From the IMG/VR virus record IMGVR_UViG_3300027759_000048: 64,000 nucleotides of DNA; one strand, 5' to 3'. Made by a program: the position numbers and the translations under genes. The notes under the pieces are model-generated. The model did not search any database, was not told the DNA's origin, and saw only the letters and a list, made by a program, of their open reading frames with translations. This document shows, piece after piece, positions 1 to 64,000 of the stretch. Source of the DNA: a virus. The first letter of the stretch is position 1, and each line of letters starts with the position of its first letter.

Positions 1-1
1 G

Positions 2-439
2 AAACGCTTTACATTTCTACGTGATAAATTTCCAGAAACATCTTTTGAGTTTGAGTTTTCCGATATTAGAAGCTATACCTTTTACAATTGTTCACTTGTA
101 ACATCTCTCTTTACTTTACAGTTCATGCCACCAAAAGACCGTGAAGAGGTTATCAGTAACATCTACGAAGGACTAAATCCTGGTGGAGCTTTCATCTTTG
201 CTGAAAAGACTGTGGCAGATACAGGTCGCTTTCAAGATATGTTCACCTTTATGTTCTATGATTACAAGCGCAAGTCTTTCACCGAGAAAGATATCATGGA
301 CAAAGAAGTCACACTCCGCAATATGCTAAAGCCAAACACATGGAATGAATTGACTGATATGTTACGTTCCGCAGGTTTCAAGAATGTTCAACCGTTCTGG
401 AGAAACTTTCTTTTCGTCGGCGCTATCGCTACCAAGTGA
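2..439 (+). CDS. cmoA: CmoA-like carboxy-S-adenosyl-L-methionine synthase / class I SAM-dependent enzyme (5' partial)
   Basis: Frame is open from the window edge: ...SDIRSYTFYNCSLVTSLFTLQFMPPKDREEVISNIYEGLNPGGAFIFAEK...FYDYKR...AGFKNVQPFWRNFLFVGAIATK. This follows the CmoA pattern (DIR..N.S.V...FTLQF, IY.GLNPGG....EK). Confidence 0.8.
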   Translation, partial: KRFTFLRDKFPETSFEFEFSDIRSYTFYNCSLVTSLFTLQFMPPKDREEVISNIYEGLNPGGAFIFAEKTVADTGRFQDMFTFMFYDYKRKSFTEKDIMDKEVTLRNMLKPNTWNELTDMLRSAGFKNVQPFWRNFLFVGAIATK

Positions 440-446
440 GGAAACT

Positions 447-572
447 ATGAAATATTTTGATTTCTACAAACTGGAAAACATGTGGTCAAACGTCGAACCA
501 TTCCTGATCGTGTTTACAATCTATGCGATAATCTTCCTGGTATCGTATCTATACAGTCGGTTTCCTCGCTAA
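447..572 (+). CDS. small membrane protein
   Basis: GAGG RBS, ATG 447, one hydrophobic segment (FLIVFTIYAIIFLVSYLY). Confidence 0.55.
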   Translation: MKYFDFYKLENMWSNVEPFLIVFTIYAIIFLVSYLYSRFPR

Positions 573-592
573 ATCATTGATTCCATTAGCCC

Positions 593-621
593 TTGACAAA
601 CCAGCCACGATTTGCTATACT
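593..621 (+). promoter_or_regulatory. sigma70-type early promoter
   Basis: TTGACA-N17-TATACT with TG extension. Confidence 0.85.
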
Positions 622-646
622 TATCAAAATCGTGAAAGGAAAGTTT

Positions 647-2830
647 ATGTCGGTCAATCAAACCTCGATGCTTGCCAAGTTGCTTGCTACTGAAAATATT
701 ACAGTCCAGCAACAACCTAATATCAAAACAGCAATGTTTGATTTGCGTAACCGTGTTCTTATGCTTCCTATTTGGCAGGGCATCTCCCGTGACCTTGAAG
801 ACTTATTGATTGTCCATGAGACTGGTCACGCCCTTGATACACCACATGCCGATGAATATGTGGCTGCGGTAGACAAACTTACTGCTAAAGTTTTCCCTAA
901 CGAAAAAGTTTCCGAAACACTTAAAAAGACCGTTCAAGGTTTCTTTAATGTTATTGAAGACGCACGTATTGATAAGCGCCAGAAACGCCGTTATCCAGGT
1001 TCACGTAAAAACTATTTGATCGGTTACAAAGAACTGGTCGACCGTGATTTCTTTGGTACAGCCAATCGTGATATCAACACCATGAACTTTATTGACCGCT
1101 TGAACCTATACTTCAAGGGTGGTAACATTCATTTCAATATCACATTCACTCCCGAAGAAAAAGTCCTTCTCAATAAAGTTGAAAAGGCTGAAACCTTTGC
1201 TGATGTGGAACTCTTGACCGAAGAGATTTATATCTACTGCAAACAGAAACTTGAAGAACAGCAAGAGATGGAAATGGATCTTGTTGCTGAGGAAAGCGAG
1301 GATGAAGATGATGATATTGATGGTAACGATTTTGATGATGATGGTGACGAGTCAGATATTGAAACCGATGATGAAGCCAGTTCCAGTCAAGGCAAAGCCG
1401 AACAAGGCGAAGGTGATCTAGCACCAACGTCCTCTTCTGGTGAAGGTGGTGCTCCATCTGATCTTCCTGCTAATGCTCCTGTATCACGTACCGATGAAAC
1501 ATGGCAGAAGAAATCCGAAGAGATTGTTAAAAACGAAAATACCGTTTTCGTTTACGTTAAACAACCTCTTGTCAATTGGGATAAAGCTGTCCACGATTAC
1601 AAAACGGTTCTTGCTGAATGGCGTCAATCAATTGGCAATCGTCAAGGCTGGTATGTCTTTACTCAGGAAGAGTTTGATCATGCTCGTAGGGAATTGACTG
1701 AATGGAAATTGAAAGAAAAAGAAACTATCTCTTTCCTTGTCAAGGAGTTTGAACAGCGCAAGGCTGCCGAGCTTTATGCTAAAATCAGTATCGCCAAGAC
1801 TGGTGTTATTGATACAAACAAACTTCATACCTACAAGTATAGTGAAGATATCTTCCGTCGTATTGCTACTGTGCCACAGGGTAAGAACCATGGCTTTGTT
1901 ATGTTCCTTGATTGGTCTGGCTCAATGACCTACAATCTAAAGAACACAATGAAACAATTGTTTTCCCTCTGCCTATTCTGTAAACAGATTGGTGTTCCTT
2001 TCGAGGTCTATGCTTTCAAAGATTGTAATGCCGATCATCCTTTCTCCGCTCTCAACGGTGATAACGTGATTGGTACTGGTAATGTTGTCCTACGCAACTT
2101 TCTCTCTTCACGTATGAAGACCGAAGAGTTTAACTTTGCTATGACCTGTTTGTGGCATCTTGGTAATGGTGGTAACATTCACTGTGATGGTCTTGGTGGT
2201 ACGCCTTTGAATGAAGCATTGATGATTGCTCCTAAAATCATCAACGATTTCAAGGCTCGTAACAAAGTTGAAATCACCAACGTGATTGTTCTTTCCGATG
2301 GTGAGTCCAATCCATCATCTGGTATCAAAAATGAAACTACTCCACGTGTTCACGGTCAGAACCGTAAGTATTTCTATGTTGATCCAACAACTCGCAAGAC
2401 TTATGATTGGCAATCTTATGGTTGGGGTCCTCATGGTAACACCAGCACATTACTCCGTATCCTAAAAGATAGCACTGGTTGTAATCTTGTAGGCTTCTAT
2501 CTTTATGATCGTTCCTTCAAGCGTCTAAATTCCGAGTTTAACATCTCAAACTATAACCCAGAGGCTTTTCTCAAAGCCCGCAAGTATTGGAATGAGAACA
2601 AATACTATCCTGTTCGGAGTGCTGGTTATGATGAATATTACATCATTGACTCCAATGCTCTCCGTAACACAAAGAACGAGTTGGAGATTGATAACTCTGG
2701 TGATAAGAAGATGACCACTAAAAAGATGGTTTCCGCTTTCACCAAGTTCACTCAAAAGAAGACTGTAAACAGAGTTCTTCTTCGTCAATTCTCGGAAAGA
2801 ATAGCTGGTCATTCTAAAAAGGTTGCTTAG
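647..2830 (+). CDS. CobT-like protein: N-terminal HExxH zincin-like domain, acidic linker, vWA domain (partner of phage CobS)
   Basis: HETGH motif, D/E-rich linker, MIDAS motif DWSGS...T...LSDG; directly upstream of the MoxR/CobS ATPase. Confidence 0.85.
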   Translation: MSVNQTSMLAKLLATENITVQQQPNIKTAMFDLRNRVLMLPIWQGISRDLEDLLIVHETGHALDTPHADEYVAAVDKLTAKVFPNEKVSETLKKTVQGFFNVIEDARIDKRQKRRYPGSRKNYLIGYKELVDRDFFGTANRDINTMNFIDRLNLYFKGGNIHFNITFTPEEKVLLNKVEKAETFADVELLTEEIYIYCKQKLEEQQEMEMDLVAEESEDEDDDIDGNDFDDDGDESDIETDDEASSSQGKAEQGEGDLAPTSSSGEGGAPSDLPANAPVSRTDETWQKKSEEIVKNENTVFVYVKQPLVNWDKAVHDYKTVLAEWRQSIGNRQGWYVFTQEEFDHARRELTEWKLKEKETISFLVKEFEQRKAAELYAKISIAKTGVIDTNKLHTYKYSEDIFRRIATVPQGKNHGFVMFLDWSGSMTYNLKNTMKQLFSLCLFCKQIGVPFEVYAFKDCNADHPFSALNGDNVIGTGNVVLRNFLSSRMKTEEFNFAMTCLWHLGNGGNIHCDGLGGTPLNEALMIAPKIINDFKARNKVEITNVIVLSDGESNPSSGIKNETTPRVHGQNRKYFYVDPTTRKTYDWQSYGWGPHGNTSTLLRILKDSTGCNLVGFYLYDRSFKRLNSEFNISNYNPEAFLKARKYWNENKYYPVRSAGYDEYYIIDSNALRNTKNELEIDNSGDKKMTTKKMVSAFTKFTQKKTVNRVLLRQFSERIAGHSKKVA

Positions 2831-2852
2831 AAAACAATAACTTATGAGGGGG

Positions 2853-2881
2853 TTGACATCTCCCTCATAACCTACTATAAT
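2853..2881 (+). promoter_or_regulatory. sigma70-type early promoter
   Basis: Perfect TTGACA-N17-TATAAT. Confidence 0.9.
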
Positions 2882-2918
2882 ATATCCATAATCGAAAAAC
2901 GTGAAAGGTATGTTCGAT

Positions 2919-4115
2919 ATGTCAAGTTCCCGTTCAGAATTCCTCGACAAGGTTCGCTTTGAGCTTGGTGCGGTTCGCCAAATCAATCGTTCCCAGATTA
3001 AAACTATCTGTGATAAATATGATCTTCCGTTTCCTACGTGGTTGCGTAAAGATCCAACTCGCCAGATTGCTCGTGGCGTTTATGCTATTACTGAAAATGG
3101 TGTTGATGCAGCACCTGTTGTTATTGCACCTAAGCCAGTCAAGGCTAAGGCTGCTAAGATTGTAACCGAGCCTGCTGTTAAAGTTGCTATGGTTGCTCCT
3201 TCGGTTGTTTCTACCGATGCTGAGGTTTCTCTCGTTCCTGAAAAGGCTTCTGGTTATGTTCCGTTCGGTCATTTCAATGATGTCCGTTCTATCATCAAAT
3301 CTAAAAAGTTTTATCCTACTTACATTACTGGTCTGTCTGGTAATGGTAAGACAATGATGATTGAACAGATTTGCGCTTCCGAAAAGCGTGAAATGGTCCG
3401 TGTCAACATTACAATTGAGACTGATGAAGATGACCTTATTGGTGGTTTCCGACTTGTCAATGGTGAAACAGTATGGCAGGACGGTCCTGTTATTACTGCT
3501 ATGTCTCGTGGTGCCGTATTACTACTGGACGAGGTTGATCTCGGTTCCAATAAACTTATGTGCCTCCAGCCAGTGCTTGAAGGTAAAGCAGTTTACTTGA
3601 AAAAGACCAATCGGGTTGTTCATCCGACTACTGGTTTCAATGTTATTGCTACTGCTAACACCAAGGGTAAAGGTTCTGACGATGGTCGGTTCATCGGTAC
3701 CAACGTTATGAATGAAGCGTTCCTTGAGCGTTTCAGCATTACAATGGAACAAGAATATCCTGCCTCAAAAGTTGAGTCAAAGATCCTTAGTAATGTTCTT
3801 GGTGCTTCTGGTATCAACAACCCAGAGTTTGTTGACAAGTTGGTTACTTGGGCAGATGTTATCCGCAAGTCTTTCTATGAAGGTGCTTTGTCAGAAATCA
3901 TCTCTACCCGTCGTCTGGTTCATATCTGTGAAGCGTTCGCTATCTTCAACCAAAACAAGATGAAGGCTATTGAACTTTGCCTTAATCGTTTTGATGTTGA
4001 TACAAAAAATTCATTCCTCGAACTTTACAAAAAAGTTGATGAAACAGTTGAACCTATTGATGCTGTTGGTGCTCCTGCTGAGGGTACCGATACTCCTATC
4101 AGTTATGTCTTTTAA
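2919..4115 (+). CDS. cobS: CobS-like MoxR AAA+ ATPase
   Basis: Walker A GLSGNGKT, Walker B LLLDE, ATANTKGKG..DGRFIGTNVMNEAFLERF, ISTRRL; start could also be 2910. Confidence 0.9.
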   Translation: MSSSRSEFLDKVRFELGAVRQINRSQIKTICDKYDLPFPTWLRKDPTRQIARGVYAITENGVDAAPVVIAPKPVKAKAAKIVTEPAVKVAMVAPSVVSTDAEVSLVPEKASGYVPFGHFNDVRSIIKSKKFYPTYITGLSGNGKTMMIEQICASEKREMVRVNITIETDEDDLIGGFRLVNGETVWQDGPVITAMSRGAVLLLDEVDLGSNKLMCLQPVLEGKAVYLKKTNRVVHPTTGFNVIATANTKGKGSDDGRFIGTNVMNEAFLERFSITMEQEYPASKVESKILSNVLGASGINNPEFVDKLVTWADVIRKSFYEGALSEIISTRRLVHICEAFAIFNQNKMKAIELCLNRFDVDTKNSFLELYKKVDETVEPIDAVGAPAEGTDTPISYVF

Positions 4116-4118
4116 CCC

Positions 4119-4146
4119 TTGACATTCCCGAATACCTGTGTATAAT
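4119..4146 (+). promoter_or_regulatory. sigma70-type early promoter
   Basis: TTGACA-N16-TATAAT with TG extension. Confidence 0.8.
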
Positions 4147-4227
4147 ATAATGGTGTTGGTGGTTATACACAGGTCCTTTCCTTTCACGACCACCAACACC
4201 GATAACTTAAAATGGAGTAAATATATA

Positions 4228-4443
4228 ATGGCTACTAAGACGCAAATGGAAAAGATTGAAACAGTCCTCCGTAAGCACACAAAGGGTGCGGGTATTACCG
4301 CTACTCGTCTTGCCAACCTTGCTAAGGTTCCTTATGAGAACGTTGGTAAGCGTATCTATGACCTACGTGAGACTTACACAATCTATACCAACTATCGCAA
4401 TGTTGATGGTAAGCGCACCGCTTTCTACCGCTTTGCTGGCTAA
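4228..4443 (+). CDS. small winged-HTH DNA-binding protein
   Basis: GGAG RBS; GITATRLANLAKVPYENVGKRIYDLR helix-turn-helix pattern. Confidence 0.7.
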   Translation: MATKTQMEKIETVLRKHTKGAGITATRLANLAKVPYENVGKRIYDLRETYTIYTNYRNVDGKRTAFYRFAG

Positions 4444-4466
4444 TAAAATATAGCACACTATATAAG

Positions 4467-4500
4467 AGCGTGGCACCTGTAATGGGTGCTGCGCTTTTGT
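4467..4500 (+). terminator. intrinsic terminator
   Basis: AGCGTGGCACC-loop-GGTGCTGCGCT followed by a T run. Confidence 0.65.
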
Positions 4501-4515
4501 CGTATGGAGAATAAT

Positions 4516-5346
4516 ATGGAAATCAAAATTTCAACCGATGACTTGAGAAAGAAAAAGCTGTTTGTCGCCACACCTTGTTATGGTGGACAGTGCCTTGGTC
4601 TTTATGCTAAAGCCTGTCTTGATCTTCAAGCTATCTGCATTCAGTATGGTATCGAGTGCCGCTTCTCATTTATCTTTAACGAGTCCTTAATCACCAGAGC
4701 AAGAAATTATCTTGTTGATGAGTTCCTTCGCTCAGGTTGTTCACATCTACTATTCATCGATGCTGATATCAATTTCAATCCACAGGATGTTCTAGCACTC
4801 TTGGCACTTGATCGTGATATCATCGGTGGACCTTATCCTAAGAAATCAATCAACTGGTCAAACATCGTCAATGCCATTCAGAAGAATAGCACGGTTGATG
4901 GTGACAAGATTAAGTTGCGTGATGGCTTCAATGCTAATGAACTAGACCAGATCACAGGTGACTTTGTGTTCAATCCAGTTCCTGGTACAACATCTTTCCG
5001 TGTAACAGAGCCAGTCGAGGTTATGGAGATTGGTACAGGTTACATGATGGTCAAGCGTGAAGTGTTTGACAAGTTCAAGGAAGCATATCCTGAATTGAAC
5101 TATAAACCAGATCATATTGGTCAGGCTAACTTTGATGGTTCAAGATACATTCATGCTTTCTTTGATACTGTAATTGATCCAGAGTCCCATCGTTACCTTT
5201 CAGAAGACTATATGTTCTGTCAGTGGTCACGCAAGATCGGTATCAAGATTTGGCTATGCCCATGGATGAAGACAACTCACGTTGGTACATATGGCTTCCA
5301 GGGTGACCTTCCAGCCGTAGCAGCATTGAGCGGTAACCTACGATGA
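4516..5346 (+). CDS. GT-A fold glycosyltransferase-like protein
   Basis: LFVATPCYGG, SLITRARN, LLFIDADI (DxD), GTGYMMVKREVF, LSEDYMFC. Confidence 0.75.
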   Translation: MEIKISTDDLRKKKLFVATPCYGGQCLGLYAKACLDLQAICIQYGIECRFSFIFNESLITRARNYLVDEFLRSGCSHLLFIDADINFNPQDVLALLALDRDIIGGPYPKKSINWSNIVNAIQKNSTVDGDKIKLRDGFNANELDQITGDFVFNPVPGTTSFRVTEPVEVMEIGTGYMMVKREVFDKFKEAYPELNYKPDHIGQANFDGSRYIHAFFDTVIDPESHRYLSEDYMFCQWSRKIGIKIWLCPWMKTTHVGTYGFQGDLPAVAALSGNLR

Positions 5347-5939
5347 TAATTGGACTTGTCGGTTTCATCGGTTCCGGCAAGGGCAGTGTTGGTGATATCC
5401 TAGTTAGAGAACATGGGTATCACCAGTTTGCTTTCGCTGATGCATTGAAAGATGCTGTTGCACAAATCTTTGTATGGCCTCGTGGCTTACTTGAAGGTGA
5501 TAGTAACGCCTCAAGAGCTTTTCGTGAGCGTGTCGATCCTTGGTGGTCACACAAGTTTGGTTACGAAGTCACACCGAGATTAATTTTACAAAAGTTTGGC
5601 ACAGAAGCATGTCGGCACGGTATCGCAGATAACATCTGGATTGCGGCTTTAGAAAAACGCATTCAGGGATATGAAGATGTGGTTATCACTGACGTTCGGT
5701 TTCCTAATGAAATCGCTTTTGTTCGGAGTGTCGGCGGTGCCATTGTTCGTGTCAAAAGAGGACTCGATCCATCACCTGATGAACTTTCCAAGTTACACAT
5801 ATCTGAAACAGCTTGGAATGATACCGTTCCTGATTACATGATAGTAAATGAAGGAACATTAGAAGACCTGAAAAATAATATCAAATCAACATTGACATTA
5901 GAAGAGAAACGCATTACAATAATGCATCATCCAGTTTGA
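5343..5939 (+). CDS. 1: deoxynucleoside monophosphate kinase (T4 gp1-like)
   Basis: GFIGSGKG P-loop, FADALK, TPRLILQKFGTE, DVRFPNE, HISE. Confidence 0.9.
   Translation: MIIGLVGFIGSGKGSVGDILVREHGYHQFAFADALKDAVAQIFVWPRGLLEGDSNASRAFRERVDPWWSHKFGYEVTPRLILQKFGTEACRHGIADNIWIAALEKRIQGYEDVVITDVRFPNEIAFVRSVGGAIVRVKRGLDPSPDELSKLHISETAWNDTVPDYMIVNEGTLEDLKNNIKSTLTLEEKRITIMHHPV
5892..5920 (+). promoter_or_regulatory. sigma70-type promoter upstream of gene 45
   Basis: TTGACA-N17-TACAAT. Confidence 0.7.
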
Positions 5940-5953
5940 CACAGGAGTATATA

Positions 5954-6607
5954 ATGAAACTAAGTGATAATACCGTAGCGGTGCTAAAGAACTTTGCCTC
6001 TATCAATAGTGGTGTTGTTCTCGGTGCTGGCAAAACACAGAAGACTATTTCCCCAGAAAAATCTATCCTCGTTGAAGCAACCGTAGAAGATGATATTCCA
6101 TCAGAGTTTGGTATCTATGACCTGAACCAGTTTCTTGGCAATCTTACCACTCTGCGTAATCCAGAACTAACATTCAACAAAGAGGCTGTTACATTAGATG
6201 ATGGTGAACTATCTTTTGACTATCGTGCTTGTTCTGCCAACCTAATCATTACACCACCAGATAAAGAACTTGTTCTAAAGAGTGTAGATGTTAAGTTCTC
6301 ATTACCAAATGAAACATTACAGAAGCTAATCAAAGTTGCTACAATGAATGGTCTTCCTAATCTTTCTGTTGTTGGTAAGAACGGAGAATTGCTTTTGAAG
6401 ATCCATGAGCGGGCAAACGATACATCTAACAGTGGTACAATCAAGATCGGTGAATATGCTGGTCAAGACTTTACCGCTTCATTCAAGACAGATAATCTCA
6501 AGCTGCTTCCTAATGATTACAACGTTGAAATTCAGAAGGGCGCATTTGCCAAGTTTGAGAATGCTTCCAATACACTGAAATACTTTATTGCTTTGGAGAC
6601 AAAATGA
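5954..6607 (+). CDS. 45: sliding clamp gp45
   Basis: MKLS..T..VLKNFASINSG, FGIYDLNQFL, YFIALE. Confidence 0.95.
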   Translation: MKLSDNTVAVLKNFASINSGVVLGAGKTQKTISPEKSILVEATVEDDIPSEFGIYDLNQFLGNLTTLRNPELTFNKEAVTLDDGELSFDYRACSANLIITPPDKELVLKSVDVKFSLPNETLQKLIKVATMNGLPNLSVVGKNGELLLKIHERANDTSNSGTIKIGEYAGQDFTASFKTDNLKLLPNDYNVEIQKGAFAKFENASNTLKYFIALETK

Positions 6608-6789
6608 TGGGAAGGACATTCGATCTAGCATATCTTATGTTGATGGGAGCATTGCTAATCTTTTTGCTTGGTGATGTGTATGTTGGATTTCAAGAGGCTG
6701 CTTGGAGAGATAGATGTAGAGATGCTGGTGGCATTCCAGCTTCTCATGTTGTTTGTATCAATCCTGGCGCAGTAATCGAGGTGAACTAA
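6604..6789 (+). CDS. small membrane protein
   Basis: Stop/start overlaps on both sides; N-terminal hydrophobic helix. Confidence 0.6.
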   Translation: MMGRTFDLAYLMLMGALLIFLLGDVYVGFQEAAWRDRCRDAGGIPASHVVCINPGAVIEVN

Positions 6790-7085
6790 TGAGTATGATC
6801 GGACATAATTCTCCAACGATGAACATCGAGGCTCTTTCAGCCGAAGATAAGAAAGTCCTACGTAAGGCTATCATTGAATTGAATGATAGTATGACACGGG
6901 CTGGAGCCGAGAGAGAACTACAGAAAGAAATCCTTACAGAAACAAATGGTAAACTAGGTGTTGATAAGCGTCTCATTCGTCGTATGGCCAAAGCCTATTT
7001 CAAGGCTAACTTTAACGAAGAGATTGAAGAGAACAACACCTTTGAATCTTTCTATGATGAGGTTATGAGAAAGACGGCTTCTTAA
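6789..7085 (+). CDS. dsbA: DsbA-like dsDNA-binding protein (GapR-related fold)
   Basis: LGVDKRLIRRMAKAYFK...EE..FESFYDEV resembles T4 DsbA; IGHNS N-terminus. Confidence 0.75.
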   Translation: MSMIGHNSPTMNIEALSAEDKKVLRKAIIELNDSMTRAGAERELQKEILTETNGKLGVDKRLIRRMAKAYFKANFNEEIEENNTFESFYDEVMRKTAS

Positions 7086-8020
7086 TGAGTGAATATCTTT
7101 TCGTGGAACGATACCGTCCTCACAAAATTGAGGATTGTATTTTGCCTGATCGCTTGAAGAAAGTGTTTCAGGAGTATGTGACAAAGGGTGATATCCCTAA
7201 TCTGATGCTAACAGGTACGGCTGGCTGTGGCAAAACCACAGTCGCCAAAGCAATGTGTGAAGAGATCGGTTGTAACTTTCTATTCATCAATAGTTCTGAT
7301 GAAAGAGGTATTGATACTCTTCGCACAAAGATCAAAGGCTATGCTTCTACAGTTTCATTGACTGGCGGCCGTAAGGTTATCATTCTTGATGAGGCTGATT
7401 ATCTTACACCAGAAGCACAGGCAGGCTTGCGTGGTGCGATTGAAGAGTTTAGTGAGAATTGTTCTTTCATCTTCACTTGTAACTTTAAAGCCCGCTTGAT
7501 TGATGCTCTACATTCTCGTTGTTCCGTCATTGACTTTGCTTTGAAAGGTGATGAAAAGGCAAAGATGGCAGCACAGATGTTTAAGCGCCTTGCCAACATT
7601 CTTACTGAAGAAAGTATTACATATGACAAAGATGTATTGGGAAAGATTGTCCAACGCTACTTCCCAGACTATCGTAGGACTCTTAACGAGTTGCAAAGGT
7701 ATTCTACTTCTGGAAACATTGATGCTGGTGTTCTTAGTCAAGTTGAATCAGTAAGAAAACTTGATGATCTAATCAAGGCTCTCAAGGATAAAGACTTTTC
7801 AACCATGCGTAAATGGGTTGTTAATAACTCTGACATTGACCAGAGCCGTATCTTTAGATCGATCTATGATAACCTTTGTGTGTATCTAAAAGCCGAGAGT
7901 GTTCCAATGGCTGTGGTTACTCTTGCCAAGTATCAGTATCAATCAGCCTTCGTCGCCGATCAAGAGTTGAACTTGGTCGCATGTCTAACTGAATTGATGG
8001 TTGAATGTGAGGTGAAGTGA
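7085..8020 (+). CDS. 44: clamp loader large subunit gp44
   Basis: VERYRP...DCILP, GTAGCGKTT, ILDEAD, SRC motif. Confidence 0.95.
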   Translation: MSEYLFVERYRPHKIEDCILPDRLKKVFQEYVTKGDIPNLMLTGTAGCGKTTVAKAMCEEIGCNFLFINSSDERGIDTLRTKIKGYASTVSLTGGRKVIILDEADYLTPEAQAGLRGAIEEFSENCSFIFTCNFKARLIDALHSRCSVIDFALKGDEKAKMAAQMFKRLANILTEESITYDKDVLGKIVQRYFPDYRRTLNELQRYSTSGNIDAGVLSQVESVRKLDDLIKALKDKDFSTMRKWVVNNSDIDQSRIFRSIYDNLCVYLKAESVPMAVVTLAKYQYQSAFVADQELNLVACLTELMVECEVK

Positions 8021-8511
8021 TGGCTAAACTAGAATGGAATAAAGTAAATCAACCAAATGGTATAGAATGGGGATCGAGACCATCCTCTGATGTTAGAATA
8101 TCAAAAAAACTTAAACATATCTATGAACGTCAGCAAGACAATGTAGGCAAATATAAGAAGTCTTATGTTAATGTAGCATATGAAAATAGTCCTTTTGATA
8201 CAAATGAAGAGTTTGAAAACTCAATTCGTAAATCTATAACTGAAAATCAAGAGAAAGAACTGAATGGAGAAAAAATTAATGGTTATGTAAAACTTACAGG
8301 TGGTAAGTATAGACACTTTAACTATAAAGATGTTTGGGATGCAGATCCTGATTACGTTCTTTGGTTATTTTGGAATACACCACATGAGTTTATCAGAAGT
8401 CAGATATTGAAATCTGTGCCGATATCTGAAAACCTTGATCTCTATTTCAAAAAGTTTGAGATGCCTAATGTTAAAAAGATTCCTTCTCAACCTTCATGGT
8501 GGCAGTATTGA
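8017..8511 (+). CDS. hypothetical protein inserted between 44 and 62 (GKY..DPDYVLW motif)
   Basis: 164-aa AT-rich ORF overlapping both neighbours. Confidence 0.65.
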   Translation: MMAKLEWNKVNQPNGIEWGSRPSSDVRISKKLKHIYERQQDNVGKYKKSYVNVAYENSPFDTNEEFENSIRKSITENQEKELNGEKINGYVKLTGGKYRHFNYKDVWDADPDYVLWLFWNTPHEFIRSQILKSVPISENLDLYFKKFEMPNVKKIPSQPSWWQY

Positions 8512-8915
8512 CCGATCTCTTCAAAGAAATCATTCCATCGATTCTACATAATAAGAACTATGTTCTAGATAACGAAAAAGACTACCATGCTTTCGTAGTG
8601 AATCGGGCTCTCTCGTTTCACTACGATTGTGTTTTTCAATCTAATGAGATGAACAAGTATCCAGGTTTATCAGCCACCCTTCAATATCAGTATTTACTAA
8701 ATACCATCAGAGGCTATAAACGCCCTTTTCGTAAATGGGAAAAGCGTGAAACCATTGATGACCTAGAAGCCGTAAAAGAATACTATAACTATTCATATGA
8801 GAAGGCTAAAGAGGTATTGGTTTTACTGAGTAATGCCCAAAAAGAAGAAATAAGAAAAGCAATAGACAAAGGTGGCAAAGATGACAGTAAACCTAGAAGA
8901 GTTCGTGGAAGTTAA
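8496..8915 (+). CDS. 62: clamp loader small subunit gp62
   Basis: FVVNRALS, QYQYLLNTIR, VKEYYNYSYEKAKE, KGG; start may be TTG 8508. Confidence 0.9.
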   Translation: MVAVLTDLFKEIIPSILHNKNYVLDNEKDYHAFVVNRALSFHYDCVFQSNEMNKYPGLSATLQYQYLLNTIRGYKRPFRKWEKRETIDDLEAVKEYYNYSYEKAKEVLVLLSNAQKEEIRKAIDKGGKDDSKPRRVRGS

Positions 8916-9294
8916 ACTTCCTGATCCTCAGGCCTTTCTTAAAGTGAAAGAGACGCTAACACGTATTGGAGTTGCGTCAAAGAAAGACAAGACACTCTAT
9001 CAGTCATGTCATATTCTACACAAGCAAGGCCACTACTATCTTGTTCATTTCAAAGAAATGTTCATGCTTGATGGCAAGCCAACAGACTTTTCAGAAGAAG
9101 ATCGTGGTAGAAGAAATACCATCGCCAATCTTCTAGCTGAATGGGGATTGGTTTCACTAGTTGATAAGAGCAAATCAGAAGAACCATTAACACCTCTTAA
9201 CCGTATCAAGATTATCTCTTACGGTGAGAAGAGTGAGTGGAACTTGGTTGCTAAGTATTCACTAGGTAAGAAAAGGTTTTCAGATACAGAATAG
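8881..9294 (+). CDS. regA: translational repressor RegA
   Basis: FLKVKETLTRIGVAS, LYQSCHILHKQGHYYLVHFKEMF, RRNTIANLLAEWGL. Confidence 0.97.
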   Translation: MTVNLEEFVEVKLPDPQAFLKVKETLTRIGVASKKDKTLYQSCHILHKQGHYYLVHFKEMFMLDGKPTDFSEEDRGRRNTIANLLAEWGLVSLVDKSKSEEPLTPLNRIKIISYGEKSEWNLVAKYSLGKKRFSDTE

Positions 9295-9308
9295 AAAGTG
9301 AGTTTGTT

Positions 9309-9926
9309 ATGACTACATTGAAAATTTGGAAAACACATCCCAACATTACAATTCCTAAACATCAAACCGAACAGTCGGCTTGTTTTGATCTAGCATTTCA
9401 AGGATCAGGCAAGCGAGACTATAATGGCTATTCACATATGAATAAGCCATTTGCTAGACCTATGAATGCTGCTATTAGCATTGCTCCTGGTGAGCGAGTT
9501 CTAGTGCCTACTGGTTGTATCATGGATATCCCAGAAGGCTACTCAGTTCGCATCCACGCTCGTTCTGGTACATCTTTAAAGCAAGGTCTCGTTCTTGCTA
9601 ATGCTGAAGGTGTTATTGATTCCGATTATGTTGAAGAAGTGTTTGTTATGCTTCACAACATCTCCGGTAATGCTGTTACAATCAATCATGGTGATCGTGT
9701 AGCACAAGCCGAGTTGGTTAAGAATGTAGAATATACAGTAGAAGAAACACCAGCGAGACCGCTACACAAGACAAAGCGCCAAGGTGGATTTGGTTCTACA
9801 GGTATCACTACAAAAGAGAATATGGTCGTCATAAATATTCCAGAAGCAAAGGAAGTCAAAGCAGAGACTTCGACTCCTGTTAAACGTGGTCGAGGTAGAC
9901 CAAAAGGATCAACTAAGAAGAAATGA
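9309..9926 (+). CDS. dut: trimeric dUTPase with C-terminal AT-hook extension
   Basis: SACFDL, ARSG, GVIDSDY, GDRVAQ, RQGGFGSTG; tail KRGRGRPKGS. Confidence 0.92.
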   Translation: MTTLKIWKTHPNITIPKHQTEQSACFDLAFQGSGKRDYNGYSHMNKPFARPMNAAISIAPGERVLVPTGCIMDIPEGYSVRIHARSGTSLKQGLVLANAEGVIDSDYVEEVFVMLHNISGNAVTINHGDRVAQAELVKNVEYTVEETPARPLHKTKRQGGFGSTGITTKENMVVINIPEAKEVKAETSTPVKRGRGRPKGSTKKK

Positions 9927-10636
9927 GTGGATTTCCAATTCATCTTGTAAGCATGTTGAGAATGTGTGGGGCATCTACATTGCCTCTACCTATTCCAATA
10001 AACAACATCTTCATCGGCGCTCAAATGCTGATGCCAGCTACACAAGGTGGATTAGATAGTCATAATCTTTTAGGAGCATTACAAGCATTATCGGGTAGTA
10101 ATGTTAATTTAGGACCGATGCAGATACCAGCGATTGCTGCTATCAAAGATATGGCTTCACCTGATATTCTGGGTTTAATACCTCACGTAACAGGTTTGCC
10201 GATACCGGTTCAAGGTGAGAATACAGTTCGCATAGGTTCTGGGAGTGCCGCTGCTGGTCTTGGTATGATGCAGCAACTCGGACTCGGTAACTTTGGTGCA
10301 TTAAATATTGGTGAACTAGTTTCTGTTGCTGGCACTGTCATGGGCACGGTTCAAAACTTTACTGGTATTGGTGGTGGAGCCGCAGTAGCACAGCTAGGTA
10401 ATTTACAAGGCGCACCAATTGGTCCAGGTACCACAGTAGTTGGTCAGACATCGGGTTACTCATTTACTTTTGCTAACTATTTTGATACAAGAGTAATGAC
10501 AGGAGACTATGCTTATCCTGCGATAGAGTCGGTATCAGACGCATTGGTTCAAGATGATGGACAATACATAGTAATACAAGATTACATAGATTTTTATCCA
10601 ACAATGAATTTAACAGCATCGGTGATAACACAATGA
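9923..10636 (+). CDS. divergent PAAR-like spike-tip protein (gp5.4-like) with C-terminal extension
   Basis: R.CGAST..N.F.G..G..DSH..GAL..V..G..D.A.PD..H..P..G..V..G spacing; late promoter CATAAATA at about 9830. Confidence 0.55.
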   Translation: MSGFPIHLVSMLRMCGASTLPLPIPINNIFIGAQMLMPATQGGLDSHNLLGALQALSGSNVNLGPMQIPAIAAIKDMASPDILGLIPHVTGLPIPVQGENTVRIGSGSAAAGLGMMQQLGLGNFGALNIGELVSVAGTVMGTVQNFTGIGGGAAVAQLGNLQGAPIGPGTTVVGQTSGYSFTFANYFDTRVMTGDYAYPAIESVSDALVQDDGQYIVIQDYIDFYPTMNLTASVITQ

Positions 10637-11505
10637 CAGTATCAATAGCAAACATGGCTCAGGTATGGATGAGCAATACTAATACCTACAATGGTATTGC
10701 TATGAGCATTTCAACTATGGGTTTTGGTGCCAATGCTAGTTCAAGACTTTTTAAATTGAATGTTGATGGTAATACAAAGTTTGACATTGATGCTAATGGT
10801 CGTGTCTCAGCAATAGATATCGTTGCTAATACAGTATCAGTCAATACTATCATTGCTCTATCATCAGCAAACGCAATTACAACAGGATCTCTTATCGCAA
10901 ATACAGTAACGGTTAATAATACATTAACAGTTACAGGTAATACAACTTCCGGTAATGTGACAGCAACAAATGTTGTTCGGGCGAGTAGAATTGCAGCAAC
11001 CTCAAGTTTTGCTGCTCCTGGTGTTGCTGTTCAATTAGTGTATAATCGTGTTGACTCAAAAGATGTTTATAGTTTTGCCACTGCTGGATCTACAGGAGCC
11101 TATATTACATCACTCAATACAACAATAACACCAAGATCAGCTACAAGTAATGTATTAGTTACTTATTGTATAAGTTATGAAGTGGTTCACGATACTATCT
11201 TTAGATTATACCGAAGTGTCGGCGGCGTTGATACGATGATTGGTACTAATACCACAGATGCTAATTATTGGTCGGGTGTTTGGAATCCTGGTTATGATGC
11301 GGATAATGCTTCTACGCCTATGACAACTACTTTTATGTATTTGGATTCACCTGCGACCACATCAGCAATAACTTATAAATTAATGATACAATCAGCAGGA
11401 ACTGGTGCCTCTTCATTCTATTTAAATCGAACAATCAATTCCGCAGGACAAGGTAGTTATGAGGTTGCTATCTCTCAGGTATTCTTACAGGAAATTGCAC
11501 AATAA
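10633..11505 (+). CDS. putative tail fibre / virion structural protein
   Basis: T/N/A/S-rich beta repeats (ANTVSVNT, ANTVTVNNT); C-terminal DSPATTSAITYK..Q..EIA fibre-tip-like domain. Confidence 0.65.
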   Translation: MTVSIANMAQVWMSNTNTYNGIAMSISTMGFGANASSRLFKLNVDGNTKFDIDANGRVSAIDIVANTVSVNTIIALSSANAITTGSLIANTVTVNNTLTVTGNTTSGNVTATNVVRASRIAATSSFAAPGVAVQLVYNRVDSKDVYSFATAGSTGAYITSLNTTITPRSATSNVLVTYCISYEVVHDTIFRLYRSVGGVDTMIGTNTTDANYWSGVWNPGYDADNASTPMTTTFMYLDSPATTSAITYKLMIQSAGTGASSFYLNRTINSAGQGSYEVAISQVFLQEIAQ

Positions 11506-11508
11506 CCC

Positions 11509-11538
11509 TTGACAAATATATGACAATTACTATATAAT
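11509..11538 (+). promoter_or_regulatory. sigma70-type promoter of hsp20
   Basis: TTGACA-N18-TATAAT. Confidence 0.75.
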
Positions 11539-11541
11539 GTA

Positions 11542-11597
11542 ATGACGGTAGCCGAAAGGTATCGTCGTTATATCTCGCTTAATAGGAGAACAACATG
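11542..11597 (+). promoter_or_regulatory. ROSE-like RNA thermometer in the hsp20 5' UTR
   Basis: 5' GAAA-loop hairpin, then TCTCGCT-TAAT-AGGAGA, which pairs the SD with a bulged G. Confidence 0.7.
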
Positions 11598-12116
11598 AAC
11601 GCATTTAGAGAATTTAATAACAATCTATACAAGAACGCTATCGGTTTCGAGACTATCTTTGATCGACTCCGTGAAGCATCAGAAGCCCTGCCTAAGATTC
11701 CAGCATACCCACCATACAACATCAAGAAGGTCGATGATGAACATTTCGTGATTGAAATGGCTGTGGCTGGCTTTGGTAAGACTGATCTTGATATTGAATT
11801 GAAAGATGACACACTGACAGTAACAGGTAAACACGATGCCACTGATAATGATTACATCTATCAAGGTATCGCCAATCGTGCCTTTACTCGCCAGTTTACA
11901 CTTGCTGACACTGTAGTGGTAAAGAATGCGGAGTTAGTCAATGGTCTACTTAAAATTGCTCTTGAACGTTTTATCCCCGAAGAGAAGAAAGCCAAGAAAA
12001 TCGACATCTTGGATCCGTTCGGTGTTCAGGAGACGACCAAACACCTACTCACTGAGGGCACAAAAGCGTGGACTCAGGGACTACAGAAAATCGCTGATAC
12101 AATGACACCTAAATAA
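11595..12116 (+). CDS. hsp20: small heat shock protein Hsp20 (IbpA-like)
   Basis: YPPYNI, IEMAVAGF, YQGIANRAFTRQFTLAD, AELVNGLLKI. Confidence 0.95.
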   Translation: MNAFREFNNNLYKNAIGFETIFDRLREASEALPKIPAYPPYNIKKVDDEHFVIEMAVAGFGKTDLDIELKDDTLTVTGKHDATDNDYIYQGIANRAFTRQFTLADTVVVKNAELVNGLLKIALERFIPEEKKAKKIDILDPFGVQETTKHLLTEGTKAWTQGLQKIADTMTPK

Positions 12117-12126
12117 GTATAACATG

Positions 12127-12162
12127 GACGGGGCCTCTGTTATCAAGCCCCGTTCTTCTTTA
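12127..12162 (+). terminator. intrinsic terminator
   Basis: ACGGGGC...GCCCCGT followed by TCTTCTTT. Confidence 0.7.
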
Positions 12163-12172
12163 TGAGGTTATT

Positions 12173-12922
12173 ATGAAACTAGTGATTGAAAAACCCGTTA
12201 CTGTAATCACGCCTACTATTGGATCATCAAAACTTATTGACGCTGTAGAAAGTGTTAGTAATCAGACATACAAGTGTAATCATCTCATTGTTATTGATGG
12301 TCGTGAATACGCTACACCAGTATATGAACAACTTGGGCAACCCGATCGATCAGGAACACAGATTGTCATTGCTCCAGAGAACACTGGCAAGACTGGCGGC
12401 AACTTTTATGGTCATCGTATCTATGCTGCTTATCCACATCTAATCAATTCGGATTACATTCTCTTCCTTGATGAAGACAACTGGTATGAGCCTAATCATG
12501 TTCAAACACTTATCGAAACAATCGAAAGTAAGAACCTCGATTTTTCTTTCTCCCTCCGTAAGATTTTCAACCCTGAGCGGACGTATCTATTGGACGACAA
12601 TTGTGAAAGTCTCGGTAAATGGCCGATTTTCATGTCACGCCACTCACCGCACGGACCACAATACCTAATCGATACATCATCATTCTGTTTCAAGAGAGAG
12701 TTTATCCAAAAGACTTGTCATCTCTGGCATTCTGGTTGGGGTGGTGATCGTATGTTTCTTCATGCTGTTAAAGATCAAGCTAAGTTTGATACAAACGGTA
12801 AACATACACTATGCTATCGTTTAGATGGTAATCCTAATTCAGTAACAAAAGAGTTTTTCGAGACAGGTAACAAAACACAACAAGCATATTATGAAGGGAA
12901 GTATCCATGGCTAAAGACCTAA
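12173..12922 (+). CDS. glycosyltransferase family 2
   Basis: VTVITPT, SVSNQTY, IVIDG, FLDEDN. Confidence 0.85.
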   Translation: MKLVIEKPVTVITPTIGSSKLIDAVESVSNQTYKCNHLIVIDGREYATPVYEQLGQPDRSGTQIVIAPENTGKTGGNFYGHRIYAAYPHLINSDYILFLDEDNWYEPNHVQTLIETIESKNLDFSFSLRKIFNPERTYLLDDNCESLGKWPIFMSRHSPHGPQYLIDTSSFCFKREFIQKTCHLWHSGWGGDRMFLHAVKDQAKFDTNGKHTLCYRLDGNPNSVTKEFFETGNKTQQAYYEGKYPWLKT

Positions 12923-13845
12923 TCATAGGCGGAGCCAGTAACTACAATTGGAATCAGTTGCGTTATTGGGTCAATTCAATCAAGAAGACTGGTTTCAAAG
13001 GTGACATTGTTTTAGTTGCTACAAACATGTCAGGCGATACAGTAAAGAAACTTGTGGAAGAAGATGTAAAAGTTTATGCTTATGGCAATCGTACCGAAGA
13101 TGGTGGCATTGCTAAAACAGAAAACAACATTCCTCCACATGTAGAACGTTTCATTTTCATCTGGGATTTCCTACGCAAGAACAAAGATGAATACCGTTTT
13201 GTCACCGTCACTGATACCCGTGATGTTATCTTTCAGAAAGATCCAACAGAATTTCTTGAAAGCAAGTTGTTGTATGGTGCGGCATCTATGGTGTGTGCCT
13301 CAGAAGGATTGGCATACAAAGATGAGCCGTGGGGTAGTAAAAATCTACTTGACACATTCGGTCCATTGGTGTATGATGAGTTGAAAGATAAGTTGATTTA
13401 CAATGTAGGAACAATTGCTGGATTTGCTGATGAGGTTAGAGACCTTCTAATTCAGATTTTCTTTCAGTCAGTCAATCGTCCTATTCCTATTGTTGACCAG
13501 GCTGTGTTCAACTTTATCATTAGCATGGCTGCTTATGAATTGGAGATTATTAGAACAAGTAATGAGAGTGGTTGGGCTGTTCAACTTGGAACGACACTAG
13601 AAGCAATCAAAGCTGGTGCTGGTGACATTGGACAGATTGTTAGACAAGACCCGTCTAAACTTGACGAATATATAAAAGTGTATAAAGACACACAGCCTAT
13701 CATAAAAGATGACCTTGTGACAAACGAATACATACCTTTCACGATTGTCCATCAATGGGATCGTGTTCCTGCTATTAGAGACCTTGTTGAGAAAGTATAT
13801 GGTGATGGAAAATGCGAGGAAGTGATAACTCTAAAAACACACTAA
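12907..13845 (+). CDS. putative glycosyltransferase (GT-A like)
   Basis: TDTRDVIFQKDP, NVGTIAG, DQAVFN, HQWDR. Confidence 0.65.
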   Translation: MAKDLIIGGASNYNWNQLRYWVNSIKKTGFKGDIVLVATNMSGDTVKKLVEEDVKVYAYGNRTEDGGIAKTENNIPPHVERFIFIWDFLRKNKDEYRFVTVTDTRDVIFQKDPTEFLESKLLYGAASMVCASEGLAYKDEPWGSKNLLDTFGPLVYDELKDKLIYNVGTIAGFADEVRDLLIQIFFQSVNRPIPIVDQAVFNFIISMAAYELEIIRTSNESGWAVQLGTTLEAIKAGAGDIGQIVRQDPSKLDEYIKVYKDTQPIIKDDLVTNEYIPFTIVHQWDRVPAIRDLVEKVYGDGKCEEVITLKTH

Positions 13846-14687
13846 GACTAGGCTTTGCTGATACCTTTGATGGTGCCAAAGAATATTTTACTAGTCTGTT
13901 ATCAAAACGATTTGAGATAGTCCGGGACGATGAGCGCCCGGATTATCTTATATTTGGTGATAGAAACTTTGGTGAAAGTAATCTAAGATATCAGAATTGT
14001 GTTCGTATCTTCTACACAGGTGAGAACCAGCGTCCGTCTGATTACAGATGTAACTTTTCTATTTCATTTGACCATCCTACAACAAGTAGAATGTTTCGTT
14101 TGCCTCTCTATCTAATCTATGAGTTTGACCATAAGATTTGGCAGAATAGAGAAGCAAGACATGAGGATGATTTCAACACAAAAAAGTTCTGTTCATTTGT
14201 TGTAAAGAATCCTGGATGTAAGTATCGTAACGATTACTTCGGCATTCTATCAAAGGTTGATCAGGTAGATTCCGCTGGTCCTCTATTCAATAATATGTAT
14301 GAAGGATGGCGGCCTGAAAGCGTTGCTGAAAAAGTAAAGTTTATGAGCAAGTATCGTTTCAATCTTTGCTTTGAGAATAGTTCTTATCCTGGCTACTGTA
14401 CCGAGAAACTATTTGAGGCTCTTTGTGCTAAGACTGTTCCAATCTATTGGGGTAGTCCAACTGCGGCACTAGATTTCAATCCAAGAGCATTCATTAACCG
14501 TTATGACTATTCTAGCGAACAAGAGTTCTTTGATGCTATCATTAGACTACATACTAACAAGGACGCATACAACCAATACTATCTACAGCCTATGTTTAGA
14601 GATGATGAGTTTATCAGAAACTTCAATCCTGATAACTTCCTAGATTGGTTTCAACAAAATGTATATCAAGGTGTGATCAACAAATGA
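13812..14687 (+). CDS. alpha-1,3-fucosyltransferase-like (GT10)
   Basis: IFYTGEN, KKFCSFVV.NP, YRFNLCFENSSYPGYCTEKL..A...TVPIYWG. Confidence 0.9.
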   Translation: MRGSDNSKNTLRLGFADTFDGAKEYFTSLLSKRFEIVRDDERPDYLIFGDRNFGESNLRYQNCVRIFYTGENQRPSDYRCNFSISFDHPTTSRMFRLPLYLIYEFDHKIWQNREARHEDDFNTKKFCSFVVKNPGCKYRNDYFGILSKVDQVDSAGPLFNNMYEGWRPESVAEKVKFMSKYRFNLCFENSSYPGYCTEKLFEALCAKTVPIYWGSPTAALDFNPRAFINRYDYSSEQEFFDAIIRLHTNKDAYNQYYLQPMFRDDEFIRNFNPDNFLDWFQQNVYQGVINK

Positions 14688-15412
14688 ATAAAGCCCTAAT
14701 CATTACTCCCACAGGTCGTCCGATCTACTTTCATGAAGATTATGATAAAGATAATCATTGGCGCTATACAAAGCCAGAACGCACATATGAAACTTGTGTG
14801 GTAGTCTATAATGACTTTCAGCCAGAACCAGGAACATATGACTACATAATTCGCCGTAAAGGTCTAAAGTGGAATCTTGCTCCTGAAGTTTCAAAGATTA
14901 TCAACTGGGAAGATTATGATTACATTGGTGTATGGGATGATGATTATGCTACCGACATTCAGTCAATCAACAAGTCACTAGCATATGCTCGGCGTTATGA
15001 TTTCAGATTGTTTCAACAATCAACAACCTCATTTCAGACATATGATTGCCTCAAGCATAACCCAGAGTTTGCTTTTACAGAAACTAACTTTATTGAACTA
15101 GGTGTGCCATTCTTTCGTAATGATATCTATCGTAAGGTTCTTCGTTTTTTAGACGCATACAGATATGAAGCATCGGATTGGGGTATTGATAAAGTCTTAT
15201 GCTATTATTTACAAGCATCTGCCCATGTTGTCCATGAAACAACTGTTAGACATATGCTGCCTGATGAAAGCACATACAATAAAGAAGACGGTTTCAGAGA
15301 GATGGAATATCTCATGCGAGAGTTCTTTCCGAAGTATATGAAAGAGAACTTTGGTTTGGACTATCAGTATTCAGATGTTCAACAGACGATAAGGGCTTAT
15401 AAAAATGGGTAA
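14684..15412 (+). CDS. DUF707-like putative glycosyltransferase
   Basis: YDYIGVWDDD, TNFIELGVPFF, WGID. Confidence 0.65.
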   Translation: MNKALIITPTGRPIYFHEDYDKDNHWRYTKPERTYETCVVVYNDFQPEPGTYDYIIRRKGLKWNLAPEVSKIINWEDYDYIGVWDDDYATDIQSINKSLAYARRYDFRLFQQSTTSFQTYDCLKHNPEFAFTETNFIELGVPFFRNDIYRKVLRFLDAYRYEASDWGIDKVLCYYLQASAHVVHETTVRHMLPDESTYNKEDGFREMEYLMREFFPKYMKENFGLDYQYSDVQQTIRAYKNG

Positions 15413-16205
15413 TATGACACGATACATCAATTGGATGGAAGTGACACAACAGTATAATAGAGGTCTACCTTTTAATCACGTAGTTATTGATGATTTCTTT
15501 TTGCCACACGTAGCAGAACAATTGGCTAATGAGTTTCCAGATTACAACGATCCTTCTCTTGGCTACTATAACAATGCTATTGAGAACAAGAAAGTCTTCA
15601 ACAAATGGGACAAGTTTCCTAAGCTAACGTATCAAGTATTCACTATGCTTGGTCGTTTCAACTTTCTGTTTAATGTCAGAGGTCTTATTGGCAATCCCAA
15701 TACAACTGAGTTATGGATGGATTATGGTCTGAATGGTGGTGGATGGCATATGCATACCAAAGGTGGCAAGAACAATGTTCACCTTGATTACAACATTCAT
15801 CCTAAACTTGGTGAACAGCGCAAACTGAACATCATTATCTATATGACGCCAGACTGGAAGACAGAATGGGAAGGCGGCCTAGAGCTATGGACACACGATT
15901 CAGAAAAGAGACGCCCGAAGAATTTGGTAAAGACAGTTGAAAACAAATTCAATCGTGCCGTTATCTTTGACACAACACAGAATAGCTGGCATGGTCTTCC
16001 TAAAGAACTAAAGTGTCCAGAAGGTGTTGTTCGCAAATCTCTTGCTGCTTACTATGTTCAGCCTGCTCCTGTTGGTGCTGATCCTCGTGGTAAAGCATTG
16101 TTTGCTCCTACAAAAGAACAAGAAGGTAATCCAGAGATTGAGCAACTAATCCGAGATAGATCCAATGTTGCTACGGCAGACAAGTTTCATGCAGGAGACA
16201 AATAA
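15405..16205 (+). CDS. 2OG-Fe(II) oxygenase
   Basis: PFNHVVIDDF, VHLDYN, WEGGLELW, SWHG, RKSLAAYY. Confidence 0.9.
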   Translation: MGNMTRYINWMEVTQQYNRGLPFNHVVIDDFFLPHVAEQLANEFPDYNDPSLGYYNNAIENKKVFNKWDKFPKLTYQVFTMLGRFNFLFNVRGLIGNPNTTELWMDYGLNGGGWHMHTKGGKNNVHLDYNIHPKLGEQRKLNIIIYMTPDWKTEWEGGLELWTHDSEKRRPKNLVKTVENKFNRAVIFDTTQNSWHGLPKELKCPEGVVRKSLAAYYVQPAPVGADPRGKALFAPTKEQEGNPEIEQLIRDRSNVATADKFHAGDK

Positions 16206-16915
16206 TGGAAGAGACTGATGTAGTATTCTTCATCAATAGTGCTATGAATGTGACTGGTCGTTCCCTCTACTCTAATGATGTTAGATGGGAACAGACACAA
16301 GAGACCATTTTATCTATTGACAAACAGGTACCAAATAATATAAAATACTTAATTGATGGATCTTATCTACCTATCGAGGAAGAGAAACTTGACTGGTTGA
16401 AAGATCATGGTGTTCGTATGGCTTTCACAGGTCATATTCCTGGTATTGCTGAGATATCACAGAACATCGCTCAGTATGGTATTGGTAATAGTATTGCCGA
16501 AACTCGTTCTATGTTTCTGTTTGTTTCTACTTTTCTAGAGACAGAGTATAAGAACATCAAGGCAAAGCGTATCTGTAAGTTATCTGGTAGGTATAAGATT
16601 AATGAAAACTTTAAGTGGAGTGATCCTGCTTATGAAAACAAGTATGTCTTTGTGAAGCATCACCCATCAAATAGTCCTGTGAAAGATCAAATCGGTCTTA
16701 CAGGTTTGTTTGTTGTGCGTTGCTGGCACATGGATTATGCTCTACTAGATAACTACAGAGAGGTTATCAGAAACATTGCTGCCGATTGCGCCAGTCTCGG
16801 TATCGATGCTGAAAACTCTTATTACAAAAACATTCCTAAAGATTTACTTTATGAAGTGGAAAAGATTGGCGTAGAAGGTTATGTCTCACCCGTGGGAGTC
16901 TATGAAAATGAGTAA
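16205..16915 (+). CDS. hypothetical protein (KLSGRY motif, glycan-cluster associated)
   Basis: Translationally coupled 236-aa ORF. Confidence 0.7.
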   Translation: MEETDVVFFINSAMNVTGRSLYSNDVRWEQTQETILSIDKQVPNNIKYLIDGSYLPIEEEKLDWLKDHGVRMAFTGHIPGIAEISQNIAQYGIGNSIAETRSMFLFVSTFLETEYKNIKAKRICKLSGRYKINENFKWSDPAYENKYVFVKHHPSNSPVKDQIGLTGLFVVRCWHMDYALLDNYREVIRNIAADCASLGIDAENSYYKNIPKDLLYEVEKIGVEGYVSPVGVYENE

Positions 16916-17954
16916 AACACTATTGGTTACAGGTGGTGCCGGGTTTATCGGTCACCACGTTATTGACTTGTTCCTTCAGAAAACTGATTGGAACATTGTA
17001 TCGTTAGATCGCCTAGATTACTCTGGCAATCTAAATCGTCTTGATGATGTTGTTCGTCGTTATGATGTGGCAACACGCAAGAGAGTAAAAGTTGTGTATG
17101 GTGATCTTCGTGCCGAAGTTACATCATTACAGCAAAACTTTATTGGTGATGTTGATTACATCTTACACATGGCAGCGTCGTCACACGTTGACCGCTCTAT
17201 TGAAGATCCAATGTCATTCGTTATGGACAATGTTGTCGGCACAGTAAATATTCTAAACTTTGCCCGCAAATGTTCCAATCTAAAGAGGTTCGTCTATTTC
17301 AGCACCGACGAAGTATTCGGTCCTGCTCCTGGTACAATTACATATGGAGAACGTGATCGTTACAACTCAACTAATCCTTATTCGGCGTCTAAGGCTGCTG
17401 GTGAAGAGATGTGTGTTTCGTTCGAGAACACATACAAGTTGCCTATCTTCATTACACATACAATGAATGTCTTTGGTCAGCGTCAGCATCCAGAGAAGTT
17501 CTTACCAATGTGTATTCGTAAGGTTCGCAATGAAGAAACTGTTACGATCCATTCAGATCCATCAAAGACTGTTCCTGGTTCACGTTTCTATATTCATGCG
17601 GCTGATGTTGCTGATGCTATGTATTTCCTACTACATCTATCACCAGAGCAGGTTGCTAAAGTTCATGAGCCTGATTATGGTGGAGCTAAGTGTCCTAAGT
17701 TCAATGTTGTTGGTAAAGAAGAAATCAACAATCTAGAACTAGCTAAGTATGTTGCTGGCGCAGAAGGCAAAGAACTAAACTATGAAATGGTTGACTTCCA
17801 TTCTTCACGTCCAGGTCATGACTTGCGTTATGGTCTATCAGGTGAGTATATGAAATCACTTGGTTGGGAACCGAAATATACATTGCGTGAGCGTATCAAA
17901 GAAGTGGTCGACTGGTCACTTGCTAACCCAGAATGGATTGAGGTGACAGAATGA
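16908..17954 (+). CDS. rmlB: dTDP-glucose 4,6-dehydratase
   Basis: GGAGFIG, AASSHVDRSI, STDEVFG, YSASKA, QHPEKF, RPGHDLRY. Confidence 0.92.
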   Translation: MSKTLLVTGGAGFIGHHVIDLFLQKTDWNIVSLDRLDYSGNLNRLDDVVRRYDVATRKRVKVVYGDLRAEVTSLQQNFIGDVDYILHMAASSHVDRSIEDPMSFVMDNVVGTVNILNFARKCSNLKRFVYFSTDEVFGPAPGTITYGERDRYNSTNPYSASKAAGEEMCVSFENTYKLPIFITHTMNVFGQRQHPEKFLPMCIRKVRNEETVTIHSDPSKTVPGSRFYIHAADVADAMYFLLHLSPEQVAKVHEPDYGGAKCPKFNVVGKEEINNLELAKYVAGAEGKELNYEMVDFHSSRPGHDLRYGLSGEYMKSLGWEPKYTLRERIKEVVDWSLANPEWIEVTE

Positions 17955-18523
17955 GTAACGGTGTAACATATACAATTATTGATCCTATGCCAGACCCACA
18001 ATGGGTATCTGGTAAAGATGTTCTTCCATTACTAAAGGACTTTGTTAATCCTGTTGGTATTGAAATCGGTGTTGATGAAGCACCAACGAGTTGGTTCTTT
18101 CTCAAGAATAGACCAGACTTGAAGCTATATGGTGTGGATCCTTATCAGGCATATCAAGATTGGTATCCAGAAGGTTATATCAGTCAGCGTCAACAGGACG
18201 AGAAGTATGAAAATATGCGTCGTCGTACCGCAGAGTTTGGTGATAGATGGAAGCATTATCGTCTAACATCCGACGATGCTGTTCCGTTGTTTCAAGACAA
18301 TGCGTTTGACTTTATCTTCATTGACGGTCTACATGAGTATGCTCAGGTTCTAACAGACTGTCGCAACTACTGGCCTAAGATTAAGAAGGGCGGAGTATTT
18401 GCTGGCCATGACTATCGTGTAATTGAAGGCGTTGGTCGTGCGGTTGATGAATTTGCTAAAGAGATGGGAGCAACACCAATTCATCTTCCTGAGCAAGACG
18501 CATGGTATTGGATTAAGGAGTAA
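17951..18523 (+). CDS. class I SAM-dependent O-methyltransferase (Methyltransf_24-like)
   Basis: EIGV, GVDPY, FDFIFIDGLHEY, GGVFAGHDY. Confidence 0.85.
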   Translation: MSNGVTYTIIDPMPDPQWVSGKDVLPLLKDFVNPVGIEIGVDEAPTSWFFLKNRPDLKLYGVDPYQAYQDWYPEGYISQRQQDEKYENMRRRTAEFGDRWKHYRLTSDDAVPLFQDNAFDFIFIDGLHEYAQVLTDCRNYWPKIKKGGVFAGHDYRVIEGVGRAVDEFAKEMGATPIHLPEQDAWYWIKE

Positions 18524-18526
18524 ACT

Positions 18527-19747
18527 ATGGATTGGGAATGTCGTCCTATTACAGAATGTATCGCATGTGGTTCTACCGATTTAGTTCCTGTGTTGGATCT
18601 CAATTCCCAACCATTAGCTAACTCTTATAAGAAGATACAGAATGAACCTGAGCAAACATTTCCTCTAGCAATTAATCGCTGTGAACATTGCTTTCATGTT
18701 CAACTAACACATCAAGTAAATCCTGAATTGATGTTCAAGGATTATGCTTATGTGTCAGGTACAGCTAAAACATCGTTAGAGTATTTCAATTGGCTAGTTG
18801 ACCAGATCGTAAAGAAATATGGCTCTACACCAGAGTCAGTGTTAGATATTGGATGCAATGACGGTAGTTTTCTAAACGCATGGGGTGGCACGGGAGCCTC
18901 CAGATATGGCGTTGATCCTGCTGAAAACTTGCATCCAATATCTTCTCTCAATCATACGGTTCACTGTGGATTCTTTACAGGCAAAGAGTTTGGTTCTAAG
19001 CAGTTTGATGTTATCACTTGCTTGAATGCCTTTGCTCATAATGCGGATCAGTTATCTTTGCTAAAGAACATTGCTCCACGTATGCATGAGGATAGTCTAT
19101 TGTTCTGTTCCGTATCACAGGCTGATATGATTATCAATGGTGAGTTTGATACAATCTACCACGAGCATCTATCATTTTATAACATCAAGTCAGCTAGAGC
19201 TTTGTGTAATCGTGCCGGACTACACCTTATCGATGTTATAGAACATCCAATTCATGGTGGAAGTCTTATCTTTGTTATATCAAAAGTCAAAGAAGCAAAG
19301 TTGAATATTGAAAAGAAGATTGTGGAAGAAGAAAACTATGGTTTGTATGATCCTGACACATATACTCACTATGCTGAAAAGTGTTACTTTATTGCTGATA
19401 AGTTTGCTGAGACAATCAGAGGCTATCGTGGATTAGGATATACAGTAGTTGGTTATGGTGCTCCTGCTAAAGGTAACACTCTAATGAACTTTGCTAATGA
19501 AGGTCCAGACTTTATCGTTGATGATAATCCTCTCAAGCAATTACACTTTACACCAGGTATGTCTGTTCCGATTTACTCTCAATCTTATCTAACACTAAAT
19601 CATTTTGAGAAACCAAAAGTATGCTTCGTTCCACTAGCATGGAACTTTTATGATGAGATTGTAAAGAAGATCAAAGAGATTAGACCACCACATACACATA
19701 AGGATATTTTTGTGCGTTACTTCCCAAAGTTTGAGATCAATGATTAG
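18527..19747 (+). CDS. NDP-sugar C-methyltransferase
   Basis: Zn motif CIAC...CEHC, LDIGCNDG, FDTIYHEHLSF, HGGSL, GYGAPAKGNT. Confidence 0.9.
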   Translation: MDWECRPITECIACGSTDLVPVLDLNSQPLANSYKKIQNEPEQTFPLAINRCEHCFHVQLTHQVNPELMFKDYAYVSGTAKTSLEYFNWLVDQIVKKYGSTPESVLDIGCNDGSFLNAWGGTGASRYGVDPAENLHPISSLNHTVHCGFFTGKEFGSKQFDVITCLNAFAHNADQLSLLKNIAPRMHEDSLLFCSVSQADMIINGEFDTIYHEHLSFYNIKSARALCNRAGLHLIDVIEHPIHGGSLIFVISKVKEAKLNIEKKIVEEENYGLYDPDTYTHYAEKCYFIADKFAETIRGYRGLGYTVVGYGAPAKGNTLMNFANEGPDFIVDDNPLKQLHFTPGMSVPIYSQSYLTLNHFEKPKVCFVPLAWNFYDEIVKKIKEIRPPHTHKDIFVRYFPKFEIND

Positions 19748-20522
19748 AGCATATTATCATATTCATCTAACAGATGATCCTCTAATCTGGTCATCTATCT
19801 TTCTTGAGCAAATGAAGGTGATAGAGGATTCAGGTCTCAATACACAAATTGATAAGATGAAAGTCACCTGTATTGCTCAGGACGATGATCGTATTGCTAT
19901 GTTTGTCCGACTATGTGAGTCCTATAACATTCCTATGGAATTAACCGCTGTCAAGAATCCATTTGACAACGACCGTGACATGCTCTATAATAGAAACACT
20001 AACAAGTCATGCACGGAAGATATTACACTAAAGCGTATCTATGAGGATTGTAAGACTGAAGACATGAAGGTTCTATACTTTCATTCCAAAGGCTCAACTT
20101 CATATTCCACTAACGTCAATGTCAATAACATTGTCAAACATAAGGAATACTTTTACTGGCGTTCTTTCATGAATTGGTCTGTGTTACGAAACTGGCAGTT
20201 TTGTGAGAATGCTCTAAACAGTTATGACATTGCTGGTGGTGATTATCATGAAGAACCTTCGCCACATTTCTGTGGTAACTTTTGGTGGGCAAACTCAAGT
20301 CATATAAGACAACTGCCCGACCCGATTGATAAGACATGGTGGCATAAATTACAAGAGATAACTACAGATGCTTGGATCAAACAAGCACCTGTAAGAATGT
20401 ATGATGAAATGTGGATCGGTGCTAGAGAGGGCGTCAAGGCATATGATGTTGTCGAACTTGGTGATAGAAGTGCGGTCAACGGATGCTTGACTAAGATAGA
20501 TTGCGAAAGGTTTAGAAAATGA
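19740..20522 (+). CDS. hypothetical glycosyltransferase-like protein
   Basis: YFHSKG, WR..M.W, HFCGNFWWA, EMWIG. Confidence 0.6.
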   Translation: MIRAYYHIHLTDDPLIWSSIFLEQMKVIEDSGLNTQIDKMKVTCIAQDDDRIAMFVRLCESYNIPMELTAVKNPFDNDRDMLYNRNTNKSCTEDITLKRIYEDCKTEDMKVLYFHSKGSTSYSTNVNVNNIVKHKEYFYWRSFMNWSVLRNWQFCENALNSYDIAGGDYHEEPSPHFCGNFWWANSSHIRQLPDPIDKTWWHKLQEITTDAWIKQAPVRMYDEMWIGAREGVKAYDVVELGDRSAVNGCLTKIDCERFRK

Positions 20523-21766
20523 AAGTAGCAGTTATTGGTGCAGGTGGTCATGTTGGCTTTCCATTTGCTTGTGTGATTGCTGAAGCAGGTCATACAGTTT
20601 ATGGTATAGATATCAATCAGTATAATGTTGATTGTCTAACCAAAGGTATTGTGCCATATGTTGAAGAAGGTGCTGGTGTTATTCTTCGCCGCAATCTTGA
20701 CAACAATCGTTTGATATTTACGACAGACTTTGACTTTATCAAAAACGTTGATGTTATCGCCATTATGATTGGCACGCCAGTTGATGGAGAAGGTAATGCC
20801 AGACTTGATGATCTTTTTAATTTTGTTGATGATACTCTTATTCCTCGTATGAATGTAGGACAATTGATTGTTCTTCGTTCTACAGTATCACCAGGAACAA
20901 CAGAGGTTCTTCGTAAACATATTGCCAAGAAACATGGCTGGGCAGAAGGTGCTGATTATCATCTTGTATTCTGTCCTGAGAGAGTTGTTCAAGGTAAGTC
21001 TATTATTGAAACTGGCAAGCTACCACAGCTTGTTGGTGCTTTTACAACTCGTTCTTTTGAGGTTGCTAGAGATTTCTTTAGTACCTTTATCACAAATCAA
21101 ATCTTTCATCTGTCTCCCAAAGAGGCAGAGATTGGCAAGTTGATGACAAATATGTATCGTTATGTTACTTTTGCGTTTGCCAATGAGTTCTGGATGATTG
21201 GTGAAAAGCATGGAGTAAACATTGATAAAGTTATTGACGCATGTAATTACGACTATCCAAGAATGGATGTACCTCACCCTGGACCTAATGTCGGAGGGCC
21301 TTGTCTATTTAAAGATGGTCGTTTTCTTCTTTCTGATATTCCTTTCGGCGATCTTATTCAAACTAGCTTCCTTATCAATGAGGGCATGCCTGATTATATC
21401 TTCAACCGTATCAGAGAAATAAATCCTAACATTGAGAACGTTCTAATTCTCGGTGCTACATTCAAGAAGAACTGTGACGATACACGAAACAGTCTTTCAT
21501 TCAAGATGAAGAAGGTATGTAAGAAGCATGGTGTGACTGCTTATATGGTTGACCCGATGCATATTGAAGATATGAATATACCAAACAACAAAACATTCGA
21601 TGCTGTGATTGTCATGACACCACATGATGATTTTCTCAATCCAGAGACATTCGGATACAAGACAACAGATTTTAGCTACGATTGTGTTATTGCTGATCTA
21701 TGGAAGATGTTTCCAAAAAGTAAGCTAAGTAATACCGGCATATATAAAGCAGGAGAAGTTCTATGA
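20519..21766 (+). CDS. nucleotide-sugar 6-dehydrogenase (UDP-Glc/UDP-ManNAc dehydrogenase family)
   Basis: GAGGHVG, LRSTVSPGTT, CPERV, VGGPCLFKD (catalytic Cys), DDTRNS. Confidence 0.9.
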   Translation: MKVAVIGAGGHVGFPFACVIAEAGHTVYGIDINQYNVDCLTKGIVPYVEEGAGVILRRNLDNNRLIFTTDFDFIKNVDVIAIMIGTPVDGEGNARLDDLFNFVDDTLIPRMNVGQLIVLRSTVSPGTTEVLRKHIAKKHGWAEGADYHLVFCPERVVQGKSIIETGKLPQLVGAFTTRSFEVARDFFSTFITNQIFHLSPKEAEIGKLMTNMYRYVTFAFANEFWMIGEKHGVNIDKVIDACNYDYPRMDVPHPGPNVGGPCLFKDGRFLLSDIPFGDLIQTSFLINEGMPDYIFNRIREINPNIENVLILGATFKKNCDDTRNSLSFKMKKVCKKHGVTAYMVDPMHIEDMNIPNNKTFDAVIVMTPHDDFLNPETFGYKTTDFSYDCVIADLWKMFPKSKLSNTGIYKAGEVL

Positions 21767-22755
21767 AGGTTTTAGTGACAGGTAGTGAAGGTTCATTGAT
21801 GCAGGCAGTTATTCCGCTGCTATTGAAAAAGGGTTATGTTGTTGTCGGTGTTGATAACTTAGCACGATATGGCGAACGTCTTGGTATCGCCGGTAATGAT
21901 TATCAGTTTATCAAGTGTGATCTTACAGACCGTATCAGCGTTGATAGATTGATTGAACAGACTAGACCAGACTGTATCATTCAGGCTGCTGCTACAATCT
22001 ACGGCGTCGGTGGCTTCAATAAATATTGTGGTGAGATGTATAAAGATATCTCTCTACATGATAATGTTCTTAGGGCTGCTGTTAAGAATGGTGTGCTAAA
22101 GGTAATCTACATTTCATCATCTATGGTCTATGAGAACTGTCCACAGAAGATTGGTTATCCTGTAGCGGAAGATATCATTGATACAAATCCAGCACCATAT
22201 ACAGATTACGGACTATCAAAGTTTGTTGGTGAACGTGTTTCTAAGGCATACCTAAAGCAGCATGGATTGAAATATACAATCTGGCGTCCGTTCAATATCA
22301 TTACACCATATGAAAAGAGTGAAGATGCTGAAGTTGGTATCTCCCATGTGTTTGCTGATTACATCAAAAACATTGTAATCGAGAGAAAGCATCCACTACC
22401 TATCATCGGTAATGGTAGTCAGGTACGTTGCTTCACGTGGATTGATGAAGTGGCTGCTGCTATTGCTGATCATTCATTCTCTAACAAGACAGATAACCAG
22501 ATATACAATCTAGGTAATCCTGAACCTATCTCTATGCGAGTTCTAGCAGAGAAGATCAAGGACATTGCTTCAAAAGAGTTTAGATTGTTTGATGATTACT
22601 TCTTGCTTTACGAAACAGTTGGTAATTATGAGAACGATGTTCTTGTGCGTATTCCTGATTGTGATAAAGCAAAGAATGAACTTGGTTGGGAAGCCAAGAT
22701 GAAAGTTGATGACTCAATTCGTATGTGCCTCAAACATGTTGTGGAGAAAAAATGA
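21763..22755 (+). CDS. NAD-dependent epimerase/decarboxylase (UDP-GlcA decarboxylase-like)
   Basis: SSSMVYE, YGLSK, WRPFN, GSQVRCFT. Confidence 0.8.
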   Translation: MKVLVTGSEGSLMQAVIPLLLKKGYVVVGVDNLARYGERLGIAGNDYQFIKCDLTDRISVDRLIEQTRPDCIIQAAATIYGVGGFNKYCGEMYKDISLHDNVLRAAVKNGVLKVIYISSSMVYENCPQKIGYPVAEDIIDTNPAPYTDYGLSKFVGERVSKAYLKQHGLKYTIWRPFNIITPYEKSEDAEVGISHVFADYIKNIVIERKHPLPIIGNGSQVRCFTWIDEVAAAIADHSFSNKTDNQIYNLGNPEPISMRVLAEKIKDIASKEFRLFDDYFLLYETVGNYENDVLVRIPDCDKAKNELGWEAKMKVDDSIRMCLKHVVEKK

Positions 22756-23693
22756 AAACATTCGTAGTCACGGGTTGTAACGGTTTTATCGGCAGCCATA
22801 TGTGCTACGAGTTGCGGCAGTCATATCCAGACTGTCACATCATAGGAGTAGATAAAGTTGATAAACCGCATCTTAGGCATCTGTATGATGTTTATAGCCG
22901 TATTGATATGTCTGTCAATTCCCTTTATTTCGGATCAAAGAGTATCGACTGCTTATTCCACTTTGCCGCATACATTTCAGTGGAAGAGGGTGAACGAGAT
23001 CCATGGGCATACTACAGGAACAACATTGGTGCCACATTCGGAGCCATCGACGCAGCAAAATACTACGGAATAAAGAACTTTATCTTTTCTTCTACTGCCG
23101 CTGTGTATGGTGACTCCATCAATCCACTAGCTGGACACATAATGGAAACACGACCAATAAATCCTGTTTCTGTCTATGGTAAAACAAAAGCAATATGTGA
23201 AGATATATTATCTACTCTTGATGGTATCAATGTAGCCCGCCTACGCTATTTCAATGCCTGTGGTAGAAACGCTAAAGCAAATCTACATGAAGAACATAAT
23301 CCAGAAACACATCTCATTCCTCTTCTAGTCAGAAACAAGAAAGCAGCTATTTACGGAGACACATGGGCAACGAAAGATGGAACGTGTGTTCGTGATTATG
23401 TTCATGTGATTGATATCTGCCGGGCTCATATCTGTGCCTATGAGTATATAAGTAACAATGAAGGTTCTAATATTGCTTGTAACATTGGAACAGGCACTGG
23501 ATATACTGTCAAGGAAGTGATTGACAAAGTAAACGAAATCATTCATAATGGTGAGATGGAAATAGTTTATGAGGATCGTCGCAATGGTGACGTTCCTTAT
23601 CTTGTTGCTGATACAACAACCGCAGAAACAGTATTAAAATTTAAACCAGAGCATACACTAGACGATATCATAGAAAGTATGAAGAATGGATAA
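22752..23693 (+). CDS. galE: UDP-glucose 4-epimerase
   Basis: GCNGFIGSH, FSSTAAVYG, YGKTK, LRYFNACG, ETHLIP, DGTCVRDYVHV. Confidence 0.9.
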   Translation: MKTFVVTGCNGFIGSHMCYELRQSYPDCHIIGVDKVDKPHLRHLYDVYSRIDMSVNSLYFGSKSIDCLFHFAAYISVEEGERDPWAYYRNNIGATFGAIDAAKYYGIKNFIFSSTAAVYGDSINPLAGHIMETRPINPVSVYGKTKAICEDILSTLDGINVARLRYFNACGRNAKANLHEEHNPETHLIPLLVRNKKAAIYGDTWATKDGTCVRDYVHVIDICRAHICAYEYISNNEGSNIACNIGTGTGYTVKEVIDKVNEIIHNGEMEIVYEDRRNGDVPYLVADTTTAETVLKFKPEHTLDDIIESMKNG

Positions 23694-23853
23694 GTGGGAA
23701 GAACTGAAACTTCTTATTGATGGACATATGGCATGGCCTGTAATCTACAGCCACTCAAGAGAGTTTGAAAAAGGTGAACTGAAGCGTGTTAAAGAATGGA
23801 TGGAATATCTAGAAGAGAAGGAAAAGAAGAATGAAATACAAAGCACCGACTGA
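23686..23853 (+). CDS. small hypothetical protein
   Basis: 55-aa ORF (MDKWEELKLL...) bridging galE and the acyl-CoA dehydrogenase. Confidence 0.5.
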   Translation: MDKWEELKLLIDGHMAWPVIYSHSREFEKGELKRVKEWMEYLEEKEKKNEIQSTD

Positions 23854-25489
23854 ATCCGCATTATTTCTTCTTCGTGATGTTTTAAAGTTTGACAACGATC
23901 TATCTGAACCTATTATCAATGAAGCAGCAAAGCTATGTGAAGAGATTATCTTTCCTACTAATGCTGATGGTGACAATGGTTGTGAAAGAGGCGTGTTTAA
24001 TGATGTTACTGTGCCAGGTACATTTCACAAAGTATATGAAGAGTTTAGTAAAGGTGGCTGGGGCGCATTAGATGTGTCAGAACAATATGGTGGTCAGGGA
24101 TTGCCTAATGTTCTATTCTCAGCCGTCAATGAGTTTGTTTGTTCTAGTAACATGGCCTTCAGTTTGTTCCCTGGTATTACTAAGGGTGCGATTACAGCTA
24201 TTCTAGCAGAAGGTACACAAGAGCAAAAAGATAATTATGTTCCTAAGATGGCCTCTGGTGAATGGACTGGTACCATGAACTTGACAGAACCACATTGTGG
24301 TACTGATCTAGGTTTGCTCAAAACAAAAGCCATTTCTACTGGTAGAGATACAGAATTTTTAATTACAGGTCAAAAGATATTCATTTCATGTGGTGAACAT
24401 GACCTAACAGAAAACATTATTCATCTTGTATTAGCAAGAGTTGAAGGTGATCCACCAGGAACAAAAGGTATCAGTTTGTTTATTGTTCCTAAGATACATG
24501 GTGATGGTGAATACAACAAACTATCAGTTGGTTCTATTGAACACAAGATGGGTATCAAAGGTTCACCTGCTTGTGTTATGAACTATGATGGTGCTGTTGG
24601 TTATCTACTTGGCGAAAGAGGTAAGGGTTTAAATGTTATGTTCCACATGATGAATGAGGAGCGTATTAACTGTGCTCTACAGGCACTTGGACAATCGGAG
24701 TTGGCTTATCAAAATGCTTTGGAATATGCTAGAGAACGGATACAAAGTTCTAGAATCACTGATCCTAAAGGCCCCGCTGTGGCTATTATTAACCATCCTG
24801 ATGTCCGTCGTATGCTTCTCGATATACGATCTTTCAACGAAGCATCAAGATTGTGTTTATATGAAGCAGCCTTGCTCGTTGATGATAAATCAGATGACGC
24901 ACAGGAACGATTAGGACTTATTACACCAGTATTGAAAGGTATGTTTACTGATTATGGTTTTGAGAATGCTGTCAAGGCACAGCAAGTCTTTGGAGGACAT
25001 GGTTATATTAAAGAGTGGGGTATGGAGCAGATTGTTCGGGATGTTCGCATATCTCAGATTTACGAAGGTGCCAACGGCATACAGGCAATGGATCTTGTTG
25101 GTCGTAAACTCCCTAAGAACTTTGGGCGGGGTATAAAAACATTCTTGGCTGATAGTGCTCATTTCTTAACCGGCGCTTATGAGAATGGTATCAATCCTAT
25201 TGTTCAGCCAATGACTACATCCGTTGATCATTTGAAGCAGGCGACAGAATGGCTAGTTGGTCATGCTATGAAGAATCCAAACAATGCTGGTTCTGCCGCA
25301 TATGATTACATGGAGATTTTTGGTATTGTATTGCTTGGTCTTGCTCATGTGAAGATTTGTCTTGCTACTGACGATAAAGACAGACACAATACAGCCCAGT
25401 ATTTCATGGATCGGATCGCACCCAAGACACAGTTTCTTTTGAACCGTATTCGTAAAGGTAGCGATACAATGATGAATGCCGACCTCTGA
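23831..25489 (+). CDS. acyl-CoA dehydrogenase (DmdC / long proteobacterial ACAD type)
   Basis: GTMNLTEPHCGTDL, GQKIFIS, GTKGISLF, EHKMGI, QVFGGHGYI.EWGMEQ.VRD.RI.QIYEGANGIQAMDL. Confidence 0.93.
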   Translation: MKYKAPTESALFLLRDVLKFDNDLSEPIINEAAKLCEEIIFPTNADGDNGCERGVFNDVTVPGTFHKVYEEFSKGGWGALDVSEQYGGQGLPNVLFSAVNEFVCSSNMAFSLFPGITKGAITAILAEGTQEQKDNYVPKMASGEWTGTMNLTEPHCGTDLGLLKTKAISTGRDTEFLITGQKIFISCGEHDLTENIIHLVLARVEGDPPGTKGISLFIVPKIHGDGEYNKLSVGSIEHKMGIKGSPACVMNYDGAVGYLLGERGKGLNVMFHMMNEERINCALQALGQSELAYQNALEYARERIQSSRITDPKGPAVAIINHPDVRRMLLDIRSFNEASRLCLYEAALLVDDKSDDAQERLGLITPVLKGMFTDYGFENAVKAQQVFGGHGYIKEWGMEQIVRDVRISQIYEGANGIQAMDLVGRKLPKNFGRGIKTFLADSAHFLTGAYENGINPIVQPMTTSVDHLKQATEWLVGHAMKNPNNAGSAAYDYMEIFGIVLLGLAHVKICLATDDKDRHNTAQYFMDRIAPKTQFLLNRIRKGSDTMMNADL

Positions 25490-25630
25490 TGGACTCTATT
25501 ACTCAGGCAGAATTTGATAAACAATTCGCTGAGTATGTAAAAGACAAAGAGGTGAATAAAGATAATCTATTGGAACTGAAGATAGAGTATATGAAGATAC
25601 TGAAAGAAAAAGGGCTGACGGTTCGTGCTG

Positions 25631-25638
25631 GATAAATA
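25631..25638 (+). promoter_or_regulatory. possible T4-type late promoter
   Basis: GATAAATA about 30 nt upstream of the TTG start, with an AGGAGG SD. Confidence 0.5.
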
Positions 25639-25666
25639 GACGTGGACCAGCCTAAAAGGAGGCCCT

Positions 25667-26410
25667 TTGAAAAATAAAGATCGCAGAAAGTATCGCTCTA
25701 TCTTTATATCTGATGTTCATCTTGGCACTAAACATTCAAATGCGGAACTCTTGCTAGAGTTTCTAAAATCTACTGAGGCCGAAACATACTATCTAATAGG
25801 TGATATTATTGATGGTTGGAGTATGAAGAAAAAAATACATTGGCCACAGTCTCATTCTAATGTTCTACAATACCTTCTCAAACTATCAAAGAACGGGCAC
25901 AAAGTTGTTTATATAACTGGTAACCATGATGAGTTTCTCCGTGAGTATGGTGGAACTGTATTGGGTAATATTGAGTTAGTAAATGAGTGTATTCATGTGG
26001 GAGAAGATAACAATAGGTATCTTGTTATTCATGGTGACCAGTTTGACCTGGTCACAACCAATGCTAAGTGGCTTGCTTATGTTGGTGGTTGGGCTTATGA
26101 TTGTATGATTGACTTGAATACTAAATTACAATGGGTATATAGAACTCTTAACATTCGAGGCTTCTCATTATCTGCGTGGGCAAAGCATAATGTCAAAGAG
26201 GCAGTAAACTTTATCGGTGACTATGAGTCTGTGGTTGCAGATGCAGCCAAAAGGAGATGCGTCGATGGGGTTATATGTGGCCATATACATTCTGTTAATA
26301 TATCTACTATTGATGGTGTTAAATATATGAACTGTGGTGACTGGGTAGAATCCTGCACCGCTATTGTTGAACACCACAGTGGAAAGTTTGAGATTATAAG
26401 GAAACTATAA
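25667..26410 (+). CDS. plcP: PlcP-type phospholipase C (LpxH-like metallophosphoesterase)
   Basis: YRSIFISDVHLG, GDIIDGW, GNHDE, HGDQFD, SLSAWAK..VK.AVNFI, CGHIH, GDWVESCTA.VEH. Confidence 0.8.
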   Translation: MKNKDRRKYRSIFISDVHLGTKHSNAELLLEFLKSTEAETYYLIGDIIDGWSMKKKIHWPQSHSNVLQYLLKLSKNGHKVVYITGNHDEFLREYGGTVLGNIELVNECIHVGEDNNRYLVIHGDQFDLVTTNAKWLAYVGGWAYDCMIDLNTKLQWVYRTLNIRGFSLSAWAKHNVKEAVNFIGDYESVVADAAKRRCVDGVICGHIHSVNISTIDGVKYMNCGDWVESCTAIVEHHSGKFEIIRKL

Positions 26411-27399
26411 TGCGTTTGACTATCTTTACTGATGCGTGGGATCCACAAATCAATGGTGTTGTTACAACATTAAAGACAACTATTGAACACTTAGAAAAGC
26501 GTGGACATTCTGTAAGAGTTGTCCACCCTGGTCTATTCAAGATGACAATACCTTTACAACCTTCAACTGGCATCTACATGCCGCTTTTGCCTATGGGTAT
26601 AGCTGATGATGAAGTGAAAGAAGCTGAACATATTCATATCGCAACAGAAGGATCAATCGGTCTTGCCGCAAGATATTATTGTAAAAAGTATAAGAGACGT
26701 TACACTACATCCTTTCACACTAAGTATCCAGAGTACCTTTATGAACACGCTTATATACCACCAAGAATTACTGGTGGGTATTTTCGTTGGTTCCATAGAA
26801 ACAGCAATTGTGTTATGGTACCAACCCCCGCCATGGTTGATTACTGTTCTAAACTCGGTATAAAGAATGTAAAGATATGGTCCCGTGGAGTTGATACAAA
26901 TATCTTCAAACCATCTGATTGGAAGAACACTGGTGTTATTCGTGCGGTCTATGTCGGTCGTGTATCAGCCGAAAAGAACCTAATCGAATATCTAGAGGTG
27001 AGCAATCCAAACATTGTTAAGTATGTAATCGGCGATGGACCTCAGTTAGAGGAATATAAAGTGAGATATACTGATGCTTATTTTCTTGGTCGTAAGAACC
27101 GAGAAGAGATTGCTAAACTATTACAGGCATATGATGTGTTTGCTTGGCCATCAATGACAGATACATTTGGACTTGTTGTATTAGAAGGAATGGCTTGTGG
27201 ATTACCTGTTGCTGCACTCGATAACGAAGTTAATCGTTACATTATTGAAGATGGTAAGTCAGGTATTCTAACAGATAGTTATCACTTTGAAGAGGCAATT
27301 GTGAAAGCGTCTAAACTCAATAGAGATCATGCTGTGGCCAGAGCAAAACAATTCTCATGGGAAGCAGCAACCGATCAGTTTATAGAGAACATAGTATGA
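26410..27399 (+). CDS. agt: GT4 glycosyltransferase, Agt-type diacylglycerol glycosyltransferase
   Basis: TDAWDPQINGVV.TL, HIATEG.IG, TTSFHTKYPEY, WSRGVD, YVGRVS.EKN, DTFGLVVLE; translationally coupled to plcP. Confidence 0.75.
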   Translation: MRLTIFTDAWDPQINGVVTTLKTTIEHLEKRGHSVRVVHPGLFKMTIPLQPSTGIYMPLLPMGIADDEVKEAEHIHIATEGSIGLAARYYCKKYKRRYTTSFHTKYPEYLYEHAYIPPRITGGYFRWFHRNSNCVMVPTPAMVDYCSKLGIKNVKIWSRGVDTNIFKPSDWKNTGVIRAVYVGRVSAEKNLIEYLEVSNPNIVKYVIGDGPQLEEYKVRYTDAYFLGRKNREEIAKLLQAYDVFAWPSMTDTFGLVVLEGMACGLPVAALDNEVNRYIIEDGKSGILTDSYHFEEAIVKASKLNRDHAVARAKQFSWEAATDQFIENIV

Positions 27400-27656
27400 C
27401 TGAAACAGACTATAACGAAATTATAGATTCCTTACACAAGCTGGCTGATTGGGTTGAGAAAGACAACCATGTTCAATGTCACTCTGTTCCTCGTAAGGCT
27501 GCTTATCTGATTACTGTTTTACAAGAAGATAATAACATAATGAGAGTCCAACTTATGAAAGGTGGATACACTATCAAAGAACGAATAATGATGGCCATAG
27601 GTTCTGTATATCTTGTGTGGTACAAGTTTAAGAAGAAAAGGAAAAAGAATGTATGA
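27396..27656 (+). CDS. hypothetical protein
   Basis: ATGA overlap with the upstream gene. Confidence 0.6.
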   Translation: MTETDYNEIIDSLHKLADWVEKDNHVQCHSVPRKAAYLITVLQEDNNIMRVQLMKGGYTIKERIMMAIGSVYLVWYKFKKKRKKNV

Positions 27657-27940
27657 TGAAATATTTGACGATAATCTCAATGGTGGTATTCCCCACGGTT
27701 GCTAGTGCTCAGTATCATTCCTTGAGTGGTGGTCCTGTAACAGATATTCCTGCGTATTCATGGGAGAACCCTGGATGGAGTCAGGGATCAACCGCATTCA
27801 ATGCTAGTCCGCACCAGCTACCTACAGCGTCAGCACCCACAATGGTTCAATCATTTGCTCCTGATAGTCGTGGTGGTTCTGTTGGTGGTGGATCTATTCC
27901 ACCTTCACGATTGAATAATGACTTTGGAAACATGGATTGA
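27653..27940 (+). CDS. small secreted protein
   Basis: Signal peptide ending ASA. Confidence 0.6.
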   Translation: MMKYLTIISMVVFPTVASAQYHSLSGGPVTDIPAYSWENPGWSQGSTAFNASPHQLPTASAPTMVQSFAPDSRGGSVGGGSIPPSRLNNDFGNMD

Positions 27941-27952
27941 ATGTAAACAAGG

Positions 27953-27998
27953 TGCGACAATATGTCGCATTGACAAACCCACCTAGATCCTCTATAAT
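27953..27998 (+). promoter_or_regulatory. early promoter with an upstream palindrome resembling a RegA/PrrA/RegR box
   Basis: TGCGACA-ATA-TGTCGCA abutting TTGACA-N17-TATAAT. Confidence 0.8.
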
Positions 27999-28023
27999 GA
28001 GAGTTCTTATCATGGAGGTTTGT

Positions 28024-28431
28024 ATGCCATTGCTTCCCGTCTATTACACCACTACCAATCTACGCAAACGCAAACAGACCAAGCATGACCGTTCCGAACA
28101 CGATGCTTGGCTAATCAAGATGGGTGTATCCCCAAAACAAATCAAAGCAAAGAAAACTAAAGACACTAAATGGCGTTCCGACTATTCTGCTTCACTACAG
28201 GTAGAACGATCAACAAAAGAACATGAGCGTTCCTTACGTGAGGTTTGTAACGGTGGTCCTAATGCTACAGCCAATCGTTCCGTTATGGCTAACATACACA
28301 AAGAGTCCGAAGAAACTCGCAATGAAATTCTAGCGAAGGCTAAACGTGTTATGCCGTTGTATAACAAAGGTGGGCTTCAGGTATTGTCCGAGTCCGATGA
28401 TCTCAAAGCATTGAATAAGGTGGCACGATGA
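28024..28431 (+). CDS. hypothetical early protein (P.YNKG.LQ motif)
   Basis: GGAGG RBS downstream of the promoter. Confidence 0.75.
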   Translation: MPLLPVYYTTTNLRKRKQTKHDRSEHDAWLIKMGVSPKQIKAKKTKDTKWRSDYSASLQVERSTKEHERSLREVCNGGPNATANRSVMANIHKESEETRNEILAKAKRVMPLYNKGGLQVLSESDDLKALNKVAR

Positions 28432-28634
28432 GTGATGATTATTCACAACAGGACTTCGAATACATGTTGGATGGTTGGCGTGCTATGCAACAAGAAATCC
28501 TACGTCTTCGTGCTGAGAATGAGAAGTTACGGGGTGCCTTTCGTGTCAATATGCTCCGTGCTTTTTCCAATATGTCGCATGAGGAAATAGATGCTGAAAT
28601 AAACCGTGTATTGGAGAATAAAGATGAAAATTGA
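28428..28634 (+). CDS. hypothetical protein
   Basis: Coupled ORF. Confidence 0.6.
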   Translation: MSDDYSQQDFEYMLDGWRAMQQEILRLRAENEKLRGAFRVNMLRAFSNMSHEEIDAEINRVLENKDEN

Positions 28635-28863
28635 ATTAGATGATGCTATGCTATCTGGAATAGTCGTTCAAGACCTACAAAGATACCATGAGATTATGCT
28701 AAACAATCCAGAAGAGGATGGTGTCTGTAATGCTATTGAGATTGTATTATCACACTATCTGAATAGACAAGATTATATAACATGGTATAAAGGCGTATAT
28801 GGGCCAAAGGGTAAAGAGGTTGACTTTGGCGAAGATGTTGGATTGGAGGTTATAGATGAATAA
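28624..28863 (+). CDS. hypothetical protein (paralogue of the next gene)
   Basis: GGAG RBS; AIEIVLSHY...DY..W. Confidence 0.65.
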   Translation: MKIELDDAMLSGIVVQDLQRYHEIMLNNPEEDGVCNAIEIVLSHYLNRQDYITWYKGVYGPKGKEVDFGEDVGLEVIDE

Positions 28864-29044
28864 ATTTACACTTGAAATCGACTATGACATTATGGATGAA
28901 ATCACAAGACAAAATCTAAAGTCTGCTTATCATCATGCGGAAGATGATGAAATGCGTGATGCTATTGACCTTGTGTTATCATATTTCTCCAACCATGATG
29001 ATTACCAGAAATGGGTTGAAGAGAAATTGAACTATACTAAATAA
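28856..29044 (+). CDS. hypothetical protein (paralogue of the previous gene)
   Basis: GGAGG RBS; AIDLVLSYF...DY..W. Confidence 0.65.
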   Translation: MNKFTLEIDYDIMDEITRQNLKSAYHHAEDDEMRDAIDLVLSYFSNHDDYQKWVEEKLNYTK

Positions 29045-29416
29045 TACTATGTTCAAGAGATGGTATGAAACTAGACCGTTTACCTTTGGGGCGGTCTTCA
29101 TTTTTCTTTATATGACTATACCTATATTCGATCAAATTTTTATGTATCCGAAGATGAGACCAGTTTGTAATGGAGAAATCACGGATCAACAAATTAGAGC
29201 ATGTACCGATTGGATCCGCAAAAAGGGGACAAGTCATGTTCGAGATGTTAAACGAAGACCTGGAAGATTGTTTAGAAATACTCCGTCAGATCAGTATGTG
29301 CGAGAGCAAGAACGAGCAATTAATGATTTTGGCGGAACAGAGAATAGATGAGTCCGACATTAAAAAAACTATTGAACTTTGTGAGATGATGGTGTATTAT
29401 CATAATAGGACTAAAC

Positions 29417-29623
29417 ATGGATGAGATACCTGGTGTACCGATATGGGTACCTTTAAACAAAACCGCTGAACAACTAGATCGTGAATTTACATTGGAGATG
29501 GCTGAACATGTCTGGCAAAAAGTCAAAGGTTATCCAATTCCCGACTGCTACTCGGAAGAAGATCGTTTGTCAATATTCGAGCGGTACTATCACAGAGCCG
29601 TTTCGCAATCGCAAGGCGAATAA
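29417..29623 (+). CDS. hypothetical protein
   Basis: AGGA RBS; 68 aa. Confidence 0.55.
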   Translation: MDEIPGVPIWVPLNKTAEQLDREFTLEMAEHVWQKVKGYPIPDCYSEEDRLSIFERYYHRAVSQSQGE

Positions 29624-30048
29624 CAATTTAGAGTTGAAACTATTAGGTGCCGTCATTGGTGGATCACTAATGTATGGACTATTTACTTTAGTAGGATTAT
29701 CAATTTATGGATGAAGAAAGCATTATTGGCATCCAGAAGATGCGAGAACAAAACAGATGGCACCGCTTCAACGTTGATAAAGAATGTGAAGCATATAAGA
29801 AAGCATTGGTAGATATTACTAATGCTAACACGGCAGCGCAGATGCTTGTCATTGCCTACCGTGTGTTAGAGGAGAATAGAAAATGAAAGAGTTAGTATTT
29901 GCTGTTATCAGCATTTGCCTTCACTCAGGTGAATGTGAAAAACATCAGGTTAAGATTGAACCTAAAGTTTGTCATTTGAAATCAGCACAGGCACAAGTTC
30001 CTGTCATGGGCGAATGGAAAGACGCCACAGTAACATTCAAGTGCTAAT

Positions 30049-30402
30049 ATGATTACAGTTGAACAGGCTGCTATAGCGACTGGCGTTTGGGCTATTGCTA
30101 TAGCAGTTACATATGGGCATTCAGGTTATGCTAAAATTCGTGATTGTTATGGCATGTGGTTTACTAGAGAATACTGGACAGATTTCAATACTGTTGAGTT
30201 CATTTCTTGGTTAGCTAAAGCAATCATCATTGTTCCCGGACTGATATTCGGTATACAGATTTGGTGGCTATACTTTCTAACGTTAGCTACCTCATTGGCG
30301 CTGATATGGGCAAGCAATAAGAAACTATTGCCTACCCTTGTTGGCTTCAATACATTGTGGGCATGGATTAGTCTAATGGTTCTGTCCAGTCATTTACTCT
30401 AA
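30049..30402 (+). CDS. multi-pass membrane protein
   Basis: 3-4 hydrophobic helices. Confidence 0.7.
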   Translation: MITVEQAAIATGVWAIAIAVTYGHSGYAKIRDCYGMWFTREYWTDFNTVEFISWLAKAIIIVPGLIFGIQIWWLYFLTLATSLALIWASNKKLLPTLVGFNTLWAWISLMVLSSHLL

Positions 30403-30417
30403 CTAAAAGGTGAAATA

Positions 30418-30705
30418 ATGAATAAGGTAATTCTAGCAGCAGCGTTTGTTCTTGGTCTAACTGGTTCGGCACTTGCTTTAACCACACTAGATGAGACACA
30501 CAACGGCAAGACTGTTGCTGTTCCTGGTGCTACAAAGAGCAATGGTGTTTATGCTCCTGCCGCACAGTATACCCCACACGGTCTAGTTGTTACTGCGCCT
30601 CCTGGTGCTGATGTTGATGTTGACAACGATGGTTCTGATATCTCTATTGATATCTCACCTAAGGGCAAGCGTGGTCTTCTCGGTGTTGGATTTCTCGGCC
30701 TCTAA
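30418..30705 (+). CDS. secreted hypothetical protein
   Basis: Signal peptide ending ALA. Confidence 0.7.
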   Translation: MNKVILAAAFVLGLTGSALALTTLDETHNGKTVAVPGATKSNGVYAPAAQYTPHGLVVTAPPGADVDVDNDGSDISIDISPKGKRGLLGVGFLGL

Positions 30706-30735
30706 ATAGAACGTCTCCCAGACAAGTGCTACACT

Positions 30736-31323
30736 ATGAAAGTCATCGATAACCTGTTCGCTAAAGAACATCAAGACTTGATTGAAACGTCGGCTCTTCG
30801 GATTCCGTGGTTCTTTCAAGATAACACTTGTGACTTTTCTTACATATCAAACTATCCTAAACAGATAGACGGTGTAAAAGAAACGCCATTCTTTGTGAAT
30901 ATGTTATACGATGACTTTCAATCTCAATCGGAATACTTCAAATACTTTGCTCCTATCGTTGGAGCATTAGAGCGACATATGAAACGACCATATATGAAGC
31001 GGTTGTTTCGTATGAAGGCTAACATGTACCTGAAGCAGCCTGACTATCCAGACTTTCATTTTCATACACCGCATGTTGATGTGTATGACGAAAAGACAGA
31101 TACAATAGGTGATGGTGAGATTTTTCTATATTATGTGGATGATAGTGATGGACCGACATATATGTTCAATGAGCGGTTTCCTACTGACAATGTGACAAAG
31201 AGTGGCTTCGTCGCTCCTGAGAAAGGCAAGGGTGTTTTGTTTGATTTACAGACGCTCCACGCCAGTTCACCACCTCGATTCCACGAGAGAAGAATGACCT
31301 TGAACTTCGTTTTCACTAAATAA
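30736..31323 (+). CDS. 2OG-Fe(II) oxygenase
   Basis: PHVD, YYVDDSDG.T, HASSPP...R.TLNF. Confidence 0.8.
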   Translation: MKVIDNLFAKEHQDLIETSALRIPWFFQDNTCDFSYISNYPKQIDGVKETPFFVNMLYDDFQSQSEYFKYFAPIVGALERHMKRPYMKRLFRMKANMYLKQPDYPDFHFHTPHVDVYDEKTDTIGDGEIFLYYVDDSDGPTYMFNERFPTDNVTKSGFVAPEKGKGVLFDLQTLHASSPPRFHERRMTLNFVFTK

Positions 31324-31357
31324 GAGTGCCCGCTCGGGCTTCTTTATAAAGGAGATA

Positions 31358-31582
31358 ATGATGTTAAAGAATTTTCTCGCTAACTGGAGAACGACTATTA
31401 TTGGTCTTATTCCGTTAGTAGCATATGGATTAAAGTATGCTGGTGTATGGCCAGAGTCCATGCCTCTTCCACCATTGGATGAAGTATGGCCCTTCCTACT
31501 TTCAATCGTTGGTCTCGGCGCTGTCGCAAAGGATCAGAACGTTACCAACGCTTCGAAGCCAACAGATCCAACAACTCTCTAA
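31358..31582 (+). CDS. putative holin
   Basis: NWRTTIIG, two TM segments, GLG..AKD; late promoter ACTAAATA at about 31315; converges on the spanin genes. Confidence 0.55.
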   Translation: MMLKNFLANWRTTIIGLIPLVAYGLKYAGVWPESMPLPPLDEVWPFLLSIVGLGAVAKDQNVTNASKPTDPTTL

Positions 31583-31839
31583 TCTTCTATACGGGCTTTA
31601 GCGTCCGTTAGATATTGCTTGATGGCATCGACGGAGTTCTTACAACGAGAGTTATTCTTATAAAGTTCAACAATCGTTTTGGCTACGTCGGTGTCATTTA
31701 GCGTTTTCCAGTTCGGCCACTTTGTCTTGATCGGACAGTCATACATTTCATCTGGAGGTGTGATGACTTGTAATCTTGTTGTTGGTGCTGTTGATTGGCA
31801 GCCAGCTAGTAATAGTGAAAGGATTAGTAGTTTCTTCAT
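31579..31839 (-). CDS. o-spanin (Rz1-like lipoprotein)
   Basis: Lipobox LLAGC, Pro-rich, two further Cys. Confidence 0.8.
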   Translation of the reverse strand: MKKLLILSLLLAGCQSTAPTTRLQVITPPDEMYDCPIKTKWPNWKTLNDTDVAKTIVELYKNNSRCKNSVDAIKQYLTDAKARIED

Positions 31840-32174
31840 TGTGATAGTTCCCTTATAGTTCTTTTGAGAACCTCTGATGATTCCTTTTCATCTTTGTGTG
31901 TGTCTAGATATACATCAAGTCCTTTTAGCTTATCGTTCAAATAGGATTCTTTGTTTTTTAGATCGGCAATGATCCTGTTACTTTCTTTACTCAACTCTGT
32001 TAGGTCATTAATGACGGTTTCTTGTAATGCTAACTCTTTCTCTAAGGCTTCCACTCTGGCTTGTGCTAGTGTAGCCTCTTCTATGGAATTTTTCCAAATG
32101 TATATTCCGCCGCCGGCAATGATAGCCATAACTATTCCTAAAATCAAATTGATTGTCCAACTATTAACGGGCAT
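31836..32174 (-). CDS. i-spanin (Rz-like)
   Basis: N-terminal TM plus coiled coil; GGAGGAG SD; overlaps the o-spanin start. Confidence 0.8.
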   Translation of the reverse strand: MPVNSWTINLILGIVMAIIAGGGIYIWKNSIEEATLAQARVEALEKELALQETVINDLTELSKESNRIIADLKNKESYLNDKLKGLDVYLDTHKDEKESSEVLKRTIRELSQ

Positions 32175-32175
32175 C

Positions 32176-32203
32176 TTGACTCCTCCACACATCCTGATAT
32201 AAT
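32176..32203 (+). promoter_or_regulatory. sigma70-type early promoter
   Basis: TTGACT-N16-TATAAT with TG extension. Confidence 0.7.
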
Positions 32204-32227
32204 ATATATGTATGTGGGGAAAGAACA

Positions 32228-32422
32228 ATGATCTTATGTTCCTGTAATACTATATCTTCCAGTAATGTAAAACAAATCCTTGAACACCATTCTGGTGATG
32301 TTCCATCCGTTCAAGAAATTATGGAAAAGCATGGATGCTCGGTAGTTTGTGCTACCTGTGTTCAGAGTATCAAAATTGAGATAAGGAAACATTATGAAAG
32401 TCAAAATCCGACCGTATGTTAA
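32228..32422 (+). CDS. bfd: bacterioferritin-associated [2Fe-2S] ferredoxin (Bfd-like)
   Basis: 64 aa; MILCSCN...GCSVVCATC (CxC...CxxC). Confidence 0.8.
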   Translation: MILCSCNTISSSNVKQILEHHSGDVPSVQEIMEKHGCSVVCATCVQSIKIEIRKHYESQNPTVC

Positions 32423-33020
32423 GTGGTGGGGTCCATATCAACTCGCCGAACTAATTCCATTCGTCAGTGAAGATACGCAAGACAAGATTGGTTCTTGGCT
32501 ATCTAGAACTTGGGTTGATGATGTTTGCGAATGGTTAAACAGCAAAACCAAACGCAAGATTGAAGTTCGTATTGACAAGTATGATACTTGGAATATGGAT
32601 AACACACTCGCACATATCATTCTTCCTATGCTTAAACAACTCAAAGAAACTAAACACGGTTCACCATTAGTTGATGATGAGGACTTGCCATCACATATGC
32701 GTCATACCTTTAGCAAAGGTCCTGATGACTATGAGACAGATGACCGTTGGATTCATTACAAGTGGGAATGGGTTCTTAATGAAATGATTTGGGCCTTTGA
32801 GAAAGAACTTGATGATGACTGGGAAGACCAGTTTCGTCATGGTGAACCAGTCTATTCAGATACATTGTTTGATGATGATGGTAATGATTATCAGCAACCA
32901 CAAATAACACAAACAAATCCTGATTATTGGGTTGACTATGATAAGATTAAAGAGTATAATAACAGAATAGATAATGGATTCAGATTGTTCGGTAAGTATT
33001 ATCGTAACCTATGGGACTAA
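32394..33020 (+). CDS. conserved phage hypothetical protein
   Basis: DTWNMDNTLA.II.PML..LK, W.W.L.EMIWAFE, GF.LFGKYY..LWD. Confidence 0.8.
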   Translation: MKVKIRPYVKWWGPYQLAELIPFVSEDTQDKIGSWLSRTWVDDVCEWLNSKTKRKIEVRIDKYDTWNMDNTLAHIILPMLKQLKETKHGSPLVDDEDLPSHMRHTFSKGPDDYETDDRWIHYKWEWVLNEMIWAFEKELDDDWEDQFRHGEPVYSDTLFDDDGNDYQQPQITQTNPDYWVDYDKIKEYNNRIDNGFRLFGKYYRNLWD

Positions 33021-33030
33021 GGAGACTGAT

Positions 33031-33234
33031 ATGAATTTCAGCGAAAAGACAATGAAGATTTACGAAGAAGATTTTAAGCAGCGTGCCTATGATGGCAAGT
33101 GGGAACGCATCGGCAAGGTTGCTGATGAGGACAATGCTTATACCTTTGTCAACGAACATGGTAGCCGTATGACTACTGTGCCTTTCAAGTGGATCACACT
33201 TGGAGTTTATGACTACCTAATGGAGATTGTATAA
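33031..33234 (+). CDS. hypothetical protein
   Basis: AGGAG RBS. Confidence 0.65.
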   Translation: MNFSEKTMKIYEEDFKQRAYDGKWERIGKVADEDNAYTFVNEHGSRMTTVPFKWITLGVYDYLMEIV

Positions 33235-33235
33235 T

Positions 33236-33547
33236 ATGGCAGCAAATCTAACACTAATCAAGTTCCTCGGCGGTGAAGAAATCATTGCTGAGGTTGTATC
33301 GGAGAACGTCGGACTAGTAATCAATGTGAAGAATCCTGTTCGCATTGTTGTTATTCCAGATCAACTAAATCCAAAGACGCCGCAGGTTGGACTTGCGCCG
33401 TATCTACAGTTTAGTGACGACAAGGAGTTTTCAATCAATAGAAGTCTAGTTGTTACTACAGCAAAGCCGCTACCAGAGTTTGTTAATCAGTATAACAGCC
33501 TCTTCGGTGGCATTCAGATTCCAACATCTAGCATCATCACACCTTAA
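33236..33547 (+). CDS. conserved T4-like Sm-like small protein
   Basis: LIKFLGGEEIIAEV...KNP...QYN..FGGI. Confidence 0.7.
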   Translation: MAANLTLIKFLGGEEIIAEVVSENVGLVINVKNPVRIVVIPDQLNPKTPQVGLAPYLQFSDDKEFSINRSLVVTTAKPLPEFVNQYNSLFGGIQIPTSSIITP

Positions 33548-36087
33548 TGAGATATTACACAAACGTTGAAATATGGGGCGGTAGAATACTCTATCGTGGT
33601 ATCGAAGATGGTCGGGCAGTCAAAGCAAAAGTTGACTACAGCCCGACTCTCTTCGTGTATTCTAAGAAGCCAACCAAATACACGACCATTCACGGCGAGT
33701 ATGTCGGTCCAGTTAAACCTGGATCGATTCGTGAATGTCGTGACTTTGTTGATCAATACGAAGATGTAGAAAGTTTCAGAATATATGGTAACACTCGTTA
33801 TCAGTATTGTTTCATTGCTGATGAGTTTCCAAATGTTATTGACTGGAACATAAACGACATCAAGATTGCTAACATCGATATTGAGGTTGGATCAGAGAAT
33901 GGCTTTCCAGAGCCAGATCAAGCTAAAGAGCCATTGACTGCCATCACAGTTAAGATGAATGGTCATTTCAATACGTTTGGTGTTGGTGATTATAGAAACA
34001 GCCGCAAGGATGTTACTTATCATAAATGTGCTAGTGAATATGAACTTATCACTAAGTTTCTTGGTTGGTGGCAGCAAGATCATCCAGATATCATTACTGG
34101 CTGGAACGTTGAACAGTTTGATATACCATATCTTGTAAATCGTATCACAAAACTATATGGTAACGAAGCAAAGAAGCTATCGCCTTGGAATGTTATCAAC
34201 ACCAAAGTGTTAGACTTAGGTATGGGTCGTCGTGGTCAAGGCTATACCATTCTCGGTATTGCTACACTCGATCTATTGTCACTATACAAAAAGTATTCAC
34301 CAACTGGACAGTCACAAGAGTCCTATCGTCTAGACAATATTGCTCATGTTGAACTTGGTGAGCGTAAACTGTCATACGATGAATATGGTTCACTTCATAA
34401 TCTATATAAGGATGACTTCCAAAAGTTCATCGACTATAACATCAAAGACGTTGACCTCGTTGACAAGATTGATGATAAAGGAAAGTTCATTGAACTTGCT
34501 TTGACACTATCCTATGATAACAAGTGTAATTATGAAGATGTGTTCGCACAGGTTCGTATGTGGGATGTGATTTGCTTCAATCATCTAAAGTCAAAGAACG
34601 TTGTTGTTCCGCCTATAGAGAAGCATAAAAAGGATACAGCATATGTTGGTGCTTACGTTAAAGATCCTCTTATCGGTTTTCACGATTGGGTGGCTTCTTT
34701 CGATGTTAATAGCGAGTATCCGTCTGTTATTATGGGAAGCAACATCTCTCCCGAAACCATTGTTGAGGTTGACGATTATACTGATGGTATGCGTCGTATT
34801 ATCGCCGATGGGGTATCCGTTGATACACTTCTTGCTAAGGGCGTCGATACATCTAGCCTTAACGATGACAATGTTTGTTTAACTGCTAACGGTCAGTTCT
34901 ATCGTCGTGACAAGCAAGGCTTCATGCCTGAAATGGTCGAGAAGATGTTCAATGACCGTAAAGTATATAAGAAGGCGATGTTAGATGCAGAGACACAATA
35001 CGAGAATGAGACGAACAAAGCAAAGAAGGCAGAACTTAAAAAGGAAATTGCTAAGTTTAAGAACCTGCAACTCAGCAAGAAAGTCTCACTTAATTCACTA
35101 TACGGCGCAATGGGCTCGAAATATTTTAGGTTCTTCGATCTACGCAATGCGATTGCGATCACGACTACTGGTCAACTATCCATACGCTGGATCGAAAGAT
35201 CACTTAACGACTATCTCAGGAAGGTACTAAAGTCCAATGATGACTTCGTTATTGCGGTTGACACTGATTCGGTTTATCTCAACCTTGGAGAACTGGTATC
35301 TAAGACGTTGCGTGACGATGTTAAAGATATTGAGAAAGCCATCAATTTCTTGGACAGAGTTTGTGAAAGTAAATTGCAACCTGTTATTGATAAGACTTGT
35401 GGAGAACTTGGTGATTACACTAACGTCTTTCAACAAAAGATTATCATGAAGCGTGAAGCATTGGCAGACAAAGCAATCTGGACTGCCAAGAAGCGTTATA
35501 TCCTAAATGTCTATAACAACGAAGGTGTGCAGTATGCTCAACCTAAGAAAAAAGTTATGGGCTTAGAAATGGTAAAGAGTTCAACACCAACAGCATGTAG
35601 AGAGAAACTTAGAGAGGCAATTGATGTTATCTTTGGCGCAGATGAGGAAGCTGTCATATCTTTCATTGAAACTTTCCGTGACGAATTTAAAACTCTTCCT
35701 TTGGCGGACATTGCTTTTCCTCGGGGTCTCAATGCATTGGTCAAGTGGCATGATAAGAAAACTTTGTTCGCATCAGGCACACCTATTCATGTTCGTGGTG
35801 CTATCTTATATAATCACCTTCTATCTAAGCATGGCATTGATACTAAGTATCAAATGATACAAACAGGTGAGAAGCTAAAGTATATCTACTTACAGGAACC
35901 AAACAACATTCAATCTAACATCATAAGTTTTCCTGCTGGAGGTATACCGGAAGAGTTTGACTTACACCAATATATAGACTATAATACACAATTCGACAAA
36001 TCGTTTCTGGAACCACTGAAGATCATTCTTGATGCTATCGGATGGAAATCAGAACGTGTATCAAGTCTAGAGGATTTCTTCTCATGA
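33547..36087 (+). CDS. 43: family B DNA polymerase gp43
   Basis: DIE exonuclease motif, FDIPY, SFDVNSEYPS, KVSLNSLYG, DTDS, KKRY, C-terminal SLEDFF clamp-binding motif; uninterrupted. Confidence 0.98.
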   Translation: MRYYTNVEIWGGRILYRGIEDGRAVKAKVDYSPTLFVYSKKPTKYTTIHGEYVGPVKPGSIRECRDFVDQYEDVESFRIYGNTRYQYCFIADEFPNVIDWNINDIKIANIDIEVGSENGFPEPDQAKEPLTAITVKMNGHFNTFGVGDYRNSRKDVTYHKCASEYELITKFLGWWQQDHPDIITGWNVEQFDIPYLVNRITKLYGNEAKKLSPWNVINTKVLDLGMGRRGQGYTILGIATLDLLSLYKKYSPTGQSQESYRLDNIAHVELGERKLSYDEYGSLHNLYKDDFQKFIDYNIKDVDLVDKIDDKGKFIELALTLSYDNKCNYEDVFAQVRMWDVICFNHLKSKNVVVPPIEKHKKDTAYVGAYVKDPLIGFHDWVASFDVNSEYPSVIMGSNISPETIVEVDDYTDGMRRIIADGVSVDTLLAKGVDTSSLNDDNVCLTANGQFYRRDKQGFMPEMVEKMFNDRKVYKKAMLDAETQYENETNKAKKAELKKEIAKFKNLQLSKKVSLNSLYGAMGSKYFRFFDLRNAIAITTTGQLSIRWIERSLNDYLRKVLKSNDDFVIAVDTDSVYLNLGELVSKTLRDDVKDIEKAINFLDRVCESKLQPVIDKTCGELGDYTNVFQQKIIMKREALADKAIWTAKKRYILNVYNNEGVQYAQPKKKVMGLEMVKSSTPTACREKLREAIDVIFGADEEAVISFIETFRDEFKTLPLADIAFPRGLNALVKWHDKKTLFASGTPIHVRGAILYNHLLSKHGIDTKYQMIQTGEKLKYIYLQEPNNIQSNIISFPAGGIPEEFDLHQYIDYNTQFDKSFLEPLKIILDAIGWKSERVSSLEDFFS

Positions 36088-37667
36088 GTAAACCAATCAA
36101 TAAGATTGTTATTGTCGGTGGTGGATCTGCTGGCTGGATGACTGCCGCAACTCTTATACAAAGATTGGACAATAGAGAGATCATTCTTATCGAAGATCCA
36201 AACACACCTACAGTCGGTGTTGGTGAATCCACGTTAGGCTTTATCAATGATTGGTTGCGTCTGCTCCAGATTAAAGACACAGACTTTATGAAAGCATGTG
36301 ACGCCACTTATAAGATGTCAATTAGTTTCACAGACTTTTATAAGATTGGTTCAGGCACGTTTCACTATCCGTTTGGTGAAATTGATACTGTAGGAAACAA
36401 GTATGCGAAGAACGATTGGTATCTAAAGAAGTTTCTATATCCAGAGACACCGCTATCTGATTATGCTGATAACATGTATCCCATTATGTCATTGGTTAAT
36501 GCTAATCGTATAACCACGGAAGATGGTGTGTTACCAGGATATAAGTTCAATAGAGATGCTGCTTATCACTTTGATGCTATCAAGTTTGCCATTTGGTTGC
36601 GTGACAAGTTTGTGAAACCAAGAGGTGTCAAACACATACAAGCATTGGTCAAAGATACTATCGTCAATGAAGATGGTATTGAGAAACTAGTTCTTGATGA
36701 TGGACGAGAGATTACGGCTGATCTATTCATTGACTGCACAGGCTTTGCTTCCATTCTTCTTGGTAAAGCAATGAATGAACCTTTTATCTCATTCAATGAT
36801 ATTCTACCAAACAACTCAGCATGGGCAGCACAGATTCCTTTTGATGATAAACGCAAAGAGATTGTTCCTTACACCGACTGTCATGCTCTTGGCAATGGTT
36901 GGGTATGGAACACACCATTGTGGAGTCGTTTGGGAACTGGCTATGTTTACTCTGATAAGTATATCTCTGATGAAGGCGCCTTAGATGAATTTAAGGCACA
37001 TCTAAAGTCTAAAGGTAAGTTGCGAGAAGAACAAAAGTTTCGCAAGATCAAATTCAGAGCAGGCGTATCAGAAAGAGTATGGGTTAAGAATGTTACGGCT
37101 ATTGGTCTATCTGCTGGTTTCATTGAACCACTAGAAAGCAACGGACTGTATAGTGTTCACATGTTCCTTGTTCGTTTGCTTCGTGCTCTTGATAGAGACA
37201 AGGAAGAACATCTTGTAACACAGTTTGATAAGGATGGTTACAACTGGTCATGCCGTGTAATGTTTGATAACTTTTCACAGTTCGTTGCCATGCACTATTC
37301 TCTATCACTTAGAAATGATACAGAGTATTGGAGAGATGTTGGCAACCGTAGTTATTGTGATGTTGAGAAATCTCTGAAGAGAGGTGTCTCTAGAAATGAA
37401 TCCTTCATAGGAGCTTATGAGTCAAAGTATGTTACAACAAGATTTAATAACGATGGTATCAATGCTGTGGCAACAGGACTAAACTACTTTCCTACTGACA
37501 TGCATTATATTCATTGGATGAATGATAGTGGCTTTAATCTAGCACAGGAGTTCGAACAGATAACAAAACATCTAAACGAAAAGAAAGATATTTGGGACTA
37601 CAAAGCATCTAAATGTCCAACTGTATATGACTTCACAAAGGAAAGGATCTATCATGGCGAAGAGTAA
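36084..37667 (+). CDS. flavin-dependent halogenase (tryptophan halogenase/PrnA family)
   Basis: GGGSAGW, VGVGEST, ATYK, FIDCTGF, GWVWNTP, GFIEPLES. Confidence 0.92.
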   Translation: MSKPINKIVIVGGGSAGWMTAATLIQRLDNREIILIEDPNTPTVGVGESTLGFINDWLRLLQIKDTDFMKACDATYKMSISFTDFYKIGSGTFHYPFGEIDTVGNKYAKNDWYLKKFLYPETPLSDYADNMYPIMSLVNANRITTEDGVLPGYKFNRDAAYHFDAIKFAIWLRDKFVKPRGVKHIQALVKDTIVNEDGIEKLVLDDGREITADLFIDCTGFASILLGKAMNEPFISFNDILPNNSAWAAQIPFDDKRKEIVPYTDCHALGNGWVWNTPLWSRLGTGYVYSDKYISDEGALDEFKAHLKSKGKLREEQKFRKIKFRAGVSERVWVKNVTAIGLSAGFIEPLESNGLYSVHMFLVRLLRALDRDKEEHLVTQFDKDGYNWSCRVMFDNFSQFVAMHYSLSLRNDTEYWRDVGNRSYCDVEKSLKRGVSRNESFIGAYESKYVTTRFNNDGINAVATGLNYFPTDMHYIHWMNDSGFNLAQEFEQITKHLNEKKDIWDYKASKCPTVYDFTKERIYHGEE

Positions 37668-37842
37668 GAAAGACGAGCATCATAAAAATTCACCTGCTCG
37701 TTTATATGAGTTTGCGCCAGGACAAAATATAACTCCAAACAACATTGTTGAACTAGCAAATATTGTTCGTGTAGGTGTGAGTGGCGACCTATTAAAGAAA
37801 CTGTCACCAGAACTACAAAAACATTTCAAGGAAGTTGCGTAA
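37654..37842 (+). CDS. hypothetical protein
   Basis: AAGGA RBS; 62 aa. Confidence 0.6.
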   Translation: MAKSKKDEHHKNSPARLYEFAPGQNITPNNIVELANIVRVGVSGDLLKKLSPELQKHFKEVA

Positions 37843-37881
37843 CGAGATTGTTAGCAACTAATTGACAAGAAGGAGAAACTT

Positions 37882-38934
37882 ATGTCAGATATATTCAAAC
37901 AACTAATATCAGAAATTGATAATGAATACGCAGGCATCGTTGATGACGGTGTTGCTGCTGGTGATGTGTCAGGTTTCATTGGCACAGGCAGCTATGTAAT
38001 GAATGCATTACTATCAGGAACAATCTATGGTGGACTACCACAGAATAAGGTTACAGCATTTGCTGGTGAACCTTCTGTTGGTAAGACGTTCTATGCATTG
38101 AATGTGGTAAAGCAGTTTCTAGAGGACAACGCAAGTGGATTTGTATTTTACTTTGAGTCAGAGTCCGCTATCTCCAAGCAGTTCATTACTGATCGTGGCA
38201 TTGACGCAAAGCGTGTTGGCATTATTCCTGTGGCTACTGTTCAAGAGTTTAGAACACAGGCAGTAAAGATCCTTGACAAGTATCTTGAAGGCAAAGAGAA
38301 GCCACCAATGATCTTTGTTCTTGATAGTCTTGGCAATCTATCAACCGACAAAGAGATGCAAGATATCGCTGATGGTAAAGACACAAGAGACATGACAAGA
38401 GCCCAATTGGTTCGTGGTGCTTTTCGTGTTCTTACATTGAAACTTGGCAAGGCTCAGGTTCCGTTGATTGTTACTAACCATGTCTATGATGTTGTTGGTT
38501 CGTATGTGCCAATGAAAAAGATGGGCGGCGGCTCTGGTCTAGAGTATGCTGCTTCTACTATTGTGTTTCTTTCAAAGAAGAAAGATAAGACACTAGATGA
38601 TGACAATGGTAGAACTGGTGCTGTGATTACCGCACATCTCAAAAAGTCTCGTATGACTGTAGAAGATAAGAAAGTTGAAACTTGGCTAAACTATTCTTCA
38701 GGTCTTGACAAGTATTATGGTTTGCTTGATCTTGCTGAAAAGTATGGTATTATAAAGAAAGTTTCTACTCGTTTTGAGTTCCCAAATGGTGCCAAAGCAT
38801 TTGAAAAGGAAATCAAAAAGAATCCTGAAAAGTTCTTTACAAAGGAAATCTTGGATGCTATCAATGAAGGATGCCAGGCAGACTTTCTTTATGGCAAATA
38901 CAATGAAGAGGTAGAAGATGGAACTGGGAACTGA
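37882..38934 (+). CDS. uvsX: RecA-like recombinase UvsX
   Basis: [26 protein letters not shown]. Confidence 0.95.
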
Positions 38935-39271
38935 TTATAAGTTTAGAGATGATTTATTTAACGCAAAAGAAGCAGGATCTACGGTTCCTATTGAATTAAC
39001 CCTTGACCCTTTTGCTGGAGTAGTGTATCGTTATACAACTGTTACATTCAAGATGGGTGAGGATAACATTCCTCGCCTACTCTATGATTATGAGATCATC
39101 AAGACAAATGATTTGTCAATGACGACCTTGAGAAAGAATGAAAAGTTCAATGCGGCATTAGGATTAATTCTTAATACTGTATTGTTGGAATCGTCAGAAG
39201 TGGAGGGTGTGAGTGAGACTAGAACAAACGATACTGAAGAATCTGATCAAGGATCAGAATTACACTCGTAA
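38918..39271 (+). CDS. hypothetical protein (gp40 position)
   Basis: Lies between uvsX and 41. Confidence 0.65.
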
Positions 39272-40586
39272 GGTTCTACCATTTCTGAAAGAAGAATACT
39301 TTGGTAATATGGAAGATCGGCTGCTTTTCAAAGAAGTGGCCGACTTCTTATTGAAGTATGGTGAGCAACCTACGTTTGATGCTCTTGATATTGAGATTAA
39401 CAACATTCGTGGCACAACGGATGATACTGTTAAGTCAATGCGGGAGACACTAAAAACTCTTAATGGTGACACAGAAAAGACAAACCCAGATTGGCTTTTA
39501 GACAATACTGAAAAGTTTTGCCAGGAAAAGGCAATCTATAATGCTATCACATCTTCATTGGAGATTATGAATGGCAAGGGCAAACTTACCAAAGGCGCTA
39601 TTCCTTCTCTTTTGTCTGATGCTCTTGCTATCTCTTTTGATCCTAATGTCGGCCATGATTATATAGAACAAGCAAATGATCGTTATGATTACTATCATCG
39701 TGTAGAAGAAAGAATACCTTTTGACCTAGATTACTTTAACAAGATTACGAAGAATGGCATTCCAAAGAAAACTCTTAATATCGTTATGGCTGGCGTCGGC
39801 GTTGGTAAGTCACTTACTCTATGTCACTTTGCTTCTGGTTATATAAACCAGGGCAAGAATGTTTTATATATCTCTATGGAACTTGCTGAAGAGGAAGTTG
39901 CTAAACGTATTGATGCTAATGTTCTAAATGTATCAATGGATGATCTTATGGTTCTACCAAGAGATATCTATGACAAGAAGATTGAAACACTGAAACAAAA
40001 GACTAACGGTAAGTTGATTGTTAAAGAGTATCCAACTGCTTCAGCCTCAACTGTTCATTTTAGATCATTGTTGAATGAACTTAACTTGAAGAAAGGATTT
40101 GTGCCAGACGTTATCATGATTGACTATCTCAACATTTGTGCCTCGGCTCGTATTAAACCAGGCAATGGTGTAAATTCTTACACATACATTAAAGCCATTG
40201 CTGAAGAGTTGCGAGGTCTTGCGGTAGAGTATAATGTTCCGATCTGGTCTGCCACACAGTTGACAAGAGGTGGGTATGGTTCAACTGATCCTGACCTTAC
40301 TGATACTTCCGAATCATTTGGTCTTCCAGCTACTGCGGATTTCTTCGTTGCTTTGATTGTAACGGAACAGTTGGAACAGTTAAATCAAATCATGGTAAAG
40401 CAATTGAAAAATAGGTATGCTGATCCATCCAGGTATAAAAGAGATGTAATAGGAGTTGACAAGACACGTATGAAGTTGTATGATGTTGAACAGTCTGCCA
40501 AAGATATAGTGGATACTGGGGAAGATATTCCTCAACCTAAACCAAAGTTTGAGAACAAGAACAAGTTCAAAGGATTAAAAGTATGA
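39213..40586 (+). CDS. 41: replicative helicase gp41
   Basis: AGVGVGKS, KEYPT, IDYLNI, AEELRG, SESFGLPATAD, KQLKNRY. Confidence 0.96.
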   Translation: MRLEQTILKNLIKDQNYTRKVLPFLKEEYFGNMEDRLLFKEVADFLLKYGEQPTFDALDIEINNIRGTTDDTVKSMRETLKTLNGDTEKTNPDWLLDNTEKFCQEKAIYNAITSSLEIMNGKGKLTKGAIPSLLSDALAISFDPNVGHDYIEQANDRYDYYHRVEERIPFDLDYFNKITKNGIPKKTLNIVMAGVGVGKSLTLCHFASGYINQGKNVLYISMELAEEEVAKRIDANVLNVSMDDLMVLPRDIYDKKIETLKQKTNGKLIVKEYPTASASTVHFRSLLNELNLKKGFVPDVIMIDYLNICASARIKPGNGVNSYTYIKAIAEELRGLAVEYNVPIWSATQLTRGGYGSTDPDLTDTSESFGLPATADFFVALIVTEQLEQLNQIMVKQLKNRYADPSRYKRDVIGVDKTRMKLYDVEQSAKDIVDTGEDIPQPKPKFENKNKFKGLKV

Positions 40587-40816
40587 CCAAATACAAATAC
40601 TATCCTGAGTTCAATGATGACGATGAATTGCTTTGGCTTGTTCATGAGGAAGCGAGTGACCAGATTGTTGCTCAGTTTTTCTTTGAGGAAGACGCACAGG
40701 CTCTTTGTGACTTTCTGGGTAAAGGTGGTGGCTTCGCTGGCTTCACACCATCTTTCATTCTTCAAAGAGTTCCTGTTCAAGATATCAATCAAACCTTTCA
40801 GGCTGAGTTTGCTTAA
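40583..40816 (+). CDS. hypothetical protein
   Basis: GGGFAGFTPSF motif; coupled to 41. Confidence 0.7.
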   Translation: MTKYKYYPEFNDDDELLWLVHEEASDQIVAQFFFEEDAQALCDFLGKGGGFAGFTPSFILQRVPVQDINQTFQAEFA

Positions 40817-40817
40817 T

Positions 40818-40894
40818 GGTCCCATAGCTCAACAGGATAGAGTAACTGCCTTCTAAGCAGTAGGTTGGATGTTCGAGTCATCCTGGGATCGCCA
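40818..40894 (+). tRNA. tRNA-Arg (anticodon TCT)
   Basis: GGTCCCA/TGGGATC acceptor stem, TAGCTCAA..GGATAGAG D arm, ACTGC-CTTCTAA-GCAGT anticodon arm, GTTCGAGT T loop, encoded CCA. Confidence 0.95.
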
Positions 40895-40913
40895 TTACAT
40901 TATGGAGATGAAA

Positions 40914-41093
40914 ATGCGTGAAGATACAAAGCATACATACTATTGGGTAGTTGAAGCAACAGACAATGGTAAAGTGATCTTTCGTAAAGAGTATCACGAT
41001 AAAGAAGGTAAAGCGTTTCGTGCTTACAATTCTTTGAAGTCAAGTGGAACTGTTTCAATTCAACGCAAATGGCATCAAAGGAATGTAGCATGA
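40914..41093 (+). CDS. hypothetical protein
   Basis: GGAG RBS. Confidence 0.6.
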   Translation: MREDTKHTYYWVVEATDNGKVIFRKEYHDKEGKAFRAYNSLKSSGTVSIQRKWHQRNVA

Positions 41094-41536
41094 ATAAAGA
41101 TGAACTAAAGAGACAAGCCATCTTTAGAATGATCATGTTCTTTGCTATTACAATTGTTATTGGCTTTATTGCCAGCGACATTAACATACTATCAAGTCAA
41201 TAGGAGATAACCATGTTCAACTTATCAGATGAAACAAGAACAGCCATTATCGCCATTCTTAGAGATAAGTTTGGTGTTACACAGACAGACGATGAAATCA
41301 ATACGGTCATTGATGAAATCGTTGACACAGTAAAACGTCAGTTTGGAATGTAAGGAGAAAAAACAATGGCAACAAATCCTCCACAAGAAATTCCACAAGA
41401 AGTTCTGGATCAACTTTTTAACACAATGAGATCAAAGCTGCCTGCTGAGGTTTCTGACGATGTTATTCGAGATATTATGACAATCAATTTGCAGATTGTT
41501 AGGCAGTTTCTACAAAGCACAGCACCTCCGTTTTAA
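41090..41536 (+). other. three tandem micro-ORFs (41090-41203, 41213-41353, 41366-41536)
   Basis: Each is coupled to its neighbour or has an AGGAG RBS; 37, 46 and 56 aa; absent from the ORF track. Confidence 0.6.
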
Positions 41537-42147
41537 TGTATATTGAAAAGTATTCTGGTGATCTAGAAAAGTTACAGAAACATCTTTATCCTATCATCTA
41601 TGATATGGTTAAAGTTGCTAAAGATGAACTTGCTGGTAAACCAGATACTCCTAATCTTAATGTGTTGAAAGGAACATCTACAGCATTCATTGCTGATGGT
41701 AGTGGTAATAATATACACAAAAATCCTGAGTTCAAAGAGATCACAGATTTTGTTATTGAGGCAGCTAACAGATACTTTGATGTAGAAGGATTGCCTAAAG
41801 ACAAATTGCAGATTGCCATGGCTTGGGTTAATGTGTATCCTAAAGGATCATATATCAAACCACATTATCATACTTTTCTTCCTGAAGTCCGTAGTGCAGT
41901 ATTCTATCTAAAGAGTTATGACAACTCTGGCAAACTATTCTTGAAAGATCATCCGAAACCTTATCTGTTAAACGAAGGTGAAGTATGTTTCTTTCCCTCT
42001 GAAATAGAACACTGGACAAGTCCTAACGAAAACGATGAAGATAGAATCATGATCGGATATGATATCTATTACGGAACATTTACTGAAAGGCAACTAAAAT
42101 CCCTCTTAAAAAGAGTGTTTGAGCATTGGTATACAATATGGACTTGA
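41536..42147 (+). CDS. 2OG-Fe(II) oxygenase (TIGR02466-like)
   Basis: AWVN, HYH, SAVFYL, FFPS...H, RI. Confidence 0.85.
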   Translation: MYIEKYSGDLEKLQKHLYPIIYDMVKVAKDELAGKPDTPNLNVLKGTSTAFIADGSGNNIHKNPEFKEITDFVIEAANRYFDVEGLPKDKLQIAMAWVNVYPKGSYIKPHYHTFLPEVRSAVFYLKSYDNSGKLFLKDHPKPYLLNEGEVCFFPSEIEHWTSPNENDEDRIMIGYDIYYGTFTERQLKSLLKRVFEHWYTIWT

Positions 42148-42181
42148 CATTCCGGGCTTTTTATGCTATTATAAAGCATAA
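42144..42181 (+). promoter_or_regulatory. early promoter with a palindrome over -10/+1
   Basis: TTGACA-N17-TATTAT; TTATGCT...AGCATAA. Confidence 0.8.
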
Positions 42182-42201
42182 TGAGAAAGGAAATGGAATA
42201 G

Positions 42202-42663
42202 ATGAATAAAGTATGGGTATTTGATATTGACGGAACGCTGGCCGATAATGAACATCGGATGCACCATCTTGATGGTAAAAAAGAATGGGACGCATTCTTT
42301 GCCAAGCAACATTTGGATGAACCATATCAGCCAGTGATTGATGTTCTACATGCGCTGGCTAATGATCGTCCTGGTGATGCTGTCATTATCGTTACAGCCC
42401 GAGATGAGCGTTTCCGTGAAGATACCTTAGAGTGGCTTAATCGTCATATACCTTGGATCTCACATGATCACATGTATATGCGCCCTCGAGGTTTTCGTGG
42501 TGATGATGATAAGATGAAAGTTGATATCATCAAGACTTGGTTACAGCGTCATCCTAACTATACGGTTGGCGCAATCTTTGATGATCGTCACCGTATCATT
42601 GATGCCTTCCGCAATGAAGGTTGGTACACTTTCGAGTGTAATCAAACACGCAAGGAGTTTTAA
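42202..42663 (+). CDS. HAD phosphatase (PseT C-terminal 3'-phosphatase-like)
   Basis: FDIDGTLA, VTAR, YMRP, K, FDDR. Confidence 0.85.
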   Translation: MNKVWVFDIDGTLADNEHRMHHLDGKKEWDAFFAKQHLDEPYQPVIDVLHALANDRPGDAVIIVTARDERFREDTLEWLNRHIPWISHDHMYMRPRGFRGDDDKMKVDIIKTWLQRHPNYTVGAIFDDRHRIIDAFRNEGWYTFECNQTRKEF

Positions 42664-42665
42664 TC

Positions 42666-43148
42666 TTGAATAAGTTTCTATCGGCTGCGGCCATTTTCAT
42701 TACACTGACAACTTCGGCCGCTGCCGATCCGTTATCTGATTTTTTCGATGGTGCCTTTGGCGGGCAACAACCACAGCAACAGCAGAAAGTGACAAGAGGT
42801 AAACATGGCCGCAGCATTCAAAGCGACGATACTAATGATTGGACTGCTAGTTGGGGTAATCATGGTAATGCAGGGAGCCATATGGTTGCTTCATTCTACG
42901 GGCATGGTGAACGTTTATCAAGACACACGGCATCAGGAGCGGTTTTCAACCCGCACGGATATTCAGCCGCACATAGAACAATGCCGTTTGGTACACATCT
43001 ACGAGTATGTCACCACGGCTGCGTCACGGTAGTTGTCAATGATCGAGGTCCCTTTGTTAGAGGTCGGCATCTTGATCTTAGTTACGGTGCTGCTCATGCT
43101 ATTGGAATGAATAGCACATCTTCCGTCAGTGTAGAAAGATTGAATTGA
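42666..43148 (+). CDS. rlpA: RlpA-like lytic transglycosylase (DPBB), secreted
   Basis: Signal peptide; ASFYG, TASG, AAHRTMPFGT, VNDRGPF, DLS. Confidence 0.9.
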   Translation: MNKFLSAAAIFITLTTSAAADPLSDFFDGAFGGQQPQQQQKVTRGKHGRSIQSDDTNDWTASWGNHGNAGSHMVASFYGHGERLSRHTASGAVFNPHGYSAAHRTMPFGTHLRVCHHGCVTVVVNDRGPFVRGRHLDLSYGAAHAIGMNSTSSVSVERLN

Positions 43149-43561
43149 TAATACTTATAACTGGACTATCTGGCTCAGGCAAAACAACATTTGCCTGTAG
43201 CCTCATAGACGGATTGATGGAAAGTAAAAAATCTTTCATATGGTTCAATGGTGATAACATAAGAAAGATGTATGATGACTGGGACTTTTCTGATGCTGGT
43301 CGATTGAGACAAGCAAAGAGAATGTCAGAAAAAGCCAAGACATGTAATGAGTTAGGATTAGTTGTTGTATGTGATTTCATATGTCCGACACAACAATTGA
43401 GAAAAGTTTTCAATGCTGATAAGATTGTGTGGATGGACACAATCAAAGAAAGTCAGTATAAAGATACTGATAGATTATTTGAACCACCAGATTATACTAT
43501 TCGAATAACGGACTTTAGTGAGTTTGATGAAAACATTTCACTTCTTTGTGGGACTGCCTAG
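43145..43561 (+). CDS. cysC: adenylylsulfate kinase-like protein
   Basis: TGLSGSGKTT, NGDNIR, DFS..GR. Confidence 0.75.
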   Translation: MIILITGLSGSGKTTFACSLIDGLMESKKSFIWFNGDNIRKMYDDWDFSDAGRLRQAKRMSEKAKTCNELGLVVVCDFICPTQQLRKVFNADKIVWMDTIKESQYKDTDRLFEPPDYTIRITDFSEFDENISLLCGTA

Positions 43562-44303
43562 ATCAGGCGGCACAGTATTATCCAGCATACTAAATCAAAA
43601 TCCAGATGTTCATGTGGCATCAACCACAGCAATGTTTGAGGTTCTAAAAGCAGTTGATGAGACGTGGCACAAGACGCCAACGATGATCGCACATCCCATA
43701 CCAGAACAACTAAAGAATATAACTAAAGCAGTTGTAGATAGTATGTGGAAACATAGAAGCGAACCAATCATCATTGATAGAAATAGAGCATGGGGATCTA
43801 ATATGTCTTTTGCTCAAAAGGTCTTTGAAAAAGATATAAAGGTGTTCATCACAACAAGAGACTTACCTAGTGCTATGACTAGTTGGGCAACTCTATACAA
43901 GAAAGAGAATCCCAACGCCAATCAATCAGATGTTGAAAGATATGTAAAGGAGATGTGGAAGAACTTTGTTGAACCATCTACTAAGTCCATAATCGATCTA
44001 GTAAAGCACTCCGACGTTTTGTTGATTAACTATGATGACTTTATCAATCACACAATTGAACAACTTAGTAGAATAGAAACGTTTCTTGACTTACCTAAAC
44101 ATACATACGATCTAGAGAATATCAAAGGCGACTTTCAAGAAAAGAACATCGTGCCATTTGGTCCAAAGAATATGCACTATATAAGATCAAAGATTGAAAA
44201 AATATCTGTGCCTGCAGAAGAAGAACTTGGCCCAACTCTGTTTGAGCATTTCAAAAATCTTGATGAAAAATATAAAAGCGAGTTACATCATGGAAATCAT
44301 TAA
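43527..44303 (+). CDS. sulfotransferase
   Basis: GLPRSGGT 5'-PSB motif, RD...AMTS. Confidence 0.85.
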   Translation: MKTFHFFVGLPRSGGTVLSSILNQNPDVHVASTTAMFEVLKAVDETWHKTPTMIAHPIPEQLKNITKAVVDSMWKHRSEPIIIDRNRAWGSNMSFAQKVFEKDIKVFITTRDLPSAMTSWATLYKKENPNANQSDVERYVKEMWKNFVEPSTKSIIDLVKHSDVLLINYDDFINHTIEQLSRIETFLDLPKHTYDLENIKGDFQEKNIVPFGPKNMHYIRSKIEKISVPAEEELGPTLFEHFKNLDEKYKSELHHGNH

Positions 44304-44898
44304 AGACCTTCTATCAAGAGAGAAACAAAACGAAATCGAGAGAGAGTTGCTTAATGGCAACTTTCCTTGGTACTATACAGCCGAAGCAACCTATGACCAA
44401 TTCAAAGATTACCGAACACTAAACACATCTTTCTTTGGTCACATCTTCTATGTGAATGGCAAGATAATGTCGGAACATTATTATCCTTTGGTCATTCAAC
44501 CAATCGTTGAGGCGCTTGAACGATACAAAGGTAAGAGATACCAAAATCGTATCTGGCGTGTCAAAGCTAACCTATATACAAAAGACGGTTCTTATCCAGA
44601 AGACTTTCATCATCCACCACATGTAGATAACTCCGACGATAACTTTCGTGGCGAAACTTTTCTATACTTTGTGAATGATGCTGATGGTGACACATTTTTC
44701 TTTAATGAGCATTATGATTATGTTCATAAAAGATACGGCCCGGAAAACTTTGACGGAAGATTTACAAATCAGCTAAGAGTTCCACCAGAGAAAGGTAAAT
44801 CTGTTCTAATTCCACTAACTCAGTGCCACACATCATCTATTCCGAGAAGTGGTGGTCCTCGTGTCACATTGAATTTTGTTTTTGGTGAGGTTTTCTAG
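44290..44898 (+). CDS. 2OG-Fe(II) oxygenase (paralogue of 30736)
   Basis: RVKANLY, YPEDFHHPPHVD, NDADGDT, HTSSIP..RVTLNFVF. Confidence 0.8.
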   Translation: MEIIKDLLSREKQNEIERELLNGNFPWYYTAEATYDQFKDYRTLNTSFFGHIFYVNGKIMSEHYYPLVIQPIVEALERYKGKRYQNRIWRVKANLYTKDGSYPEDFHHPPHVDNSDDNFRGETFLYFVNDADGDTFFFNEHYDYVHKRYGPENFDGRFTNQLRVPPEKGKSVLIPLTQCHTSSIPRSGGPRVTLNFVFGEVF

Positions 44899-44948
44899 TA
44901 TAAATAACACTACTTGACATTCCGCTCTTAGGATGCTATTATAAGCAT
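44899..44948 (+). promoter_or_regulatory. tandem late (TATAAATA) and early (TTGACA-N17-TATTAT) promoters
   Basis: TATAAATA 44899-44906; TTGACA 44914; ATGCT/AGCAT palindrome. Confidence 0.8.
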
Positions 44949-44977
44949 ACTGATAGCACACTTGAAGGAAGACTTAG

Positions 44978-45316
44978 ATGAGAAACAAGGTTATCGCTCT
45001 TATTGCCGCAATTGGTATTTCCTTTGCGGTTGCTACACCTGCTAATGCTCAGTTTTGGGGCGGCTACGGTGGATACTATCCTGGCTTTGGTTATGGTGGT
45101 TGGGGTTACGGTGGATATGGTTACGGTGCTGCCGCTCTTGGTGCTGGTCTAGCTGTTGGTGCTATCGCTGGTGCTATTGCTGCTAGTAATCAGCCTTACT
45201 ATGGCGGATACTATTATGATGGTTATGCTGCTCCACGTGTAGTCCAGAAGAAACAGATTATCATCCGTAACAGTCCGGGTGCAAGAGTTATTGAACAGGA
45301 CATCTTTGATTGGTGA
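44978..45316 (+). CDS. secreted Gly/Tyr-rich protein (glycine-zipper type)
   Basis: Signal peptide ending ANA; GYGG repeats; AAALGAGLAVGAIAGAIAA. Confidence 0.8.
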   Translation: MRNKVIALIAAIGISFAVATPANAQFWGGYGGYYPGFGYGGWGYGGYGYGAAALGAGLAVGAIAGAIAASNQPYYGGYYYDGYAAPRVVQKKQIIIRNSPGARVIEQDIFDW

Positions 45317-45323
45317 TTGAATA

Positions 45324-45614
45324 ATGTGCTATTACACTGTCACACTGGATCACATGGTTCCAACTGAGGGTCATAAACGTGCGATTATGATCCTCGATGC
45401 TAAAGATGAGACCGAAGCCTCTGCTAAGTTTCTTAACACCTTCGGTCCACAATATCATAATGATATAGACTTAGTGAAAGGCATACATATACCACAAGGC
45501 TTTGATCGTCTATTGACAGATCAGGCAAGAAAGTATATTATGAAAGTAAAGACAAAGGCAGAGGATGCTCCTCCGCTTATGTCATATCAGAATATGCTAC
45601 ATTTGACATATTGA
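45324..45614 (+). CDS. hypothetical protein
   Basis: 96-aa ORF. Confidence 0.6.
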   Translation: MCYYTVTLDHMVPTEGHKRAIMILDAKDETEASAKFLNTFGPQYHNDIDLVKGIHIPQGFDRLLTDQARKYIMKVKTKAEDAPPLMSYQNMLHLTY

Positions 45615-45639
45615 CAGAATATGCTACAATCAACATAAT
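45603..45639 (+). promoter_or_regulatory. two overlapping sigma70-type promoters
   Basis: TTGACA-N16-TACAAT and TTGACA-N17-CATAAT. Confidence 0.6.
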
Positions 45640-45809
45640 GAGGTGAATATGGAATATGTTTTTGTGAATGACTGGTTCATCTACTGGTTCGCTACTGTAG
45701 CAATGATTATCTGGACCTCAATGGCATGGCTAATGTTGGTCGCTACCGTGTTTATAACAACGGTTGTATATGATATCTTTAAACAAGTTACTTTGAAGTG
45801 GAAAAAGAA

Positions 45810-46157
45810 ATGAAATATGTAATCATCTTGTTAGCAGGTTTGTTTCTAACATCGGCATATGCTAAAGAACGGATGGACGGCAAAGCGGCGGAAGAAAAGT
45901 TAGTTTGTGTTAGTAATGCTGAATTAGATAAGACAATGAAAGAAAAGGGATATGGTATCCTTTTGAATATGACAAACGATAATGGTGTTGTTGAAACTGT
46001 ATGGATTGGTGGTCAGTCTATTATGATTACTGCCGCTGTTGAGAAGCAGGACACAAGCTGCCTTTTAGCCGCAATGAAAAATGTGACTTACAATCCAAAT
46101 GCAATAGAACAGATTTACGAAATTTATAAGAAACAAACTAAGCAGAAGGATATCTGA
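45810..46157 (+). CDS. secreted hypothetical protein
   Basis: Signal peptide ending AYA; two Cys. Confidence 0.7.
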   Translation: MKYVIILLAGLFLTSAYAKERMDGKAAEEKLVCVSNAELDKTMKEKGYGILLNMTNDNGVVETVWIGGQSIMITAAVEKQDTSCLLAAMKNVTYNPNAIEQIYEIYKKQTKQKDI

Positions 46158-46158
46158 T

Positions 46159-46506
46159 ATGGCATGGGGTTATCACCTAAGTCTTGATTGTTATGGTGGA
46201 GTTAAAGAGTTCATTACAAACAAAAACAATATCGCTTCGTTTGCTAAAGAGTTAGTGAAGCGTATTGACATGAAAGCATATGGTGAGCCCCAGGTCATTC
46301 ACTTTGGTGAAGGCAATAAGCAAGGTTATACACTTGTCCAGCTTATTGAAACATCAAACATCTGTGGTCATTTCTGTGACGATACAGGCAACTTTTATCT
46401 TGATGTTTTCTCATGTAAGCCATATGATACACAACAGGTACACAGAGCGGTAGAAGAGTTTTTCTCTCCTGATCGTATAGTAGAGCATTACATAGAAAGA
46501 GAATAG
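46159..46506 (+). CDS. speD: S-adenosylmethionine decarboxylase proenzyme-like
   Basis: GYHLSLDC, GYTLVQLIETSNICGHF, YLDVFSCK. Confidence 0.85.
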   Translation: MAWGYHLSLDCYGGVKEFITNKNNIASFAKELVKRIDMKAYGEPQVIHFGEGNKQGYTLVQLIETSNICGHFCDDTGNFYLDVFSCKPYDTQQVHRAVEEFFSPDRIVEHYIERE

Positions 46507-46507
46507 T

Positions 46508-47131
46508 ATGCCCGAAACATTTGGATTGTTTTCAACTCCTGTTGTTTCGTTTGAGATGAATAGAGATTTTACCGAAGAAGAACTGGACTCGATATTATCA
46601 CATTCTGAAAACGCACGACCAGGACTTATGGGTAATAGAACAACTGTAGGTAGAAATGTTCTAGACGATCCAGAGCTTTCTGACATTAGAAAATTTGTAG
46701 ATGAAAGTCTTGAATGGTATGTTGGCAATATACAGAAACCAAAAGATAAGTTTGAAGTATACCTAACTCAATCTTTTGTTAATCTGATTAGTAATGGTCA
46801 GGGTCATCATGTTCATACACACCCTAACAGTTACTTGTCAGGCGTTCTCTATGTTCAAGCCAATCAAGATAATGACAGTGTCACATTTATAGGCGAGGCA
46901 GCAGCATGTCCAAAGTTTTTCAGTCTACCAACTGAGGATTTCAATGTGTTCAATAGCAATAGATGGTCAATGCCAGTCTGGACGGGAAGACTTTTGATCT
47001 TTCCTTCTAATGTGCCGCATCAAGTGAATCTTGTGAATAATTCATATGAAAGGATCAGTATAGCGTTCAATACGTTTATAAGAGGTCAAATCGGTATGGA
47101 AGAAGAATACACATTATTGGACTTAAAGTGA
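46508..47131 (+). CDS. 2OG-Fe(II) oxygenase (TIGR02466-like)
   Basis: HTHPNSYLSGVLY, IFPSNVPH.V, RISIAFN. Confidence 0.9.
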   Translation: MPETFGLFSTPVVSFEMNRDFTEEELDSILSHSENARPGLMGNRTTVGRNVLDDPELSDIRKFVDESLEWYVGNIQKPKDKFEVYLTQSFVNLISNGQGHHVHTHPNSYLSGVLYVQANQDNDSVTFIGEAAACPKFFSLPTEDFNVFNSNRWSMPVWTGRLLIFPSNVPHQVNLVNNSYERISIAFNTFIRGQIGMEEEYTLLDLK

Positions 47132-47151
47132 TTTCTTGAATATCAGAAACC

Positions 47152-47329
47152 ACTAAATAGATTACAGGCTTGCGACTTTGCGGTCTGTAAATAGCCAACG
47201 ACTGCGAATGTACCAGCGTTGGCACCCATCCCCTTCTCGGCAGGCAATGCCTAAAACAATCCCACATTTCATTAATCTTTCGTTTACTGTGGAGTATTGT
47301 CCGTGGAGGCATAACAGAAAGGTACTACT
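47152..47329 (+). ncRNA. structured late 5' leader (three hairpins)
   Basis: ACTAAATA promoter; stems TTACAGGC/GTCTGTAA, GCCAACG/CGTTGGC, ATGCCT/AGGCAT+ACAAT/ATTGT+CCACA/TGTGG. Confidence 0.55.
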
Positions 47330-47827
47330 ATGAAGAAGGTCTTATTTGCTTTCATTGCGGTACTTGCTCTATGCGGTTCCGTAGAAGCAAGAAGCCGTTA
47401 TTCAGGCAATCACGTTGCTGAGGAATCCGATCCTATCTCCTCTCTATTGGGTGGTGATGATTGGGCAGTCTCACCTCAGCCACGTTTTAAGAATAAGAGA
47501 CAGGCTAGAAACTATCAGGATACACAGGAAGAGAATTGGGGTTTTGGTTCCGCTTCTACTTCCCTGGTAGCCTACGGCCACCAATTGCAGCGTCAGGGGT
47601 TTCGTGTTTCGGAACATCCGTCATTTGGTGGAGTCCATCATGTTCATCACGGATGGGCCCACTACGCTGGCCGAGCCATTGATGTGAATGTCGGGCGAGG
47701 CGTGGTAGAAGCACGTTCTGGATATGCTAATAAGTTTGACCAGCTGGCTGCCGACGCAAGAGCAGCAGGGTACACCGTCCTCTGGCGAGTGCCGGGTCAC
47801 TATAATCACATACATATTCAGCATTAA
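47330..47827 (+). CDS. secreted protein with M15-like Zn peptidase domain
   Basis: Signal peptide; HYAGRAID (Hx6D) and HIH. Confidence 0.7.
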   Translation: MKKVLFAFIAVLALCGSVEARSRYSGNHVAEESDPISSLLGGDDWAVSPQPRFKNKRQARNYQDTQEENWGFGSASTSLVAYGHQLQRQGFRVSEHPSFGGVHHVHHGWAHYAGRAIDVNVGRGVVEARSGYANKFDQLAADARAAGYTVLWRVPGHYNHIHIQH

Positions 47828-47829
47828 CA

Positions 47830-47861
47830 GAAGGGCGGCAGAAATGTCGCCCTTTTTCTTT
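47830..47861 (+). terminator. intrinsic terminator
   Basis: AAGGGCGGCA-GAAA-TGTCGCCCTT followed by TTTCTTT. Confidence 0.9.
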
Positions 47862-47874
47862 ACTAAATACTCGT

Positions 47875-48096
47875 ATGCTAAAAATTGAAACTGTATTTGC
47901 TAAACGTAGAGAAAAGGCAAAAGAGCGTCTAGAGATATGTGAGAAATGTGATAGCTATAATCACACAACCACTCAATGTCTCGAATGCTTTTGTTTTATG
48001 AGTGTTAAGACATTATGGCCATTTGCCGATTGTCCGCTAAACAAATGGCAATCATATAAGGAAGAAAAGAATGGACGAGGTAGTAGAGAAAGCTAA
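47875..48096 (+). CDS. small Cys-rich protein (DUF6171-like)
   Basis: RLEICEKC...CLECFC...KT....CP..KW; late promoter ACTAAATA upstream. Confidence 0.75.
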   Translation: MLKIETVFAKRREKAKERLEICEKCDSYNHTTTQCLECFCFMSVKTLWPFADCPLNKWQSYKEEKNGRGSRES

Positions 48097-48511
48097 AGTT
48101 CTATTAGGCAATATGTTTGTGCTCTATATGAAAGCCCACGCATATCACTGGAACTACATTGGTGACAACTTTCCACAGTATCATGCTTTCTTTGGTGAGT
48201 TCTATGAGAGTGTTCACGGCGAGATTGATGTCGTAGCCGAGCACATTAGAGCAATGGATAATTTTGCTCCAGCTTCTCTCGCTCGTATAATTGAGCTATC
48301 CGAGATTAAAGAAGACGCACAGATTGTTAAACCAGAAAAGATGATACAGAACCTATATGATGCTAATGAACAAGTTCTTACTTGTCTAAACGAATGCTAT
48401 GAACTTTCAGGCAAAGAGAAAGCATTTGGTTGGCAGAACTATGTTCAGGATCTGATCACCGCACATCGTAAACAGCGTTGGATGTTGAGGGCAACTCTAG
48501 GAGAAAAGTAA
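48071..48511 (+). CDS. dps: Dps (ferritin-like DNA protection protein)
   Basis: HAYHWN, F..YH, D..AEHIR, H.K..WML. Confidence 0.92.
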   Translation: MDEVVEKAKVLLGNMFVLYMKAHAYHWNYIGDNFPQYHAFFGEFYESVHGEIDVVAEHIRAMDNFAPASLARIIELSEIKEDAQIVKPEKMIQNLYDANEQVLTCLNECYELSGKEKAFGWQNYVQDLITAHRKQRWMLRATLGEK

Positions 48512-49143
48512 TGGCTTTTATCTTCCGTAATTACTGGCCACAGCCACTAGCAGGTTATATTTCAATACATAACTTTAATAACGGCGTAGATGGTAAACCA
48601 TACTCATTCATGGTATGGAACTCGGGAGATAACAGAAATTTCTATCAAGAAGATTATCACGATAACAAGTGGCAAGCAACATGGGTTATGGACTATCTTG
48701 GTGACAAAGGCGTAACAGAAACAGCCGACATCTATCCAAGAAGATCATACCAATTCTGGACACAGTATAGAACAACTGCTTTTACAAAAGGTAAAGAAAT
48801 TCTTTGGGGTGGTGTTCAGAATATCGGTGATGAGTTCAATGCGCCAATTCAGATTGATCCAATTGCTTCTACAAAGTTTGAAGCACCAACTCCTGGCAAT
48901 CAAAGAGTAAAGTATGTTAATCAGTATAACTATTTCAACGGATACACTGACGTTATTGAATTAGAATACGATCAATCATTTGGTTCTAAGAAAGCAACTG
49001 GCTGGAGAGCATGGCACGCCCGTGAAGTTGGTATCATCCAGATACAGTGGCGTTATGACGGAAAAGACGTTGGTGGTGTTGTACCAGGAACTGTTTCCGT
49101 TGTCAAAGGAAAGATTGTCAATAAGTATCCTGTATTGACCTAA
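48511..49143 (+). CDS. hypothetical protein
   Basis: 210-aa coupled ORF. Confidence 0.7.
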   Translation: MAFIFRNYWPQPLAGYISIHNFNNGVDGKPYSFMVWNSGDNRNFYQEDYHDNKWQATWVMDYLGDKGVTETADIYPRRSYQFWTQYRTTAFTKGKEILWGGVQNIGDEFNAPIQIDPIASTKFEAPTPGNQRVKYVNQYNYFNGYTDVIELEYDQSFGSKKATGWRAWHAREVGIIQIQWRYDGKDVGGVVPGTVSVVKGKIVNKYPVLT

Positions 49144-49163
49144 TACTGATCTTGTGATATAAT
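49135..49163 (+). promoter_or_regulatory. sigma70-type early promoter
   Basis: TTGACC-N17-TATAAT. Confidence 0.75.
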
Positions 49164-49168
49164 ACATT

Positions 49169-49582
49169 ATGAAAAAAGTGAATGTAGGAATACTCAATAC
49201 TCTCGCTAAGATTGCTGAGGCAAACGATGATAGCAATATCCGTTTTGCCGCAGCGGTCGTGTATCGTAACAAGATTGTTTCTGTCGGATACAATCGTAAG
49301 AAATCCCATCCATTCCAAGCAAAGTTTTCCAAGAATCCCGAGGCTATCTTTTTACATGCGGAAGTTCATGCTATCAAGAATGCCTTGCGTGAACTATCTG
49401 TGGAAGAACTGAAAGACACAGAGTTATACATTACCAGAGTAAAGAAACCTAAAGCAGGCGACAAGCATTTTGTTTGGGGTCTGGCTAAACCGTGTTGTGG
49501 TTGCGAAAGAGCAATCGCAGAGTTTGGTATCAAGCGTACCGTTTATACAACTGATGAAACTGGAAAATATGAGGTGTTATAA
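49169..49582 (+). CDS. CMP/dCMP-type zinc deaminase
   Basis: SVGYN, HAE, KPCCGC; apparently leaderless transcript. Confidence 0.85.
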   Translation: MKKVNVGILNTLAKIAEANDDSNIRFAAAVVYRNKIVSVGYNRKKSHPFQAKFSKNPEAIFLHAEVHAIKNALRELSVEELKDTELYITRVKKPKAGDKHFVWGLAKPCCGCERAIAEFGIKRTVYTTDETGKYEVL

Positions 49583-49875
49583 TGAGTGAGAAGAAGATCA
49601 TTAAATTTGAACTTGAAAATTTAGCAGACAAAACTGGATATGCTTCTTTTTCAAGAGTAGATATACCCAAAGGTGGCAAGATCATTGATGTGTCGTATTC
49701 TGCTTATACCACATATCTACACGTTATCTGCAATCCTCTTCATAGAAAGAAAGAGCGATGGTTTGCTACCTTTGAAGAAGATATGCCGATGGAAGATTAT
49801 GAAAAGAAAACGTTTGAGTATATCGGCAGGGTCGGTGTCGTTCCTGAACTATACGTTTTCGAGGTTCATGACTAA
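49582..49875 (+). CDS. hypothetical protein
   Basis: Coupled ORF. Confidence 0.65.
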   Translation: MSEKKIIKFELENLADKTGYASFSRVDIPKGGKIIDVSYSAYTTYLHVICNPLHRKKERWFATFEEDMPMEDYEKKTFEYIGRVGVVPELYVFEVHD

Positions 49876-49917
49876 AGGTTCATAAATACTCTTAGGAATA
49901 GTCCTTAGGAGGATACT

Positions 49918-50688
49918 TTGTCTAAAGCATCAGACGACCACGAGCTTGCGGTTAGAGATAAAATCAATCAAATGAAGATATCTGGTCTTAAGGCTGAAAG
50001 ACCTAAGGCTGATGTTAAGTATTCTGATATCAAAGTTACTTTAACAAAAAAAGGCAAAGCGCAAAAGACAGCCTGGGTGGAAGTTAAAATGAACCACTCG
50101 GACAACTTGGGAAATATCAGAGTAGCTTGGGATGGAAACCGCTGGTCTGCTTCTGAAAAAGGTGGTATCACTCCTCTTAAAGCATTTATGGCACAACTAT
50201 TGAATAGTGGTAGAGGCAAAACACAAGCAGATAAATTTCTCAATGATCTTGCCAAGTTTGTCGGTGCTAAAAACAAAAATCAAATAAAAGTGCCAACAAC
50301 TGAAGGCGGCCTTAAAGATCCCAAAGCTGTGACACATAAGCAAATGGCTGCCTTTCTAAAAACCCGATCATCTCAATACTTTGTTGATGTTGATAATGTT
50401 GATCTAGGTAAACTAGTAACAAAGCATTACAACGAAGGTAAAGCTGAGCCAGTGGCTTATATGCAAGCTGGTAATGATTTCTTTTTGGTTGGTAGTCTAG
50501 ATGATCTCAGTATCAAAAGTAAACATTCTGACATTCCTTTCATTAAAGGAAAAGGAATGTTTAGAATGAGAATAGGTTTCAGAACAAAATACTATGAAGT
50601 TCAACCAGAGATAAAAATCAAAACGATGGGCGATAGTCGCTACTCACTAATAGATTCAAAAAAGAAAAACCCTTTTGATGGATTGTAA
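49918..50688 (+). CDS. putative PD-(D/E)xK nuclease
   Basis: E9...SD...VEVK pattern; Lys-rich; late promoter CATAAATA at 49881. Confidence 0.55.
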   Translation: MSKASDDHELAVRDKINQMKISGLKAERPKADVKYSDIKVTLTKKGKAQKTAWVEVKMNHSDNLGNIRVAWDGNRWSASEKGGITPLKAFMAQLLNSGRGKTQADKFLNDLAKFVGAKNKNQIKVPTTEGGLKDPKAVTHKQMAAFLKTRSSQYFVDVDNVDLGKLVTKHYNEGKAEPVAYMQAGNDFFLVGSLDDLSIKSKHSDIPFIKGKGMFRMRIGFRTKYYEVQPEIKIKTMGDSRYSLIDSKKKNPFDGL

Positions 50689-51930
50689 ATGATCAGATTA
50701 TCAGACTTTCTCACTGAAGCCGCGGCAGAAAAAGATCGGCACTTGACACACATTGAAGATGCTGTATTAGAAGGCGGTGTCGTCGGTACTCGTAACGCTA
50801 TTCAGTTTCTTATCTCATTGAGAGATATGTTTGCTGATGATGGACAGACATTATCAGAGGCACGTGGCTCTCTTATTCTAAGAACTAAGTTTGATGGAGC
50901 ACCAGCTTTGTATGCTGGTATCAATCCAGAGAACGGTCGTTTCTTCGTTGGGTCTAAATCTATCTTTGCTAAGAATGCTAAACTCAATTATACTGAAGCA
51001 GACATTAGAGCAAATCACTCTGGTGGTCTAGCAGCTAAACTTTCACTTGCTTTGAAATATCTACCTGAATTGGGGATTACTGGTATCATCCATGGCGATT
51101 TTATGTATTCGAGAGATGAGCTAAAATCGGAAACTATCGATGGTAAAAAGTATATTACGTTTCGTCCGAACACGATCACGTATGCTGTTCCGCAAGGTAC
51201 GACGCTCTCTAAGCAGGTACTTTCTTCTCGAATGGGAATTGTTTTTCACACTTCTTATAGTGGTCCCACTATGTCTTCTCTCCAAACTAATTTCGATGTT
51301 GACATCGGGCGTCTAAGAGCATCAAAGAATGTATGGTATCGTAGCAATAGATTTATGGACGTTACTGGCAGAGCCACACTTACTAAGTCAGAGAATGCTA
51401 AACTAACAAGCATACTCTCACAATGCGGCACAGTCTTTAGAACTATTCCAGCTTCATTACTAAATCAGATTGCCACTAGCGACACGTATAAGATACACAT
51501 TATGACTTTCTACAATCAGAAGGTTCGTGCCGGTGAGCATATGACCGCTGGACATACAGCCCAGCTAATCAAGTGGGTTGGAGATAAATATCAAAAGAAC
51601 ATTGATGATGCCAAGATGCCTGCTACTAAAGCAAAGCGTAAGGCAGAGAGGGATATGGTTCTTAGATGGTATCGCCAGAATGCTGCCGATCTAAAGAAGA
51701 TATTTCAGCTACAGAATTTATTGATTGACGCTAAGATGTTATTGATTGCTAAGTTCAATCAGGTCAACGATCTTGGTACATTCTTACACACCGCTGATGG
51801 TGGCTACAAAGTAACAACCCCAGAAGGTTATGTTGCTGCCTGGTCAACTGGCGGAGATGCTGTCAAGCTAGTAGATCGCCTGGAGTTTAGTAGAGCAAAC
51901 TTTTTGGCCGTCAAGAATTGGGGCAAGTAA
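50689..51930 (+). CDS. conserved T4-like protein (DUF6267-like, KxDG ligase-like motif) with capsid-targeting N-terminus
   Basis: MIRLSDFLTE, HLTHIED, TKFDGAPA, EGYV, VKLVDRLEFS. Confidence 0.75.
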   Translation: MIRLSDFLTEAAAEKDRHLTHIEDAVLEGGVVGTRNAIQFLISLRDMFADDGQTLSEARGSLILRTKFDGAPALYAGINPENGRFFVGSKSIFAKNAKLNYTEADIRANHSGGLAAKLSLALKYLPELGITGIIHGDFMYSRDELKSETIDGKKYITFRPNTITYAVPQGTTLSKQVLSSRMGIVFHTSYSGPTMSSLQTNFDVDIGRLRASKNVWYRSNRFMDVTGRATLTKSENAKLTSILSQCGTVFRTIPASLLNQIATSDTYKIHIMTFYNQKVRAGEHMTAGHTAQLIKWVGDKYQKNIDDAKMPATKAKRKAERDMVLRWYRQNAADLKKIFQLQNLLIDAKMLLIAKFNQVNDLGTFLHTADGGYKVTTPEGYVAAWSTGGDAVKLVDRLEFSRANFLAVKNWGK

Positions 51931-52048
51931 TGACCGATAAGCCAGAGACAAAGCCTGTTCCTGTCATCAAGACTATCAAAAAGATCGTCAAACAGGCTCA
52001 AGATAAGAAAAAGACTAAATAAACAATATAAACCCGCAGAGGGAGAGA

Positions 52049-54070
52049 ATGAAGAAAATCGTATTCACATTTGGCCGTTATAATCCACCTACAACAGGTC
52101 ACGCAGAACTAATCACATATGCCGTCAGACTAGCACAAAAGAACGGCGCTGATCATCGTATCTATACTTCCCAGTCACATGATCCATCTAAGAATCCCCT
52201 AGCACCAAGACAGAAGATGATGTTTCTGCGCCAGATATTTCCTGGCGTTAATTTCGTTGATGATCCAGCAATGAAGACCGCCTTTGCTATTTGCCGCAAG
52301 CTGGCTGACGAAGGTTACGAAGATGTAACATTTGTGGTTGGTGATGACCGTCTATCAGATTTCAAAACATCATTTAGCAGATATGTCAAGCCAAAGACTG
52401 CTAAAGATTATAATCCCAAGATCCATTATCCATTCAAAAAATTTCAGGTTGTATCATCAGGTGCTAGAAAGCAAGGCATCTCTGGTACAGACTTACGTGC
52501 GGCAGTTCGCAAGGGTGACTTTGCTACATTCGCTAAAGCCTCAGCGGCTAGAGATAAGACACTAGCTCGCAAGATATTTACTGCGACTAGAGCCCAATTG
52601 AAAGAACAAATGTTATACGAAGAAATGAGCCGCAAGGACTTTAGTAATCATCTCAATTCATTCCTTGATTTTTGCTGTGATAAACTAAACATATCCGACA
52701 AGCCAAAACTAAAGTTCAAAGAACCTGCGGACCAGGGTGAGCAACCATCATTTGCTGCTTATGCTCCTGGTGCCCGTGAGGTTTATGTTATGAGCAAGAA
52801 TAGACATCCAATGGATATCTTTAGATCAGTTGCCCATGAGTTAGTTCATCATAAACAGAATGAAGAAGGACGCATTGGCAAAGACATAGCCAAAGAAGGT
52901 GCTACTGGATCTGATATTGAGAACGAAGCTAATTCAAGAGCCGGCGAACTTATGCGCTGGTATGGCAAAGCTAATCCATCAGCCTTCAGTATGAGTTATG
53001 TTACAGAGAATAAAGCTATAGTCTTAGCTGGCGTACCTGGTAGTGGAAAAGATAAGATACTCAAAGAGACCATTCTACCATTTGGCTTCACAGAGATATC
53101 CTCAGAGACATATACAACGCCGTCAGACCGGTTGATTGTCGTCAATGGTACATCCAACTATGAGCGTATCCGTTTCATCAAAGAAGACCTAGAAAAAGCT
53201 GGTTATGAGACAATCATGGTATTCGTCAATACCAGCAACGATGTTTCAAGACAACGCAATGAAGCAAGAGCCGACAAGGGCGGAAGAGTAATCAATGAGG
53301 CTGTAAGATATACAAAGTGGAAGAATGCTCAGGATACTCTAGACCGCTATGACGATCTATTTGAAAGAGTATTTGTTGTCCAGAATGATTTAGACCTTAA
53401 TCAGTCACAAGAGGTTATTCAAGAGACACATCATAAGCTAATTGAAATGGTATCAGAGGATATTCGTCAGTTTGCTCTAGCACCAGCCGATAAGAAGTTT
53501 GAGAATATGTTAGAGGGCTATACAGATTTCTCTGTCAATAACAGAAAGAATCCAACTGGTGGTGCTGGCAATTGGGGCACATCAAAACTCGCTGACAGAT
53601 ATAAGTCAGATACACCAGGTCAGATTCCTGGTAAGAATTTAGAGATGGGTTACTATCAACCAAAAGTCAAAGTCTTTGGCAATCTACCAAAGCAGGCTGA
53701 TAGAGTTGGACAGACATTCACCTCAGCTAAGAATCCATCATTCGTCGGTGATATCACAAGCGACCAGAATGCTTTCTCAATCGGTGAGCCTTTGACAAAC
53801 TGGTCTGCTATTGATCGTTGGGCTATGAGAGAAGAGACCAGAAATCGCTTCAAGGCAAAGTATGGTTATTTGGCTGAACAGAAGATTAAAGAGATCGCAG
53901 ATAAATTACGCCGTGAGGCTAATTTTGATATCTCATCATCATCTGGCTTTATTGGTGCTACACCTAATGCTGGTAATGCTGGTGACGATGGCACAAGACC
54001 TGATATCAACGCAGAGTTTGAGAAAATGGCTATAATGAAGCCTAGAAGAAAACTAAATAAGAAGAAATGA
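52049..54070 (+). CDS. multidomain protein: HxGH-type nucleotidyl(cytidylyl)transferase + HExxH zincin + P-loop kinase
   Basis: FGRYNPPTTGH, VVGDDR, ISGT; AHELVH...ENEAN; AGVPGSGKD. Confidence 0.8.
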   Translation: MKKIVFTFGRYNPPTTGHAELITYAVRLAQKNGADHRIYTSQSHDPSKNPLAPRQKMMFLRQIFPGVNFVDDPAMKTAFAICRKLADEGYEDVTFVVGDDRLSDFKTSFSRYVKPKTAKDYNPKIHYPFKKFQVVSSGARKQGISGTDLRAAVRKGDFATFAKASAARDKTLARKIFTATRAQLKEQMLYEEMSRKDFSNHLNSFLDFCCDKLNISDKPKLKFKEPADQGEQPSFAAYAPGAREVYVMSKNRHPMDIFRSVAHELVHHKQNEEGRIGKDIAKEGATGSDIENEANSRAGELMRWYGKANPSAFSMSYVTENKAIVLAGVPGSGKDKILKETILPFGFTEISSETYTTPSDRLIVVNGTSNYERIRFIKEDLEKAGYETIMVFVNTSNDVSRQRNEARADKGGRVINEAVRYTKWKNAQDTLDRYDDLFERVFVVQNDLDLNQSQEVIQETHHKLIEMVSEDIRQFALAPADKKFENMLEGYTDFSVNNRKNPTGGAGNWGTSKLADRYKSDTPGQIPGKNLEMGYYQPKVKVFGNLPKQADRVGQTFTSAKNPSFVGDITSDQNAFSIGEPLTNWSAIDRWAMREETRNRFKAKYGYLAEQKIKEIADKLRREANFDISSSSGFIGATPNAGNAGDDGTRPDINAEFEKMAIMKPRRKLNKKK

Positions 54071-54100
54071 TTTTAGAAATCAATCAAAAAGGAACCAACA

Positions 54101-55567
54101 ATGTTTAATAACAGATTTAATAGTTCTAAGAACGATCCTCTTGTAGAGGCCGTAAAACAAGCTCAGGCTGAAGGCGATCTTCGTCGTCAGGCTGTTGCTG
54201 CCGTCAATGAGCAATTTGGCGTTTTCTCACGTAACGCAGTTGTTCGTGAGGATCTAGCTGCTTATGACGCTGCTATCGAGGAAGCCTATAAATGTATGAA
54301 GGAAGAAGAAAAACAGAAGAAAAGTGAAAAAGAAATAAATGCTGAAAAGACAAAAAAGACTTTTCCGAACGTAAAGCATGTAACATCAAAGGGTCATCCT
54401 GATTGGGAAAAGCATGGCATTAAAGATATTCCAACAGTCAAAGAAGGCAAGAAACTTGCCGACAAAGACTATGACAAGGACGGCAAGATTGAGTCCCCAA
54501 AAGATGAAGTATGGGGTTCACGTTTCCGTGCTGCTAAAGCTGCTGGTAAGATGGAAGAAGGCTCAGCCGTATCTGGTGAAGATCCAGGTATGGAAGTTGC
54601 TAAGAAAGCTGGCGCTGCTCAACAGTCACAGACACCATCATCAACACCTGCTCCTACAAAGAGTAAAGACCTTAGCTCAACATTCTCTAGCGCCCGTGGT
54701 GCTGCTGGTATGAATGAAGCACAGATTGATGAAATCTCAAAAGAACTAGCTGGTCGTTACGTTAAGCAGGCTGACTATAAGCGTTCCGAATCTTCTTTCC
54801 GTTCTGGTAAAGTTTACGGTAAAGAACTTGCCACAAAGAGAAGAACAAAGCAAGACGTTGAAGATTCACGTAAACACAATCGTGATTCCTTCAAGCGTGA
54901 AAAAGGCATCAACATGGCGGTTAATAAACTAACAGGTCGTGCTAAAGTTTCTGCTAATGAAGAAGTTATGAAGGAATCCATCAAGGCTAAACTTCTTGCT
55001 AAACACATGAAAGAAGATAGACAGATAGATGAGATCGTTGTTCAACCTTCACAAATAAAGTCAGGTGAAACACTAGGTCAGGCAATGAATAGACTTCAAG
55101 GCAAGACAGCTATCAAAGGTGGTAAAAACGATATATCTACACCAAAACCATCTTCATCTTCTGGTCCGCAGAACAATCCTGGTCTAGCATCCGCTAAAGG
55201 ATTTCCTAAAACTGCTGATAAACCAATCGGTGACGCTGGTTACAAGTCAGGTCAAACAGTTTCATTGAAACCAATTGGTGATACAGGTTCAGCTATGGCA
55301 GCGGACAACAAGCCAGAGCCAGCACGTCCTGCTCCAACACCAGGTTGGAAATCACCTGCTCCTGTTGATCAAGCAAAAACAATTGGTGCATCTGGTGGCG
55401 AAGCTCCTATGGCAGCACCTAAGGTTGCTCCAACACCACCTTCACGTCCTGCTAATTTGGGCGGTTCATCTGCTCCTGCTAAACCAATGCAGAATCCAGA
55501 TCAGAACATTACAAAAGTAATGAAAGAGTCAGTTCAAGTTGGTGTCAATAAATACAGGATTGTATAA
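54101..55567 (+). CDS. modular low-complexity internal head protein
   Basis: Late promoter ACTAAATA at about 54053; repeated (I/M)xE sites; IDEIS module. Confidence 0.7.
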   Translation: MFNNRFNSSKNDPLVEAVKQAQAEGDLRRQAVAAVNEQFGVFSRNAVVREDLAAYDAAIEEAYKCMKEEEKQKKSEKEINAEKTKKTFPNVKHVTSKGHPDWEKHGIKDIPTVKEGKKLADKDYDKDGKIESPKDEVWGSRFRAAKAAGKMEEGSAVSGEDPGMEVAKKAGAAQQSQTPSSTPAPTKSKDLSSTFSSARGAAGMNEAQIDEISKELAGRYVKQADYKRSESSFRSGKVYGKELATKRRTKQDVEDSRKHNRDSFKREKGINMAVNKLTGRAKVSANEEVMKESIKAKLLAKHMKEDRQIDEIVVQPSQIKSGETLGQAMNRLQGKTAIKGGKNDISTPKPSSSSGPQNNPGLASAKGFPKTADKPIGDAGYKSGQTVSLKPIGDTGSAMAADNKPEPARPAPTPGWKSPAPVDQAKTIGASGGEAPMAAPKVAPTPPSRPANLGGSSAPAKPMQNPDQNITKVMKESVQVGVNKYRIV

Positions 55568-55824
55568 TGGTGCATTCACCAAAAAGAAGTTCGGTATTTG
55601 GAAGTAGAAAAACTGGTGATCTAACTGACAGAGAGGCACCTCGTAAGGCAGTTGGTAACCAGAATCTAACTCCAGGTAGATATGATGTTAATGAAGAAGC
55701 AAAGAAAGGATCACAGAAGGTCCTTTCTAAGATTAAAGCTGGCAAGGCTGAAACTGGTGGCACAGAGACACCAGTTATTATCAATCCTGATAAGCCCGAC
55801 GCCATCGGCAAAACTTATAACTAA
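55567..55824 (+). CDS. hypothetical protein
   Basis: Coupled ORF. Confidence 0.6.
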   Translation: MVHSPKRSSVFGSRKTGDLTDREAPRKAVGNQNLTPGRYDVNEEAKKGSQKVLSKIKAGKAETGGTETPVIINPDKPDAIGKTYN

Positions 55825-55838
55825 AAAGGAAAACTAAA

Positions 55839-56492
55839 ATGCCATTATGGGGTAATTTCGATAACGCTGCTAATTCAGACATTGCAGCACTAATGCAGGT
55901 CAATCAAAGTCCTGCTAACACAACAGCAAGAACTTTGCTATTCAATAACACAACTGCTAACACAGTTGTAAAGAGTGCTAAGGGCGCTGGCAACGTAGTA
56001 GTTGGTCAGTTCTTTGCTAACACCGCTGAAATGAGAGCCGCACAGGCTTCACCTGGTGGTTCACATCCACAACATGCTGGCTGGGTTCTTCGTCACGAAG
56101 GACGTGGTCTCAAAGCTGGTCGTGTATGGTACGAAACACTTGTTGCTATGGGTTCATCAAGAAGCGATGCTTCCGATGACACATACTTCCCAGATTATGC
56201 ATTGCTTATTGGCACACAGCCATCAAGCAATTCATCTGCTACAGCCGGTAACTTGACATTCACCGTTGCTGCTTCATCTGTTCCAACTGGTGCTACACTC
56301 AGCTATCAGTGGCAGGTTAATAACGGCGGTTGGGTTAATCTTTCATATGCTGCTGGCCAGTATTTTAATCCAACAACTCTTACACTTACAGCAAACAACA
56401 TTACAGCAAACGGCAATGTGTTCCGTGTAGCAGTTTCTACAACAGGCGCAAATACAGTCTATTCAAGCAACGCTACAATCGCAAAAGTTTAA
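55839..56492 (+). CDS. virion structural protein with C-terminal Ig-like domain
   Basis: MPLWG, HAGWVLR..G...GRV.YETLVAM, TQPS..LSYQWQ..FRV.VS. Confidence 0.75.
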   Translation: MPLWGNFDNAANSDIAALMQVNQSPANTTARTLLFNNTTANTVVKSAKGAGNVVVGQFFANTAEMRAAQASPGGSHPQHAGWVLRHEGRGLKAGRVWYETLVAMGSSRSDASDDTYFPDYALLIGTQPSSNSSATAGNLTFTVAASSVPTGATLSYQWQVNNGGWVNLSYAAGQYFNPTTLTLTANNITANGNVFRVAVSTTGANTVYSSNATIAKV

Positions 56493-56504
56493 GGAGTGAT
56501 ATAA

Positions 56505-58238
56505 ATGAAATCATTCCTTGATCATCTAAAAGAAGAGGTTCTGCCAACAGTCCAAGTGGCTGATGGCGGCCTCGATATCAGTAAGCCAGCCGTTCGTGCT
56601 GCTATCAATGCTGCTATCGCTGGTGTTGTATCACAGCCAGCGGTAACACCTTACGTTGTATTCAATAGACTATCAAAGCTACTCGCACAGTATCACATCG
56701 TTCTTCCTAAGCGTTTCTTAGAAGGCGATAAAGGTGTAGAGGTATTTGAGCTACGTCAATTTGGACACAAGATGGGCATGACCGACTCTGGTGAGTTTGT
56801 CAATGAAGTTCCATCAACTCATTACCTATTCTTGCAGTATGGTATTCTATCACCATTTGGTATCACATATGCTAAACCAGTAGTTGGTGGTATGTTCAAG
56901 GTTATGGCTAGAATTGTTGATAAGGAAGAACTAGACAAACTTATTGACATGGCTGAAATTACTATGGCTGAGGAAGCCGAAGTCAATCAGGCTATTGCTA
57001 AAGCTAATGCTCCTAGAGATCCTATGCATGATATCACTTCTGATGAAAAGAAGAAGGGTAACAAAGAAGCAGTAGGAGCATCTGAAAAAAAAAGTTTAGA
57101 TGAAGGTGAAGTCAAACGCTTTGTTCCTACTCCTCCAAAACGTAAAGTAAAAGTTGTTGGAGGAAATAAAGAAGAAATAGAACAACAGCGTAAAAAACTT
57201 GACGCCTATCACAAGGCACGCCATAACAAGGATATAAATGAAGATACTCTTGATGAGGTTTCTCTAGGCAAACTTGTTCGTTATAAAAACAAAGCGGGCG
57301 AAGGTCGTGAAAAAGGTCTTACTCTTGCTGACAAGAAGATGAAAGGCAAAGCAAAAGTAAATGCTTCTGCGCCTAAGAATGCCTACATGGAAGAAGATAA
57401 AGATCCATGTTGGAAGGGCTATGAGATGATTGGCATGAAGAAGAAAGGCGGCAAGCCTGTTCCTAATTGTGTGCCAGTTAAAGAAGAACAGATTGATGAA
57501 GTATCAAAAAGACTTCTCGGTCGTTACATCAAGAAAGCTCATGTTAGTGGACTTGGTGCGGCCGCCGAAGGTGAGCAAGCATATTCTAGCAAGGACAAAG
57601 AAGGTCTTCATAGAGCCAACAAGACTGGTGAAAAGAGAGAACAAGGCATTGAACGTGCCGTAAATAAAATGACAGGCAGTGCCCGTGTTTCTGCTAATGA
57701 AGCATATGAAAAACAGGAAGCTGGTGTAAAAACTAAAGATGGTAAAACACATACATTACACAGACGCAATCCTGGTCATTCCACTGAATACCATACTGTT
57801 ACCACAAAAGACGCAGAAGGTAAAACAACTGTAAAAGCTGGTAAACCAAAGTATATCAAAAAGCATTGGGATAAGTTAGAAGAAACACAGATTGATGAGA
57901 TTTCTACTAAACTAGCTAGATCCTATGTTGCAAAGGCAAAGGAAGACGGTAAAGGTGGTAGAGCACAAGGTGTTTTTAGAGCAATTGGTAAAATGACAGG
58001 TCAATCCTATGAGAAGGTTGATAAGAACCATGGTAATGTTACAGTTGGTCATCTCAAACCAAAAGTTCTAACAAAAGAAGAAAGTCTTGATGAGAAAGCT
58101 CCTCCAGGCGCTAAGTTTGAGCGTATGGTAAAGCATATCAAAAAAGGTTATGCTAAAGACGGCGAACTAACCAAGAAGGAAAAGGGCATTGCCTTTGCTA
58201 CTGCTTGGAAAGCCAAGAACCGTGAAAAGGGTGAGTGA
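56505..58238 (+). CDS. modular internal head polyprotein
   Basis: MKSFLDHLKE capsid-targeting-like start; repeated (L/I)DE(V/I)S modules; PCWKGYEMIGMKKKGGKPVPNCVP cassette. Confidence 0.75.
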   Translation: MKSFLDHLKEEVLPTVQVADGGLDISKPAVRAAINAAIAGVVSQPAVTPYVVFNRLSKLLAQYHIVLPKRFLEGDKGVEVFELRQFGHKMGMTDSGEFVNEVPSTHYLFLQYGILSPFGITYAKPVVGGMFKVMARIVDKEELDKLIDMAEITMAEEAEVNQAIAKANAPRDPMHDITSDEKKKGNKEAVGASEKKSLDEGEVKRFVPTPPKRKVKVVGGNKEEIEQQRKKLDAYHKARHNKDINEDTLDEVSLGKLVRYKNKAGEGREKGLTLADKKMKGKAKVNASAPKNAYMEEDKDPCWKGYEMIGMKKKGGKPVPNCVPVKEEQIDEVSKRLLGRYIKKAHVSGLGAAAEGEQAYSSKDKEGLHRANKTGEKREQGIERAVNKMTGSARVSANEAYEKQEAGVKTKDGKTHTLHRRNPGHSTEYHTVTTKDAEGKTTVKAGKPKYIKKHWDKLEETQIDEISTKLARSYVAKAKEDGKGGRAQGVFRAIGKMTGQSYEKVDKNHGNVTVGHLKPKVLTKEESLDEKAPPGAKFERMVKHIKKGYAKDGELTKKEKGIAFATAWKAKNREKGE

Positions 58239-58473
58239 TCACCTAAAGAAGAGTAGAACAACATACATGGCCCACTTATTGTGGGCTGTGTATGCTGGCT
58301 TCTTTCTAATTCTCATTGGTATTGCTTCTATCATACATGGATTCTTTCCGTTCTTATTTGAAGGCACAACTTCTAATACAATCATCAATATGTTCTACAG
58401 ACGATTGTATAATCATCCAAATCCTGACTATCAATATAAGATTATGAAGGAAATGAAAAAAGCTAAGAACTAA
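58231..58473 (+). CDS. small membrane protein (DUF6356-like)
   Basis: HL....TY..HL..A...IHG.FPFLF. Confidence 0.7.
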   Translation: MSDHLKKSRTTYMAHLLWAVYAGFFLILIGIASIIHGFFPFLFEGTTSNTIINMFYRRLYNHPNPDYQYKIMKEMKKAKN

Positions 58474-58859
58474 TGTTTGACTTGAATGATGGTAACTTTT
58501 TGATCTATGCTGCTAAATGTTACGACCGTCCACACATTCTACAATCAGAATTTGAGGATGATCTCAAGCGTCTAAAGTATGTCAAGAGGTTACTACGCAA
58601 GTATAAACAAACTGGTGAGTTCAAGGAACGATTAGTTCTTAATCACGTTATCATTCTAGCTAATGTGTTTGGTGTAGAAGCGACAACCAACATGCTATTC
58701 TTCAAAGTCGATCAAGAAGATTATCCCCTACTTAAAACAATCTTAATATATCTTAATTATATGCCTTCCCGTTTGAATGCTACGTTTGATAAATACTACG
58801 TCAGACAGGAAGAGATTCCCGTGGATCTGAAGATAGCAAATATATTGAGGACGATATGA
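58473..58859 (+). CDS. conserved T4-like hypothetical protein
   Basis: NFLIYAAK.Y, EF.DDLKR.KY.KRL, LNH.IIL.NVFG. Confidence 0.8.
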   Translation: MFDLNDGNFLIYAAKCYDRPHILQSEFEDDLKRLKYVKRLLRKYKQTGEFKERLVLNHVIILANVFGVEATTNMLFFKVDQEDYPLLKTILIYLNYMPSRLNATFDKYYVRQEEIPVDLKIANILRTI

Positions 58860-59254
58860 TAAAAGAAGAAGTCGGTGTTGGTGGTGGTGGAGTTGCTGGC
58901 ATTGGTATAGACGCACCTGGCAAACCTGGTTCTGGTGAGCCTGGCGTTTCACCTAAACATCAAGCTAAGAACAAGTCACCAATTCTGTTTCCTAAGATGA
59001 TGAAAAGATCAGAACCAAACAATATCGTAACATCAAGACGCAATGGACAGTTTGCTGGTGCTGCGGTGTTCGAGGTCAACTCAAAGATATTTCATAATCT
59101 AACTATGCAAAAGCGCAAGGGCAAACACTGGCGCACATACTTAGAAGAAGATGACTGCTACGCTGAGATTAGAGAGTGGGCAGCAAAGAATCCAAAAGGT
59201 AAAATCGTTGTAAGAAACGAGTCTACCGGCGAGATGAGATATATAAAATACTGA
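58856..59254 (+). CDS. hypothetical protein
   Basis: Coupled ORF starting MIKEE. Confidence 0.7.
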   Translation: MIKEEVGVGGGGVAGIGIDAPGKPGSGEPGVSPKHQAKNKSPILFPKMMKRSEPNNIVTSRRNGQFAGAAVFEVNSKIFHNLTMQKRKGKHWRTYLEEDDCYAEIREWAAKNPKGKIVVRNESTGEMRYIKY

Positions 59255-59264
59255 GGAGCAAATT

Positions 59265-59780
59265 ATGTCAGAGGTATGTAAGAAACTATTTCCTCACGAA
59301 GACACGGTGAACTTAAACAAGTTCTTTGGTGATCCTCGTGGCAGTAACGGTCAAGTAAGCCGTAAGTGGTATGCAGCAAACATTGTTAAGTGGACGCCGC
59401 CTTATCCAATCTTCTATTCAGATGGTAAGCGAACACCACTAAGAACATTACAGCTACACAAGAAAGTTGTAGATGTTTATACCGCAGCTTACACAGAGGT
59501 TAAAGAACACTTTACACCACAAGAGATCAAAGAGCTACATCTCGACATCTCTGGTGGTACATTCAATTATCGTTTGATGCGTGGTGGTTCAAGATTGTCA
59601 GTTCACGCATACGGTATAGCTATTGATATGGATCCTGCTAGAAATCCATTTCCTAAGAAGTGGGCAGAAGGTATGATCAACCGAGAGTTTTGTAATATCC
59701 TAATGAAACATGGTATTTGGTGGAGAGGTATCAATGGTGATACCGATGCCATGCACTTTCAAGCTGCATGGAGATATTGA
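59265..59780 (+). CDS. endolysin, M15 family peptidase
   Basis: GTFNYR, SVHAYGIAID, DAMHFQ. Confidence 0.9.
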   Translation: MSEVCKKLFPHEDTVNLNKFFGDPRGSNGQVSRKWYAANIVKWTPPYPIFYSDGKRTPLRTLQLHKKVVDVYTAAYTEVKEHFTPQEIKELHLDISGGTFNYRLMRGGSRLSVHAYGIAIDMDPARNPFPKKWAEGMINREFCNILMKHGIWWRGINGDTDAMHFQAAWRY

Positions 59781-59786
59781 GAATAA

Positions 59787-59948
59787 GACATGTCTATTTT
59801 GCTTTCAGGGCAGGAAAACATAAGAACGAGATTGTTCAGGCAAGTAGATGTGTTCAATCAGATATTGACGCCCCTTTGGATTGAGGGCGTCAATGTCCAA
59901 GGGTTAAAACCTCCCAATAACCCTGTATCAGAGGGAGGCTAGAAAGGA
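59787..59948 (+). ncRNA. structured intergenic RNA with two long stems and an H-type pseudoknot
   Basis: 59787-59802/59840-59854 stem; 13-bp stem 59861-59873/59885-59897; AGGGTTA/TAACCCT with loop CCTCCC pairing GGGAGG. Confidence 0.6.
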
Positions 59949-59960
59949 TTGGAACTAACA

Positions 59961-60293
59961 ATGTCCGATAACGACACCAACGATTTCGAAAATGCTGTTG
60001 GTGCTGCTGTTACAAGAGTACCACCTATCATCACCGCTATTCTTGCGGTCGGTGGGCTGGTGGCTGCTTACTTTATGACAATCGGTGAGTTCAAAGTAAA
60101 AGACATGGAATTACAGCAAAAGGTAATGTACCTTGAGCAAAAGGTGGATCACATAGAAGAAACTATGGATACTATCAAAAACAAACTTGAGACACGTATT
60201 CCTGTCGTCGATGGCGACCGACAGGATCTTCGTAAGGAGATTGATAGCCTCAAGCAAGTCATTCAGGAAATGAAACCTTTATTAAAGAAATAA
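59961..60293 (+). CDS. single-TM coiled-coil protein (possible holin-type lysis protein)
   Basis: IITAILAVGGLVAAYFMTI TM plus coiled coil; alternative TTG start at 59949. Confidence 0.7.
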   Translation: MSDNDTNDFENAVGAAVTRVPPIITAILAVGGLVAAYFMTIGEFKVKDMELQQKVMYLEQKVDHIEETMDTIKNKLETRIPVVDGDRQDLRKEIDSLKQVIQEMKPLLKK

Positions 60294-60294
60294 C

Positions 60295-60323
60295 TTGACA
60301 TAGCGTTAAGTTTTGTTTATGAT
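60295..60323 (+). promoter_or_regulatory. sigma70-type promoter of primase
   Basis: TTGACA-N17-TATGAT. Confidence 0.75.
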
Positions 60324-60349
60324 ACTATTTCATTATGCTCAGGTGATGT

Positions 60350-61351
60350 ATGTCGGTATATATTGATAAGAAGTTTATTTCTCTCCTCGCTCCTAAACTT
60401 TCACAGTTCAAGCAGCGGGGAGAGTTTTTATGGAACTTCCGTTGTCCTGTATGCGGAGATTCACAGAAAGACAAGACAAAGACACGTGGCTACATCTATA
60501 AGCGAAAGGAACACTTTGGCTTTATGTGCCACAACTGCCACTCTACAATGGGTCTTGGAAAGTTCATTCGCTATGTTGACCCTTCTCTATATAATGAGTA
60601 TCAACTGGAATCGTTTGTTCAATCTAACACAACGGTTAAGGTTGATATCAATCAGTTTATAACAAAGCCGGTATTTAAACATCAGGTCATTGAGAGCAAT
60701 CTTCCTGAACTAGCATCTTTAAGTAAAGAACATCCTGCTAGAAAGTATATGGATGAAAGAAAAGTTCCACTCGATGGTCTTTACTATGCGGAAGATTTTG
60801 CTGATTATATAACCACAGTATTTCCAGACAATACGAAGCAACTATATAAAGAGCAACGAATAGTAATACCATTCAAAGACAAAGAAGGAAAACTATTAGG
60901 TGTTCAAGGACGAGCCATCGGGCAATCCAAAATCAAGTATATCACGATTAAGGCTAACGAAGATACTCCTAAGATTTTCGGCTGGCATGGATTGGATACA
61001 TCTAAAACTGTGTATGTTGTTGAGGGACCCATCGATTCTCTTTTCCTTGTCAATAGCGTGGCTACTATGGATGCAGCATTATATACTGCTGCTAATACAA
61101 TAGGACTTGACTATGATTATGTTTTCGTCTATGATAATGAACCTAGAAACAAACAGATAGTTTCCAATATGCGGAAGACGATTGAGATGGGAAAGAAGAT
61201 TTGTGTGTGGCCTGATACTATTCAACAAAAAGATATCAATGATATGGTGATAGCAGGAATGCATCCAAGTGAAATCCAACACATCATAGATAGTAATACA
61301 TTTGAAGGATTAATCGCTACGATGAAAATGAACCAGTGGAGTAAAGTATGA
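60350..61351 (+). CDS. 61: DNA primase gp61
   Basis: RCPVCGDS...CHNC Zn ribbon, VVEGPIDS, DNEPRN, KDIND. Confidence 0.96.
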   Translation: MSVYIDKKFISLLAPKLSQFKQRGEFLWNFRCPVCGDSQKDKTKTRGYIYKRKEHFGFMCHNCHSTMGLGKFIRYVDPSLYNEYQLESFVQSNTTVKVDINQFITKPVFKHQVIESNLPELASLSKEHPARKYMDERKVPLDGLYYAEDFADYITTVFPDNTKQLYKEQRIVIPFKDKEGKLLGVQGRAIGQSKIKYITIKANEDTPKIFGWHGLDTSKTVYVVEGPIDSLFLVNSVATMDAALYTAANTIGLDYDYVFVYDNEPRNKQIVSNMRKTIEMGKKICVWPDTIQQKDINDMVIAGMHPSEIQHIIDSNTFEGLIATMKMNQWSKV

Positions 61352-62034
61352 GCATTGTAAAGGAAATTCAAACACAACTAAAGAACAGAGGATACGATCC
61401 GGGTCCGATTGATGGTGACCTAGGTCCTAAGACACTAACAGCAATCAAGTCTTATATTTCAGCAAGTGTTATTCCTGTAGTTGAAAAGTCAAAAGATGTG
61501 GCAAAAGCAGTAGTTGAGAAAGTTGCTCCGCCAATGCCAGTTTCACAAATTGATTCTAATACACTCAAAGGTCGTGATCGTCCTTTGTATGTCAAGACAG
61601 TTCTACAAGACTTAGGCTGGAAAGATTATCAAGCCGCTGCTATGGTTGGACAGTTTATGCAGGAGTCATATCCTGATCTTCGCACAAATGTATGGGGTGA
61701 TAACAAGACGGCGCTTGGTCTAGCACAGTGGCGTGATAACTATAACAAAGCAACTGGTGAGCATTCACCAGGTCGTCTAACTGATCTTGCTAACTTTGCT
61801 ACTAAACTTGGTAAGTCAATTACTGATCTTGATACACAGGCACGATTTGTTCATTGGGAACTTACTGAAGGATCTGAAAAGGGTCTTGGTAAGAAACTAA
61901 AAGCAACAAAAGATATCGATGAAGCATTGCTGATTGCTATTGGCTATGAACGTCCTCGTGGATACACACCTGCCACACCACAGACTGGTGATGGCTTTGC
62001 TAACCGTTGTAAATATGCAAAGAGCCTACTATGA
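61348..62034 (+). CDS. peptidoglycan-binding domain + phage tail-type lysozyme
   Basis: GYDPGPIDGDLGPKT; AAAMVG..MQES, GLAQW, YERP. Confidence 0.85.
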   Translation: MSIVKEIQTQLKNRGYDPGPIDGDLGPKTLTAIKSYISASVIPVVEKSKDVAKAVVEKVAPPMPVSQIDSNTLKGRDRPLYVKTVLQDLGWKDYQAAAMVGQFMQESYPDLRTNVWGDNKTALGLAQWRDNYNKATGEHSPGRLTDLANFATKLGKSITDLDTQARFVHWELTEGSEKGLGKKLKATKDIDEALLIAIGYERPRGYTPATPQTGDGFANRCKYAKSLL

Positions 62035-62213
62035 ACGACGCAGAGATTGAACGGCTCCGTAAATATGAAAAGTTAGTTCAGTTCATTGCTAATGATTATC
62101 ATGAACTTTCATACGAAAAAGCACAATGGCAACGTGATGATTGGAAGAAGCGTTGTAAGAAACTGATAGAGGAAGATCATGATGAACGACGCCAAGATCA
62201 TTGCTTTAACTAA
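62031..62213 (+). CDS. hypothetical protein
   Basis: Coupled ORF. Confidence 0.55.
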   Translation: MNDAEIERLRKYEKLVQFIANDYHELSYEKAQWQRDDWKKRCKKLIEEDHDERRQDHCFN

Positions 62214-62862
62214 TCCTATTCTTTCTGCTTGGGAAACTAACACAGAAAGTCCGATTGGCGCAGAGGCATTCATTGCTTACACCGCCAGAGTATCAAATCC
62301 ATCTAACCAACATAATACACTAACAGCACCTAAACTTCTATCATATCTAATCAAGAACAAACACTGGTCGCCGTTTGAAATGGTTTCTATCACAATGGAA
62401 ATCAATACAACCCGTGACATTGCACACCAGATTATCCGTCATCGGTCATTTTCATTCCAAGAGTTTAGTCAACGTTATGCTGATCCAACCAAGGACATGG
62501 AGTTTGTAACAAGAGAAGCAAGACTACAGGATGCAAAGAATAGACAGAATAGTATTGAGACAGATGACAAAGACTTGGCTGATACATGGTATTATGCACA
62601 AAAATATGTTTCGGATCTTACTAAAGAATACTATGAAAGTGCGATAAAAAATGGCATCGCCAAAGAACAAGCAAGAGCAGTTCTGCCAGAAGGTCTAACT
62701 ACAACCCGTCTATATATGTCGGGGACGTTGAGAAGTTGGATTCATTATATTGATGTTCGTGCGGAAGCAGGCACACAGAAAGAACATCGTCAAGTTGCTC
62801 TAGCAGCACAGAAAGAAATACTACAACATTTCCCATCACTTAGGGACTATTGGCAAGAATAA
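62179..62862 (+). CDS. thyX: flavin-dependent thymidylate synthase
   Basis: HWSPFE, RHRSFSFQEFSQRY, EQARAVLP, TQKEH. Confidence 0.96.
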   Translation: MMNDAKIIALTNPILSAWETNTESPIGAEAFIAYTARVSNPSNQHNTLTAPKLLSYLIKNKHWSPFEMVSITMEINTTRDIAHQIIRHRSFSFQEFSQRYADPTKDMEFVTREARLQDAKNRQNSIETDDKDLADTWYYAQKYVSDLTKEYYESAIKNGIAKEQARAVLPEGLTTTRLYMSGTLRSWIHYIDVRAEAGTQKEHRQVALAAQKEILQHFPSLRDYWQE

Positions 62863-62872
62863 GAGGAAAAAC

Positions 62873-64000
62873 ATGGACAGTTTATATCAAGAGTTTATTT
62901 ACAAATCAAGATATTCAAGATATCTACCAGAACAAAATCGTAGAGAGAATTGGGAGGAAACAGTTGAACGTTATCTTACCTTTATGCATAATCATCTCGC
63001 CAGTAATTATAGCTATGATATGGCTCCTATTCGTGAGAAGATAAAGAAGTCAATCATTGATCTAAAAGTTATGCCATCTATGCGTGCCTTGATGACATCT
63101 GGCAAAGCATTAGAGCGTGATAACACATGCGGATACAATTGTTCATTCTTGCCTATTGATGATCCAAAGGCATTTGACGAAGCAATGTTTATTCTTCTTT
63201 GTGGCACTGGTGTTGGCTTTTCTGTTGAACGTCAGTTCATCAATCAGCTACCAGAAATCCCAGAGAAGATGTTTGATTCCGAAACTATCATATCTGTCCG
63301 TGATAGTAAGGAAGGATGGGCTAAAGCATTGCGTATGCTTATCGCTTTGCTTTACACTGGTGAAATACCAAAGTGGGACCTGACGAAAGTAAGACCTGCC
63401 GGCGCACCCTTGAAGACGTTTGGTGGGCGATCATCAGGTCCCGGTCCTCTTTCCGAGTTGTTTAAGTTTGTTGTTAAGTTGTTCCGTAATGCTCATGGTC
63501 GTCGTCTAACATCATTAGAATGCCATGACATTATGTGTAAGATTGGTGAAGTGGTTGTAGTTGGCGGCGTTCGTCGTTCTGCTATGATTTCACTTTCTAA
63601 TCTTTCTGATGATCGTATGCGTCATGCTAAGGCTGGTGCATGGTGGGAAGCAAATCCACAACGAGCATTATCAAATAACTCTGCCGTATATAACGAGAAG
63701 CCAGAGATCGGTACATTTATGGCAGAATGGATTTCATTGTATGAAAGTAAATCAGGTGAGAGAGGATTATTCAGTCGTGAAGCATGTCAAACAATCGCAA
63801 AACGAAATGGCCGCAGAAATGCTGATCAATTATTTGGCACCAACCCTTGCAGCGAAATCATCCTTAGACCTTATGGTTTCTGCAATCTCACGGAAGTTGT
63901 TATTAGAGCCGATGACACCATGGAAACTGTTCGTGAGAAAATTGAGGTTGCGACTATTCTTGGTACTTTTCAATCTACTCTTACGGATTTTCCCTACCTA
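62873..64000 (+). CDS. nrdJ: class II (B12-dependent) ribonucleotide reductase, 3' end outside the window
   Basis: MDSLYQEFIYKSRYSR, VMPSMRALM, YNCS, GTGVGFS, GGVRRSA, GTNPCSEI..CNL; absent from the ORF track because it runs off the edge. Confidence 0.92.
   Translation, partial: MDSLYQEFIYKSRYSRYLPEQNRRENWEETVERYLTFMHNHLASNYSYDMAPIREKIKKSIIDLKVMPSMRALMTSGKALERDNTCGYNCSFLPIDDPKAFDEAMFILLCGTGVGFSVERQFINQLPEIPEKMFDSETIISVRDSKEGWAKALRMLIALLYTGEIPKWDLTKVRPAGAPLKTFGGRSSGPGPLSELFKFVVKLFRNAHGRRLTSLECHDIMCKIGEVVVVGGVRRSAMISLSNLSDDRMRHAKAGAWWEANPQRALSNNSAVYNEKPEIGTFMAEWISLYESKSGERGLFSREACQTIAKRNGRRNADQLFGTNPCSEIILRPYGFCNLTEVVIRADDTMETVREKIEVATILGTFQSTLTDFPYL

Follow-up and report, generated by a model that had tools for sequence, protein, structure and literature searches.

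The DNA analysed here, a 64,000-nucleotide stretch referred to below as the window, comes from the IMG/VR virus record IMGVR_UViG_3300027759_000048 and contains two overlapping genes on the + strand. The first, at 25667-26410, encodes a 247-aa LpxH-like metallophosphoesterase, and the second, at 26410-27399, encodes a 329-aa GT4 enzyme that begins MRLTIFTDAWDPQINGVV. The first gene starts with TTG, 4 nt after GGAGG, and its ribosome-binding site AAGGAGG and start codon occupy 25655-25669. Its TAA stop and the ATG of the second gene share base 26410 (TAATG), and an AAGGA lies 7 nt upstream of this ATG. A Pfam search found Metallophos in the first product and Glyco_transf_4 (residues 14-164) plus Glycos_transf_1 (residues 173-300) in the second. 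Upstream of the pair, GATAAATA at 25631-25638 (+) contains the TAA stop of a 48-aa ORF, and its TAAATA core ends 29 nt before the first start codon. The initial annotation had described these features as a translationally coupled PlcP and Agt module for membrane-lipid remodelling, preceded by a late-promoter-like sequence instead of a Pho box, and the observation is confirmed in that all the stated features are in the sequence at the stated coordinates.

The surrounding DNA is that of a T4-like myophage with uniform GC content and a CheckV completeness estimate of 54%. It encodes T4-type gp43, gp41, UvsX, gp44/62, gp45, RegA, CobS/CobT, tail tube and major head protein. A nucleotide search of the region against GenBank phages found nothing. 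At the protein level, however, at least 567 IMG/VR contigs encode a PlcP relative, and 38 of the best 80 have agt adjacent. The pair is conserved in related T4-like contigs of up to 146 kb, a further contig of 174 kb being listed in the protein index only, and both genes are under purifying selection (dN/dS 0.08-0.17). An alphaproteobacterial host is an inference. The neighbouring acyl-CoA dehydrogenase shows only 45-51% identity to cellular proteins, mainly from Alphaproteobacteria with a few from Gammaproteobacteria and Deinococcus in the same range, which is too distant to name a host.

The first gene belongs to the PlcP (LpxH2) clade and not to LpxH. Its product is 50-57% identical to single-copy PlcP orthologues of Rhizobiales, including A. 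tumefaciens, and of other Alphaproteobacteria; a single copy was found in each of the Agrobacterium, Rhizobium, Bradyrhizobium, Methylocystis and Croceicoccus genomes. The link to the experimentally characterised proteins (SMc00171, MED193_17359, PB7211_983/960, PA3219) is indirect, as it runs through orthologues in the same genera or families and through published identities (PMC9239053), and a scan of genomes with the protein of pelagiphage Mosig, aimed at the SAR11 HTCC7211 loci, returned no Pelagibacter genome. The metal ligands D16, H18, D46, N86-H87, H122, H206 and H208 are invariant across 15 relatives and complete the dimetal phosphoesterase motifs, including GNHD and GHIH. A 2026 JBC paper on Burkholderia PlcP contains no motif information. 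The AlphaFold model predicts a metallophosphoesterase core with inserted helices at 124-196, though at lower pLDDT, and the insert holds about 12 Trp, Tyr or Phe in about 55 residues, a trait described for LpxH2 (PMC5016852).

Grouping of the esterase with LpxH had been named beforehand as the outcome that would overturn the PlcP assignment, and it was not observed. In the tree, 24 true LpxH are split from 59 PlcP-like rows by a branch of 3.39 substitutions per site with 100% support, and the window protein lies inside the PlcP side. Profile scores are bimodal in both directions. The phage protein scores 47.5 bits on TIGR01854 (cut-off 190) and 55.6 bits on NF003743 (cut-off 134), against 177-340 bits for true LpxH on the LpxH model, whereas a PlcP profile gives true LpxH 26-50 bits and 258-331 bits to paralogues that coexist with LpxH. 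The Arg of GNRD (Arg80), said to hold in all known LpxH (PMC5016852), is present in 22 of 24 LpxH rows and in none of the 59 PlcP-like rows, and the phage protein has GNHD. The alternative that the first gene is LpxH and the second an LPS glycosyltransferase, together an LPS-biosynthesis auxiliary module, is favoured by database names, as JGI names relatives LpxH and GenBank annotates the genes of Mosig and S-SRM01 in the same way, and by the LpxH-like fold. In view of the scores, the residue and the branch above it is very unlikely. In addition, the nearest cellular relatives are in Rhizobiales, and the A. tumefaciens genome searched gave no match to the LpxH model. This class is known to use LpxI instead.

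The second gene carries the signature residues of the characterised Agt/GTcp diacylglycerol glycosyltransferases, two of them with conservative changes, and its product has the GT-B GT4 architecture, with a length of 329 aa against 334 aa for GTcp. Residues shown to be essential in GTcp (bioRxiv 10.1101/2021.03.25.437072) were traced by alignment with cellular Agt sequences. PQINGVV with G16, HIATEG.IG, the catalytic dyad His104-Asp256, with Asp rather than Glu, and the following Glu264 (TSFHTKYPEY and PSMTDTFGLVVLE; PSMTDTFG....E) are present. The UDP-sugar motifs GRVAxEKN and FPSxTDTFG read GRVSAEKN (GRVSVEKN in Agrobacterium) and WPSMTDTFG, with F changed to W. Of the residues reported as crucial for diacylglycerol binding (Thr162, Arg163, Trp320), WSRGVD carries Ser-Arg at 162/163, as in the Agrobacterium copy, and FSWEAA carries the C-terminal Trp. 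In a tree, the protein groups with agt genes that lie next to plcP, apart from other GT4 enzymes. The gene also lies where agt lies in 82 bacterial loci, directly downstream of plcP, the layout tied to GADG/MGDG synthesis in SAR11, Erythrobacter and Methylosinus (PMC4796936, PMC9239053). The A. tumefaciens genome has one strong Agt hit, unlinked to plcP, as published for atu2297 and atu1649 (PMC3972451).

The Agt of this phage clade nevertheless sits on a long stem (1.95 substitutions per site) and has a rewritten stretch at residues ~44-66, so that donor or acceptor specificity may have shifted. It is conceivable, though unlikely, that the pair has drifted to other substrates, the esterase cleaving a different phosphodiester or pyrophosphate lipid and the GT4 glycosylating an acceptor other than diacylglycerol, for example as the last steps of the adjacent 11.5-kb glycan island. 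A sugar-nucleotide gene set lies directly upstream here and in L185, one of a series of related loci (L177-L186) compared with the window. Against this reading, the catalytic residues, the UDP-sugar-binding residues and the residues reported to bind diacylglycerol are all kept, and the only constant partner of each gene across contigs is the other, while the neighbours vary. The possibility that the upstream NDP-sugar dehydrogenase is a Ugd supplying UDP-glucuronate to Agt was rejected as unsupported, because it is closer to Cap5O/UDP-ManNAc dehydrogenases (2e-48) than to UDP-glucose dehydrogenases (1e-27 or weaker).

Upstream of plcP, neither a proteobacterial or cyanobacterial Pho-box pattern nor a TGTAAY tandem repeat was found; PhoB control is a regulatory trait and not a protein trait. 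Instead, NATAAATA, a T4-type late-promoter-like motif, sits 29-30 nt before the start codon in register in 11 of 13 close relatives, although their upstream DNA is unrelated. In this clade the late-type promoter motif travels with the cassette. The motif reads GATAAATA in the window and TATAAATA, AATAAATA or GATAAATA in L177-L186, no -35 hexamer lies at 16-18 nt, and the start codon is TTG or GTG in all near-clade homologues examined. Motifs with a TAAATA core are enriched 5-45 nt upstream of + strand genes (CTAAATA 9 of 16, p 4e-7), including the tail tube gene. The bare motifs carry no such signal, as the exact GATAAATA occurs 4 times in the window against 3.8 expected and TATAAATA is depleted (1 against 4.7), and the late-promoter assignment therefore rests on motif position and conservation only. 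Of the late transcription machinery (gp55, gp33, gp45), gp45 was found at 5936-6607, while gp55 was not located among the ORFs scanned in this 94-kb, 54%-complete fragment, including 20 extra ORFs scanned against PHROGs. A scan of 20000-29000 for sigma-70 promoters and terminators found no more sites than its shuffles, and no early promoter is claimed for the module.

One possibility, considered unlikely, is that the enzymes and chemistry are the same but the benefit is not phosphorus supply: swapping phospholipids for glycolipids may change envelope properties, for example to block superinfection, to alter adsorption or grazing susceptibility, or to tune membrane stability and the timing of lysis late in infection. 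Lipid remodelling changes phage attachment and predator interactions in bacteria (PMC9938194, PMC9804370, PMC9457565), the cassette of this clade has lost the phosphate-starvation control seen in another viral lineage, and its neighbours are an acyl-CoA dehydrogenase and a glycan island, not pstS or phoH. However, close relatives place the same pair 8 nt after phoH, Mosig places its plcP beside pstS and the other viral lineage has a Pho-box-like tandem repeat in front of plcP. All three link the module to phosphorus economy, and late expression is poorly suited to excluding superinfection.

Taken together, the locus is best explained, with moderate confidence, as a phage-borne copy of the bacterial plcP-agt lipid-renovation pathway, packaged as a two-gene cassette with its own T4-type late promoter. 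In this view PlcP, a predicted Mn-type intracellular phospholipase C with a helical lipid-binding insert, would cleave host glycerophospholipids into diacylglycerol plus a phospho-head group, and the translationally coupled Agt would transfer glucose or glucuronic acid (possibly galactose) from a UDP-sugar onto that diacylglycerol, giving phosphorus-free glycolipids that keep the bilayer intact. Membrane phosphorus would be released while the membrane is back-filled. PlcP releases phospho-alcohols and not phosphate, and no phage phosphatase was seen; host phosphatases would still be needed to turn the head groups into phosphate for nucleotide synthesis. Expression in this phage clade appears to be set by the phage late programme rather than by host PhoB. 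The analysis itself establishes family membership, signature residues, synteny, spread among phages, purifying selection and the conserved promoter motif, whereas the two enzyme activities, their timing and the use of the released phosphorus are inferred from sequence. The interpretation of the initial annotation is supported, including its suggestion that control may have passed to the phage programme, for which the conservation of the motif across relatives gives better support than the single sequence could; its proposal that the phage mines membrane phosphorus for its genome remains an inference.

No publication on phage PlcP-Agt was found, and virus surveys list "lpxH" (PMC10653327, PMC9611531). 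Phage phosphorus genes known so far act on uptake or signalling (pstS, phoA, phoH), and a phage-encoded PlcP-Agt pair would add the host's own membrane as a phosphorus reservoir that viruses can tap. By a rough estimate, the phospholipid phosphorus of a small aquatic cell is of the same order as the DNA phosphorus of a burst of ~170-kb genomes. Part of the "lpxH / LPS biosynthesis" signal in virome surveys may then be misread, and glycolipid signatures used as markers of phosphorus stress could be partly viral. The contrast between Pho-box-driven and late-promoter-driven versions bears directly on whether such genes answer to the host's or to the phage's control. A more far-reaching possibility, which is only tentative, is that a self-contained cassette (late promoter, plcP, agt) moves between positions in T4-like phage genomes and makes infected cells convert phospholipids to glycolipids whatever the host's phosphate status. 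Viral infection would then be both a route of membrane phosphorus into virion DNA and an unrecognised source of glucuronosyl- and glucosyl-diacylglycerol in natural waters.

The closest known system is the bacterial plcP-agt operon in the 'type 2' layout of Sebastian et al. 2016 (PMC4796936), found in SAR11 HTCC7211, Erythrobacter NAP1 and Methylosinus trichosporium OB3b (PMC9239053). The two families, the gene order and the catalytic and substrate-binding residues are shared, and the identity to cellular members (50-57% for PlcP, 35-42% for Agt) is in the range seen between characterised members (51% and 43% for OB3b against HTCC7211). The phage version differs in being carried by a T4-like phage, in its overlapping genes, where the bacterial loci examined have gaps of 45-230 nt, in the TTG or GTG start of plcP, in the NATAAATA late-type motif that takes the place of a Pho box, and in an Agt that lacks the C-terminal tail of many cellular copies and has the divergent segment at residues ~44-66. 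LpxH, the UDP-2,3-diacylglucosamine diphosphatase of lipid A synthesis (PDB 5K8K, 5B49, 6PH9), has a similar length, the same core with a helical insertion domain and the best structural match to the predicted model (TM 0.51-0.58), but only 18-20% identity; the phage protein corresponds to the 'LpxH2' paralogue, which the LpxH structure paper predicted to have another substrate (PMC5016852). The phosphate-stress auxiliary genes of cyanomyophages and pelagimyophages (pstS, phoH, phoA) share the T4-like background and, in close relatives and in Mosig, the neighbourhood of phoH or pstS, whereas the module described here, which in this clade is not under Pho-box control, would act on the host's internal membrane phosphorus pool rather than on uptake.

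On the + strand, ORF A (25667-26410, 247 aa) starts with TTG, 4 nt after a GGAGG, and ends in a TAA that shares base 26410 with the ATG of ORF B (26410-27399, 329 aa), which begins MRLTIFTDAWDPQINGVV. Pfam searches identified a calcineurin-like phosphoesterase in ORF A and the two GT4 halves, Glyco_transf_4 and Glycos_transf_1, in ORF B. Just upstream, a 48-aa ORF (25489-25635), for which no homologue was found in the related viral loci, ends with its TAA inside the late-promoter-like GATAAATA (25631-25638), while its ATG overlaps the stop codon of an acyl-CoA dehydrogenase gene (TGATG). The initial annotation, which had described two translationally coupled genes for an LpxH-like metallophosphoesterase and a GT4 enzyme behind a late-promoter-like motif, is therefore accurate in every particular of what it observed.

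The window is phage DNA and belongs to a 93.8-kb IMG/VR record that is estimated by CheckV to be 54% complete. About 90% of its ORFs lie on one strand and its GC content is even. It encodes a T4-type DNA polymerase (about 48% identical to cyanomyophage gp43), gp41 helicase, UvsX, UvsY, the gp44/62 clamp loader, the gp45 clamp, RegA, gp46/47, CobS/CobT, Hsp20, tail tube and major head protein, and the two genes are embedded among these genes rather than at a contig edge.

Several lines of evidence show that the esterase is of the PlcP type and not LpxH. The two LpxH equivalog models score it at 47.5 and 55.6 bits, against cut-offs of 190 and 134, and solved LpxH structures match by sequence only at E about 2e-4. 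Its nearest cellular relatives, at 50-57% identity over the full length, are single-copy genes of Rhizobiales and other Alphaproteobacteria, including Agrobacterium tumefaciens, Rhizobium, Bradyrhizobium and Methylocystis, lineages in which the PlcP pathway has been described (PMC3972451, PMC9239053). When 41 gammaproteobacterial genomes were searched with the LpxH model, a two-peaked result was obtained, with true LpxH at 177-340 bits and, in nine genomes, a second gene at 32-46 bits; one genome of this search is unpublished, was left out of the trees and supports no claim made here. Conversely, a profile built from the phage protein and its relatives scores the sampled second genes at 258-331 bits and true LpxH at 26-50 bits. 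In a maximum-likelihood tree of 83 sequences, 24 LpxH are separated from 59 PlcP-like proteins by a branch of 3.39 substitutions per site with 100% support, and the window protein lies inside the PlcP side in an all-viral clade of eight (100%). LpxH is defined by an Arg that replaces the His of the GNH(D/E) motif "in all species of known sequence" (PMC5016852). Of the LpxH rows analyzed here, 22 of 24 have GNRD, whereas all 59 PlcP-like rows, the phage protein included, keep the His, as GNHD in 58 and GNHE in one. All metal ligands are invariant. The AlphaFold model (pLDDT 80) has the phosphoesterase core with a helical insert at residues 124-196, and its 25 best structural matches are LpxH at 18-20% identity. 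This is what is expected of the "LpxH2" paralogue, which was predicted in the LpxH structure paper to bind a different lipid. A grouping of the esterase with LpxH, named beforehand as the outcome that would count against the PlcP reading, was thus not observed.

The glycosyltransferase is of the Agt type. The biochemical study of SAR11 GTcp lists a His104-Asp256 dyad (Asp, not the usual Glu), the motifs GRVAxEKN and FPSxTDTFG, a Gly-rich N-terminal motif and the diacylglycerol-contact residues Thr162, Arg163 and Trp320 (10.1101/2021.03.25.437072, published as PMC8231724). The phage protein was aligned with the genes that follow plcP in Kordiimonas, Roseibium, Croceicoccus, Methylocystis, Bradyrhizobium and Parvibaculales and with the single Agrobacterium hit, and was found to have G16 in PQINGVV, HIATEGSIG, TSFHTKYPEY, WSRGVD, GRVSAEKN, WPSMTDTFGLVVLE and FSWEAA. 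In the A. tumefaciens genome the phage glycosyltransferase finds one gene at E 8e-64, on a different contig from plcP, which matches the published unlinked atu2297 (agt) and atu1649 (plcP) (PMC3972451). A tree places the phage protein in a viral clade nested among cellular Agt sequences and far from other GT4 enzymes, and no solved structure is close. The clade of the window does, however, sit on a long stem (1.95 substitutions per site), and at residues ~44-66 it has replaced the conserved cellular stretch (P.P.YPEIRL...) with IPLQPSTGIYMPLLPMG. This may reflect a change in membrane or acceptor contact and leaves room for altered specificity.

Scans for proteobacterial and cyanobacterial Pho boxes found nothing upstream of plcP, and the bare 8-mer GATAAATA is not enriched in the window. 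Three other observations still support a late-type promoter. First, across the 94-kb genome the most enriched 7-mer 5-45 nt upstream of + strand starts is CTAAATA (9 of 16 copies, p 4e-7; for example at window positions 30703, 49883 and 52016, and upstream of 12539 in locus L255), including the site 18 nt before the tail tube gene, and five TAAATA sites, the plcP one among them, end 28-30 nt before a start codon. Second, in 11 of 13 near-clade loci (seven of the nine distinct upstream sequences aligned), TATAAATA, AATAAATA or GATAAATA sits in register 29-30 nt before the plcP start, although the DNA further upstream is unrelated; the exceptions are the viral locus L176 and the loci where phoH ends 8 nt before plcP. 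Third, no -35 hexamer lies at the right spacing. This is the anatomy of a T4-type late promoter, and it seems to travel with the cassette. As to the late transcription machinery, gp45 is present, while gp55 was not located among the ORFs scanned in this fragment. A different viral lineage with 51-55% PlcP identity instead has a tandem TGTAAY-N5-TGTAAY about 35 nt upstream of plcP, followed by TAAATA (loci L223, L227, L230 and L238, each at 5960, L239 at 5964, L253 at 5968, L250 at 1572, L247 at 5859 and L234 at 6). This pattern, of which further copies occur elsewhere in the same loci, gives 16 hits where about 0.4 is expected, ten of them at that spot, and has the geometry of a Pho box; the genome of the window has none. 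The proposal of the initial annotation that control has passed to the phage programme is thus supported by comparison, though not by transcript data. Just downstream of the module, a perfect sigma-70 consensus promoter (TTGACA, 17 nt, TATAAT; 27953-27998) directly follows a 17-bp palindrome and marks the start of a run of small genes.

The only constant partner of each gene is the other, whereas the upstream neighbours vary between the viral loci: phoH in L001 and L175, an acyl-CoA dehydrogenase in the window, L176, L180, L181 and L186 (61-71% identity), and a trio of an NDP-sugar dehydrogenase, an SDR and a GalE-like gene in L185 and, further back, in the window. The acyl-CoA dehydrogenase of the window (23831-25489) is intact, comprises 552 aa with the PF12806 C-terminal domain and is unusual cargo for a phage. 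It recurs within about 1.5 kb upstream of plcP-agt in the four loci, and its nearest cellular homologues are mainly Alphaproteobacteria at 45-51%. It may handle acyl chains, but it is not a constant partner of the module. The region 12173-23693 is a glycan island with a GT2, a GT10 fucosyltransferase-like gene, a 2OG oxygenase, an RmlB-like gene, an O-methyltransferase and a C-methyltransferase, the NDP-sugar dehydrogenase, an ArnA/UXS-like SDR and a GalE-like gene at 257.6 bits against a cut-off of 262.3. As the NDP-sugar dehydrogenase is nearer to Cap5O/UDP-ManNAc dehydrogenases than to UDP-glucose dehydrogenase, it is not claimed that the phage supplies UDP-glucuronate.

In the best reading of these data, PlcP would cleave host phospholipids to diacylglycerol and phospho-head groups, the coupled Agt would convert the diacylglycerol into glucosyl- or glucuronosyl-diacylglycerol, so that the membrane stays intact, and the freed phosphorus could enter nucleotide pools during late DNA synthesis and packaging. 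The interpretation given in the initial annotation, a phage-encoded PlcP-Agt lipid-remodelling module, is supported: the analysis establishes the family assignments, whereas the enzymatic activities, their timing and the fate of the phosphorus are inferred, and release of phosphate from the head groups would need host phosphatases. The plcP start codon is TTG or GTG, never ATG, in every near-clade copy examined (the window at 25667 and loci L001 and L175-L186). Together with the coupling to agt, this conserved start suggests a low PlcP dosage tied to Agt supply, which would be sensible for a phospholipase, although this too is inference.

In the literature searched, no paper was found that mentions plcP together with phage, viral contigs, viromes or auxiliary metabolic genes, and neither the announcement of Pelagibacter phage Mosig nor the pelagimyophage survey discusses the gene. 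Virome and viral metatranscriptome surveys do list "lpxH" (K03269) under LPS biosynthesis. Two isolates carry the esterase, annotated as UDP-2,3-diacylglucosamine hydrolase, namely Mosig (46% identity) and Synechococcus phage S-SRM01 (36%). The Mosig protein (MT647606.1, 94129-94866) belongs to the PlcP clade, and its gene lies divergently beside pstS with no agt next to it. A PlcP 93% identical to that of Mosig is encoded on a 17.6-kb MAG contig (NZIN01000059.1, 'Rickettsiales bacterium MED606'), which is probably a phage contig binned into a bacterial MAG.

Among viruses, at least 567 IMG/VR contigs encode a relative of the esterase, and 38 of the best 80 have the glycosyltransferase adjacent. 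Twelve IMG/VR loci, together with NCBI, ENA and Logan contigs of up to 146 kb among those fetched (L001; a 174-kb contig carrying the same protein is listed in the protein index), form the window's own clade. They are 72-87% identical in PlcP and 61-79% in Agt, and keep the one-base overlap or a gap of a few bases. Within this clade dN/dS is 0.08-0.17 for both genes, a rough figure because dS is near saturation. In 82 of the bacterial loci fetched with the esterase, the glycosyltransferase homologue (34-42% identity, full length; two loci are cut short by a contig end) lies directly downstream on the same strand, 45-230 nt away. This is the "type 2" plcP-agt layout of Sebastian et al. (PMC4796936), which is tied experimentally to GADG/MGDG synthesis in SAR11 and to GADG in Methylosinus, where a plcP-agt knock-out lost GADG (PMC9239053).
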